Below, in pieces: positions 1 through 64,000 of a stretch of 64,000 nt of DNA; positions within the stretch are counted from its first letter, which is position 1; the number at the start of each line of letters is the position of its first letter. The DNA is from Macrostomum lignano. Its lineage: Eukaryota. The notes under the pieces are model-generated. The model made no database searches and was not told the origin of the DNA. It saw only the letters and a program-made list of their open reading frames with translations. The stretch is taken from positions 186,001 to 250,000 of the forward strand of contig NIVC01000860.1 of NCBI GenBank assembly GCA_002269645.1, in the 5' to 3' direction. The position numbers were made by a program, and so were the translations under genes.

Positions 1-350
1 CTTCACCAGAGAGGAAATGTCACTTTAACAGAGAGAGGAAATGTCACTTCACGAGAGAGGAAATGTCACTTCACGAGAGAGGAAATGTCACTTTAACAGA
101 GAGAGCAAATGTCACTTCACGAGAGAGGAAATGTCACTTCGCGAGAGAAGAGATGTCACTTCAAGAGAGAGGAAATGTCACTTCACGAGAGAGCAAATTT
201 CACTTCAAGAGATAAAGGAAATGTCTTCCAAGAGAGAGCAAATGTCACTTCACGAGAGAGGAAATGTCACTTCACGAGAGAGGAAATGTCACTTCACGAG
301 AGAGAAAATGTCACTTTACGTGAGAGGAAATGTCACTTCTCGAGAGAGTG
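1..350. repeat. 22-bp minisatellite (cacgagagaggaaatgtcactt), runs off the window start
   Basis: The unit is read directly, ~15 copies with small variants; ORFs 41..388 and 109..351 are its translations. Confidence 0.95.
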
Positions 351-488
351 ACCGTGTTAACTGGGTTTATTTTTGTGTCATACTGTGACATGGCTGAATC
401 ATATTTTTCGACAATAACAAGTAAATTGTACCTGCGACTGTGTAGTTCTAAGTTAGCTGTCCATGGAACGCCTGCAACGGGCAGCAAT

Positions 489-2438
489 TTAGCCGCAGTC
501 AACAGAGAAAATGCGGACCTCCCCGTTAATCCCAGAATTTTCCTCCCGATGCGGCGCTGCAGGCCGTGCCGTTGCAGGCAGAGCCGCCGCCTCCTCCGGC
601 GCATTCCGAGATGGCGCCGGCGCCGCCGCCGCTGTAGCCGCCGCCGCCGCCGCTGCCGCCGAAATAGCCGCTAGGAGCATAATTGGTCATTGTGCCCCTG
701 GCGCCACCGCCGCCTCCGCCGAAGCCGCCGTCTCCGGTAGTGATCGTGTCGCCGCGGACGCCGCCCAGCCAGCCGCCGACGCGGCTGAAGCCCCCGGTGC
801 CGTCGGTGGAGTAGACGACGGTGTTGGAGACCGTGTTGCCGTTCCAGCCGGCTCCAGGGCCACCTGGGCTGTGCCGGTTGTCCGGGTTGCCATGGAAACG
901 CGACGGGCCCACCCTGCCCGGCTCGCCTCCGGCGCCTCCGATACCCGTGTATTCGACTGCTATGTGATATGAAGAGTCCAGTCCGTTGCCAAGCGAGTTG
1001 CCGTTCCTACCTGAAAGGTTTTTGCTCGCTTATTAGCACGAATAAAAGACGAGCCTTAGCGGTTGGCAATTCTGGGCTTGAGTCGCAATACACCATGCGA
1101 ATAAGAACAAACCTCAAATTAAAGTGAGCTCGCACTGCATGAACTACCCAAAAACTCATCGCAAAACAACAGCTCCATTAGCTGCAGTTCTTACCATCCG
1201 CATAGTAGGATGCTCCGCCGCCTCCGCCAGCTGCGATGAGCAGCTGGTTGTTGCTGCTCATGTACACGAAGCTGCCGCCGCCGCCGCCTGAGCCGACAAA
1301 CCTCAAATTGGAGTCTTGGCCCGCCTGGCCAACAACAATGGCTAGATCCGTTCCGGCAGTAGGCTGAAGGTGCCAGCGACGGAAGCGCCTCTGCCGGGCT
1401 GCTTGGCCTTGATGTAGTCGTAGCCGCCTCTGGCTCCAAGGACTTCGATGCGGTAGCAGACGGTTGCCGTAATGTGCAAGGCTTGAACGGAGCCGTCCTT
1501 TCCCGAGCCTGTGGCTGCATTTACAATTTTACACGACTATTTGAACGAGGCTTGCATCGTCCGACAACCAACCTTTGCCCATTCCGCTGACTCCAGACCA
1601 GATACAAGCGCGCACTCGTACACACGCTCACACAGGGTGTGTCAGCGGCCCTGACTCTCTAATCAATAGACATGTACACTCTCTTTGTGCCCTGGGGGGT
1701 TTGGCCCAAAATTTCTGTGCAAGAGTCAGAGACGCATTTACCATTTAAGGCTAAATGACAGAAGTACGGCTCAGTGGTAGCGCGTCTGACTCATGCCAGT
1801 TGTGCCTAAGTTTGATACGCTCGTAGAATACGTGGCCAAATTAATTTGGGGCTCGTGTGCAAAAATTCCTCAATTACGACATTCTTAAGTTCTTATTGAA
1901 TTTCTTCAATGGACGTGCGATGGACGCTAATGAGGGCCGATCTCCCATGGCGCAGAGTGTGCACACTGTAAGTACGCGAATGCCTTGAGTAAACAGCCTA
2001 GTAGGTTGACAAATTTTGCATCTTACCGCCAAAGGTGATTCTCATCCTTCTCTCTTGCAGCAGCCTGGCAAAGTCAACCAAAGTCCAGATTATGACTCCA
2101 TTGCCGCTCTGAAGCTCCCTGCGCTGGTGCCTCTCGGTTGGCTGCAGTTGACCATTCGATTCATCATCAACGAAGACAAAATCGCAGGTGAAGTGACAGT
2201 CGCTTTTTCTCTTAGCAACCACGGCATCGCATTTTTTCTCCTGGCATTTTGTAGCGCAGTGAATGTCACTGTCTGCATCGGGGTCAAAGAGCAGCCGTGT
2301 GCTGTGAGCTTCCGTGATGTGGAGGGAGCTCGCAAACTCGTACTCACTCTGGCAGTAGATTGGGATTGCAATCGCTGCAATGAACAGTTTTAAGGTGATG
2401 GTTGAAGTTATGGAAACGAAAAAATCAACTACAAGCAT
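489..2438 (-). CDS. Secreted protein with PAN-like Cys segment and ALK/LTK-type glycine-rich domain (GRD); no kinase. Exons ~2438-2027, 1536-1195, 1010-489; two apparent 1-bp frameshifts
   Basis: The joined translation gives ...VQALHITATVCYRIEVLGARGG...GRGASVAGTFSL/GTDLAIVVGQAG...GSGGGGGSFV...LLIAAGGGGG...GGFGGGGGG...GGGGGYSGGG...GGGGGS...NSGINGEVRI*, the motif order of the ALK/LTK GRD. Donors GTAAG at 2026 and 1194; acceptors at 1537 and 1011. Frameshifts lie near 1360 and 540. The phase between exons 1 and 2 does not match, so a small exon or another error is likely. Confidence 0.75.
1575..1712 (-). mobile_element. Fragment of tRNA-derived SINE family (body only)
   Basis: Reverse-complement similarity to 26440-26600 (gtgtacatg...cagggccgctg..cac.cctgtgtgag). 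Confidence 0.6.
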
Positions 2439-2559
2439 GTCAGACGTGAGCACCACCTTACTCTTAGAAATTGAGTGACCGCTGAGCTTCCAACGCCACT
2501 TATTGAGAAACGATGTTTCACTTTAAGCGACATTGTCACACAACCGGCGAGAGGCATTA

Positions 2560-2712
2560 CTGCCCATTCCGCCAACTCCCCTGAGCAGGCATACAAGCGC
2601 ACAGGCACACACTCACACAGGAGTGTACAGCGGCCCTAACTTTATTTATCGTTAGGCATGTACACTTGGGGGGTTGGCCCTCAAGGCCGTTAATTGCACG
2701 AGCAGACACGAG
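2560..2712 (-). mobile_element. Fragment of the same SINE family
   Basis: gttaggcatgtacacttggggggttggccctcaaggccgtaattgcacgagc is the reverse complement of 26430-26500 and 29825-29890. Confidence 0.7.
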
Positions 2713-5291
2713 CGAAAAACGATAATAAGAAGCATATGGAAAAAATCAAGTCAATGTCGGATTAACTTACCAATAATTGAGAACAGAAGAGTTACTGTGC
2801 TCTTGATTGAGAGAGCCATTTAGAAATATTGTGTTGAGTATCTCTGTCTTTTTCTAGTGCAGTTCTACCTGTAGAATAGATTAAAAGCATCAATTTTATT
2901 GGGGATTTTTTCGACGTGCAACCACCTCTTATACCATAGCGACCAACCAAGCAGCATTTTCGTGGGTAGGTAGAGTGTTTGCAGGCCATTGTCATTTAGG
3001 CGGCAGTGATTGCGTTATGCTCAGCCAGTTATTTGTGTTGCTAAGCTACAAGCGTACGTGCATATCAATGCAGTTGGATGCATACGTGTATAGCCCATAT
3101 GTCCCGTTCGACTCTCATTGGCACTTTCGCTGTTAATTAATAGACCTCCCCATCACCACATTCTGCCTTCTCTTGGAAAAAGGGGATTTAATTGTTAATA
3201 ATAATTATTATTGATATTGATATTGATAATTATTGATAATATAGCAAGATCACTAATAATAAGCCTTACAAATATCAAACTCCAAAACACCAGTCACTGC
3301 CCTCTCTCCTGTTGACCAGACTGATTTTAGCGCATGGCTCTCTCTGTGCCATTCTCTACTTTAGCCATACCTTCCAACTGCGGCTCAAACTGCTCCCAGT
3401 TGAGTCCAAATTGATTTCTTTTGTCTATGGTTTGTCTATGGCTTATCTATGGTTTGTCTTTGGTTTGTCTTTGGGTTTATCTATGGTTTGTCTATGGTTT
3501 ATCTATGTTTTATCTATCGTTTGCCTTGGTTTATCTATGGTTTGTTTTTGCTTTGTCTATGGTTTGTCTTTGGTGTATATATGGGTTGTCTATGCTTTAT
3601 CCAAGTTTTGTCTATAGTTTGTCTATGGGTGTGTCAATGGGTTTTTCTATGGTTTATCTATGGTTTTTCGATGGTTTGTCGATGATTTATTCATGTTTGT
3701 CTATAATTTGTCTATGTTTTTTCTATATAAAATTTTACGACCTTTGACAAATTTTATCGAAGAAAAATCCATTTGTCAAACTTATACGAGTCACTTTCGC
3801 GTCTATGCTTCCTATGATTTTCTCTCGTCCTACTCTCTCGTCTAAAGCCCCCAAAAGCCCCAGTTAATAAAATTCAAATCAGCATTGTATGCACGAAGCT
3901 TCGCATTGAGTAGGGACCACCACTCGATTTGAGGCTATAATGCTCTTCTCTCATCCACTGAGACTCATGGTTGCTAAGCAACACCAGATAAACAGAATCT
4001 CAGCTGCACAGTGTTTTAAGGCACTCAAGCGTAATAGTAGAAACTACCGTGACAGAAGCACGCGGGGCAGGAACTGCGGAGTCTAAAGCAGTAAATTATG
4101 CTATAAAATTTTCAAAAATTTCAGTTGTAAAATCACAATGTAGCTTGGGGATTTTTTTCGACGTGCAACCACCTCTTATACCATAGCGACCAACCAAGCA
4201 GCATTTTCGTGGGTAGGTAGAGTGTTCGCAGGCCATTGTCATTTAGGCGGCAGTGATTGCGTTATGCTCAGCCAGTTATTTGTGTTGCTAAGCTGCAAGC
4301 GTACGCGCATATCAATGCAGTTGGATGCATACGTGTATAGCCCATATGTCCCGTTTGATTCTCATTGGCACTTTCGCTGTTAATTAATAGACCTCCCCAT
4401 CAGCACATTCTGCCTTCATTTGGAAAAAGGGGATTTAATTGTTAATAATAATTATTATTGATATTGATATTGATAATTATTAATAATATAGCAAGCTCAC
4501 TAATAATAAGCCTTACAAATATCAAACTCCAAAACACCAGTCACTGCCCTCTCTCCTGTTGACCAGACTGATTTTAGCGCATGGCTCTCTCTGTGCCATT
4601 CTCTACTTTAGCCATACCTTCCAACTGCGGCTCAAACTGCTCCCAGTTGAGTCCAAATTGATTTCTGTTGTCTATGTTTTGTCTGTGGTTTATCTATGGT
4701 TTATCTATGGTTTGTCATTGGTTTGTCTATAATTTGTCTATGGCTAATCTATTGTTTATCTATGGTTTGTCTATGGTTTATCTATGGTTTATCTATGGTT
4801 TGTCTATAATTTATCTATGGTCTGTCTATGGTTTATCTATGATTTTTCTACGGTTTATCAATGGTTTGTTTTTTGTTTATCAATGGTTTTTTTTGGTTTA
4901 TCTATGGTTTGTCTATGAGTTGTCTATGGGTTTGTCTATGGTTAGTGTTGCTTCTGAGTCGGAAAACGGAGACGAACCGGTTTTGTGGCTAGCCTCCAGC
5001 TTGGCCTTTTTCGGTCTAAATTCTAGCGCTCCAGTTGAGCAGCTCTGAGTTACTAACGCTAGTGTATTTTGGGCTCGATCAGCCGTGGTTCAATCGAAAC
5101 CTATACAAGCAGCAGAGGTTGTGGACATAGACGATTCTCAATCTGCTTCATCGTCTCAAATAAAAGTGCACATGCCTGTAGTCCAACAGTTTGTCTATGG
5201 GTTTGTCTATGGGTTGCCTTTGGTTTATCTATGGTTTGTCTTTGGTTTATATATATGGTTTATCTATGGTTTGTCTATGCGTTTTGCTATG

Positions 5292-5846
5292 AGGCCGTAT
5301 GAATAAACTGAGCAAATGCTCAAACTCAAGCAAATGCTCAGGTCAGTAAGAATAAGCTGAGCTCTTACTCAGGAGCAAATACTCAGTAGTAAATACTCCA
5401 AAGTATTTTCTCAGATTCCTGAGAAAGTTCTCGGCTGCAGAGCAATTGCTCCAGTCAGTAAGAATAAAAAACATGGTCATAGACAAAAGAGCGGAGCAAT
5501 TGCTCAAAAAAACGCTGAGGCAGCTCTAAAGCTGACTCAGTCGGTAAAAGCCACTGTGTTTCCATTTTTTCTCTTGTAAGAAATCTCTTGCTATTTCTTT
5601 AATCAGGCTCTTTTTTCACATGGAAGTCCTAGTCTATGGTCAAGATTCAAGTGAACTCAAGCCTAAAGCAGCCAGGCTGCTGCTCAAGCGGCTGAGCAAT
5701 TACTCTGAGTCTGAGTTTTTTGTTTATTCATACTGAATTGTTGCATTTGCTCGGACTCAGAGCATTTACGCAGCCTCGAGAAAATGCTCCAGCTCAGAGT
5801 GCTAGCATTTGCTCAAGAGCATTTGCTCAGTTTATTCATACGGCCT
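5292..5846. mobile_element. 555-bp MITE, PIF/Harbinger-like (AGGCC termini, 3-bp TSD ATG)
   Basis: TIR aggccgtatgaataaactgagcaaatgctc / gagcatttgctcagtttattcatacggcct, flanked by atg on both sides. Confidence 0.8.
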
Positions 5847-8021
5847 ATGGTTTGTCTATGCTTTATCTATGGTTTGTCTTTAGTTTATATATGGGTTGTC
5901 TATGGTTTGTCTATGGTTTGTCTATGGTTTGTCTTTTGGTTTGTCTTTGGTTTGTCTATGGTTTTTCTATAGTTTGTCTATGGGTTGTCTATAATTTGTC
6001 TATAGTTTGTCTATGGTTTTTTTTCGATGGTTTGTCGATGGTTTGTCTATGGTTTATCTATAGTTTCTATAGTTTGTCTATGGGTTGTCTATAATTTGTC
6101 TATAGTTTGTCTATGGTTTTTTTTCGATGGTTTGTCGATGGTTTGTCTATGGTTTGTCTATGGTTTGTCCATGGGTTTGTCTATTGTCTTTGGTTTATCT
6201 ATGGTTTGTCTATGGTTTGTCTATGGGTTTGTCTATGGGTTTGTCTATGGGTTGTCTTTGGTTGATCTTGGTTTGTCTATGGTTTGTCTATGGGTTTATT
6301 TATGGTTTGTCTATGGTTTGTCTATGGTTTGTCTTTGGTGTATATATGGGTTGTCTATGCTTTATCCAAGTTTTGTCTATAGTTTGTCTATGGGTGTGTC
6401 AATGGGTTTTTCTATGGTTTATCTATGGTTTTTCGATGGTTTGTCGATGATTTATTCATGTTTGTCTATAATTTGTCTATGTTTTTTCTATATAAAATTT
6501 TACGACCTTTGACAAATTTTATCGAAGAAAAATCCATTTGTCAAACTTATACGAGTCACTTTCGCGTCTATGCTTCCTATGATTTTCTCTCGTCCTACTC
6601 TCTCGTCTAAAGCCCCCAAAAGCCCCAGTTAATAAAATTCAAATCAGCATTGTATGCACGAAGCTTCGCATTGAGTAGGGACCACCACTCGATTTGAGGC
6701 TATAATGCTCTTCTCTCATCCACTGAGACTCATGGTTGCTAAGCAACACCAGATAAACAGAATCTCAGCTGCACAGTGTTTTAAGGCACTCAAGCGTAAT
6801 AGTAGAAACTACCGTGACAGAAGCACGCGGGGCAGGAACTGCGGAGTCTAAAGCAGTAAATTATGCTATAAAATTTTCAAAAATTTCAGTTGTAAAATCA
6901 CAATGTAGCTTGGGGATTTTTTTCGACGTGCAACCACCTCTTATACCATAGCGACCAACCAAGCAGCATTTTCGTGGGTAGGTAGAGTGTTCGCAGGCCA
7001 TTGTCATTTAGGCGGCAGTGATTGCGTTATGCTCAGCCAGTTATTTGTGTTGCTAAGCTGCAAGCGTACGCGCATATCAATGCAGTTGGATGCATACGTG
7101 TATAGCCCATATGTCCCGTTTGATTCTCATTGGCACTTTCGCTGTTAATTAATAGACCTCCCCATCAGCACATTCTGCCTTCATTTGGAAAAAGGGGATT
7201 TAATTGTTAATAATAATTATTATTGATATTGATATTGATAATTATTAATAATATAGCAAGCTCACTAATAATAAGCCTTACAAATATCAAACTCCAAAAC
7301 ACCAGTCACTGCCCTCTCTCCTGTTGACCAGACTGATTTTAGCGCATGGCTCTCTCTGTGCCATTCTCTACTTTAGCCATACCTTCCAACTGCGGCTCAA
7401 ACTGCTCCCAGTTGAGTCCAAATTGATTTCTGTTGTCTATGTTTTGTCTGTGGTTTATCTATGGTTTATCTATGGTTTGTCATTGGTTTGTCTATAATTT
7501 GTCTATGGCTAATCTATTGTTTATCTATGGTTTGTCTATGGTTTATCTATGGTTTATCTATGGTTTGTCTATAATTTATCTATGGTCTGTCTATGGTTTA
7601 TCTATGATTTTTCTACGGTTTATCAATGGTTTGTTTTTTGTTTATCAATGGTTTTTTTTGGTTTATCTATGGTTTGTCTATGAGTTGTCTATGGGTTTGT
7701 CTATGGTTAGTGTTGCTTCTGAGTCGGAAAACGGAGACGAACCGGTTTTGTGGCTAGCCTCCAGCTTGGCCTTTTTCGGTCTAAATTCTAGCGCTCCAGT
7801 TGAGCAGCTCTGAGTTACTAACGCTAGTGTATTTTGGGCTCGATCAGCCGTGGTTCAATCGAAACCTATACAAGCAGCAGAGGTTGTGGACATAGACGAT
7901 TCTCAATCTGCTTCATCGTCTCAAATAAAAGTGCACATGCCTGTAGTCCAACAGTTTGTCTATGGGTTTGTCTATGGGTTGCCTTTGGTTTATCTATGGT
8001 TTGTCTATGCGTTTTGCTATG

Positions 8022-8576
8022 AGGCCGTATGAATAAACTGAGCAAATGCTCAAACTCAAGCAAATGCTCAGGTCAGTAAGAATAAGCTGAGCTCTTACTC
8101 AGGAGCAAATACTCAGTAGTAAATACTCCAAAGTATTTTCTCAGATTCCTGAGAAAGTTCTCGGCTGCAGAGCAATTGCTCCAGTCAGTAAGAATAAAAA
8201 ACATGGTCATAGACAAAAGAGCGGAGCAATTGCTCAAAAAAACGCTGAGGCAGCTCTAAAGCTGACTCAGTCGGTAAAAGCCACTGTGTTTCCATTTTTT
8301 CTCTTGTAAGAAATCTCTTGCTATTTCTTTAATCAGGCTCTTTTTTCACATGGAAGTCCTAGTCTATGGTCAAGATTCAAGTGAACTCAAGCCTAAAGCA
8401 GCCAGGCTGCTGCTCAAGCGGCTGAGCAATTACTCTGAGTCTGAGTTTTTTGTTTATTCATACTGAATTGTTGCATTTGCTCGGACTCAGAGCATTTACG
8501 CAGCCTCGAGAAAATGCTCCAGCTCAGAGTGCTAGCATTTGCTCAAGAGCATTTGCTCAGTTTATTCATACGGCCT
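8022..8576. mobile_element. Second copy of the 555-bp Harbinger-like MITE (amplified with the array)
   Basis: Same TIRs and ATG TSD. Confidence 0.8.
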
Positions 8577-10786
8577 ATGGTTTGTCTATGCTTTATCTAT
8601 GGTTTGTCTTTAGTTTATATATGGGTTGTCTATGGTTTGTCTATGGTTTGTCTATGGTTTGTCTTTTGGTTTGTCTTTGGTTTGTCTATGGTTTTTCTAT
8701 AGTTTGTCTATGGGTTGTCTATAATTTGTCTATAGTTTGTCTATGGTTTTTTTTCGATGGTTTGTCGATGGTTTGTCTATGGTTTATCTATAGTTTCTAT
8801 AGTTTGTCTATGGGTTGTCTATAATTTGTCTATAGTTTGTCTATGGTTTTTTTCTATGGTTTGTCGATGGTTTGTCTATGGTTTGTCTATGGTTTGTCCA
8901 TGGGTTTGTCTATTGTCTTTGGTTTATCTATGGTTTGTCTATGGTTTGTCTATGGGTTTGTCTATGGGTTTGTCTATGGGTTGTCTTTGGTTGATCTTTG
9001 GTTTGTCTATGGTTTGTCTATGGGTTTATTTATGGTTTGTCTATGGTTTGTCTATGGTTTGTCTTTGGTGTATATATGGGTTGTCTATGCTTTATCCAAG
9101 TTTTGTCTATAGTTTGTCTATGGGTGTGTCAATGGGTTTTTCTATGGTTTATCTATGGTTTTTCGATGGTTTGTCGATGATTTATTCATGTTTGTCTATA
9201 ATTTGTCTATGTTTTTTCTATATAAAATTTTACGACCTTTGACAAATTTTATCGAAGAAAAATCCATTTGTCAAACTTATACGAGTCACTTTCGCGTCTA
9301 TGCTTCCTATGATTTTCTCTCGTCCTACTCTCTCGTCTAAAGCCCCCAAAAGCCCCAGTTAATAAAATTCAAATCAGCATTGTATGCACGAAGCTTCGCA
9401 TTGAGTAGGGACCACCACTCGATTTGAGGCTATAATGCTCTTCTCTCATCCACTGAGACTCATGGTTGCTAAGCAACACCAGATAAACAGAATCTCAGCT
9501 GCACAGTGTTTTAAGGCACTCAAGCGTAATAGTAGAAACTACCGTGACAGAAGCACGCGGGGCAGGAACTGCGGAGTCTAAAGCAGTAAATTATGCTATA
9601 AAATTTTCAAAAATTTCAGTTGTAAAATCACAATGTAGCTTGGGGATTTTTTTCGACGTGCAACCACCTCTTATACCATAGCGACCAACCAAGCAGCATT
9701 TTCGTGGGTAGGTAGAGTGTTCGCAGGCCATTGTCATTTAGGCGGCAGTGATTGCGTTATGCTCAGCCAGTTATTTGTGTTGCTAAGCTACAAGCGTACG
9801 CGCATATCAATGCAGTTGGATGCATACGTGTATAGCCCATATGTCCCGTTTGATTCTCATTGGCACTTTCGCTGTTAATTAATAGACCTCCCCATCAGCA
9901 CATTCTGCCTTCATTTGGAAAAAGGGGATTTAATTGTTAATAATAATTATTATTGATATTGATATTGATAATTATTAATAATATAGCAAGCTCACTAATA
10001 ATAAGCCTTACAAATATCAAACTCCAAAACACCAGTCACTGCCCTCTCTCCTGTTGACCAGACTGATTTTAGCGCATGGCTCTCTCTGTGCCATTCTCTA
10101 CTTTAGCCATACCTTCCAACTGCGGCTCAAACTGCTCCCAGTTGAGTCCAAATTGATTTCTGTTGTCTATGTTTTGTCTGTGGTTTATCTATGGTTTATC
10201 TATGGTTTGTCATTGGTTTGTCTATAATTTGTCTATGGCTAATCTATTGTTTATCTATGGTTTGTCTATGGTTTATCTATGGTTTATCTATGGTTTGTCT
10301 ATAATTTATCTATGGTCTGTCTATGGTTTATCTATGATTTTTCTACGGTTTATCAATGGTTTGTTTTTTGTTTATCAATGGTTTTTTTTGGTTTATCTAT
10401 GGTTTGTCTATGAGTTGTCTATGGGTTTGTCTATGGTTAGTGTTGCTTCTGAGTCGGAAAACGGAGACGAACCGGTTTTGTGGCTAGCCTCCAGCTTGGC
10501 CTTTTTCGGTCTAAATTCTAGCGCTCCAGTTGAGCAGCTCTGAGTTACTAACGCTAGTGTATTTTGGGCTCGATCAGCCGTGGTTCAATCGAAACCTATA
10601 CAAGCAGCAGAGGTTGTGGACATAGACGATTCTCAATCTGCTTCATCGTCTCAAATAAAAGTGCACATGCCTGTAGTCCAACAGTTTGTCTATGGGTTTG
10701 TCTATGGGTTGCCTTTGGTTTATCTATGGTTTGTCTTTGGTTTATATATATGGTTTATCTATGGTTTGTCTATGCGTTTTGCTATG

Positions 10787-11341
10787 AGGCCGTATGAATA
10801 AACTGAGCAAATGCTCAAACTCAAGCAAATGCTCAGGTCAGTAAGAATAAGCTGAGCTCTTACTCAGGAGCAAATACTCAGTAGTAAATACTCCAAAGTA
10901 TTTTCTCAGATTCCTGAGAAAGTTCTCGGCTGCAGAGCAATTGCTCCAGTCAGTAAGAATAAAAAACATGGTCATAGACAAAAGAGCGGAGCAATTGCTC
11001 AAAAAAACGCTGAGGCAGCTCTAAAGCTGACTCAGTCGGTAAAAGCCACTGTGTTTCCATTTTTTCTCTTGTAAGAAATCTCTTGCTATTTCTTTAATCA
11101 GGCTCTTTTTTCACATGGAAGTCCTAGTCTATGGTCAAGATTCAAGTGAACTCAAGCCTAAAGCAGCCAGGCTGCTGCTCAAGCGGCTGAGCAATTACTC
11201 TGAGTCTGAGTTTTTTGTTTATTCATACTGAATTGTTGCATTTGCTCGGACTCAGAGCATTTACGCAGCCTCGAGAAAATGCTCCAGCTCAGAGTGCTAG
11301 CATTTGCTCAAGAGCATTTGCTCAGTTTATTCATACGGCCT
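10787..11341. mobile_element. Third copy of the 555-bp Harbinger-like MITE
   Basis: Same TIRs and ATG TSD. Confidence 0.8.
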
Positions 11342-13287
11342 ATGGTTTGTCTATGCTTTATCTATGGTTTGTCTTTAGTTTATATATGGGTTGTCTATGG
11401 TTTGTCTATGGTTTGTCTATGGTTTGTCTTTTGGTTTGTCTTTGGTTTGTCTATGGTTTTTCTATAGTTTGTCTATGGGTTGTCTATAATTTGTCTATAG
11501 TTTGTCTATGGTTTTTTTTCGATGGTTTGTCGATGGTTTGTCTATGGTTTATCTATAGTTTCTATAGTTTGTCTATGGGTTGTCTATAATTTGTCTATAG
11601 TTTGTCTATGGTTTTTTTTCGATGGTTTGTCGATGGTTTGTCTATGGTTTGTCTATGGTTTGTCCATGGGTTTGTCTATTGTCTTTGGTTTATCTATGGT
11701 TTGTCTATGGTTTGTCTATGGGTTTGTCTATGGGTTTGTCTATGGGTTGTCTTTGGTTGATCTTTGGTTTGTCTATGGTTTGTCTATGGGTTTATTTATG
11801 GTTTGTCTATGGTTTGTCTATGGTTTGTCTTTGGTGTATATATGGGTTGTCTATGCTTTATCCAAGTTTTGTCTATAGTTTGTCTATGGGTGTGTCAATG
11901 GGTTTTTCTATGGTTTATCTATGGTTTTTCGATGGTTTGTCGATGATTTATTCATGTTTGTCTATAATTTGTCTATGTTTTTTCTATATAAAATTTTACG
12001 ACCTTTGACAAATTTTATCGAAGAAAAATCCATTTGTCAAACTTATACGAGTCACTTTCGCGTCTATGCTTCCTATGATTTTCTCTCGTCCTACTCTCTC
12101 GTCTAAAGCCCCAAAAGCCCCAGTTAATAAAATTCAAATCAGCATTGTATGCACGAAGCTTCGCATTGAGTAGGGACCACCACTCGATTTGAGGCTATAA
12201 TGCTCTTCTCTCATCCACTGAGACTCATGGTTGCTAAGCAACACCAGATAAACAGAATCTCAGCTGCACAGTGTTTTAAGGCACTCAAGCGTAATAGTAG
12301 AAACTACCGTGACAGAAGCACGCGGGGCAGGAACTGCGGAGTCTAAAGCAGTAAATTATGCTATAAAATTTTCAAAAATTTCAGTTGTAAAATCACAATG
12401 TAGCTTGGGGATTTTTTTCGACGTGCAACCACCTCTTATACCATAGCGACCAACCAAGCAGCATTTTCGTGGGTAGGTAGAGTGTTCGCAGGCCATTGTC
12501 ATTTAGGCGGCAGTGATTGCGTTATGCTCAGCCAGTTATTTGTGTTGCTAAGCTACAAGCGTACGCGCATATCAATGCAGTTGGATGCATACGTGTATAG
12601 CCCATATGTCCCGTTTGATTCTCATTGGCACTTTCGCTGTTAATTAATAGACCTCCCCATCAGCACATTCTGCCTTCATTTGGAAAAAGGGGATTTAATT
12701 GTTAATAATAATTATTATTGATATTGATATTGATAATTATTAATAATATAGCAAGCTCACTAATAATAAGCCTTACAAATATCAAACTCCAAAACACCAG
12801 TCACTGCCCTCTCTCCTGTTGACCAGACTGATTTTAGCGCATGGCTCTCTCTGTGCCATTCTCTACTTTAGCCATACCTTCAAACTGCTCCCAGTTGAAT
12901 CCGAATTGATTTCTTTTGTCTTTGGTTTGTCTATGGGTTGTCTATGGGTTGTCTATGGGTTTTTCTATGCTTTGCCTATGATTTATCTATGGTTTGTCTA
13001 TGGGTTTATCTATGGGTTGTCTATGGGTTGTCTTTGGGTTTGTCTATGGGTTGTCTATGGGTTGTCTTTGGGTTTGTCTATGGGTTGTCTTTGGGTTTGT
13101 CTATGGTTTGTCTATGGTTTGTCTATGGTTTGTCTATGGTTTGTCTATGGGTTGTCTATGGGTTGTCTATGGTTTGTCTATGGTTTGTCTATGGGTTGTC
13201 TATGGTTTGTCTATGGTTTGTCTATGGCTTGTCTGTGGTTTATCTACGGTCTGTCAATGGGTTGTGTATGGTTTATCTATGGTTTTA

Positions 13288-14026
13288 ACAATTTTTGGAC
13301 ATAGTGAAGTTTATTTAGTCTTTGGCCAGCTCAGTCCTAGAAAATTGAGTTTGATTTAGTCAGCACTCGGGTTTACCATAGACTATTAGTAAAGAAATAA
13401 AATCGATTTAGCCAAGTTCCTCTAAATCCGTCTTTCGTAACTTTTATTAAGTCAAAGTGAATTTAGTCGTTTTAGCTTTGAGAAGATACGAGTACACTGT
13501 AGTTAAATGAACACAGACACAACAAATCGCCAATCTGGGAACAACACAATCAAGCGTTGCTGCATGTCATTGAGCGTCGCGGTGGGCGTTTCACCAATAA
13601 ATTCAACAAGCCTGTCGAGCATAGCTTCAGTTAAAGCTTTTGGCTTATTTCCTTCCTCGTCTCGAGGCCTGAACGCGTCCACTTTGCTCGTATTTAACGA
13701 TAACATTTCTGGCAGACTGACGTGGGATGTTTAGCTGTCTCGCTAGTTGCTGCCAATCGGCATTGCCAATAAAGGCGTTGGTGAGTCTTCGCCGGTCCTG
13801 CTCAGAGATAGTGACTCTGCGAATGCCTGCAGCTGCTGCCATGATGACGAAACAAAATTCAATTTGACTAAAATCAAGTCATGGAAGGGTTTAAATACGT
13901 GGCACTTGACAAAATCGATTTCATTCTTTACTAATAGTCTATGGTAAACCCCGAGTGCTGACTAAATCAAACTCACCTTTCTAGGACTGAGCTGGCCAAA
14001 GACTTCACTTATGCCCAAAAAATTGT
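13288..14026 (-). mobile_element. Non-autonomous Tc1/IS630-like element with ~130-bp imperfect TIRs, encoding only a transposase N-terminal HTH region (one frameshift)
   Basis: TA|acaatttttggacat...gggtttaccatagactattagtaaag pairs with ctttactaatagtctatggtaaacccc...atgcccaaaaaattgt|TA. The internal minus ORF reads ISEQDRRRL...WQQLARQLNIPRQSARNVIVKYEQSGRV...RRG/GNKPKALTEAMLDRLVEFIGETPTATLNDMQQRL. Confidence 0.75.
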
Positions 14027-14039
14027 TAAAAGATATATA

Positions 14040-14527
14040 CCTTTTTGCGATCTAGTTTGCCAAAGCTGCAATCACTTTTGCCAAAACTGCGACCTAGTTT
14101 GCCCATAGCAAGCCAAGAAGAATTTTTATTGAGAATCAATTCGGAAATGTGACGAAATAAACTGTAACAGTGAACAATAAACAGCGAGTTTATAATGGTA
14201 GACGTAGGCACAAATGCTCTCAATCATAGCATTGTTAAGGGACCTCCGCTTGGCACCTCCGCGAGGCAGAGGCTCCATACGACCGGTTGCGTTGAATTGT
14301 CCAACTATGTAAGTCACGGTTTTTCGTGAGATGCCCGACAGCCTACCGAAATCTTGCCAGTCCTCTCCATCCTGATATGCTTGAATCAATCGCTGCCGGT
14401 CCTTCGCTGAAATCCTGTTATAAGGTCCACGCTGGGCCATTCTTTGATCTTGCTATGTATGTCTGTGGTGTTTTCTTTGCTATGGGCGAACTAGGTCGCA
14501 GTTTTGGCAAACTAGATCGCAAAAAGG
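14040..14527 (-). mobile_element. 488-bp non-autonomous Tc1/IS630-like element with TA TSD, encoding an intact HTH-only ORF (14126..14440)
   Basis: TA|cctttttgcgatctagtttgccaaa ... tttggcaaactagatcgcaaaaagg|TA. ORF MAQRGPYNRISAKDRQRLIQAYQDGEDWQDFGRLSGISRKTVTYIVGQFNATGRMEPLPRGGAKRRSL. Confidence 0.8.
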
Positions 14528-14703
14528 TATATTATCAATTTTTTTCAGCCATGTTGATAGCTAAGCCAACCAAGTTGAGAATTCCCATATGGCAGCAGTA
14601 GATTCGGTCTTGACCATAGACGTAGGCAAGGATGGAATGGGCAAGTGAGTTGATAATTCTGATATTTTACTGCATCTATGAGCTCAAAGATTCACAGTTT
14701 TAA

Positions 14704-14708
<5 letters not shown>

Positions 14709-14760
<52 letters not shown>
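14709..14760. repeat. (GA)n microsatellite
   Basis: Read directly. Confidence 0.95.
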
Positions 14761-14764
<4 letters not shown>

Positions 14765-14849
14765 AAGAGAGAGGCTGCTGCTGACATGCTTCTTGGTGCT
14801 GATGTCTATGGTCGAGTCATCAAATTTATCTACTTGTTTGACTTTCTAT

Positions 14850-15150
14850 TAGCCAGCACCAGCGGGCTTTAGCACCAGGGGCTTTAGCACCAGGGGCTTT
14901 AGCACCAGGGGCTTTAGCACCAGGGACTTTAGCACCAGGGGCTTTAGCACCAGGGTTTTAGCACCAAGGGGCTTTAGCACCAGGGGCTTTAGCACCAGGG
15001 GCTTTAGCACCAGGGACTTTAGCACCAGGGGCTTTAGCACCAGGGGCTTTAGCACCAGGGACTTTAGCACCAAGGGGCTTTAGCACCAGGGGCTTTAGCA
15101 CCAGGGACTTTAGCACCAAGGGGCTTTAGCACCAAGGGGCTTTAGCCACT
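14850..15150. repeat. 15-bp minisatellite (ggggctttagcacca), ~20 copies
   Basis: Read directly; ORF 14849..15073 (LVLKP)n is its translation. Confidence 0.95.
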
Positions 15151-15249
15151 GCCACAGAACTGCAATCGACCATAGGGGCTTAGACAATGGAACCAATTAA
15201 GTGGATAGTTGCATTAATTACTTGGTTTGAAATTCCCGACTTGATTGTC

Positions 15250-15929
15250 ATTTAATCAGAGAAACAGCCTTAAACCCTTCAGGAACCTCTGCCCTTGGCT
15301 CCTATCCCTGCGGCCACCATCAATCGTAGCATTGATGCCTGGGCCTCCACCCTGCACGGGACAGATGGATGAACCTCACCACCTGCCGCCAATCGCGCGC
15401 GGCGGTCCCTCGTCCATCCCGAAAGCTCCGAACTGTCCTCCTGAACCAAAGCAGGAAGGACATCCGGGCTCTTGCTATGACCCTCACGGGGCATGGCTGC
15501 TTCGCTAGGCACTGCTTTCTCCGGGGCGACATCCGGAATGAACTGTGCCCTTTTTGCGAATACGACAACGAAGATGTTCAGCATTTAGTTTGTCAATGCC
15601 CGTTCTTCACCAGGGAGCGGCTTAACCACCTTAACCATCTATCGATGACGTTTGTAGATCTGAGAACATCTCACGGCTCGTCCGGTTCCTTCGGGCAACT
15701 AGACGAGCCTCTTTCTTCCCAAACTAAGAGAACGCTGCAGGACGTACTGGCGGACCGCCCTGACTGCCCCCGCACCATTGCCGAAGCGGGTCACCAGGGT
15801 TTGGCGGAATGGGCGGCGCTCGCCTCCCCGCTGCGTCTTCGGACCCCCCTGCAGCAAGTTAAGTTAAGCAGCCTTAAACAACTGGCTTGTATTGCAGTCA
15901 GTGCATGCTCAAAACTTGCCAATTATTAG
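15250..15929 (+). mobile_element. 5'-truncated 3' end of an I-group (LOA/R1-like) non-LTR retrotransposon ORF2
   Basis: CRQSR...LLNQSRKDIRALAMTLTGHGCFARH...CPFCEYDNEDVQHLVCQCP is the C-terminal CCHC knuckle region typical of these LINEs. Confidence 0.8.
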
Positions 15930-16408
15930 TTTGACGAAGTCAAGACGAACGAATTTTTGTGAATCACTAGATTAGCCTCTGTTTCTCAGTCACTTTTGAT
16001 ATCACTTGTGGCTGCTGTATTGCTCGCTCCTTGTCCTAGCAGTCTTTGGTGGCTTCATTTTGACTCGCTGTTTCCCTGAGGGTTGTGTGAGGGTTGTGGT
16101 TAGGGTTAGGGATTAGGGTTTTCGCGCAGGCAGTTGTCGTGCAGGCAGTGGCATGGAACACTCTATCATGTATAATTTGTGATGCACTGAAAAAGCATCT
16201 CTTAATCGACTCATAGACAGAAAAGTAAATAAAAAGTTCTCTGGTTATTTGTTGCATGCAAGGCTTCTGATAGGCATTTGAAAATATTAGAAACAATTAA
16301 GGAGGCGTGAGTTGAAGAAACTATGAATTCTAATAACGGGTACAAAATGCAGCCTTGATTAAAACTCTATTACCTTGTAAGACGTACATGTCCAAATAAT
16401 AGATAAAA

Positions 16409-17509
16409 TCATTGATTTAATATCCTCCTAATCGTATTTACATAGTCCCACCTGACCCAGATTGCGTCCCAGTCTCTGAAGTCTTCCGGATTGAGTCGCT
16501 TTAACGTGATCGGCGACATCAGTACAAAGAACCTGCTAGTAAAAAAGTTCACCAGGCGCCCATAGTTTGGCGACATGGCCGCGCTGTCGTAGAAGTAGGA
16601 GCGCCGCCACTCCATCAGTACGACAACAACCTGTCGCTCGTCGATCAGCTTTGCGCTGCTTTCGAAGAAGTCGCGCTCTCTGGTCTCGAGGTGAATTTTC
16701 ATCACAACGAACCGAGTCCTCAGGTGCGGAATGAGGTCATCTCCGAGTCCGGTAGCTACCGGAACCGTGTCGCGAACGACTGCAGACTTCGGGCTGCCTG
16801 AGCCGTCTTGGGCTCCAACGAGCTTGCAGGACTCGGCGTCGTACTGCAGGTACCGGATGCCGACCCGGGTGTGGAAGAAGGCCCAGAAAAGCCGCAGCAG
16901 ACCCGACCGAGCGCGCAGCTTCCTGGCTGACAGCCGCAGTCGGACCAGGTTTCGAATGTTCCAGTCCACCGCGACTGTCGCGATTCCGGCGTCCACCGCT
17001 TGCAGGCTGTACACGCCGATGTCGCTGCCGACGTCAAGGAAGGTGACCTCGGACTTGGACAGAGCCCGCATGATGTCGATGAGCCGCGACACCAGCTGGA
17101 GCTCCCAGGACTGCGACCGGAAACTCGTCCGAGAAACAAGGCCGCGACCTCGGTACTTGAAGATGGTTATGTTCCGGTCAGCGACTCTGCTCGTCAGGTG
17201 GTCCACAGCGGCCGCTCGTCTCACTTCGTGCTCGATGCTGAGCGGCAGTCTGTCAGGCAGCTGACACAGCGGAAACTTGCCGCCAATGATGGTGAAGGCC
17301 GTGATGTTCTGGCACAGTCGTCTTCTCATGCCGTCATGGAGAAAGTTGACGCTGCTGAGCTCGGAGAAGCCGGCACAGCGGGTTGCAGAAAGCGTGTCCG
17401 CTCGCAGGTGCAAAATAGCACAGTACAGCAGCAAGGCTAGAGACGCTGCTCCGATAAAGTTCAGAGTCTTTTTCTGATAACTGAGTCCGCATGTTCTACT
17501 GAGATTCAT
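16409..17509 (-). CDS. FkbM-family (Methyltransf_21-like) SAM-dependent methyltransferase-like protein with N-terminal TM anchor, single exon, 366 aa
   Basis: Uninterrupted ORF with hydrophobic FIGAASLALLLYCAIL. It contains TFLDVGSDIGVYS (cf. D-x-G-A-N-x-G), VAVD, VVMKIHLETRE (cf. KIDxEGxE) and VVLMEW. Confidence 0.75.
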   Translation of the reverse strand: MNLSRTCGLSYQKKTLNFIGAASLALLLYCAILHLRADTLSATRCAGFSELSSVNFLHDGMRRRLCQNITAFTIIGGKFPLCQLPDRLPLSIEHEVRRAAAVDHLTSRVADRNITIFKYRGRGLVSRTSFRSQSWELQLVSRLIDIMRALSKSEVTFLDVGSDIGVYSLQAVDAGIATVAVDWNIRNLVRLRLSARKLRARSGLLRLFWAFFHTRVGIRYLQYDAESCKLVGAQDGSGSPKSAVVRDTVPVATGLGDDLIPHLRTRFVVMKIHLETRERDFFESSAKLIDERQVVVVLMEWRRSYFYDSAAMSPNYGRLVNFFTSRFFVLMSPITLKRLNPEDFRDWDAIWVRWDYVNTIRRILNQ

Positions 17510-18689
17510 TGTTTCTGACAGAATAGAAAACGATCAATCGCCCGGCAGCTCTCGTTACAAGCCTCCGAGACTACAGTGGAAAGAGATTATGCTAAATCCA
17601 TGGTCTGAAACGCACGCACAGCCAAGTCAGTACCTCTCCTCGGGCTGCTATAAGCTTTCTATATACCTCTGATTTATCATTGTGTGCTTTGCAGTCTGGC
17701 GGTCCCCCAGTGTGAGCCGCTGTGCTCTGCCCCTCGTCCCAATTTCTCTTGCTTCTCTTGTTCCTCTGAGCCGGTCAGCTCGCCCAGAGTGCAGCACCCC
17801 TCCCCTCTGGGTCTGCTTTAGCCAATACACACTGGCCTTGCTGATAATCGACCTTAAAATGGAATTGTTGACTTAGGAGGTATTGCTAAGCATTAATAAT
17901 ACGCCCTGACTTTGCTGTAGTGTACATACGTATTGAGGTACGAGTGCAGCCCGTACAGAAGTACGACCTAGCTATAGGTCTCGATAATTGCAGAGCTTGC
18001 CCTTTTTGAGCTTAATGAATTTGAAGGATGCAGGACATTTTCTTAGAATGCTCATCAAAAGAACGCATAGCGCTCTATGGGGTCCGGCCATACACAAATT
18101 CGAGTTTACTGAGATAGCAAGATTTAGCATAGTATTCAATAGTGGGAAGACTTACTAAGCATTTCAAGGCTAAGTTTGGTGCGGGAAAATGCACTTGGGG
18201 GAAAAAACTCGGGGTGTAGATTGGCCTGTACTCTCGCGCTTCCACTCGCCTTAAATTGCAAGTTCTGTGCCATTAATTACATGTATTCAAAGGGTCTCCG
18301 GTCAGATAATGAGAAATGATTGACATCAATCTCGTGCGTGTGGGTGTGAAGTGAATGGCTTTTGTAGTGCTCAGGGTGTAGTATACAGCTGTTTATTATA
18401 TTAGTTGCTATTAAGAAATTGAGCAAATGCTACTCGTATCTGTGTGGTTCTGTCAAAATTTTTGCCTGATAAGGTGGTGTTTGTTCCCTAGCTAAGGGGG
18501 CTCGGGCTTCAATCCGGACGATTCTACTCCAGATATTTTTGTCTAGAACTCCGTGGCTTGAGGTTTGATCAGGAAGTCTTCTTTTCCTAGACCTTTTTCT
18601 AGAGCTCCGTGGCCTCTAATTCAGATAGTTTCCATTGCGGGATTTTTTCTAGAGCTCCATGGCGTGTGATTTAAAAGTTTCCACTCAAG

Positions 18690-19080
18690 ACACTATATCT
18701 AGAACTCCGTGGCTTGTAAATCTAGAAAGTTTCCACTCCAGACACTATATCTAGAACTCCGTGGCTTGTGATTCTAGAAAGTTTCCACTCCAGGCACTAT
18801 ATCTAGAACTCCGTGGCTTGTGATTCTAGAAAGTTTCCACTCCAGGCACTATATCTAGAACTACGTGGCTTGTGATTCTAGAAAGTTTCCACTCCAGACA
18901 CTATATTTAGATCTCCGTGGCTTGTGATTCTAGAAAGTTTCCACTCCAGGCACTATATCTAGAACTCCGTGGCTTGTGATTCTAGAAAGTTTCCACTCCA
19001 GGCACTATATCTAGAACTCCGTGGCTTGTGATTCTAGAAAGTTTCCACTCCAGGCACTATATCTAGAACTCCGTGGCTCA
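18690..19080. repeat. 52-bp minisatellite (ctagaactccgtggcttgtgattctagaaagtttccactccaggcactatat), ~7 copies
   Basis: The unit recurs at 18751, 18803, 18855 and onward; degenerate copies extend left to ~18540. Confidence 0.92.
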
Positions 19081-19549
19081 CAATTTTGCAGAGGGTTTTA
19101 ACTTGCGCATTTCAAGACTACGAGTACATACTCTATATCATCCCTAAAAGAGCTTTAACACTCATATATCGCTGATCCAGTAGTCTCTCGGATACGAGCT
19201 ACTCTATTGTCCATCCAGAGCTGGCGGCATGAAACGCACGGAGTTGTCTCATCGTCCATTCGCTCTTCTGCACCAACAACAACAATAGCATACGCGTTTG
19301 AGTACGAGCTCAGACGCTCAGACACACACAGCAACTATAGAATCCGCATCCGAAATATTTAAGCAAACACTACGATTTAAGTACCTTGCTGTGTTGTCCT
19401 GTTAACAAAATAATTTACGCCAAGATTTTCATGTCAGAAAAAAGATGCCGACCGTCTTTGGCAATGGAATTTTGACTCTGTAAGTGGCTTAACATACTTA
19501 CATTTGACTGTTCGATCGATAAAAGTGCACAATGGCTGTGTAGTTTGTA

Positions 19550-19968
19550 CCCCTCTGTAGCTGGCAACCTCTGTGCATAGCTGGCGCCCCCTCTGTAGCT
19601 GGCGCCCCCTCTGTAGCTGGTGCCCCCTTTGTAGCTGGCGCCCCCTCTGTAGCTGGCGCCCCCTCTGTAGCTGGCGCCCCCTCTGTAGCTGGCGCCCCCT
19701 CTGTAGCTGGCGCCCCCTCTGTAGCTGGCGCCCCCTCTGTAGCTGGCGCCCCCTCTGTAGCTGGTGCCCCCTTTGTAGCTGGCGCCCCCTCTGTAGCTGG
19801 CGCCCCCTCTGTAGCTGGCGCCCCCTCTGTAGCTGGCGCCCCCTCTGTAGCTGGCGCCCCCTCTGTAGCTGGCGCCCCCTCTGTAGCTGGCGCCCCCTCT
19901 GTAGCTGGTGCCCCCTCTGTAGCTGGCGCCCCCTCTGTAGCTGGCGCCCCCTCTGTAGCTGGCGCTCT
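19550..19968. repeat. 18-bp GC-rich minisatellite (gtagctggcgccccctct), ~22 copies
   Basis: Read directly; ORFs 19434, 19498 and 19573 are its translations. Confidence 0.95.
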
Positions 19969-20036
19969 CTCTGGCGACATTCAGTTAACATGTAGTTGCA
20001 TGCAATTCTCGTGCTCGTCTCAAACTCTTCCAACAG

Positions 20037-21761
20037 CCTGCTCTTCGCCAGTCACCTGGCCTTGTTCGCTGCGGCACAGACGTGTCAAAATAACGGCACC
20101 TTCGATTGGGTTCACTACACCTGTCACTGTCCGGTGCAAGCGTACGGTGATCAGTGCGAGCACCTGTTCGCCAGCGCGAGCCCATGCCGCAACGCCAGTG
20201 CAGCCGGTGTGACGACAATCCAAGACTCGACGAGCGCCCACGCCGCCCGCCAGCTGGAGTCCTGCAGCGCTTCGTCCGGCGGCAGGTCGTGCATCAATTT
20301 TGGGTCGCTATCGACCGGCTGGCACCGGTTCGAGTCCAGCAGCGGTAACTACCTGGTGTCGGACGGAGAATTTCCATGTACACTTGGCAAGCGGATCGGT
20401 TGCGGCTGCGGCAGAAACGATACGTGCGAGGCCTTCACTCTGCGACACCTGGTGCTCGAGGGCCAGCCTGAGAATGGAACCAACCTGTACTCGGCAAGGG
20501 CGTATTCGTACATGGAGGACAAGACGCAGTGCTACGATAGCAGCGTTCTGTTTTACAATGTCAGAGTTCTGAAATGTCCCAACAATGAGGAACTGTACTA
20601 CATGGGCCCTACAATGAGCTCAACTCATCGTTATTGCATCGGCGTCTACAGTTCTACAACTGCTCGAGTTCCGACCCCTGATGCGAAAGAGACCTCATCA
20701 CCGACTCCTGATCATGGAGGAGTCTCATCACCGACTCCTGATCATGGAGGAGTCTCATCACCGACTCCTGATCATGGAGGAGTCTCATCACCGACTCCTG
20801 ATCATGGAGGAGTCTCATCACCGACTCCTGATCATGGAGGAGTCTCATCACCGACTCCCAATCATGGAGGAGTCTCATCACCGACTCCTGATCATGGAGG
20901 AGTCTCATCACCGACTCCCAATCATGGAGGAGTCTCATCACCGACTCCTGATCATGGAGGAGTCTCATCACCGACTCCCAATCATGGAGGAGTCTCATCA
21001 CCGACTCCCAATCATGGAGGAGTCTCGTCACCGACTCCCAATCATGGAGGAGTCTCATCACCGACTTCTGATCATGGAGGAGTCTCATCACCGACTCCTG
21101 ATCATGGAGGAGTCTCATCAACCACGTCTAATCAGGATGCCACCTCGTCACCGGCAGAGAGGGACACGAAGTCATCAACTCAAAGTAAATATATGCGGCA
21201 GTAGTGTCTAAGCATCCAACAAAAAATTATAAAAATATTTCACTGATATACATGGTATATATTTTTGCTATAAACATTTGATGCACTTTCACGATTTCAG
21301 CAAGCCCCACAAGCACTCCAAGGAGTTCAGCTGGCGAACCAGACGTAAACTACTTGGTAGATAGTAAGCAGCCAAACCTTCGTGTGAACATTTCGGGTTG
21401 GGAAAAACCCGGAGAGCTAGTTTGTCGGGTGCGATCGGATTCTCTACAGGTGAACTATCTGCCAAGACCCTTGCCGATGACGGTGGCAAGCGACTCTTTG
21501 AGCGCTCAGTGCGACTTGAGTTCAGTGCTTGAGTGGCTCAGGACGACAAACAAGATTTATTTTAATAGCCAGGTAAGTGGGTTTTTTGTTTTAATTCAGA
21601 GCTTCAAGTTAACAAACATAAGCTTGGATATTGAATAAAAATTCAAAACGCCTTAATAACTAGAATAGTTTTAATCAATTATTAACTAACATACCGAAAC
21701 AATTAAATTTGTATAGTTATGCAATATTACAATGCGCTCGCATAGTTAGGATGACAGAATA

Positions 21762-21842
<81 letters not shown>

Positions 21843-21845
21843 TAC

Positions 21846-21892
<47 letters not shown>

Positions 21893-22095
21893 TCGCTGCT
21901 CACGTCATTCCCCAGGTTGATTTTGTGACCAAAACCGGTCAGAAGTTGCACTCGGTGGACATCACGGTGTGCCAGAGCCAGTTCCAGGGCAAGCCAGTTC
22001 GCCACCTGCGGAATCGAAGCCAGTGCGCGATTGAAGGAGACGATGGCGGCGAATTTCGGCCCAACAGCTGGTGGCAGTGGTTCGGCTACAAGTGA
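20037..22095 (+). CDS. Secreted EGF-like + uromodulin D8C-like + Ser/Thr/Pro mucin-repeat protein; exons 20037-21184, 21301-21572, 21916-22095 (first coding exon not located)
   Basis: CQNNG...CHCP...YGDQC (EGF), then GWHRF...C...CGC...C...VRVLKC...YYM...YC (D8C-like), then (SSPTPDHGGV)n. Splice phases match: A|CA at 21184/21301 and CAG|GTT at 21572/21916; the frame ends WWQWFGYK*. Confidence 0.75.
20695..21122 (+). repeat. Coding 30-bp tandem repeat, ~14 copies (SSPTPD/NHGGV)
   Basis: In frame within ORF 19996..21204. Confidence 0.9.
21764..21890. repeat. (GACA)n microsatellite in intron
   Basis: Read directly. Confidence 0.95.
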
Positions 22096-22394
22096 CCTTC
22101 TTTGACACTAACTATTTATTCGGAAGATTACTTAATGAGCGCTGTTTTGCGTGAAATTAAAGATAAAAATGTGTTAGACAGTAAATATTCTTTTCAGATT
22201 CATCCTTTTAGAAAACTCCTCAACATTTGATTGTGAATATTGCATTACTGCCATGCGCTTGGGAGTACACAACGCATTCACCCTGGCGTCATCAACGATG
22301 TTAATAAAAATTGAAACAAATCATAATTGGATTGAATCCAAAAAGACACCAGTTTAAGTCCCTTCTACTGTAACAGCTACCAATCTGACCGATA

Positions 22395-22468
22395 GACACT
22401 GACAGACAGACAAACAAGCTGACAGACAGACAGACTGACAGGCAGACAGACTGACAGACAGACAGACT

Positions 22469-22503
<35 letters not shown>

Positions 22504-22592
22504 TGACAGGCAGACAGACTGACAGACAGACAGACTGACAGGCAGACAGACTGACAGACAGACAGACTGACAGACAGACAGACAGACAGACT

Positions 22593-22624
<32 letters not shown>

Positions 22625-22708
22625 CACTGACAGACAGACACACTGACAGACAGACAGACTGACAGACAGACAGACTGACAGACTGACAGACAGACAGACT
22701 GACAGACT

Positions 22709-22750
<42 letters not shown>

Positions 22751-22788
22751 AAGACAGACAGACAGACAGACAGACAGACTGACAGACT

Positions 22789-22822
<34 letters not shown>

Positions 22823-22900
22823 AAGACAGACAGACAGACAGACAGACTGACAGACAGACAGACACACAGACAGACAGACTGACAGACAGACAGACACTAA
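22395..22900. repeat. Compound (GACA/GACT)n microsatellite
   Basis: Read directly; the (SVCL)n ORFs are artefacts. Confidence 0.95.
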
Positions 22901-23269
22901 GACACTAGTACAGGCACTAAGACGAACAGACTCTACGAGAGGCAGATACTGAGAGACCAGACAGGCACACGGATCTGTGTTGAGACCCAGCTAGCCCTAC
23001 TCAGCCCCCCCTCCTTTTCGGCGCAGTAAGCGAGCTTTGGTATGCATTGCAGAGCACACAGCTCAGACAGCTAGAATTACAGACAATGGCTTCTAAATAT
23101 AACTATGGCGTGTCGATTCAACCTGGAATATTTTTATTGTCCAATTTAGCTTCCACAAAATAAGCACAGAGATGTGGTGAAGCTTCGTGGACCGGGCCTG
23201 GATAAAGACGTAAATGCAGCACTAACTAATTAACTAATATATCGAATAATAATATGATCATAATATTCA

Positions 23270-23566
23270 TTACACCTGCCCCAATTGCGCCAGATGTGCA
23301 ACCGACAGCTCAGCCGCAGCTATTGCGCGGCGCATCTGAAGGCTGCGTACGGCTGTTCAGTCCAAGGACTGGGGGTCGCCACACACAGACTCAATTACCC
23401 CAGCCATAATTCTGGTACCCATTTTACAGCTGGGTGAACTGAAGCAATGCAGGTTTAAGTGTCTTGCTCAAGGACACAAATTGTTCCAGTGGGATCGGGA
23501 ATCGAACTCCCGACCTTCAACTCAAGTTGTGAGTCCGACGCTTTGACCACTAGGCTACAACTTCCT
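23270..23566 (-). mobile_element. tRNA-derived CORE-type SINE
   Basis: The minus strand reads gTAGCCTAGTGGtc (A box)...GGAGTTCGATTCC (B box), then tgtgtccttgagcaagacacttaa...ctgtaaaatggg, matching the MIR/CORE domain pattern. Confidence 0.75.
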
Positions 23567-23964
23567 TTCAAACTGCATACCGAAATTCAAGTGAGCCGCG
23601 AGCCAATTATGAGTCAGTCATACCACAGACTGAGCAGACTTCGGGCTGGGGCTGGGCGTATGCGAAAATCTGCGTGCTGCACAGAAAAAAAAGGAAAATA
23701 GGAAAAGACAGGAGAAGTTTGGTTTCCTTCTGTCCACTGCTGTGAAATCGAGTCAACCCAAATCCTGTCAAGTGCCGTCAGCTGTCGGGGCGGCTCCAGT
23801 CCTCCCGTCTCCCTCCCCTCTCCTCTAACTGATTCCTTTCACCCCCCGAGTGCTTGTACCCACCTATAGTTTTGTATGAGCGCTGAGACTCCTGCCCGCT
23901 ATTAAAGCTCTTCTCCTAAGAGGAAATCTCTGCTGTACAGCGATCAGCGTTAGCAACTACTTCG

Positions 23965-26188
23965 ATGCGTTGCTCCGATATCTTGTTGCCAGGCAATGGC
24001 AAGCGTCTCTGCCTGCTTGCTTTGCACTACAGCTGCTTGGTCGCCGGGGCCGCCTGCTCCATAGCGGCTGCCACTGGACGCCAGGCCTGGCAGCGGCTGA
24101 GCTGCTCAGCCGGCGGCGGCAGCCTGACAGCCTCCGGCGGCCCGCGGGGCCTCGACTTTGCTCTGGTTGGCCCGGCATTGTCAGGGACAAGCGGCTTCAA
24201 TGCCAGCAGCGCTTTTGGATTGGCCTTTGGACCCGTGCTGGCCCAACTGACTGCAGGTGAATGAATGCGTGCTAATTGCGTCATGGTGTCTTCTGGGTAG
24301 GCCACTGCTGGCAAACTGTGAGCACTTTTGTGATATTGTGCAGCTGTGTCTAACATGTGACCACCTGCAGTGTCTAACATGTGACCACCTGCAGTGTCTA
24401 ACATGTGACCACCTGCAGTGTCTAACATGTGACCACCTGCAGTGTCTAACATGTGACCACCTGCAGTGTCTAACATGTGAGCAGCCATGTCTAACATGTG
24501 AGCACCATTGTCTAACATGTGAGCACCTGCAGTGTCTAACATGTGAGCACCTGCAGTGTCTAACATGTGACCACCTGCAGTGTCTAACATGTGAGCACCC
24601 GTGTCTAACATGTAAGAACAAGTGTCCAACATGCGACCACCTGCAGTGTCTAACATGTGAGCAGCCATGTCTAACATGTTAAAAACCGTGTCTAACATGT
24701 AAGAAAAAGTGTCTAACATGCGACCACCTGCAGTGTCTAACATGTGAGCAGCCATGTCTAACATGTTAAAAACCGTGTCTAACATGTAAGAAAAAGTGTC
24801 TAACATGCGACCACCTGCAGTGTCTAACATGTGACCACCTGCAGTGTCTAACATATGACCACCTGCAGTGTCTAAAATGTGAGCAGCCATGTCTAACATG
24901 TTAAAAACCGTGTCTAACATGTAAGAACAAGTGTCTAACATGCGACCACCTGCAGTGTCTAACATGTGAGCAGCCATGTCTAACATGTTAAAAACCGTGT
25001 CTAACATGTAAGAACAAGTGTCTAACATGTTAGCACCAGTGTTTAACATGTGAGCACCTGCAGTGTCTAACATGTGAGCAGCTAGCCATGTCTAACATGT
25101 GAACACCATTGTCTAAATTGTGTGAGAAGCCGTCAATCAATCACATACATGTACCTAGACATCGACAAACCCATTTAAAATCCTAAATTTTTCAGCTATT
25201 GTGCAGTAAATGAACTTACTATCACATAAATACATACATGTACAAATAACTTGCTCAGACTCCCGAGCTTGGAGCAGCATTTCCTGGCTCCTAGCCGGTG
25301 CCAGCGTCTCAACCGTAGCCACTCTGATGGCCCTGATGCTCAAGAAATTCTGCGGCCGAGCAAGGGCGCTTGCTATGACCGGCGTGGTGGCCCTGCTAGT
25401 TGGAATCAGCAGTAAGTGCTGGGAGCAATTGCTAGTCAGTGTGAAGATCAGAAAGTTTCCTTTCGAAAAACCCGACCACTTCTCCACCCTCAGCCGGAAC
25501 TCTCACAGCCGCCATCATTGTCTACTCGGCTGCCGCGGCTCGCCTTCGAGCCGTGTTCGACACTGTGACCGCCGCTGCCACCGCTGCGCCCCACTCTGCA
25601 GGCGTCTCCGTCAGCTTCAACGACGCAACAGCGGCAGACGGATCCGCGACCGGCTTCGCTCTGACTGTGGCGGCTGACCTGGCCTGCTTTGCTGATCTTC
25701 TGCTTCTAGGAGTTAAGCGACTGGCTTTCGCCAGAAACAGGGAGGCCACATCTTACAACGTGGAGGCGGCGGCAACGGCAGCAGCAGCAGCGACATCGGC
25801 CGGGACAGCGGAGGCGACCAACGCCGCGGTGACACCAAGGCGAGCCGCGCCATCACCGCCGCCGTCACCTCCGCCGAGGGCGCATCGGCTTAAGTCGCTT
25901 GCAACCGACGATAGTGATGTACAGTCGACATCTACTGGCACCGGAGCGGCCAACTCCGAGCAGATGCGCTCCCGGCTGGAGCGTCGGCAAGAGGCTGAGA
26001 GACGAGCGGCAAGTGCGGCAGTTTCTGGCAACAGCACAGCTCGGGGGATTCAGCGGAGCTCGCAAGGTGCGGACAACCTGGCTATGGCGCCGACAACGCC
26101 AACTGGGAGCTCCTCAGTTGTTGACGGCGCCGACGGTGGGACAACAGCGGACGATGATGAGCCAATTGTGCAGGTGGACGTCCTCTGA
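23965..26188 (+). CDS. Four-transmembrane claudin/PMP22-like membrane protein with long Ala/Ser-rich tail, ~379 aa; exons 23965-24256, 25259-25411, 25494-26188
   Basis: All junctions are GT-AG, phase 1, and sum to 1140 nt. Four hydrophobic segments: LCLLALHYSCLVAGAACSIAAA; ISWLLAGASVSTVATLMALML; ALAMTGVVALLVGISTGTLTAAIIVY; GFALTVAADLACFADLLLLGV. Confidence 0.7.
24340..25110. repeat. 21/24-bp minisatellite (cacctgcagtgtctaacatgtgac) filling intron 1 of the 4-TM gene
   Basis: Read directly; ORFs 24027, 24181 and 24257 are largely translations of it. Confidence 0.93.
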
Positions 26189-26325
26189 CTCGCAATCCTT
26201 AGAGATGGGGTGGAGCGCCAGCCACATGTACTTACTGTGTACAGTACTAACCAAGGTCAATTATGCTTAACTCGCTTGCTTCTTTTTGTGCTTCAAGGGC
26301 CAGGGAGAAAATAAGAGAGACATGA

Positions 26326-26660
26326 GGGGCCGTAGCCCAGTGGTCCAGCGCGGCGGTCTGATGTGCCAGCGGCCCAGGCTCGATTCCAAGTGCAGTCAAA
26401 GTTTGGGGCTGAAATGGAATCTCAGCTCGGCTCGTGCAATTAACACCCTTGAGTGCCAACCCCCAAGGCACAGTGAAGTGTACATGCCTAACGATAAACA
26501 AAGTCAGGGCTGCTGTGCACTCCTGTATGAGTGTGTGCCTGTGCGTATGACTGCGTACGCATCCGCGCGCTTGTGTGCCTGCTCAGGGGAGTCGGCGGAA
26601 TGGGCAGCAATGCCTCTCGCCGGTTGTGCGACAAAGTCGCTTAAAGTGACTTTATTTAAA
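26326..26660 (+). mobile_element. Near full-length tRNA-derived SINE
   Basis: ggggccgTAGCCCAGTGGtcc (A box)...GGCTCGATTCC (B-box-like). The body is shared with 1575, 2560 and 29745. Confidence 0.7.
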
Positions 26661-27399
26661 AAAAGAGCTATGCCCAATTGCTATCTGATATTGTAAAGTT
26701 TCACAAAAGTTTGCCGACTCCCTGGTGTGCACAAAATCTATTTTCAACAATTAAATAATGCAACAGTACACAATACGAATACAATTGAGTTTTGAGTTCA
26801 GGATTATATAAAAAATGGAATTAAATTATTCTATTTCTAAAACATTTACTCAATGAGTATTGATGCTTAAAATTTCTGGATTAATATATAAGTACTCATG
26901 GACAACTCAACACGAAGGCCACTAGCTTTCGATGCAGAATGCATTGGTGAGACAAGGATCGAAAAATTAGCGACTCAGAAATCCAGAAGATACAAATCAA
27001 TACCGTCAGGCAGGTACTGCTCACATGAAAAGTACATAAGTAGTTGGAGGCTTATAAAAAGGATACAAATTTACCTTTGTTGTTAAATTTTCTTTAATAA
27101 AACATGTATCGCATGAGACTGTTAGCAGAAATTACATATTACCTACAACAAAGCCGCTTCATAACTTCGTTGGCATGCGAGCAAAAGCGGAACTGAAAGG
27201 CAGATCCAAGCTTTTACGAGCTGATTCTTTCACTGGTTAATAAACTATATAATTAACCTAACGAAGTTGAAAACAATTGATTAATGAAAATACGAAACAG
27301 CTTGAGGAAAATCCAAAAGACAGTAATCAATGGACATCAAAGAAGATACACATCAGGGGAACCACAGGAGATTTTTATCAAAAGGATTTTCAAGAGATT

Positions 27400-28040
27400 T
27401 ACTTTGAGGAAAATCCCAGGTTTCTCATCAAGGGAAATTCAAAATTCTCATCGAGGGAAAGCCCAGATTTTCATCGAGGGAAATCTCTGATTCTTATTGA
27501 GGGAAATCCTGGATTTTCATTGAGGAAATCCCAGAGTTTCATCAGGGGAAATTTCTGATTTTCATCACGGGAAATTTCAGATTCTAACCGAGGGAAATCC
27601 CAGATTCTCCTTGAGAAAAATCCCAGATTCTAACCAAGGGAAATCCCATATTCTCATAGAGGGAAATCTCAGATTTTCATTAAGGGAATCCCGGAGTTTC
27701 ATCGAGGGAAATGATTGACTTTCATCAAGGGAAATCCTAGATTCTAACCGAAGGAAATCCCAGATTCTAACAGGAGGGAAATCCCAGATTCTAACAGGAG
27801 GGAAATCCCAGATTCTAACAGAGGGTAATTCCAGATTCCAACCAAGAAAAATCCCATATTCTCATAGAGGGAAATCCCACATTCTCATTGAGGGAATTCC
27901 CTGATTTTCATCGAGGGTAATCCCAGAGTTTCATCGAGGGAAATTCCTGACTTTCATCGAGGGAAAGCCCTGATTCTCATTGAGGGAAATCCTAGATTTT
28001 ATCGAGGGAAATCCCTGTTTCTAATCGAGGGAAATACCAG
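27400..28040. repeat. ~22-23-bp degenerate minisatellite (gagggaaatcccagattctcatc)
   Basis: Read directly. Confidence 0.88.
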
Positions 28041-28208
28041 CAGACACTTGTTTTCAAGCGACTATCAATCAGTCAAAGACGACAGTAAAAATGAAATGAA
28101 AGCCTGTAGTAACCTGGCAAACAGTTTAAGGTAAAATTCTGATATAAAAATCGATTATTAGTACAAGTTGTCACCACAACAAAACCGGAATCGTCAATGG
28201 CATGAATA

Positions 28209-31200
28209 TCAAGGCAAGCTGAACGCTACAATCCGCTTATTAGCGGCATCGGCCACCACCAGCAGCCGCCTCTTGTTCACTCGACCTTCATTGTCCTCCG
28301 CCGCCTCGTTGCCAGGGTTGAATTCGCAGACGGCCAGCGCCAACGGCGCTTTGAAATTGTCGGCCCCGCCGCCACCGGCCAGGCTGTGAAGCCGCCGGCC
28401 GTCGCTGGTCAACGCTTGGACGGTGGCCGACTGCGGACTGCAGGTGAACACGATTCCGCGGCTGTCAGCTGCCACCGAGGTAGGCCGGTGTTGCTCGTCC
28501 GCAGCCGGCTTCAGCCTGCGGCGTTTTGAGGGGGTTTGGCTTAGGGGACACAAAATTACTTAGGTGATTTATAGTAGCATGGAGATAATTAGCTACTCGG
28601 GGATTCAGTAGCATATGGGGATAATTAGCTACTCAGGGATCCAGTAGCATATGGGGATAATTAGCTACTCAGGGATTAGTAGCATATGGGGATAATTAGC
28701 TACTCGGGGATTCAGTAGCATATGGGGATAAGTAGCTACTCGGGGATTCACTAGCATATGGGGATAATTAGCTACTCGGGGATTCAGTAGCATATGGGGA
28801 TAATTAGCTACTCGGGGATTCACTAGCATATGGGGATAATTAGCTACTCGGAGATTCACTAGCATATGGGGATAATTAGCTACTCGGAGATTCACTAGCA
28901 TATGGGGATAATTAGCCACCCAGGATGCAATAATTTCGCACCTGTCCAATCGCATCCTGGACATCAGGCACCAGACATCGCAGCCGCCGCTAACAGAGTC
29001 GGTGACAATGGCGCAGTGGCTGCCAAGCGCCGACACAGACTCAGCGGATTTCAGCCGCATTTCCGGCATAGCAACCTGACAGTGCAGAGTGCCAACCACC
29101 TCGGCTTCCTTAGCAACAGCGAGCAGTTGGCAGTCGGGCTCGCACCTGTAGATCAGCAGTTTGTCTTGCGTGCCGCTCAGGCTGGCGATGCGGCCAAGCG
29201 GCTGACCGACATTGTCTTCAGTCACCCGGGCGAGCGACTGACCGTCCAGGCCCACTACGAGGACGCAGCTAGTTGTCATGGCAACGAACAGACGCTGCCG
29301 ACCGGGCGGACAGCGCAGAGGACAATCGCAGTGCAGACCAACGATGCGGTCGGCGTCGCCAAGCCCGGCGGCCAATTGAATCGCGGCCGGCTGGGCCTGC
29401 TTGGAGTCCAGCAGAGACACCAGGCAGAGCCGGCGGCCTGGGACTTGATTGTCGACGTCATTGTCGCCGGCGGCGGCGTCGTTGTTGGCGAGAGCAACAA
29501 CGGCGCAGGGTGAGCCGAACTGACTGACGGCGGCGCCCAGCCGACCGTTGGCAGCGGTTGCCAAGGTAACCACAGGTTTCGCTGCCGTCGGCGACGTCAA
29601 GGCGACGTAGCCGGCGGCGTTCCGGCAGGCGGCGAGGGCGACTGGACGGCCGTCGAAATTGGAGTGGCTGGCCAAACGCGTCCAGGCTTGGCTGGCGTCT
29701 GGGAGTGGAGGGTGCAACGGTTTGATAATGCGCTAAGTGCGAAAAAGTGCCAGCGGCCCAGGCTCGATTCCAAGTGCATTGACATTAATTTTCGGGACTG
29801 AATTGGAATCTCGGCTTGGCTCTGCTCGTGCAATTAACGGCCTTGAGAGCCAACCCCCCAAGGCGCAGTGAAGTGTACATGCCTAACGATAAAATAAAGT
29901 TAGGGCCGCTGTACACTCCTGTGTGACATGTCTATTATACATGTACATATAATAGATTAGGTGTTGTTTTCTGCCCCTTATTTATAATACACTCAGCAAC
30001 AGTCAAAACCTCTATCCTTACCGAGAGAGGCGATTTTCTCTCTCACCTCAACATGCTCGATTGGGGTTCATGCGAAGTCGTCTCTCTCAGTAGGGTAGCC
30101 ACCAAGAAGTTCTTCATCTTCCGCTTTTTAGTGCACTGATCCGCTCCTATCAGCTTCTTATCTACAACTCACCAGTCTCTTTAAAGATCTTCCTCAACTC
30201 TTCTTCAACCAAGAGCTCCAGGCCTAGCGCCCGAGGTCCCAGGTTGACCTGGACCCCGGCTCCGGGCTCCGCAGCCTGCACCGCGGCCGCCTTCAATGGC
30301 GCCAGCTGGCCAGAGAGCCGCATCGCATGGGAGACATCGTGAGTCTGCTGAGCCTGCTGGATTTGTCTGCCGAGCTTCTCGGCGCGCTCGCAGTACGACA
30401 TGCCGTCATTGACGACTGCGAGCTCGGCCTCCACCTGAGAGGGGAAGGGAATTTGAGGGGAATCAACCTAATGAACTGATCATTAAAATCCCATCCAGCC
30501 CGTTGAAATCGTTACCGGGACAAAAATCGGTTGAAATCGTTGTCCTCCCCTCCCATCCCACCTTGTGACTTGTGGTAATCAATAATTTTCTTCTGGGCGC
30601 CAAAATGAGTGCCTGCGGCGCCCAAAATGAGTACCCGCGGCGCTAAAATGAGTGCCTGTGGCGCTAAATGAGTGCCTGTGGCGCTAAAATGAGTGCCTGC
30701 GGCGCTAAATGAGTGCCTGCGGCACCAAAATGAGTGCCTGCGGCGCCCAAAATGAGTACCCGCGGCGCTAAAATGAGTGCCTGCGGCGCTAAATGAGTGC
30801 CTACGGCGCCAAAATGAGTGCCTGCGGCGCTAAATGAGTGCCTACGGCGCCAAAATGAGTGCCTGCGGCACCAAAATGAGTACCCGCGGCGCTAAAATGA
30901 GTGCCTGTGGCGCTAAATGAGTGCCTGTGGCGCTAAAATGAGTGCCTGCGGTGCCAAAATGAGTTGCCTGCGCGCTAAAATGAGTGCCTGTGGCGCCAAA
31001 ATGAGTGCCGGCGGCGCCAAAATGAGTGCCTGTGGTGCTAAAATGAGTGCCTGCGACGCTAAAATGAGTGCCTGCGGCGCTAAAATGAGTATTAAAATGG
31101 CCCCAGAGTCACAGACAATAAAACGCCTCAAATTGACTCTTTTTAGCGACTTGTTTCTTTGACATCTAGTCGTTTTAGAGTCAGTTCTAAGCGTCACTTC

Positions 31201-31589
31201 TTTCCTATTTTACCTGTGTTACCTGTGCCAGTGACTCATGGGCCTGGTTACCGTTTGCATCGGGTAGATTATTCAATGATCCCAAGAAACCAGATCCCAC
31301 CGACCTGTCCAATCAGGCGCCGCTTCCCAGCCTCCAGAGCGTCCATAGCGGAGTCAAAGGCGGTCTCCAGCTCCTGCCGCTCACAGTAAAGCCGCTGCTG
31401 CAGAGCTCGCTGTTTAGCCAGCAATTGTTGCAGCTCCTCAAGATTGGGCTTCACCTGTTCCACTCGCATACTGCCAACTTTTTCCTGCTCCATATTGTAG
31501 TGAGTTTGGCACACTGGGTGGCCGGAGAAGGGGCCCGGGCCCACCGAGGGCCCTTTGCAGCGGCGGACGAAACAGGTGGCTGCGGACAT
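28209..31589 (-). CDS. B-box-like / coiled-coil / NHL-type beta-propeller protein (TRIM-NHL-like, no RING seen); exons 31589-31305, 30434-30173, 29698-28942, 28538-28209
   Basis: Phases match (0, 1, 2). The N-terminal CFVRRC...HPVCQTH is followed by a coiled coil (LEELQQLLAKQRALQQRL). NHL-like blades follow: RPTSVAADSRGIVF, FKAPLALAV, LLVVADAANKRIVAF*. Confidence 0.6.
28560..28915. repeat. 36-bp intronic minisatellite (gggataattagctactcggggattcagtagcatatg)
   Basis: Read directly, ~10 copies. Confidence 0.93.
29745..29930 (+). mobile_element. Partial copy of the SINE at 26326
   Basis: cagcggcccaggctcgattccaagtgca...gtgaagtgtacatgcctaacgata is nearly identical to 26365-26500. Confidence 0.75.
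30595..31095. repeat. 20-22-bp intronic minisatellite (aaatgagtgcctgcggcgcta)
   Basis: Read directly, ~23 copies. Confidence 0.93.
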
Positions 31590-31644
31590 GCCTTGCTGAG
31601 CTTTAACAGTGTGGCAGAGGGAGATCGCTTTGCATGTCAACTTT

Positions 31645-33620
31645 GATCCTATGATTTTCATTTATCCCATGGTTCTAATTCATCCCATGATTCTAATTTA
31701 TCCCATGATTTTCATTTATCCCATGGTTCTAATTTATCCCATGGTTCTAATTTATCCCATGGTTCTAATTTATCCCATGGTTCTAATTTATCCCATGGTT
31801 CTAATTTATCCCATGGTTCTAATTTATCCCATGGTTCTAATTTATCCCATGATTCTAATTTATCCCATGGTTCTAATTTATCCCATGATTCTAATTTATC
31901 CCATGATTCTAATTTATCCCATGGTTCTAATTTATCCCATGGTTCTAATTTATCCCATGGTTCTAATTTATCCCATGGTTCTAATTTATCCCATGGTTCT
32001 AATTTATCCCATGATTCTAATTTATCCCATGGTTCTAATTTATCCCATGGTTCTAATTTATCCCATGGTTCTAATTTATCCCATGATTCTAATTTATCCC
32101 ATGATTTTCATTTATCCCATGATTCTAATTTATCCCATGATTTTCATTTATCCCATGATTTTCATTTATCCCCTGGTTTTAATTTATCTCATGATTTTCA
32201 TTTATCCCATGGTTCTAATTTATCCCAAGATTTTCATTTATCCCATGGTTCTAATTTATCCCATGATTTTCATTTATCCCATGGTTCTAATTTATCCCAT
32301 GATTCTAATTTATCCCATGATTTTCATTTATCCCACGATTCTAATTTATCCCATGATTTTCATTTATCCCACGATTCTAATTTATCCCATGATTTTCATT
32401 TATCCCATGATTTTCATTTATCCCACGATTCTAATTTATCCCATGATTTTCATTTATCCCATGATTCTAATTCAGCCCATGATTTTCATTTATCCCACGA
32501 TTCTAATTTATCCCATGATTCTAATTTATCCCATGATTCTAATTCAGCCCATGATTCTAATTTATCCCATGGTTCTAATTTATCCCATGATTTTCATTTA
32601 TCCCATGATTCTAATTTATCCCATGATTCTAATTTATCCCATGGTTCTAATTCAGCCCATGATTCTAATTTATCCCATGGTTCTAATTTATCCCATGATT
32701 TTCATTTATCCCATGATTCTAATACAACCCATGATTCTAATTTATCCCATGATTCTAATTTATCGCAGGATTCTAATTTATCCCATGATTTTCATTTATC
32801 CCATGGTTCTAATTTATCCCATGGTTCTAATTTATCCCATGATTCTAATTTATCCCATGATTTTCATTTATCCCATGATTCTAATTTATCCCATGATTTT
32901 CATTTATCCCACGATTCTAATTTATCCCATGATTTTCATTTATCCCACGATTCTAATTTATCCCATGATTTTCATTTAGCTATCCCACGATTCTAATTTA
33001 TCCCATGATTTTCATTTATCCCACGATTCTAATTCATCCCCTGGTTCTAATTTATCCCATGGTTCTAATTTATCCCATGATTCTAATTTATCCCATGGTT
33101 CTAATTTATCCCATGATTTTCATTTATCCCATGATTCTAATTTATCCCATAATTCTAATTTATCCCATGGTTCTAATTTATCCCATGATTCTAATTTATC
33201 CCATGATTTTCATTTATCCCATGGTTCGAATTTATCCCATGATTCTAATTTATCCCATTCGATTCTAATTTATCCCATGATTCTAATTTATCCCATGATT
33301 CTAATTTATCGCAGGATTCTAATTTATCCCATGATTTTCATTTATCCCATGATTTTCATTTATCCCATGGTTCGAATTTATCCCATGATTCTAATTTATC
33401 CCATGGTTCTAATTTATCCCATGATTCTAATTTATCCCATGATTCTAATTTATCCCATGATTCTAATTTATCCCATGATTTTCATTTATCCCATGGTTCG
33501 AATTTATCCCATGATTCTAATTTATCCCATGATTCTAATTTATCCCATGATTCTAATTTATCCCATGATTCTAATTTATCCCCTGGTTCTAATCTATCCT
33601 ATAGTTCTAAATTATCCCAA
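31645..33620. repeat. 18-bp minisatellite (tttatcccatgattctaa), ~110 copies
   Basis: Read directly; it generates the 456-aa (IYPMIL)n ORF. Confidence 0.97.
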
Positions 33621-34139
33621 GCTGCTACACTTCAATACTTTAATAGATTATATAAAATAAAAAACTGTTATTCATACAAAATGTATCGAATACAAACAAA
33701 ATTAGTTGATAAATACCAACAGACTTTTATCAAGTATTGAGCTGATTAAGTTGTTTTAATAAACGACGTTATCAAACAGAAATATAAAGTCGAATAAAAA
33801 TAGGTGAATATTCAAGGCAATTAAAAGCACAATGGAAATAGTCAAGTAAACTATAATTGCAGGTGCAGAAGCATTAAATTTTTAGGGCTAATTCCATGTT
33901 ACATGGAAAAGTGAATAAGTATTACTAATAAACTTAATTAATATAAATAAGACTTTTGGCAACTGAAAACTAAATACAAAAATTTCAACCGAAATTGCAC
34001 TTTGGTAAAAAAAGTTGGCAAAAATGAGTTGCTTAAAGAAGTGAAACAAATGCTAGAATGAACTTACGGCTCAGTGTTTGTATTTCCAAAGTTATAAAAT
34101 GCCAATCATAATAAATTAAACTTGCACTTCCAGCTTAGT

Positions 34140-35250
34140 GGAACTCCTGAAGGGCCTGAAGAATCGGAGGAAATGGAAAACAGAGCTACTCCTGAAGGGC
34201 CTGAAGTATCAGAGGAAATGGAAAACAGAGCTACACCTGAAGGGCCTGAAGAATCGGCGGAAATGGAAAACAGAGCTACACCTGAAGGGCCTGAAGAATC
34301 GGAGGAAATGGAAAACAGAGCTACTCCTGAAGGGCCTGAAGAATCGGCGGAAATGGAAAACAGAGCTACTCCTGAAGGGCCTGAAGAATTGGAGGAAATG
34401 GAAAACAGAGCTACACCTGAAGGGCCTGAAGAATTGGAGGAAATGGAAAACAGAGCTACACATGAAGGGCCTGAAGAATCGGAGGAAATGGAAAACAGAG
34501 CTACTCCTGAAGGGCCTGAAGTATCAGAGGAAATGGAAAACAGAGCTACACCTGAAGGGCCTGAAGAATCGGCGGAAATGGAAAACAGAGCTACACCTGA
34601 AGGGCCTGAAGAATCGGAGGAAATGGAAAACAGAGCTACTCCTGAAGGGCCTGAAGTATCAGAGGAAATGGAAAACAGAGCTACACATGAAGGGCCTGAA
34701 GAATCGGAGGAAATGGAAAACAGAGCTACACATGAAGGGCCTGAAGAATCGGAGGAAATGGAAAACAGAGCTACACATGAAGGGCCTGAAGTATCAGAGG
34801 AAATGGAAAACAGAGCTACTCCTGAAGGGCCTGAAGAATCGGAGGAAATGGAAAACAGAGCTACACATGAAGGGCCTGAAGTATCAGAGGAAATGGAAAA
34901 CAGAGCTACTCCTGAAGGGCCTGAAGAATCGGAGGAAATGGAAAACAGAGCTACTCCTGAAGGGCCTGAAGAATCGGAGGATATAGAAAACAGAGCTACA
35001 CCTGAAGGGCCTGAAGTATCGGAGGAAATAGAAAACAGAGCTACTCCTGAAGGGTCTAAAGAGTCGGAGGAAATGGAAAACAGAGCTACTCCTGAAGGGC
35101 CTGAAGAATCGGAGGAACTGGAAAGCAGAACTACTCCTGAAGGGTCTGAAGAATCGAAGGAAATGGAAAACAGAGCTACTCCTGAAGGGCCTGAAGTATC
35201 GGAGGAAATAGAAAACAGAGCTACACCTGAAGGGCCTGAAGAATCAGAGG
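34140..35250 (+). repeat. 45-bp tandem repeat, ~25 copies, open as acidic (ATPEGPEESEEMENR)n; coding status uncertain
   Basis: Read directly. ORF 34122..35300 is open throughout and ends at TAA overlapping AATAAA. Confidence 0.9.
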
Positions 35251-35362
35251 AATCGTGGAGTGAATGCGCACACGACCTGAATAATCATAGCATGCAATAA
35301 AAAAGACCGTTTTCGTACTGAAAAATCCAGCTATACTACTAGTAAGTTCTGTAATTAAAACA

Positions 35363-38300
35363 TCAGGCATTTTTATTGGACTTTTTCTGCATCATCTTCA
35401 GCATCTGTGGAGGATAATTTATCTCGGATTTTAATCGCTGCTTTGCAGCTTCAGCAGCGGTGGCAGAGCTGGCGGTGGAGGCGGTGGCAGTCGCGACAGA
35501 GACAGTTGATGTCGAAGCGGCGGAAGCTGTAGAAGCCGCGGCGGTGGCCAGTTGTGTATCGCCCAATGCCGTACAAGTTGCGTCCAGAGTAGCCGAGAAT
35601 TCGGCCTCATCGTGTCGCTGCCGGATCAGCTGCAGTTCGAGTTCGGCCACGCGCTGCTCCGAAGCCTCCAGCTGAGCGCGCAGCTGGGCAGTCTGCCTGC
35701 TGTACTCCAGCTTGGTGTTGCGCAGGCTGCAGCACTCCAGCTCGCGAGAGCGCAGAGCTTCCTGGCATTCGGCTAGGCGAGCTTCCAGCGTTACGCCGCG
35801 ACCCTGCGCAGCCGCCGAGGCCTGCAGAAGCGACGATGCGGAAGATGCGGCGGGTGCGGCCGCGGAATTGAAGCCGCAGGTGCGCTCGAAGGTGCGAAGT
35901 ACGCTGGCGCTCTGCAGCTTATTGGCGTTCTGGGATACTTCCAGCAGTTGCACCTGTTCATGGGGGGTAGGGATATCTTTATTGCCCTCGGACTTGGGAC
36001 TAGCACTATGGATGTAAGACAGCAATTTAAGAAACATGTTTTGGTAATTAGAGGATAATTCCTTGTGATTTAGGATTAGGGATAATCCTACTGTATAAAA
36101 GTTGGAAGGTCACTTTTTTACTATGTGACCGTTTGTGACTTTCATTTGACCCTTAGAGCAATTTATGAGGCTTAACTTGCAACATTCACCAAATGCTGAG
36201 CTGTTGATTATTTTTATTCCAGTATCACTTTCAGACCATAATTTTTTATTCTGGTGTGAAGTTGCACTATTTCACTATTAGTAAAGAAAAATGTAAAAAA
36301 AAACATTTCTAATGTCAAAGTTCGGCTTGACAAACTTTATGAACCCTATCTATGGAAATTTGTGATTTGTTATATGCTATAACGTCGACATCTTGAACTG
36401 CTGTACATTCTTGTACGTATCTTCAGTATTTAGGCGCGCAACTATGCAGCTTTACCTAGTTGTATTTGAGCATCTGCAAGGCAGCAGAAAGCCACGAAAA
36501 GCCGCTCTGCAATTTTGTGGCCTCTGGACCCGTCGACGTATTTCGCATATCCTCTGGCTTGTCAACCACCTCAAAATGGATTTTGCACAGACGGCATTAT
36601 TTAACAACAATAATTTTTATTGCAATCTGACAGACACTATAATGCTTAGCAATATGAAGCCTGCCAAACGCGACAACCACTTGGGTGTCATGCCTATTTC
36701 ACTGCTTTCTTGCAGGGCTTCGACACTTACAAGGAACTCCACCCTGTTAGCTGCAACAGATGTTAGTCGGTTGAATTTGTATTGAATTGAATGTGTAGTG
36801 ACTGGCTGCTAACTGGCCATTCAGCAGCATTCACTAGTTTTCCTTAAGAGCTCTGTGTTCCGCTGCACAGCAGCTCAGTCCACCTGACCTAGAGAGAGAC
36901 ACCCTGTGCTGGGCCTAAGTGTTTACTGCCCGATGACTCATCGCCTGAGCGGGCGCGGGCAGCCACACTCAATGTCTTCCCACTCGCGCTGAGGAGGCGT
37001 TGCAGGATGACTCATCACCTGCGCGGAGTATAATGGCTGCCTAGAGGGAGTAAACAGGATGACTCATCCGCCCATGTTCTATTTTTAGCACAGAAAAAGC
37101 ACGTGACTATGCACGCTAGTTGTGCGTGGCAGCTGACCTTGAGTCACACTACGGCGGCGTGACAGGGTTGCCTTATTTGGAAGTTGGCCTTGAGTCACAC
37201 ATCTCTTGCATGACTCGGACGGCCAAATAAGGAAGTTTCACGCGCTCACTGCATGAAACTTACGTGACTTTTGGGGGTCCGCTCGGCTATAAATACAGAG
37301 CATCTGGACTACAGAGCATTCACTAGCTTCCCTTAAGAGTGCTGTGATCCGCTGCACAGTATCTCAGTCCACCTGAGCTAGTGAGAGAGTTACCCTGTGC
37401 TGGGCCTAAGTGTTTACTGCCCGATGACTCATCGCCTGAGCGGGCGCGGGCAGCCACACTCAATGTCTTCCCACTCGCGCTGAGGAGGCGTTGCAGGATG
37501 ACTCATCACCTGCGCGGAGTATAATGGCTGCCTAGAGGGAGTAAACAGGATGACTCATCCGCCCATGTTCTATTTTTAGCACAGAATAAGCACGTGACTG
37601 TGCACGCACGCTGTGCGTGGCCACTGACCTTGAGTCACGCCACTGCTGCGTGACAGGGTTGCCTTATTTGGAAGTTGGCCTTGAATCACGCGTCGTTCGC
37701 ATGATTTCAATGCCCAAATAAGGAAGTTTCACGCGCTCACCGCATGAAACTCACGTGACTTTTGGGGGTCCGCTCGGCTATAAATACGGAGTATCTGAGA
37801 GCCGTTTTTCTCCAGATCGTGAGCCGCGTTCGGGAGCTTCCTAGATTGGAGCTGCCACTGCCTCCGAGCTCTCCTCTCTCATTTCAGGTTTTACAGGTTT
37901 TCAGGTTCGAGCAGCTTTTACTAAGATGATTGACTGTTGAGACATTTTTCAGATTTGCCTTTGCTCCGAGCGACTTTGTTAATTTTCTTTCAGGTGACGG
38001 ATAGACAACTCTGTCGACGCGTCGAGTCCGCACACCAAGGTGGCAGCAACCCTACCAAGTAACGGCAACGTTTTAGGTTCATTTTCAGGCAAATCGATAG
38101 GTAGTACTGCGGTGCTATCTAGCTTCTTCAGGAGCAGCGGGTTCTATTTTCTAGGAACATCTTCGAGAACCCGAGAAGGAGAAGTACTTCACTCGTATAT
38201 CGCAAATGTAGTTTCATTCGTAGCTGCCGTATCATCGTCAAGTACAATATCTGTATTTTTTCTGTTTTTTTACTATGTTAGTAGTATATAGTGTACAATA

Positions 38301-41300
38301 CATTTCTATACTGCTTGATTAGTTATTATTGATTTATAGCTTATTTCATATGCTGTATCAATGGCTTTCATGATGAGAGCAATTTTCAGCTGTTTATTTC
38401 ACGTTTTTAGGCGAGTATACAAGCATATGCACTGTGCCCAACATAGTTTGAATTGGCAATTAAACACTATAAAATGTAAACTTTGTAAAGATTAGTAATT
38501 GAAAACTACATTTTAATGACCATATTGACAAGTTAAAAAAATTAGATATGATTGGTTGCCATCTTGTTTGTAATTCACTAAGCAATCAAGCATATATAGC
38601 AAGGCCCCACAGCAACCAGTCAGTCCTTATCCGTTTTAGCTTATTCACAGTTCAAAAACCATTTCAGTTTACTGCGCTATGTCTAACGCAGCAACAACTG
38701 TCAGAAAGCTAGCGAGCGCAAAAAGCGACAGAGGCAGAAGTTCTGCAGCAGGAGCCGACGAGCAGTAAGAGTAGCATGTCGTCGGAGTCCTCCGTTAACA
38801 AGTCCACCACTTGGTGAGTGGTAGAGTACCGAGCAATGGATAGCGGTAGGATGTGCATAATCAATTTCTGCTGTGTTATCCTGGAAGCTGCTAAACGGAA
38901 CACCTTGATCGTTAATGATAGCGTAGCAATGATACCCAGCAAGACGTGAAAGATATATTGCGTCTGATTTTTTAAGGGGCTGTTCAAGGCCAAGACGGCC
39001 GCGGACAACGCTGCACGTGCGTGTCTTGCAGTACCAGCTGGGTAATTAGCGTCGTTGGGTACCGCGATGTCTTCATCGGCGATTTGTCAGGAATAGGACG
39101 GGAGAATTACAGTCTGTCAAAAGAGAGCCTGCTGAATCAGCTGGAAAACAGCCAAGCGAATAAAGAAGGTTGCAGAGCAAGTAGGACACGACTGAAGAAA
39201 AAATAAACGAGCTGAAGACGGTAGCTCAGCTACAGTCAGCTGAGGAGTCATCGTCGCAAAATGTCTTTCTTTACGCTCGCAGAAGCTCTAACTGCCGCTA
39301 TAACGAGCATTGCTGTCGGTTCAATTGAAAGAGGTCTGAAAGAGGTTTAGTAATCAATCTCACAAATATGCCACCAGCAACTGTTAACAGCATTTCGGCT
39401 GCTGCTGACCTGCAGTCCCGCTCGTCATCTGTCTAAGCATCGGCACCCACTGTCGCATTGTGCCAACGCTTTCCAAGTGTTTTACTTGGCATCGCCAACT
39501 ACCAGACCGTTTCTGCTACAAAGAAGGGGGCCATTCAGACCTTCGTCAAAGGTCGGGGTTGCCCGGACCAAAACAATGTTAAGATCCGATATTTGTTGAA
39601 GACCTTCCGGCACGGAGCCCATAGGCGAAACCCGAGCAGCGGACGCTAGTACGAACAAGATGGGTTCGCCACGCGCGCAGAGGACCGCCACAGAATTATC
39701 AAGAGAATAAAAGATCAAAATCAAAACCTCCTATCGGACACAGTCCAAAGACCATCATCATCTACGACCTTAACAGCCATCGACACAACAAGCGCGTGAA
39801 ATGGAGCCCAATAAAAAAGAAAGCATTAATTGGCAAGGCATGCACGATGCAGAAACAACGTTGAAAGTACGAGTAGAAATGGAGAAACGCCTTGAAATGA
39901 TATAAGGGGCAACAATCAGCTCAAACATCCCATCGTCGAGGCAAGACCTGCAGTCGATCATAACCGAAAGTGCAAGAAAGATTTGCGGCACACGGAGAAA
40001 ACAAGATGGGAAAGCCAACAATAAAATTGCAATGAGCCAACCGAGAACACGAAGCCCTCTCAGGAACGCGCCGATCGCGACAGAGATCGACGACGACCAC
40101 AGACGGCGACATACCCATGCGAGTACCCAGACTGTGGCAAGATCTGCCGGAAAACTTTTAGAAAGGAGGCTACGATGATCGGAGCGAGACAGAGGTGAAC
40201 AACCAACAATGTGCAGTAGTTCAAATGCGACGCTCTGGTGTAGAGGTCAAATCTGGCGCGGCACAGGAGAGCTTGTCAAAGGACGGCGGCAGGGGAAGTC
40301 AGGGCATGTAGGCAGTGGCTAGGAAGTATCGAGCAGCAACAGCAACGTGCTAGGACTGCGGACGGGTGCCGTCCAAGACAAACATGGCCTGGCCAGACAT
40401 CGGAGGACATGTCGAGGCGAGTGATGACTACAGGTGTCCAATGCCCTATAGCACATAGAAGATGACTGAAGAAAAGCGGGATGCCAGAGAAGAGAATCTC
40501 TGATTGAGTAAACTAAGTTTCTGGTATGAAAATACAATATGGAAAAAATTGGACTTGATCATGGAAATTAAGTACGAGTGCAACTTCACTATAACAGGCT
40601 GTTTGTTTGTTTTTTGACACTGTTTTTTTTCTAAAATCAACCCAACACACAAGGGTCACAATCACAGTCTTTTCATCTGATGACGGTCACATTGACGATC
40701 GACCGTTTTTTGACAGAAACTTTAATCTCATCAATCCAATCTTTATTTGGATTAGGGATAATCTTATCTGAAATTGGGATTAGCGATTATCCTACCTGAT
40801 TAGCGATAATCCTATCTGGATTTGGGATTAGCGATAATCCTACCTGTATTTGGATAAGGGATAATCTTATCTGAAATTGGGATTAGCGATAATCCTATCT
40901 GGATTTGGGATTAGCGATAATTCTACTTGTATTTGGGATTAGCGATAATCCTACCTGTATTTGGAATTAGCGATAATCCTATCTGAATTTGGGATTAGCG
41001 ATAATCCTATCTGGATTTTGGATTGGGGATAAGTACCCCTATAAAAAATAGGGATAAATATCCCTAAGATGCGGAAGAATGCGGATAAGTACATAACTTT
41101 TGGGATTTTAGAGTTATAATACATTTTAAAATTGACCTTTCGCTGCAGCGCCTCGATCTGCTGCCGGCTCCATGCCGCCTCCTGCTCCAAGTCGGCCACG
41201 TACTGAGCATTGTAGGCTGGCCGGGCGCGCTCTCGCATCCTGGCGGCGAACAGGCAACGCATCTCGGCAGCCTCGGCGTCCTTCTTCGCCAGCCGATCGC

Positions 41301-43801
41301 GAAGCTGAGCGACGCCTTGCTGCAGTTCAACGACGCGGAGCTCCGCTTTCACCCGACGATCTTCCAGTTCGGCGAACAGCGAGTTGCCGCGCTCCGCCAG
41401 CTGGCGAGCGTCGCCAGCTTCAGCGTCCGTTGACAAGGCGTCGCCGTCGTTAGCTTCCGAGTTGGGCGCGCCGCCTGGACGACCCGCGGCGGCCGCTCGG
41501 AGTCTCTGCTCGTCGACCGCCAAGACGAGGGCCTCGGCCTCGGCTTCTCGTTCGGCGAGGCGGTCGCGCAGCAGCGACGACTCTGCGCGGGCGGCGTCGG
41601 CGGCTTCTTCGGCATCGGCGAGGCGAACGGCCAGCTTGCGCAGCTCCGACTGGGGAAATTTAGAAGATATGATGATGGGATTTTGAGGATGATGATGGGA
41701 TTTTGAAGATATGATTGGAATTTTGAGGATGATGATGGGATTTTGAGGATGATGATGGGATTTCGAGGATGATGATAATTGGATTTTTAGAATGATGATG
41801 GAATTTTATGGATGATGATGGGATTTTGAGGGTGATGATGGGATTTCGAGGATGATGATGGGATTTCGAGGATGATGATAATGGGATTTTTAGAATGATG
41901 ATGGAATTTTATGGATGATGATGGGATTTTGAGGGTGATGATGGGATTTCGAGGATGATGATGGGATTTTGAGGATATGATGGGATTTCGAGGATGATGA
42001 TAATGGGGTTTTGATAATACGATGGGATTTTGATATGGGCGTGTCCTACGGTTTAGGCTACTGGTTTACTGGTTTCTTTTCAATTTGATTAATTTGAGCT
42101 CGGGAGACTCCGGGCTTAAAGCTGGAAGATTTTTTTTAGCTACCTTAAATTGTATGAGTAGTCGTTACTATCTAGGCTATGTTGCTCTACTAATCTGCTA
42201 TTACGTACTTTTATTTGGTAGGTCGCTGCCACAAGACTAATGCCCCTTATAAATTAATGTTAAATTAAAATAAGTGAGACAAGAGTCAGTTTCATATAAG
42301 ATTATTTAGATTAGATAAACAAAAGAAATATTATTAAACCAAATATGCAAAGACAGTACACAATTAATCCCTGTTTTAGCACTTCGGTAGACTCCGATTA
42401 CTTATTTAGACCAATGGTAGACTCCTTTAGTCTTTTCTTATGTTACCTGATTTATAATCCTATTCTCGGTAGACTCCGTTTTTGACTAAGTGGTAGACTC
42501 CTTCTTAGCCTCCCTATTTTACCCCTTAGAATTTTATCCTTAACTTACCCTTGATTTCTTTAAGCTTCTGTAATAAATTTTGAAAGGGAGTCTCCCTTAT
42601 TTTCTATTCTAGAATTGAGATCTTTGTCTCTATAAATAATGTCCTGATGGACGGTCCTGAACGGATGCTTTTCCCGAGGCTAAACAGCCTTTTACTAATA
42701 GAGGAACCCGCTAATACTCGAATTCCCACAACTTCGACTACTTTCCCGAGGGTGAACTACTATCAGTAGTGTAAAAGCAAAACTGCTTATTCTCGATTTT
42801 AAAAAGCTGAAGTAAAATGACTTGGCGAATCAGAACCCTTGGCAAACGCCTTTAGCAAAACTGCTTGAACTAAACCCCCCTACTACAATTTTAATAATAT
42901 GATGAGATTTTGAGGATAATGGTGATAAGATGTGAGGATTTATGATGTGATTTTGGGGATTGATGAGATTCTAAGGCAGGGGTCTGCAAATCCGGCCTGC
43001 TCAAGGTTTATCACTTTTCAGCTCTCTTCTCCATTCTCTCATCTCTGCCCTCTTTTTTCTTTTCTCCCTCTCCTCTCTAGCTACAAGATTATTATCGTAC
43101 ATACGCGACGCTTTAAAAAGTGATTTAATTTAGATTTGTTTTCTGTCCTAATACTAAATCTAAATAATCAGAGTATTAGTTTGGCAGCATTCGCTTTTAC
43201 CCACCTTATAAGTCAGCTCCTGCTCATAGCGGTCTCGCAGTGCTTCCTCCTCTGCGTCGCGGGCAGCGGCCAGCGCCTCCTTGACCTCGGCCAGCTGCGA
43301 GCGGAGCAACGACACCGTCGAGTCGGTTGCGGCCGTCGCCGAGGTTGGATTAGCCGCAGTCACCTGAGTTGTAGCAGATGCCGATGTGCTGGATGACGCG
43401 GCGACTGTCTCCTTGCCAGTCACGCTGGCTGACTCAGCCGGTGTTTGCGGCGAGCTGCCAGCGGAAGCGGCGGCGGCAGCAGCGGCGGCAGCGTTGGCCT
43501 GTTTCAGCTCCGCAGCCAGCGCTTTCCGAGCTCGCTCGAGTTCGTCTAACTCGGAGGCGTAGTGCGACTCCATTTGGCGGGCAATTTTAAGGCCGCCATT
43601 TAGTTCGTGATTCTCCTGCTCAAGTGAGCAGCAGCGACCGTTCAGGTCGGCCAGCTGCCTCTGCAGGCGGCTGCAGACCGCCCGCTTGTGCTGTAGATTC
43701 TCCTCCAGCTCCTGGCGGCTCAAGCAGTCCGGGCTGCCTTTGTTTGGCGTGTCCGCCTCCAGTGGGGAAGGCAGCATCTCAGTGCTGGTTGCTGCAATCA
43801 T
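35363..43801 (-). CDS. SPDL1: Spindly-like coiled-coil dynein/dynactin adaptor, ~560 aa; exons ~43801/43777-43205, 41649-41137, 35953-35363
   Basis: Contains the Spindly motif GNSLFAELEDRR. SLEQENHELN...MESH resembles Spindly CC1. All junctions are phase 0 GT-AG, and the length is similar to animal Spindly. BICDR-type adaptors share the motif, so orthology is not certain. Confidence 0.7.
36826..37800 (+). promoter_or_regulatory. Two tandem 491-bp direct repeats, each with clustered AP-1 sites, two CArG boxes, an E-box and a TATA box
   Basis: TGACTCA/TGAGTCA at 36934, ~37008, ~37060, ~37140, ~37190 (offset +491 in copy 2, last site mutated). CCTTATTTGG and CCAAATAAGG, CACGTG, and TATAAATA at 37288 and 37779. 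Confidence 0.7.
39770..40170 (+). mobile_element. Highly degraded fragment resembling an RLE-type (HERO/NeSL-like) non-LTR retrotransposon ORF
   Basis: Frameshifted KRVKW/PNKKESINWQ...EKRLEMI and a partial Cys motif YPCEYPDCGKIC; no RT motifs seen. Confidence 0.3.
40740..41030. repeat. ~30-bp intronic minisatellite (gggattagcgataatcctatctggattt)
   Basis: Read directly; a related unit occurs at 36068-36095. Confidence 0.88.
41665..42030. repeat. ~21-bp intronic minisatellite (gatgatgatgggattttgag)
   Basis: Read directly; it resumes in degenerate form at 42895-42970. Confidence 0.88.
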
Positions 43802-44739
43802 TATTGGACATGCAAGCTGTACAAGATATCCAGACTTGAATGGCAAACTAAAAATATGCAATCTGACACCTTCGCTCTGTGGCCACTTGAGACTGGCAGA
43901 GATATATACTACCATTGCTGTTTGCTTTCTAGCTGCTGTATAGCATCAAATGATATACATGTATCTTATGTAGCTACAGATATGGCTACGGGAAGTTACA
44001 GTATATAGAGGTTTTTCAGCAAAGCATACAGATATGGATATCGTTACAGGTACTCTCATACTTCACATATTTAGTTCCCATCTAGCAATACCACTCAACT
44101 GAGAATTGAAAGACCACTGGAGCTATCACTTTGATAGGGTTAAGGTCATACATGCGCAACTTCTGAAATTACGCTGGCCGTGCGACTTAGTTTTCGATAA
44201 AAAATGCGACTTACCTATGAAAGAGCCAAGCAAAAACTTTAGGTAAACGGCAGGAGTAACTATGACCATATTTTTAAAGCTAAATGCCTCGCCAGCTTTA
44301 GTGCTGCGTGCAGATTCCGCGTTTTTATAACAGCTAATCAGTATGTCATCTAGTGGCGGCATGAAGCAATTGGTAAATTGTCAGTACAGTGTAGTGAGCA
44401 TACTACAAAAGTCATGATTCATAAATGTCCAGAAGTAAGTGAAGTGAATACAGTGTGACCTATAGCTCAAGAACGATTTGCTAGACGATTTGGCATGGAA
44501 GATGAGAGCCCTGATTCAGATGGCTCATCAGATGCAGAATACGAATCCAGTAGAGATACAAGCTGTGAAAACCCACAGATTTTTAAACCACTGAATTCTA
44601 ATTCCCGGAACTATTTTTGCATAGATTCTAAATTTGAAGTCATGCTCAAACAAAAACTTGTTAACAGTTAGGAAAAAGGCAAAGATGGGAGTAATGCATG
44701 TTAAACTAAGATTTGAGGCCTTTGCAAATTCTCTCCATT

Positions 44740-45410
44740 CCTCAATCTTCTCATCCTCTTTTTCTTTTCTCTCTCATCCCTTATCCCTTCTCTCTTTCCT
44801 CTCCTCTCTCCTCTCTTTCCTCTCCTCTCCTATCTCTTCTGTCTCCTCTCTACATTCTTATCTCTCCTCTTGTCTCTCTCCATTCCACTCTACTCTCTCA
44901 TCTTATCTTCCCTCTCGTCTCTCTCCACTCTACTCTCTCATCTTATCTCTCCTCTCTTTTCTACTCTCTCATCTCTCCTCTCTTCACTCTCCTCTCATCT
45001 CCTCTTTATCCTCTCTTCTCTCATCTACTCTCTCCTCTTTCCTCTTTCCTCTCTTCTGATCTTATCCATCATCTTTTCTTTCCTCTTTTCTCTCATCTCC
45101 TCTTCTCTCTCATCTCTTTTTCCTCCCTCAGCTTTTCTCTCCTCTTCTATCTTTTCTCCCATCGCATCGCTCGCCTCTCCTCTGTTTGCTTATCTCTAAT
45201 CTTCTATTCCCTCTACTTTGAAGTAAGAAAATATGCACATATTTTTGCTGAAGATAAGAGGAGAGAAGAGGGCATTGAGGAGAAAGGGTAGAGAGAAAGG
45301 GGGAGAAGAGAGGAGAGTAAAAATGAGAGGAGAGAGAAGAGGGAAAAGGGGGAGAGAGAGAAGAGGGGAGGCAAGGTAGAGAAGAAGAGAGAGATGAGAG
45401 TTGAAGAGAC
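44740..45410. repeat. CT-rich then GA-rich low-complexity tract
   Basis: Read directly. Confidence 0.85.
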
Positions 45411-45639
45411 ACCAACCTTGCTACTCGTAGTTAGGAAGTTTCAAAGAACCCGAGGGGCGAGGGCCAGATAGAGGGGCTTCGCGAGCCGGAGTTTGCCAAC
45501 CCCTGCTCCAGAGTTTAAGAAATGACGCGGGCTTCTGATTTCAAAGATCTTGTCTGTGGTTGAAGGCTTCTATTCTGTTTTTGCTCTCCTGCCACACTTG
45601 CACCTACTACCCCCTGATTGCCTCTGATTGTGACTTACT

Positions 45640-46790
45640 TCCCTCTTATTGCGACTTAGTTGCTTCTTTTTGCGACTTACCTAATCCTTTTTGCGACTTA
45701 CTTAATCCTTTTTGCGACTTACCTAATCCTTTTGCGACTTACCTAACCCTTTTGCGACTTACCTAATCCTTTTTGCGACTTACTTAATCCTTTTTGCGAC
45801 TTACTTAATCCTTTTGCGACTTACCTAACCCTTTGCGACTTACCTAACCCTTTGTGACTTACCTAATCCTTTTTGCGACTTACCTAATCCTTTTTGCGAC
45901 TTACTTAATCCTTTTTGCGACTTACCTAATCCTTTTGCGACTTACCTAACCCTTTTGCGACTTACCTAACCCTTTGCGACTTACCTAACCCTTTGTGACT
46001 TACCTAATCCTTTTTGCGACTTACCTAATCCTTTTTGCGACTTACTTAATCCTTTTTGCGACTTACCTAATCCTTTTGCGACTTACCTAACCCTTTTGCG
46101 ACTTACCTAATTCTTTTTGCGACTTACTTAATCCTTTTTGCGACTTACCTAATCCTTTTTGCGACTTACCTAATCCTTTTTGCGACTTACCTAATCCTTT
46201 TTGCGACTTACCTAATCCTTTTTGCGACTTACCTAACCCTTTGTGACTTAGCTAATCCTTTTTGCGACTTACCTAACCCTTTGTGACTTACCTAATCCTT
46301 TTTGCGACTTACCTAATCCTTTTTGCGACTTACCTAATCCTTTTTGCGACTTACTTAATCCTTTTGCGACTTACCTAACCCTTTGTGACTTACCTAATCC
46401 TTTTTGCGACTTACCTAATCCTTTTTGCGACTTACCTAATCCTTTTGCGACTTAGCTGATCCTTTTTGTGACTTACCTAATCCTTTTTGCGACTTACCTA
46501 ATCCTTTTTGGGACTTACCTAATCCTTTTTGCGACTTACCTAACCCTTTTGCGACTTACCTGATTCCTGTTGCGACTTACCTAATCCTTTTTGCGACTTA
46601 CTTAATCCTTTTTGCGACTTACCTAATCCTTTTTGCGACTTACCTAATCCTTTTTGCGACTTACCTAATCCTTTTTGGGACTTACCTAATCCTTTTTGCG
46701 ACTTACCTAACCCTTTTGCGACTTACCTGATTCCTGTTGCGACTTACCTGATCCTTTTTGCGACTTACCTGAATATTTTTACAACTTAGT
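45640..46790. repeat. 20-22-bp minisatellite (tttttgcgacttacctaatcc), ~50 copies
   Basis: Read directly. Confidence 0.96.
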
Positions 46791-47029
46791 TTGCTTCTTT
46801 TGCGAATTGTTTTTCTTTTGCTTCATTATTTTCCCTGAACTGCTCTTTTTTTCGCTTTCCTCTTGCCTTTCTTGGTTCTTGTGTTTTTCTGTTTTTGGTT
46901 GACTCAATTTTGCGACTTACCCCTGGTCAGCCACGATTTACGGTGGCCGGATCGGCCAGGTCGGCCAGCAGTTGCGCATGTATGGTTAAGGTAGTAGAAG
47001 TCAATGTATGTTGCCAGTTTCAAAGTGAG

Positions 47030-47650
47030 AGGAACTTTTAGGTCCCTAGAATTGAGGATTAGGATAGAACAGGATGGAACATTAGGATGGAACATAGATT
47101 ATTAATGCCATGTCCACATTGCGGTTGGGTGGTATTAGCTAAAGTTAAAACAATTTTTTTTCACTTTTAAAGGGGAGCTCTTATGTCCCTGCATTGGGGA
47201 CTTAGCAACAGAAAGTTTTGGTGCCACATGCTTGATATAGTTGGGTGGTGTGAGGGGGGGGGGCTAATGTTAAGATGAATGTTTTCACTTTCAATGCAGG
47301 GAAGCTCTGAAGTCCCTGGGTTGGGGACGTAAACAATAGAGTTTTGATGTCACATGAACATTGGGATTGGGTGGTGGGGCTAAATTAAAGATGAATGTTT
47401 TCACTTTCAATGTGAAGGCTAAGGGGAGCTCTTTTTAAGTTACTAGAATTAGGGACTTAAGCAACAAAGACAAATGTTTGACTCTATATGCATATTGAGG
47501 TTCAAATAAGGGGGGGGGGGTTAAAGTTAAGATATGTTTTTGCTTTCAATATAAAGGGAGCTTTAAGTCCCTGGGATCGGGACTCAAACAACACATTTTC
47601 GACACTATATACACATTTTGGTTGGGATAGTGGGGGCATAAGTTAAGATA
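47030..47650. repeat. Degenerate ~130-bp tandem repeat, ~5 copies
   Basis: gtccct...gggact...gggtggtggggg...gttaagat...ttttcactttcaat recurs at ~47041, 47183, 47311, 47437 and 47566. Confidence 0.65.
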
Positions 47651-50600
47651 AATAAAGCCAATAAGGAAGCCACCTAGTATCTACCACTATCAAAAAGGCA
47701 AAATTGGAAAGGAGGCTTTTTGGAAACCAACTGATGAGTAGGTCATCGCCCTCGCAGAAGATCTTGGTAAAAATTGGAAGTTTTGTTATATAAGTTACTT
47801 AAACAATATAAGAAAAGGAGAGAGAAAAGAAAGGAGAGAGAAAATAGTGAGAGGGAGAAAGAGGGAAGAGGGGATAAAAGAGAAGAGAGAAAAAATGATA
47901 GAAAAGGACATTTTCCCTTGGCTTCAACTAAGTAGTCTCTGCAACTTGAGTAGCAGCACTTTGTATAGTGGCTTAGGTTAGCAAGCCTCCAACTAGAGGA
48001 TGTGACTAGCCAGTTAAAGTCATTGCTGCATTGCAGGTCAGAAATCCACATCAAGTGCACCTTTATATAAAGCATGGTATTGGTCTTACTTACTGTCTAG
48101 ACTAATTAATGCACACTCCAAAAAACTGCACACAACATAGCCATATATGCAGCATCTAGCTGGTCTCTTCTTGATTGATGTCTATCAAGGCCCAGGTCTT
48201 AGTGTTATACAATTATAGAAATTTTATTAGCTATAGATATAATAAAAAGGGCCTATCAACTTAAGCTCAAAAAGTCATAAAGTAGAGCCCAAAATGTAAT
48301 CTATAATGTAATGTATATAAATTATATCACTCTTCTATCTATAGTGACACTAAGAAGCTAGATTTGGTAAAAAAATATAAACATTTGGACTTAGGATAGA
48401 AAAAAGCAAACAAAGAAATAATTAAGTACTCTATTCTACCTTATAAGCTTAAGTTTATATAATAGTCCTTAATTGTCTCCTTGCTTATTTTGTCCGATTT
48501 TAAGGTCCAAATTTTGTCATTTTTTGCCAAACTCAGCTTTTTACCCTACAGTTAGGATCATGACATGCCTGCCTGTGCCAGAACAAATTCTATCAAAAAG
48601 TTTGCTTGTGTTGTATATTGTATTTTTTTAAAAATGCAAAAATCTGTCATTTTCATTGGAAAATAAGCCTACCAAATAAAACTTGTATTTTAATCTGTTT
48701 CATAGAAAATGCAATCTTAATATAAATTAATTAAAAAAGCTATCAATATACTAGCAAACAAAAAGTGTTAAACCTAATAAAAAGAAGTTATATGCTAATT
48801 TTTTTATAGAAAATTTTGTCTTGGAAGTTTTTATCTTGCACTAAACCATACCAATTTTTTTATCTTGCACTATACTATGCTAGCGCAGCATATATCAAAC
48901 CTTCTTTAATATCAGTATTTTCTATAAAAAAGGCAATCTTCCTAACTATGGCTCTTAATTCATTTAAAATATAACTCTAGAGTCTACTTATTAACTTATA
49001 GTTTTAGGCCTATATTTTCACAAATAAATTTTAACAAATTATACAAGCCTAAATTTTAACCAGGCTAGTGACTTAGTCATATATTTTAACAAATTGACAA
49101 TATATTGACAATAGGCCTATATGCATAAAAAATATTGTGACTAGGGGCCTATTGCCTTTATAAATATAGCCTTTTTGATCTATCATCCTTTTGTTTTTAG
49201 TTTGACCTACATTATATATTGTCTTTCTAAAGAATTATAGGGCCTAAGGGGCCGCCTAAGTATTTTAGAGCTCATTTGAAAAAAATTTGCCAGATGGCTT
49301 TTGAAAATCAACCTAAGGGCCTAAAAGGGGCCTACAGACAGACAGACAAACAAACAGCATAGAATTAGGCCTAGCCTAATTAATAGGGCCGATAATTAGA
49401 CTACAATATAATGAGATTTTGAAAGTTAGACCTCTATTGACTATTTTAGTAATAGTAGGCTGGCCCTAGGCATACTTTTCATTTTATTTAATAAATCTCA
49501 TTTGCCTAATAAAAAACCTTACTATAGAAAATAGGTCTAGTATTAGTAATAAAAACCATGCTAGGCGGCTAAGCCGCCTATTGCTACAATTCAAAAGGTT
49601 AGGTTAGGTGACCTCATAGTCACTGACATCGTCATCGACATGACTGACACACCTGACAGTGACAGACATTAAAAAAGAATGCCAGTAAATTCGAATAGGG
49701 GCCTAGGCCTACAGTATTCTACAGTATTCAGGCGATGGTTAAACTTTGAAATGTCCGTCTGCATAACAGCATAACTGTTGGCTGTTGGTCCGCGCTGGAA
49801 ACCCAAACATTATTATGTTTATTAGGCTTGCCTTAATGTAGGCCTAGCTAGTGGAAAATTCTAGGACTAAGACTAAGAGCAGTGAGAAAAAAGACGCAAT
49901 TTTAGTGAAATGTGATTATTTCTTTTAAAGAGCACGGCGAATTCGCAAACACATTAAATATTTTACATAATTTAGGACTTGGTCACTGAAGCCAGCTGCA
50001 CTGCAGCTGAAAGTCCACTGTCTGGCAGTCATGATCTGCTGAAACTTGAAACCGAAAATATTTGCGCTTTAAAATAGAAGCAAAATTTAACAAATGCAGA
50101 GTAGGGCGAACTTAGGATCACGTTGGACAACCAACTTTGTTGTCGTGTAAAAACGATCAGCAAACTTGAAAAGATTAATTTTTCAGTAGACTAAGTTTCC
50201 TTTATTTCCTTATTCGTGAGTATTTCTTTGAAGCTTTGTGTAAATGTGTAGCATAGAACCTTGATACACTTTAATGATATAGCAAAACTTATAACTTTTA
50301 AATCCTAATTATAATCTAAACAATATATTTCATGTTTTGCATGGGATAACCGTTCAATAATAAATAAATATTAGCTCAGGACACTTTTTTGGATCTGAAA
50401 GGTTATCTCTGGAAAGTTTTATAGTTTACCAAGACAATGTGACATGTCAATACTTTCTTAATGCTCAACAGGATCATATTTTCAGAATTCAGAATTCTAG
50501 GCACTTAAGGTGGAGAATTTTGTTTCTTTCTTTAATGTTTGCCATTCCTCCAAGCTCTTTACAATACAAGCTAATCTTGGAAATCAATCTTTGCTAAAAA

Positions 50601-51738
50601 ACAGCTTTTGAATACGCTAATATAAACGTCATGATGAACTCTTACAAAGCGCACTAACTTAACTTTTTAGTTTTCTAAGAAGCCACATCCTGGTAATTCA
50701 TATCACGTTACACACTAATGTTTTGTAGTGTGAAGCGTTAGACAGAAATTGACATAAGGATATTACTGGATATATCCTATCCTGTAGACTATTCATCTAA
50801 AAGTGTCCTTATGTGTCCTTGTTTTGTCCAGGCGCAACATTACCGGGCGTAGATATAAGTGTAAATACCAGTTTAAAAATCACATAAAAAGAAAGGCTGT
50901 TTTTCAACAATATAATTGATAAGGCCTATTGGCTATTATTCTATTGTTTTAGACTTTTAGTTTATAAGTTGTCTGAGTTGATAATTTAATTTATTGTTCG
51001 GTGAAATATATTTAAATTATATTTTTGGCGAAGTAGTTAATTTTTTCTAGGCTCTTGATGATCTTGATCTTAACAATAGTTTGATAGGAGCATGCCATTT
51101 TATTAGGTTGCAAGATAGTTGCTTGTGTTGTATATTGTTCGTAATAAATCTGCTTGAAAAGTCGTTTTTTTGTTTCCATAGGTCCCTTTACAAAGAGCCT
51201 ACTGCATTGTTTAACTGTTTCTGCTTTATATTACTTCTAGTTCTAGTCATGTTTTCCTTTAAAAGCTTAGCTAAAATAATTTTTCATAGTTTTTCACAGG
51301 TATAATATTAGTTATCAATGGGCTATATATATTATAATGTTTTTTATCACTGCAAAATTAGTTCAATTATACTTTCGTTTGTGGTTAATTCACTTGTTCT
51401 ATATTTTGTGTTATGTTTTCTAACTTTTAATGTTGCCAAATTATTATATCTAGTTGTTGCTAGTTATTTTATTGAAAAACACTGTTTTGTAGTTTATTTA
51501 TTTTTTATCAATGTACAATTTAACAGCTTATTCAATATAAATTCATTTTCCTATTTCAAGAATAGAATAGTTTTAGGTATTTTTAATCCATTGGGTACTG
51601 TTCACATGACAACCTAAATTTCGTAACTCTTGTGAATTCTACCTACTTTTAATTCATTCCAATTTTACTCATAGTAAGAACTGTACTATAAATCTAGCTT
51701 TACTCCAATTTTAGGCATCTGTGCTATATCTACCGCGC

Positions 51739-54700
51739 ATGGCATCTCAGAGATATATGTATCTGAAAGACATTCCTGCAAGGGATATGTACCATCTGCA
51801 AACTGTTGTGAGCACCTCTGAGTCCACTGACCGCTTTGGCGCCTGGTTACTCCTGGCAAATTTTGCTGGTTTCCCTACCGAAACAATCAACAGAATCAAA
51901 GCCATGGGCAGCAATAGAGTAGAATGGACAAAGACATTCTTTGACAATTGGCTGCAGCGGCTTCCAACTCTGGCCTCGGTTGCTCGCGCTGTCACCAAAG
52001 CATCTCTAGTTGAAGCTGTCAGAATCCTGGAGCCTCTGTGCCACGGCGAGGCTCTGCAAATCCTGCAGCAGTGGCAGCGAATGCAGGATGAAGAGCTTCA
52101 GCTGCAGTTGCCGCCGCCGTCTCCAACCATGGGTGCACCGAGGCATCAGCATCAGCAGCAGCATGGCGAGTTCCAGCAATCAGCTGACAGTTTCGTTGTG
52201 CAGCATCGGGAAAACCCGCACGGCATCGAGGCCAACTCCACCCCCACTGCGACTGACATGGAGACAGAAAATCAGGTGATTTGGTGAAATGAGGGCCCGT
52301 TTCTTTGCACCGTTTTGTTTCCTATTGACGAAGTATTGACGTATTGAGCATATTATTTTTTATTATTTTCAATCCGCCCCTATACACGCATTTTTTGTTT
52401 GCTTTATAAACCTTTAATTTCCGCGTATTCAGCATCGCAAAAATTTATGCTAGATAAAAATCTTAACCGTGCTAACAAACAATTCCTGACAACCCCCCCC
52501 CCCTGCTATCCTATACGCCAAGCCAACCAGCTGCCTCGCTGAGTTGCCCCAGACTCAGCCTGCTGCTACACCTGCAGCCCCCGTCGCATTGAGACAACTG
52601 CCGCCCGCCGTCAGGACTCAGGTAAAAATAGCTTTGATCGCTTTTTTTAAATCTCTTGCCTTTCTTCCTCGTCTCCAATGCTAATTTCTGTTCTCCTCTG
52701 TGCCCTGGATCTATTTTTTTAATACATTTCTAGGAATCTTGGGACTGCTAGTTAAATTCGTTACTCTGTTCCTTAATTCTTAATAAGATTCGTATACGTA
52801 TTATCTCTCATAAAAATATTAATATTTTGATGATGCTTTTTCTGTGAATTAATACGATCCGCGTCCAAAGAAGCATTAGCTACTGATTCCCAATCCTTAA
52901 TTTTATACATCCCGATCTAAATTATATTTCTAAGAATCCCGCTCAAATTGATTTAAAATCTAACAAGCCGCATCCAATTTCTAAGGATCCTGATACGCTT
53001 TCCAAGAATCTCTGATACGCTTTACAAGAATCTCTGATACGCTTTACAAGAATCTCTGATACGCTTTACAAGAATCTCTGATACGCTTTCCAAGAATCTC
53101 TGATACGCTTTACAAGAATCTCTGATACGCTTTACAAGAATCTCTGATACGCTTTCCAAGAATCTCTGATACGCTTTCCAAGAATCTCTGATACACTTTC
53201 TAAGAATCTCTGATACACTTTCAAAGATCCCTGATACACTTACCAAGAATCCCTGATACACTTTCCAAGAATCCCTAGTACACTTTCCAATAAACCGTGA
53301 TACACTTTCCAAGAATCCCTGATACACTTTCCAAGAATCCGTGATACACACTTTCCAAGAATCCATGATAGTCTTTCCAAGAATGCCGGATAAACATTCC
53401 AAAAATCCCTGATACACATTCCAAGAATCCATGATACACTTTCCAAGAACTCCTGATACACTTTCCAAGAGTCCCTGATACACTTTCCAAGAATCCCTGA
53501 CACACTTTCCAATAAACCGTGATACACTTTCCTAGAATTCCTGATACACTTTCCAAGAATCCCTGACACACTTTCCAATAAACCGTGATACACTTTCCTA
53601 GAATTCCTGATACACTTTCCAAGAATCCATGATAGTCTTTCCAAGAATGCCGGATAAACATTCCAAAAATCCCTGATACACATTCCAAGAATCCATGATA
53701 CACTTTCCAAGAACTCCTGATACACTTTCCAAGAATCCGTGATACACTTTCCAAGAGTCCCTGATACACTTTCCAAGAATCCCTGACACACTTTCCAATA
53801 AACCGTGATACACTTTCCTAGAATTCCTGATACACTTTCCAAGAATCCCTGACACACTTTCCAATAAACCGTGATACACTTTCCTAGAATTCCTGATACA
53901 CTTTCCAAGAACCCCTGATACACTTTCCAAGAATCCCTGATACACTTTCCAAGAATCCCTGATACAATTTCCAGGAATCTCTGATACACCTTCCCAATAA
54001 CTCCTGATACACTTTCCAGGAATCCAAGAATTCCATGCTTCTAAGTATCAAGTATCCGAAAAAATTCTAAGAATTCTTGAAACAAATTCCAAGAATCCTT
54101 GAAACAAATTCCAAGAATCCTTGAAACAAATTCCAAGAATCCCTTATACATTTTCCAAGAATTCCTGATGCATTTTCCAAGAATTCCTGATGCATTTTCC
54201 AAGAATTCCTGATGCATTTTCCAAGAATTCCTGATACATTTTTTAAGAATTTCAATCAAACTTCTAGGAAACCGGATAATTTCTAAGAATCAATTTTTCA
54301 ATTCTAAGAATCAGAGCCAACGTAAACAAAATAATCCCCAATCTCCGAAATCCAACTCCGCTCCATCAGCTGCGCGTCTCGTGGAGGATGGGCAGTTTCA
54401 ACCGTCAGCCCGTGCGGCAGCTGCAGCTGGTGACCAACACAGATGAGGCTTGGGCGGCCGCCAACGGCTGCTGAGTTTCCACCGCCAACTCGCCCATCCG
54501 CACCTGGCACCGCTGCTTGGTTCGCAAAAGTTCTCAGGCAGTGTCGATTTGTACTTTCCAGTCTACCGGTGCACTTTAGAGGATGCTTATTGCTGTCGAA
54601 TTATGATGAAATTTGGATGCCCATTGGACTTTGAGTCCCGGCTGCGGTTGCTGTTCGGCATCGCCAAGGCGCTGCTGTACCTGCATGGCGGCCAGCAGGC

Positions 54701-56022
54701 TGGGCAGAGCTTCGTGTTGGGCAACCTGGCTGCCAACTCTGTGAGCCCCAGTCTGGCCTTCAATTTTTGTAGGATTTGTTAATTTGTATTTCTAAGAATC
54801 TCAATCTCTCATTCTAAGAATTTTGATCGCATTTCCAAGAATCTTCATCTCATTTCTAAAATTCTGGATTCTTTTATTTTTAGGAATCTCAATCTCATTT
54901 CGAAAAATATTATCCCGTTTTCTATGAAACCTGATCCCGTTTCTAAGAAACCCTTTCTAAGAATATTGATCTCTCATTCTAAGAATCTCGATCTTGCATT
55001 CTAAAAATCTCGATCTGATTTCTAAGAATCTTGATCGCATTTTTAAGAATCTCGATCTCATTTCTAAGAAGATTGATTTCTCATTCTAAGAATCTCGATC
55101 TCATTTCTAAGAATATCGATCCCTCATTCTAAGAATCTTTTTCTCATTTCTAAAATTCTCTATTTAATTTTTAAGAATCTCAATCTCATTTCTAAAAACA
55201 TTATCCCGTTTCTAATAATTTTGATCTCGTTTCTAAGAAACCCGATTTAATTTCTAAGAATCTCTTTTCCATTACTACGAATATTGATAACATTTCGATT
55301 AAATTTCTTAGAATCCATATACTACGAGCTATTTCTAAGCATCCCGATGCCATTTCTAAGAATCACGATCGTATTTTTCAGAACTCCGGCAATTTTAAGA
55401 ATCCTAATCATTAGTGATGGGGCGGAGTCTGGAGCTCTTGTGCGCTCCATTAGTGATGGGGCGGAGTCTGGAGCTCTTGTGCGCTCCATTAGAGATGGTG
55501 CGGAGAGTCTGGAGCTCTTGTGCGCTCCATTAGCGATGGGGCGGAGATTCTGGATTAAATTTTCACTTCAAAGCCACTGCCGCAACGCCGCAGGTAATGC
55601 TTGACAGTTTTTGGTGTCCAGCCATCTGCGACCTGACGGAACTGCGCGAGGCCGACGCCAACGAGAATTTCTCAGCAGACGTGTCGGCTTTCAAAACCGT
55701 CGCCATGGAGACCCTGACTGGCTGGTCCAGCCGCCAGGACAGGCGCAAATTCGACGAAGCAGTCAACAAAGTGGACGAGCTGCTGACACTGCAGTTCGAT
55801 ACTCGGACTCAGTTTGTGCTGGACAGCGAGTGCCTGCTGCCGGACGAGATGAGGCTGGACGAGACTCAAGTTGATGAGGATGTCATCAGCTTAATGTGCA
55901 CGCGCTATCAAATCTTTCTCACCGTGATGCACGAAACAGCTGGCGTTGTCAGTATGCAAGACTTGGCAGAAGTTATGAGACAGAATCAGTACTTTAACAA
56001 AATGTGGTACACGTTCTGTTAG
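51739..56022 (+). CDS. Death-domain + IRAK/Pelle/Tube-like pseudokinase, ~478 aa; exons 51739-52275, 52523-52621, 54370-54740, 55594-56022; one apparent 1-bp deletion near 54455
   Basis: The N-terminus YLKDIP...WLLLANFAGF...I..I...TKTFFDNW...TLASV..A is death-domain-like. The kinase fold reads LAHPHLAPLLG...PLDFESRLRLLFGIAKALLYLH...VLGNLAANS|VMLDSFWCPAICDLT...ADVSAFKTVAMETLTG. Junctions are phase 0. Confidence 0.72.
52985..54300. repeat. 22-bp intronic minisatellite (tttccaagaatccctgatacac) with variant subarrays
   Basis: Read directly. Confidence 0.93.
54790..55280. repeat. Degenerate ~21-23-bp intronic minisatellite (tttctaagaatctcgatctca)
   Basis: Read directly; it shares the aagaatc core with 52985-54300. 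Confidence 0.8.
55411..55545. repeat. 39-bp tandem repeat, ~3.5 copies
   Basis: ttagtgatggggcggagtctggagctcttgtgcgctcca at 55411, 55450 and ~55489. Confidence 0.9.
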
Positions 56023-56199
56023 ATCTGAGACTTGAAAATGCGGTATTCAAGTATTTTTAAACTAGGCAGCTTGTTTTCGTTTCTGTTTTAGAAAGAATTT
56101 TTTACAAGTATGAAATTGCAAGCGTAATTTTTTGAGTTCTGAGATTTGTGAGCTCTGTAAACTTATAGTTTGGAATACAGAGTTTAAGAGACTTCGAAC

Positions 56200-57065
56200 T
56201 CCGAATCGTTAGTATGAGATTTTGAACCTTTTAGATCTGTGTGGGTCTTTGGTATGAGATTTTGGATCTGTGTGGCTCTTTTGTGAGATTTTGTTTTTTG
56301 TGGATCTTTGTTGTAAGCTTTTGAACACTTGTGGATCTTTGGTGTGAGATTTTGAATCTGTGTGGCTCTTTGGTGTGAGATTTTGAATCTGTGTGGCTCT
56401 TTGGTGTGAGATTTTGAATCTGTGTGGCTCTTTGGTGTGAGATTTTGAATCTTTGTGGCTCTTTTGTGTGAGATTTTGAATCTGTGTGGCTCTTTGGTGT
56501 GAGATTTTGAATCTGTGTGGCTCTTTTGTGTGAGATCTTGAATCTGTGTGGGTCCTTGGTGTGAGATTTTGAATCTATGTGGGTCTTTGGTGTGAGATTT
56601 TGAATCTGTGTGGCTCTTTGGTGTGAGATTTTGAATCTGTGTGGCTCTTTGGTGTGAGATTTTGAATCTGTGTGGCTTTTTGGTGTGAGATTTTGAATCT
56701 GTATGGGTCTTTGGTGTGAGATTTTGAATCTTTGTGGCTCTTTTGTGTGAGATTTTGAATCTGTGTGGCTCTTTTGTGTGAGATTTTGAATCTGTGTGGG
56801 TCCTTGGTGTGAGATTTTGAATCTGTGTGGCTCTTTGGTGTGAGATTTTGAATCTGTGTGGCTCTTTGGTGTGAGATTTTGAATCTGTGTGGCTCTTTTG
56901 TGTGAGATTTTGAATCTGTGTGGCTCTTTGGTGTGAGATTTTGAATCTGTGTGGATCTTTTGTGTGAGATTTTGAATCTGTGTGGCTCTTTTGTGTGAGA
57001 TCTTGAATCTGTGTGGGTCCTTGGTGTGACATTTTGAATCTATGTGGGTCTTTGGTGTGAGATTT
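56200..57065. repeat. 31-bp minisatellite (gagattttgaatctgtgtggctctttggtgt), ~27 copies
   Basis: Read directly; ORFs 56184 and 56231 are translations. Confidence 0.95.
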
Positions 57066-57949
57066 TGTCGAAAAAGTCTCAGTTTTAAGTCCTTGACAGA
57101 CTGGAGATCAGGAATCAGGAATCCTGTCGTATTCCTGATGGCGTTGGAAAATTTATATTGCATGCAGCATTTTTACTACTTTTACGCTCTTTACCAGTAG
57201 TAAAACCGTAACAGTTAATCAAGGCTCAGAAATATAGCTTCTCTAAATCGATAGATATGTATATTTAATATCACGGTGGATTCAAGTATCACCATATTTA
57301 AACAATTTTATGGTTTCGCAATATGAGCTAGAGCATGTGATCAATCCATTGATAGATACTCTTGGAAGTATTAAATTGTTTAATAAAATGTAATTTGTCT
57401 TGTACGTCAGGCTAAGATTATTTGTAATTATTATTTTGTTGTAATATTTAATTGTAATTTGCGCTGCGCTTTCGATTCGTCCAAAGTGATTTCAAATTCG
57501 TCAGCGTATGCAACACTACACCTTTTCACGTTCAATTTTGATCAAAGTCCAGTTCTAAAAAAACTAGCGAAATTCAATTCAGACTGAGGATAATTTTGTC
57601 TATGGCTAAACCTTACTTCGGTTAGAATGTTTTGAGCTGGGGTTAGACTGGGCCCCAGTCTAAATTGTCTGAATTGAATTTCCGCATTAACTGCCCGCTA
57701 ATTTGAATTAAAGTAAGTTTGACTCCTGCAAGCGGGCTTAAATGTAGTCTATGGCATTAAAAGGCAAGAATAAGTGCCCAGCGGGCACAAAGGTCATGGT
57801 ACAATGTACTATTTTAAAGACATTGGATATTGTCATAATTTTTTAGGGCATATGCCTGCATTTTCAGGGCATCAATGTGGCAATTCTTGCCTCGAATTGT
57901 CTATGACATTTTTATTTCAGTAGACGGAACACAAACAAGCAACAGAACA

Positions 57950-58550
57950 AAACATGCGCATACAATGTGGTTTTAGAAGACAAGTTAGTCAACAGTTAGT
58001 CAGTTGAGTTGCCGTTAATGCGCCAAATTCATCATCAGACATTGGGTTTGCTAGTTGTTCAGGCCTTTAAAATCAAACGTACAATTTCGAAATGTGCCAG
58101 AAAAATTGACACTGGTTTAGACAGAATTAGAAGCGATGCAGTCCTGCTCGAATGCAGATCAGACAATTGCTGTAGCATAGTACAGATTGTCCTTTGTTCT
58201 CAGTCTCGATAGAAGAAGCGCAAATAATTAGCCAAAATAGACTTTGGAATTAGTAATAGATCAGTTGACAGCTTGTTATCTTCCAGAAATCTCTTAAAAA
58301 CGGTCTATATTGTCCTCCATCTGCCGAACAGAAGAATCGGGTATACCATCGCGTTCTAGCCCATTTAGGTCTTCAATCACGTCGTCTGGAATGTCGAGAA
58401 TCTCTTCTGATTCGATCTTGTCCGCGAATTCCTTGCTCAATTTCTCCAAATACCGGCTGTTTGACTCCGCTGAAATCCAGGCCAGCTGTTCGGTCGACAT
58501 ACGAGTACCAAATACAACTTCTCCAGGCAAATATGAATAATTGATTAAGT
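57950..58550 (-). pseudogene. Degraded Crypton-like (DUF3504/KCTD1-type tyrosine-recombinase) fragment
   Basis: Frameshifted reading DDVIEDL...IPDSSVRQMEDNIDRF/KRFLEDN...LLLIPKSILANYLRFFY/LRTKDNLYYATA/LICIRAGLHRF, matching the Crypton N-terminal pattern (L..F...LR.KDG..Y...SL..IRA.L.R). Confidence 0.6.
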
Positions 58551-58707
58551 GATTGATCATGCTTGAAGCGTGGTAAGAGCATGCTAACAAATTAAAATTT
58601 ATCCTGACATTCTTTTTCCTTTTACAGTGAAGCTAAGCCCATAAATACGAGGTGTATCCCAAAAGTAAGTTTCCCTCATATGTAACTCGGCACCCAAGAG
58701 GCTCAGC

Positions 58708-59097
58708 CATGGATGAATGAATAGAATGGATTGCTATTCTGGCTCTGGCTATTTTCGTTTTTGACTCTTTTGCATCCGGTTCCCCCCCGTGCCTTTTCAT
58801 TGGTTGATGATTGCCATAGACAGTTTTCGGCCTTCGCCCCTTTCTTTCGATGCACAGGCGCAAAGAACTGAGAATGTCAGTTACTTGCAGAGAATATCGA
58901 GCGCTCGTAGGTCTTCCCCCTTTATTTCAAAACACGAGCGAAAGCGCTTGTGCATCGAAAGAAAGGGGCGAAGGCCGAAAATTGTCTATGGCAATCATCA
59001 ACCAATGAAAAGGCACGGGGGGGAACCGGATGCAAAAGAGTCAAAAACGAAAATAGCCAGAGCCAGAATAGCAATCCATTCTATTCATTCATCCATG
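58708..59097. mobile_element. 390-bp MITE with ~150-bp TIRs, CATG termini and 8-bp TSD (P-element-like)
   Basis: GGCTCAGC|catggatgaatgaatag ... ctattcattcatccatg|GGCTCAGC; the perfect 8-bp duplication is at 58700-58707 and 59098-59105. Confidence 0.85.
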
Positions 59098-59218
59098 GGC
59101 TCAGCTAAGTGCCACGTACGTTGTTGCTTTCTTTTTTGTCTATGTTCCAACTCTAAACAAGTCCTAGCTGGTTCTCGAGCTGCATGGCTGCAACCCAAGC
59201 ACACAACCCTTAGCAACG

Positions 59219-60284
59219 ATGGCCGCGTCCAGCTCGTTCTCTCGCTATGACGTTCGAAGCATCATCAAGTTTTCTGTGCTGTCTGGAAAATCGACACCAG
59301 AGATTCATCAAGAACTCGTGAGAGTCCTAGGAGAAGCTGCACCATCCATTCAAACGGTCAGGAAGTGGGTGCGAGAAATTCAAGAAGGATGGGACTGCAT
59401 GGAGGACAAAGAGCGTTCTGGACGACCAAGGACTGCGACAACGGATTCCAATGCTGATCGCGTGATGGCTTCTGTGAGTGAAGACAACAGAAGGACATGC
59501 AGTGAGCTGGAGGAACTCCTCGGCATTCCCCACAGCACTGTGCACCGCATTCTGACCAAGAATTTAGGCCTACAAAAGCTTTTCGCCAAATGGGTGCCAC
59601 ACCTGCTGACTGACGAGCAGATGGAGGAGCGGGTGATGGTGTCCCAGGACTGCCTCCGTCGGGTTCGTCGTGAAGGCGACGGATTTCTCAGTAGAATAGT
59701 GACTGGAGACGAGACGTGGGTCTACGAATGGGACCCAGAGCTGAAGCGGCAGTCAGCGCAGTGGCTTCCGATAGGATCGGCGAGTCCCGAGAAGGTGCGA
59801 CGCAAACAAGGCTCATTGAAGGTGATGCACATCATTTTTTTGACATTGACGGGATCATTCTGGACTGGCCTGTGCCTGTGGGTACCAAAGTGAATGCTGA
59901 GTACTATCGATGGGTGCTTCAAGAGAAACTGCGACCAGCGATAAGGAAAAAGAGGCCGGGCCTTCTGGAGAGAGGCGTCATATTCCATCACGACAACGCC
60001 CCCGTGCATCGGGCCAGACGGGTTGAAGAGCTGCTCGGCTAGTGGAACTGGGAAATTCTCCGCCACCCGCACTACTCGCCTGATTTGGCTCCGGCAGACT
60101 TCTATCTGTTCCCGAAGATGAAAGAGAGCCTCGTGGCCAGCGTTTCGGATCTGAGGAGCAGGTGAACAACAGCGCTTCATCAGCTCTCCGACATATGGCG
60201 ATCGCAGGCTGCAGGCCCGCCTTTGAAGCGTGGGTGCGTCGCTGGGAAAAGTGCGTTGAGCTTGGCGGCCGATTTGTGGAGTGA
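59219..60284 (+). pseudogene. Disrupted mariner transposase
   Basis: RSGRP, WVPHLL, TGDETW, HDNAP and HYSPDLAPADF motifs. Frameshift in a T run near 59835, in-frame TAG at 60040, second frameshift near 60131. Confidence 0.93.
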
Positions 60285-61086
60285 CAAATACTTTATGTTG
60301 TGGTTTGACAAAGTTTACGTTTTTTAAAACTAATTGCTCACTGTTGGCAGCTGACCAAAACTTACTTTTGGGATACACCTCAGCTCCCTATATGTCTATG
60401 CCTATATTTGGGATACACTATGCCTATATGTCTATGGTACTAAATTGACAAACGAGGAGAAAGAATGGCCATAGACACTTAAACTTCTTGTATGTTACAA
60501 CACAGAGCCCGGAATTTTCGACATTGACGCCCGGACTTTTCTCACATTATGAGTATAAACATTTATTTTTCCTGGGCTTACGCACCCTCAAAATTCTACA
60601 TTGTTTCCTGCAAAAATAAACGTTAATGTTATATTCGACATGTAAAGCCACTGAATATTATAGACACTAAGTGTTCTAAAGACACTGAATATTCTAAAAG
60701 GATGAACAAATTCTTCGCAAAATTTTTTTTAATAAGATTGAAGTACGAAGCATATGTAATTAAGATCCTAAATTTCAAGATCAAGGAGGTTTAATAAAAT
60801 TGAAGAAATAATTTCATTCCAAATTTACATTAAACATTTGAATTTGTTTGACGTACATGTAGCTATTTCTTAAAAAGCAGTGGTTTGGGCTACTTACTGC
60901 AAAGCAGAAACAAATGGATGAGGTTGCAAGAAAATCTTAACGATTTTTGTGAAAGAGAAAGAGAGAGAGCAATATTTGGTGGGGTGATTGCAGCGGCCGG
61001 GGCGCCCCCGTGTAATAAAAAATTGATAACTTTTTTGTCTCGCCAATTCTTTTTGCTTGGATTTTCCAGCATAGCGTCCTTTCACT

Positions 61087-63701
61087 TCATCCGGCCGTTG
61101 TCGAGCTGAAAGCGCGACCGCCGCTAATTCCGTCTTTGCTGGCGCCGCGACCTGTCAGGCCCGGCTTGCGCAAGCCGATGTACACCGCCGCGATGACCAC
61201 TGCGACAACTACGACGCTGACTACAACACCGATGACCACGCCGAGACTGGGGTTGCCGCCTTCGGGCGGCTGCGTGGGCCCGACCTCGCCAAACGGCAGC
61301 TCCTGAAAGGCGGCCGACGCGGGGAAAGCCAACTGGCCCCTGTTGTTGGCCGCGTCCACCGCTCGCAGAGTGACGAATGCAACGGACGAGGAGCCGACAT
61401 TCGGAAACCGGATGCCGAGACGCTCGCGGGCTCCGGCTTCGGCCGGGGAGGACAGACTGCCAAGGTGCACATTCTCTGGTAGCACCTTCTGCGCCTTGGA
61501 GCCATCGGACTCCGGATCTGTCAGGTCTTCCGCTTGCGTTGACCAGTACGCTTCGTATTGATTGGCTGGAAAATGTTCATATTGTACGACGCATCATGAC
61601 AACTTTTCTAAAGCCTCGAGTTTTGCTTCCAAAACCATTTCAGAGAAAGGAATATTATCTTTTTGTCGTAAGATGTAGCTACATGTACGCTCGTAAGATG
61701 TCAAAAACTGCCTGTGGAAAAACCCTATATTTAATGCACTGATGCATACAGATATTTAATGTGCTACGTCCGTTCTCTGGGTCCTGAGACGAGTGGGCAA
61801 ATTAAGCAGAACTGGCAGTGGTTAGAACGGAGTCGAATACAAGTACAGACTTGTGTCAACCTTGACTTGCTGTGATAAAGTAGCAGCTTCTGGCGTGACC
61901 AGCACTTTACAATCTGTACACCTTCCGGCTAAGGCCTCGTAGCTTTGTAATTTTGCTACGAGTGTTCTGGCAGTGCTCTAACAGTTAACCCCGCGCTCAC
62001 CAGTTCCCTGGTCGAAATCGTCTCCAACTGCAATGAAGCGAAACACAATGCTGGCGTCGGTGGAGTTGACTGATTCGACGTCCAGGCTGGCGATGGGGCC
62101 TGGCGGGATCCGGTCGATGCGGCTTTCCTCCTCATAGAATGTCTCGAGTTTGAAGCTGCCAGCCAGAGCGTCTCGCGTCATGTTGGTCACCGGCAGTTGG
62201 CTGTAGTTTGCTGTTGGAGAGAGGGGATGGCATGGCAAAATTGGGTCCACGACAACTGGCTGCCGTAATTTGACTAAAAGCAATTTGAGTGCCAAGGATC
62301 CAGGTTGGGGTTAGGGTAGGATGGATTTAGTCGGATTAGGTTATTCCAAGCTAAAATACGGTGACCAAACTTGTGAAGCTTTGTGAATTTTGTAGTGAAC
62401 TGGTTCCGAGCTTTTGAAAAATTACCTGGATCCTAACAGACTCAACTCAAAATCTGGTGGTAAATGTAACTTTGTACTCAATGCACTTTGTGTCCGAAAG
62501 GTTGACTAACTGCGAAACGTTTCTCTGCTTTCTGTATTTACTCTAAGATATCATTTAATTGGCGTTAACTTTACGTACCGGTCTGTAGGCTATTTATTAC
62601 CAACTGGATGCTAGCTTAGGCTTTTTAATTAACTTTACTCGTACCTTTCGCACGTGGTCAAGTCGATTTGCAGATTACCGCAATAGATTTTCTCTCTTCA
62701 TTCATGCCATGATTTATAGCCATCATTGGCTGTTATTATTACACTATACTTGACCGTGACGTCGCCATGGCCAAAAATACGCTTATTTATAATCAAATCT
62801 CAAGCTGGGTTGTAAAACGAATAGACACAATTGAATGTATTTGAGCGTATTAGAGAGTCCTCACTCAGTATTTGACTGACCCCGTTTGACTACATGTACA
62901 GACTGTCGAAGTAGCCTTGCGGTCAAATGCTGGGATCACCTTACTCTCATACCCGCTATATGGCAACTATTGTGCTGCTCCTGTAGGACGTATACAGTAG
63001 CACTCGTCTTTGACGGAATTCAATCAAGTCGGTAAACTTCTGTAGCCACCTCGGATCAAGCACATTCCAGCTTCATGCCATCGTCGTGTTAGCAGAATGT
63101 AGGAAATTGAGTGTCACGTCTTGATGCAAAATAACGGTAACTTTTAGCAGTCCAATTGGTCAAATATTTAAATTGCGTAACTGAACTAATTAATTTGCTC
63201 ACCGCGAGTGTCCACAGCCAGCGGTCCGCCAACGAACGGACTGGCACCCGACGGCGGCGCCACGATGATGGCTGTCTGGCCGTTCACAGACTCAGCGGTC
63301 GCGGCAACCAAATAATCGCCGGCTGCAGTCAGCCGCCTCGGCGACAGAACCCCGGTGTACACGCCATCGTTCGGCCGCAGGTCAACCCCGGCGCCGTTGT
63401 CGTACAGCTGGACAGCCAGCTGGGCGCCGTCTGGGGCGCGCACGCTGGCGCTAACTTTGGCGCCAATAACTGCTGCATTGGCGGAGCCGCTGCGCAGCAC
63501 CGCGTTGATCACCACGCCGTGACTGTCTGGGCTGGCGCTGTTGTTCTCCAGTTTGAATGTACTGACGCTGGCAACTGCCGAGATTGGGCCGGCAGCGGCT
63601 GGCGACGATTTTGAAGGCTTGGTGCTGACCACCACGGAGGCCGTGTGGTCGGATGGGCCGGCATTCGAACTAGCGGAGAGCTGAATGTTCCACTTGCCCG
63701 C
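61087..63701 (-). CDS. 3' part of a CLCA-like (calcium-activated chloride channel regulator family) gene with C-terminal TM; exons 63701-63203, 62210-62001, 61565-61087; gene continues beyond the window
   Basis: LYDNGAGVDLRPNDGVY, DRIPPGPIASL...FIAVGDDFDQGT and ANQYE match CLCA C-terminal motifs. TM is LGVVIGVVVSVVVVAVVIAAVYIGL. Junctions are phase 1. Confidence 0.8.
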
Positions 63702-64000
63702 CTGTTTAACGTGAAAGGGGAACCAGGGGTGGACAATGCAACGGGCATTTCGACTTTGTCCTTGTATTTAACTTCAGTCGCCCATGGAATCTGCATTCGT
63801 TAGCAGTTTTTACCGACTATGTTTCTCTGCAAAAACCATTTGTAAAATATAAGTTTTCAGTGTTTTAATTAACACTAAATTCTCAGCATGTCTCAGCTAG
63901 CTTCTGAAATTCCAAATTCTAAATGGAGCAAGTATGCGCAAAACAAAAAAGTAGAAACAAAAAAACCGAAAAATAGAACTACATTCTGTTGAGCTTCTGT

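What the first reader, a model, noticed from the sequence alone, without database searches (positions are those of the whole stretch)
36826..37960. Duplicated 491-bp immediate-early-style promoter (AP-1 + SRF/CArG + E-box + TATA) firing antisense inside the Spindly intron
Seen: the first unit has five canonical AP-1 heptamers (three as palindromic ATGACTCAT), two perfect CC(A/T)6GG boxes, CACGTG and TATAAATA in promoter order. The second unit repeats this with one AP-1 site mutated. The copies have diverged in spacers, but almost all sites are kept. The second TATA is followed by a cluster of TTTCAG/TTACAG acceptor-like sites (37885-37995). Established: AP-1 plus SRF is the typical logic of wound/serum immediate-early genes. 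Inference: this is a mobile, possibly injury-inducible promoter cassette with tandem monomers (like LTR U3 or L1 monomers) that could drive a TE or passenger transcript antisense to a mitotic gene.
Basis: partly seen in the sequence, partly recalled or inferred. Interest (0 to 1): 0.72.

Follow-up and report, generated by a model that had tools for sequence, protein, structure and literature searches.

The report
Duplicated stress-type promoter beside dead zinc-finger gene
A 490-base promoter-like module packed with AP-1, SRF and MEF2 binding sites is present twice in tandem inside an intron; it probably belonged to a now-decayed KLF-like zinc-finger gene, and nothing shows that it is mobile.

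Summary
Two head-to-tail units (36826-37314 and 37315-~37801) are about 92% identical and include a 195-nt perfect run.

Only AP-1 and CArG stand out among 45 consensus motifs: none of 2000 shuffles reached the observed counts. Where the units have diverged, changes avoid the motifs (1 seen, 9.7 expected).

The "mobile cassette / LTR U3 / L1 monomer" reading is not supported:
- there is no other copy in the 64 kb window;
- there are no LTR termini, inverted ends or target duplications beyond chance;
- no reverse transcriptase was found;
- no match turned up in public collections.

The module lies in a 4.6-kb block that interrupts a 28-bp satellite. On the same strand, 2.3 kb downstream, is a decayed SP/KLF-type three-finger domain ending in stop codons (frameshift-tolerant score 90; shuffles about 48 ± 8).

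My best reading is the MAPK/stress-responsive promoter of a nested KLF-like gene that has since died. Its binding sites look better kept than the coding part. Expression is untested. It is a new member of a known kind, of moderate interest.

The parts
36826..37314 (+). Promoter unit 1 (489 nt): three ATGACTCAT, MEF2 site, CACGTG, two TGAGTCA, two CArG-GGAAGT composites, TATAAATA
37315..37801 (+). Promoter unit 2, about 92% identical to unit 1; fifth AP-1 site mutated to TGAATCA (37682); extra TCACGTGA at 37751
36901..37095 (+). 195-nt stretch identical to 37392-37586, inside flanks that differ by about 15%; probably a gene-conversion tract. Holds the three ATGACTCAT sites and the MEF2 site
36933..37067 (+). 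Three palindromic AP-1/TRE sites ATGACTCAT (36933, 37007, 37059), spaced 74 and 52 nt, with extended core GATGACTCATC; unit 2 copies at 37424, 37498, 37550
37079..37088 (+). Perfect MEF2 consensus CTATTTTTAG (unit 2 copy at 37570-37579)
   Evidence: (1 seen, 0.004 expected)
37134..37236 (+). Two 51-nt sub-repeats, each with TGAGTCA plus CC(A/T)6GGAAGT (an SRF box fused to an Ets-type GGAA core). The A/T core is inverted between the two (TTATTT against AAATAA), yet the CArG rule is kept. Unit 2 copy at 37625-37727
   Evidence: (D3)
37288..37295 (+). TATAAATA of unit 1; initiator-like CATTC follows, with its A at 37318, 30 nt after the first T
37779..37786 (+). TATAAATA of unit 2; the predicted start near 37800-37812 has no clear initiator
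37802..38130 (+). Non-coding leader. Candidate short intron GTGAGC (37819) to CTCTCATTTCAG (37887). Cluster of six TT[TA]CAG at 37882-38088. The first ATG (37926) opens a 4-codon frame
40100..40427 (+). Decayed SP/KLF-type three-zinc-finger domain. Finger 1 is YPCEYPDCGK (C-x4-C). Linker is GEQPTMC (40194-40214). Octapeptides LARHRRAC (40253) and LARHRRTC (40389) differ mostly at synonymous positions. Two stop codons come 3 codons after the last ligand. Four frameshifts, in-frame stops and lost His ligands
36097..40732 (.). 4.64-kb block of inserted DNA holding the cassette, the leader and the zinc-finger relic; without it the intron would be about 0.5 kb, mostly satellite
36036..36096 (+). 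Left remnant (about 2.3 units) of the 28-bp satellite AATCCTATCTGAATTTGGGATTAGCGAT
40733..41032 (+). Right part (about 11 units) of the same satellite, same orientation; found nowhere else in the window

Best explanation
Layer A, about 0.75 on its own. This is a real Pol II enhancer-promoter module whose binding sites have been kept by selection. Jun/Fos-type bZIP dimers would bind the five TGASTCA sites. An SRF dimer, possibly with an Elk-type Ets partner, would bind the two CC(A/T)6GGAAGT composites. MEF2 would bind CTATTTTTAG, and a bHLH-ZIP factor would bind CACGTG. TBP would bind TATAAATA, so that transcription starts about 30 nt downstream on the + strand: at CATTC (37318) for unit 1, reading through unit 2, and near 37800-37812 for unit 2. 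This combination is the target set of the ERK/JNK/p38 pathways, so output should rise on growth-factor, stress or wound signals. That last step is inferred, not shown.

Layer B, about 0.4. The module arrived as part of a gene-sized 4.6-kb block inserted into a satellite in a short intron. It was the promoter of the KLF-like zinc-finger gene whose decayed C-terminal three-finger domain lies 2.3 kb downstream on the same strand. That gene is dead: frameshifts, stops, and no ATG frame longer than 54 codons. The promoter's sites are much better kept. Today it can give at most a non-coding transcript, antisense to the 5' exons of the host dynein-adaptor gene, or act as an intronic enhancer.

The 490-bp duplication is an ordinary local tandem duplication, later partly homogenised by gene conversion.
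For: - Motif excess. In a 45-motif panel, only AP-1 and CArG were never reached in 2000 shuffles. MEF2 has p = 0.0035.
- Changes between units avoid motifs in the diverged zone: 1 seen against 9.65 expected, P = 7e-5.
- The two CArG boxes differ at 4 of 6 core positions yet both obey CC(A/T)6GG.
- TATA is at the 3' end of each unit, and the A of CATTC is exactly 30 nt after the first TATA.
- The block is bounded on both sides by the same 28-bp satellite in the same orientation. That satellite occurs nowhere else in the window.
- Zinc-finger relic. The best tblastn hit of the KLF4 fingers in the whole window is 40100-40171 (E = 0.009). A PDB sequence search of the joined remnant returns only ZIC3 and KLF4 chains.
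- Frameshift-tolerant alignment scores: KLF4 90, SP1 89, generic ZNF 72, EGR1 61. Nulls: query-shuffled 49.7 ± 7.4 (maximum 80 of 500), target-shuffled 47.3 ± 8.2 (maximum 85 of 800), reverse strand 49.
- LARHRRAC and LARHRRTC differ at 8 of 24 bases, six of them synonymous.
- Stop codons follow 3 codons after the last ligand. This matches the C-terminal position of KLF fingers described in PMC5985828.
- No other gene candidate lies between the promoter and the relic.
- The window is rich in tandem repeats of all sizes.
Against: - There are no expression, chromatin or comparative data of any kind.
- The zinc-finger similarity is weak (E about 0.01, empirical p about 0.002). It needs four frameshifts. 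A His/Cys-rich minisatellite elsewhere in the window reaches the same raw score.
- Nothing recognisable as coding fills the 2.3 kb between the leader and the fingers.
- The link between promoter and relic rests only on shared strand, proximity and lying in the same inserted block.
- The promoter looks far fresher than the coding relic, so the two could differ in age and origin.
- Motif definitions in the conservation test were chosen after seeing the sequence.
- Site multiplicity is partly inherited through internal sub-repeats.
- The source genome could not be searched, so a multi-copy (mobile) family is not excluded.
Confidence: 0.45

Rival explanations
1. One reading: the cassette is the promoter of a transposable element (LTR U3 duplication, or LINE-type 5' monomers). 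The downstream DNA would then be the decayed body of that element.
For: - It sits in clearly inserted DNA that splits a satellite.
- The units are head to tail, each with its own TATA.
- The left edge of the array (36826) lies within about 3 nt of where the initiator would be if a transcript from an upstream unit had been copied.
- The + strand at 39000-40000 is A-rich, like the sense strand of LINEs.
- There is a possible 13-14-nt duplicated satellite phase at the block ends: AATCCTACTGTAT and AATCCAATCTTTAT.
- Human LTR10A/F shows that AP-1 sites multiplied by internal tandem repeats, with SRF and USF1 binding, do occur on retroelement LTRs (10.1126/sciadv.ado1218).
Against: - No second copy or fragment exists in 64 kb of a repeat-rich genome.
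- TG..CA ends with 5-6-nt duplications occur at the chance rate: 5 found, about 3 expected.
- Inverted-end and flank alignments fall within the range of shuffles.
- No RT, endonuclease, gag or integrase signal in any frame.
- A 79-aa stretch I suspected to be a LINE tail found only two spurious repeat proteins among 1.84 billion.
- There were no homologues in the word-indexed search.
- The recognisable coding relic is a host-type SP/KLF finger domain.
- The satellite-phase overlap is expected by chance about half the time.
Confidence: 0.2
2. It is an intronic enhancer with no productive transcript of its own. It would regulate the host dynein-adaptor (Spindly-like) gene or a neighbour in response to growth or stress signals. 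The TATA boxes would be incidental or give only enhancer RNA.
For: - Site-level conservation points to function that does not depend on a downstream coding gene.
- There is no intact ORF downstream.
- E-box plus AP-1 combinations are sufficient regeneration-response enhancers in zebrafish (PMC9922731).
Against: - A perfect TATAAATA sits at the same 3'-terminal position in both units. The 35 nt around it are fully conserved (ACGTGAC...TATAAATAC).
- An initiator-like sequence lies at +30.
- Both points argue for a core promoter with a fixed direction.
Confidence: 0.15
3. It is a non-functional relic. The promoter died with its gene, and the intact look of the sites reflects youth of the duplication, gene conversion and sub-repeat inheritance rather than selection.
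For: - A 195-nt perfect run shows that conversion or recent exchange is acting.
- Many sites share extended flanks and so descend from sub-repeats.
- The downstream gene is dead.
Against: - In the zone with about 15% divergence, motifs took 1 change against 9.65 expected.
- Nine of ten AP-1 heptamers are perfect, while the nearby finger domain has lost most of its ligands.
- The CArG rule survives four core changes.
Confidence: 0.12
4. It is an enhancer-promoter captured from a DNA virus, of the immediate-early type.
For: Viral immediate-early enhancers are also built from repeated AP-1, SRF and CRE-type sites (my own knowledge).
Against: - There are no viral genes in the block or the window.
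- There was no exact match in viral contigs.
- A gapped motif scan gave three unrelated hits. The one inspected is a 34-nt tandem repeat at the end of a giant-virus contig.
Confidence: 0.02

Closest known systems
Immediate-early gene promoters of the c-fos / egr-1 / junB type (SRE = CArG + Ets/TCF site, AP-1 or CRE sites, TATA)
   Same: It has CC(A/T)6GG boxes next to a GGAA Ets core, several TRE sites, a MEF2 site and a TATA box within about 500 nt, all oriented to one start site. This is the same ERK/JNK/p38 signalling logic.
   Different: - The Ets core overlaps the CArG box instead of lying a few bases away.
- It has five AP-1 sites and no CRE.
- The whole promoter is duplicated in tandem.
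- There is no intact coding gene downstream.
- Induction is untested.
Human LTR10A/F endogenous-retrovirus enhancers (10.1126/sciadv.ado1218)
   Same: AP-1 motifs are multiplied by internal tandem repeats. The elements are bound by FOSL1, JUND, SRF and USF1, and their activity follows MAPK signalling.
   Different: - LTR10 is a multi-copy LTR family with a 28-30-bp repeat.
- Here the repeats are 51-74 nt sub-repeats inside a 490-nt duplicated unit.
- This is a single locus, and no LTR hallmarks were found.
Mouse L1 5' monomer arrays
   Same: Head-to-tail promoter units lie upstream of a leader, so a transcript from the upstream unit carries the downstream promoter.
   Different: - No ORF1/ORF2 or RT was found.
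- There are only two units.
- The promoter is TATA-driven rather than internal.
- No other copies were seen.
Zebrafish regeneration-response enhancers built from E-box + AP-1 motifs (PMC9922731)
   Same: AP-1 sites co-occur with an E-box, and multimerised sites are sufficient for an injury response there.
   Different: Those are enhancers tested in vivo. Here CACGTG alone is not enriched (p about 0.15) and nothing has been tested.
SP/KLF zinc-finger genes (for the downstream relic)
   Same: Three fingers with C-x4-C in the first and C-x2-C in the third; a TGE.P-like linker; a basic stretch and 'TAT..C.Y..CGK' before and in finger 1, as in KLF4; and a stop right after finger 3.
   Different: - Pseudogene state: four frameshifts, in-frame stops, and most His ligands replaced.
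- The last ligand is Cys in two fingers.
- Finger 2 spacing is C-x8-C in the best frame.
- No N-terminal region is recognisable.

Membership tests
Immediate-early (SRE/TRE-type) Pol II promoter | One or more CArG boxes CC(A/T)6GG | tested here: met
   Two per unit (37171, 37223; 37662, 37714). Shuffles give 0.012-0.016 per unit.
Immediate-early (SRE/TRE-type) Pol II promoter | Ets/TCF site next to the CArG box | tested here: inconclusive
   GGAAGT follows all four CArG boxes (none of 5000 shuffles reached the observed 2 composite sites). However, its GG is the last GG of the box, so joint occupancy is uncertain.
Immediate-early (SRE/TRE-type) Pol II promoter | AP-1/TRE or CRE sites | tested here: met
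   Five TGASTCA in unit 1 and four in unit 2. There is no CRE.
Immediate-early (SRE/TRE-type) Pol II promoter | TATA box with a start site about 30 nt downstream | tested here: met
   TATAAATA at 37288 and 37779. The A of CATTC at 37318 is at +30 from the first TATA. No clear initiator follows the second. This is sequence evidence only.
Immediate-early (SRE/TRE-type) Pol II promoter | Rapid induction by a stimulus without new protein synthesis | not testable with these tools
   No transcript or chromatin data are available.
Immediate-early (SRE/TRE-type) Pol II promoter | Drives an intact gene | tested here: not met
   No ATG frame longer than 54 codons on the + strand in 37800-40900. Only a decayed finger domain is present.
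LTR retrotransposon LTR (U3-R-U5) | TG...CA termini flanked by a 4-6-nt target duplication | tested here: not met
   Five candidate pairs against about 3 expected by chance, none with inverted termini.
LTR retrotransposon LTR (U3-R-U5) | A second LTR or internal gag/pol nearby | tested here: not met
   No further copy in the window. No Pfam domain in any + frame downstream.
LINE with 5' monomer array | Head-to-tail promoter monomers at the 5' end | tested here: met
   Two units, about 490 nt period. Tandem duplication is common in this window anyway.
LINE with 5' monomer array | ORF2 with endonuclease and reverse transcriptase downstream | tested here: not met
   Pfam found nothing at E up to 10. 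phmmer against 1.84 billion proteins gave only two repeat-protein artefacts. tblastx against the rest of the window found nothing.
LINE with 5' monomer array | Many dispersed copies with target-site duplications | not testable with these tools
   The source genome is not in any searchable collection. Within the window this is the only copy.
SP/KLF zinc-finger family (downstream relic) | Three C2H2 fingers with C-x4-C, C-x4-C, C-x2-C spacing and TGEKP-type linkers | tested here: inconclusive
   Finger 1 is C-x4-C, the linker is GEQPTMC and finger 3 is C-x2-C. Finger 2 is C-x8-C in the best frame. Alignment score is 90 against nulls of about 48 ± 8.
SP/KLF zinc-finger family (downstream relic) | Fingers at the extreme C-terminus (KLF branch) | tested here: met
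   LARHRRTC-RGE is followed by two stop codons at 40422-40427. The defining feature is taken from PMC5985828.
SP/KLF zinc-finger family (downstream relic) | Open reading frame intact | tested here: not met
   Four frameshifts, in-frame stops, and His ligands replaced.
   LFAEL at 41365-41379, minus strand. There is a weak HAP1_N hit on the upstream exon. The motif is shared by many dynein adaptors (PMC9481740). No homologues were retrieved.

The most novel reading that the evidence does not exclude
The promoter outlived its own KLF-like gene because it was co-opted. On stress or wounding it would fire antisense through the 5' exons and promoter region of the mitotic dynein-adaptor (Spindly-like) host gene, or act on that gene as an enhancer. 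MAPK signalling would then be coupled to control of a kinetochore/checkpoint factor. The selective upkeep of nine perfect AP-1 sites, four CArG boxes and two MEF2 sites beside a thoroughly decayed coding region fits this reading, but it does not prove it.
Probability: 0.1. Interest if true: 0.6.

Novelty: new member of a known kind. Interest (0 to 1): 0.36.

Why it matters
If the module is active, it would be a compact natural AP-1/SRF/MEF2 stress-responsive promoter from a poorly sampled animal genome. It could be useful as a reporter or driver.

It would also be a clear case of a promoter kept after its gene has died, sitting antisense inside a mitotic gene.

If a genome-wide search instead shows many copies, it would be a stress-timed mobile promoter, which is the more interesting outcome.

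As it stands, it is one well-formed promoter of a familiar kind with no functional data.

Tried and rejected
- **LTR structure.** I enumerated TG..CA pairs with 5-6-nt flanking duplications around the cassette. Five hits against about 3 expected, none convincing.
- **Inverted ends and flank duplications.** I tested the 4.6-kb block, and separately the upstream flank of the cassette against the 3' region. The best was a 13-nt inverted match (36256 / 40577) scoring 26, with a shuffle maximum of 25-31, so not significant.
- **Homology upstream of unit 1 to the end of a unit** (a possible third, truncated unit). Not significant, p = 0.29-0.48.
- **LINE tail.** From memory I read an 'R.RW..H' stretch and the fingers as the C-terminus of a LINE ORF2. 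Pfam, the word-indexed search, phmmer against 1.84 billion representatives and tblastx within the window gave no support. I dropped it in favour of the SP/KLF reading.
- **Structured RNA genes.** No Rfam match at gathering thresholds anywhere in the window. No tRNA.
- **External copies.**
  - An exact 24-mer search in viral contigs gave 0 hits.
  - Two exact searches in metagenome contigs gave 0 hits each.
  - A gapped double-AP-1 pattern in viral contigs gave 3 unrelated hits.
- **Identifying the organism or relatives.**
  - Searching with the host-gene exon and with a 366-aa single-exon ORF gave no homologues.
  - The look-up of contigs encoding exactly the 366-aa ORF (16409-17509) found none on record.
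- **CpG observed/expected as a mark of an unmethylated promoter.** 0.72-0.85 in the cassette against 0.78 for the window, so uninformative.
- **Other KLF/SP hallmarks upstream of the fingers** (CtBP motif, Btd box, Sp box). None found.
- **Bacterial promoter/terminator scan.** Irrelevant here. It only pointed out a conserved palindrome, AAGTTTCA-N13-TGAAACTT, between the second CArG and the TATA.
Full report
**What is there**

The region holds a head-to-tail duplication with a period of 489-491 nt. The repeat finder gave a 300-nt pair at 96% and a 74-nt pair at 88%. blastn gave 483 aligned bases at 91.9%. No third copy or fragment exists anywhere in the 64 kb. I place unit 1 at 36826-37314 and unit 2 at 37315 to about 37801.

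- three ATGACTCAT (36933, 37007, 37059);
- two TGAGTCA (37140, 37191);
- CCTTATTTGG (37171) and CCAAATAAGG (37223);
- CACGTG (37100);
- TATAAATA (37288).

Unit 2 repeats all of them, except that the fifth AP-1 site is TGAATCA (37682). It also has a second E-box, TCACGTGA, at 37751.

Two things were missed. A perfect MEF2 consensus, CTATTTTTAG, lies at 37079 and 37570. All four CArG boxes run straight into GGAAGT, giving CC(A/T)6GGAAGT.

**Is it more than chance?**

Yes. In 5000 dinucleotide-preserving shuffles of unit 1, the mean number of AP-1 heptamers was 0.11 (maximum 2), against 5 observed. ATGASTCAT averaged 0.003 against 3, and CArG 0.012 against 2.

To avoid cherry-picking, I scored 45 common consensus motifs. 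Only AP-1 and CArG were never reached in 2000 shuffles. MEF2 came next (p = 0.0035). CACGTG alone is not enriched (p about 0.15). The other 63 kb of the window hold 8 AP-1 heptamers, no ATGASTCAT and 2 CArG boxes.

The acceptor-like cluster is also real. Six TT[TA]CAG lie in 37882-38088. This is the densest 250-nt interval in the window (background 0.55 per kb), although three of them belong to a tiny (GTTTTCAG)n repeat.

**Internal anatomy**

The sites are not independent. CAGGATGACTCATC occurs twice exactly and GATGACTCATC three times. A 51-nt sub-repeat carrying TGAGTCA + CArG + GGAAGT occurs twice per unit. Part of the multiplicity is therefore inherited.

The flanks of these sub-repeats have drifted apart while the cores stayed. 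The two CArG boxes differ at four of six core positions (TTATTT against AAATAA) and both still obey the CC(A/T)6GG rule.

**How the two units differ**

The units differ at 46 of 494 aligned columns, very unevenly. The stretch 36901-37095 is a 195-nt perfect run, while the flanks differ by about 15%. At that rate a perfect run of 195 is essentially impossible by chance. I read it as a gene-conversion or unequal-exchange tract, not as constraint on every base.

The 3' zone (37096-37317) is informative. It has 34 differing columns of 222, but only 1 in the 63 motif columns, where 9.65 are expected (hypergeometric P = 7e-5). The test is post hoc, and conserved blocks extend beyond the named motifs. 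For example, the 35 nt ACGTGAC...TATAAATAC are untouched. So 'spacers diverge, sites stay' is supported for this third of the unit only.

**Core promoter and direction**

Each TATAAATA sits at the 3' end of its unit on the + strand. After the first one, the A of an initiator-like CATTC (37318) lies exactly 30 nt from the first T of the box. A transcript from unit 1 would therefore read through the whole of unit 2. After the second box there is no clear initiator.

The duplication junction falls in the 25 nt between the TATA and this predicted start. That would happen by chance about once in twenty, so I treat it as a hint only. Sequence upstream of 36826 is not significantly similar to the end of a unit (p = 0.29-0.48).

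Downstream there is a possible short intron, from GTGAGC at 37819 to CATTTCAG at 37887. There is no ATG frame longer than 54 codons up to 40900.

**Surroundings**

The cassette lies in an intron of a minus-strand coiled-coil gene, with exon ORFs at 35363-36037, 40951-41523 and 43160-43915. Pfam gives only a weak HAP1_N hit. An L-F-A-E-L 'Spindly motif' is present at 41365-41379, but that motif is shared by many dynein adaptors (PMC9481740). 'Spindly' is therefore plausible but unproven.

A 28-bp satellite (AATCCTATCTGAATTTGGGATTAGCGAT) lies on both sides of a 4.64-kb block: 36036-36096 and 40733-41032. Both parts have the same orientation, and the satellite occurs nowhere else in the window. 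Without the block the intron would be about 0.5 kb of satellite. So 36097-40732, cassette included, is inserted DNA.

**Is it a transposable element?**

I found no positive sign of one:
- TG..CA ends with flanking duplications occur at the chance rate.
- Inverted ends and flank duplications are within shuffle range.
- No RT, endonuclease, gag or integrase signal exists in any + frame.
- tblastx against the rest of the window is empty.
- There is no Rfam match.
- Exact searches of viral and metagenome collections gave nothing.

I first read the purine-rich stretch 39000-40500 as a decayed LINE tail, from memory. Neither the word-indexed search nor phmmer against 1.84 billion proteins (two repetitive artefacts) supported that.

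The window is also full of tandem repeats with periods from 21 nt to 2.75 kb. A 490-nt tandem duplication therefore needs no special mechanism.

The source genome itself could not be searched. A dispersed family is not excluded, only unsupported.

**What lies downstream**

The + strand at 40100-40427 carries a decayed zinc-finger domain.
- Two octapeptides, LARHRRAC (40253) and LARHRRTC (40389), differ at 8 of 24 bases, six of them synonymous. That is the mark of former protein-level constraint.
- The best tblastn hit of the KLF4 finger domain in the whole window is QTATYPCEYPDCGKICRKTFRKEA against [24 protein letters not shown] (E = 0.009).
- A PDB sequence search with the frame-joined remnant returned only ZIC3 and KLF4 chains (E 0.02-0.8).
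- A frameshift-tolerant alignment I wrote scores 90 for KLF4 over all three fingers, 89 for SP1, 72 for a generic KRAB-type array and 61 for EGR1.
- Null scores are 49.7 ± 7.4 (maximum 80 of 500 shuffled queries) and 47.3 ± 8.2 (maximum 85 of 800 shuffled targets). The reverse strand scores 49.
- Among 348 other window segments, only a His/Cys-rich minisatellite scores as high.

Finger 1 has C-x4-C, a GEQPTMC linker follows, and finger 3 has C-x2-C. Two stop codons come three codons after the last ligand. This is the KLF arrangement of three C-terminal fingers (PMC5985828). Four frameshifts, in-frame stops and lost histidines show that it is a pseudogene. Other KLF/SP hallmarks were not found.

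**Best reading**

The block looks like a compact gene unit: 0.7 kb upstream DNA, the duplicated promoter, a leader, about 2.3 kb of unrecognisable body, a KLF-type finger domain, stops, and 0.3 kb of tail.

I therefore think the cassette most likely was the promoter of a nested KLF-like gene. Vertebrate KLF2/4/6/10 are themselves early-response genes driven by MEF2, SRF and AP-1 (my own knowledge), which makes the pairing coherent.

The proposed mechanism is as follows. ERK/JNK/p38 signalling would activate Jun/Fos, SRF-TCF and MEF2 on their sites. TBP would load at TATAAATA, and Pol II would start about 30 nt downstream on the + strand. All of this is inferred from sequence.

One tension remains and is interesting. 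The finger domain has decayed heavily, yet nine of ten AP-1 heptamers, four CArG boxes, two MEF2 sites and both TATA boxes are perfect. Either the promoter is younger than the relic or unrelated to it, or it has been kept for a use of its own: a non-coding antisense transcript or enhancer activity.

**Comparison with known systems**

It works like an immediate-early SRE/TRE promoter. It resembles the AP-1 repeat enhancers of human LTR10A/F, which also bind SRF and USF1 and follow MAPK signalling (10.1126/sciadv.ado1218). It also resembles the E-box + AP-1 regeneration enhancers of zebrafish (PMC9922731).

It fails the tested membership features of LTRs and of LINE monomer arrays. I rate it a new member of a known kind.

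**Verdict**

The promoter interpretation is supported by sequence statistics. Mobility and injury induction are unsupported or untested. The likely owner gene is a dead KLF-like factor.

Interest is moderate (0.36). A whole-genome copy count and 5'-end mapping would decide the open points.

Noticed in passing
window 2900-13200: A macro tandem repeat of about 2.75 kb is present about four times at 94-99% identity. It carries its own internal low-complexity ORFs (6027-6512, 8757-9242, 12819-13304).
   Followed up: partly
window 19434-21211, 22301-22897, 24027-25073, 31609-33660, 34122-35300, 53022-53989, 56184-57163: Many long minisatellite arrays open spurious ORFs in several frames, for example a 45-nt unit at 34122-35300. 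The genome is unusually rich in tandem repeats. The His/Cys-rich array at 24188-24910 mimics zinc fingers in alignment scores.
   Followed up: partly
window 36036-36096 and 40733-41032: A 28-bp satellite private to this intron is split by the 4.6-kb block. The block ends show overlapping satellite phase (AATCCTACTGTAT and AATCCAATCTTTAT). This could be a 13-14-nt target duplication or just neighbouring units.
   Followed up: partly
window 37233-37261 and 37724-37752: A conserved palindrome, AAGTTTCA-N13-TGAAACTT, lies between the second CArG box and the TATA in both units. No factor has been assigned.
   Followed up: no
window 59219-59893 (+): An ORF with Mos1/mariner-type HTH domains (HTH_48 and HTH_32). 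This is the N-terminal part of a mariner-like transposase.
   Followed up: partly
window 15369-15929 (+): An ORF with a weak zf-RVT match (E = 0.008, below the Pfam cut-off). It may be the tail of a reverse-transcriptase element and is unrelated to the cassette.
   Followed up: no
window 1760-1800: A tRNA-like fragment (GGCTCAGTGGTAGCGCGTCTGACTCATG) accounts for one of the few AP-1-like heptamers outside the cassette. ARAGORN calls no tRNA there.
   Followed up: partly
window 51721-52287 (+): An ORF with a weak Death-domain match (E = 0.008, below the cut-off). It is the next plausible + strand gene downstream of the cassette, about 14 kb away.
   Followed up: no
window 61087-63635 (-): Exon-like ORFs contain a 'DNGAGVD...NDGVYTG' stretch that, from memory, resembles CLCA-type proteins. 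Not tested.
   Followed up: no
L001 1-140 (IMGVR_UViG_GVMAG-M-3300018080-29_000001): A giant-virus metagenome contig ends in a 34-nt tandem repeat, each unit holding GATGAGTCATC. It shows no similarity to the cassette beyond that motif.
   Followed up: partly
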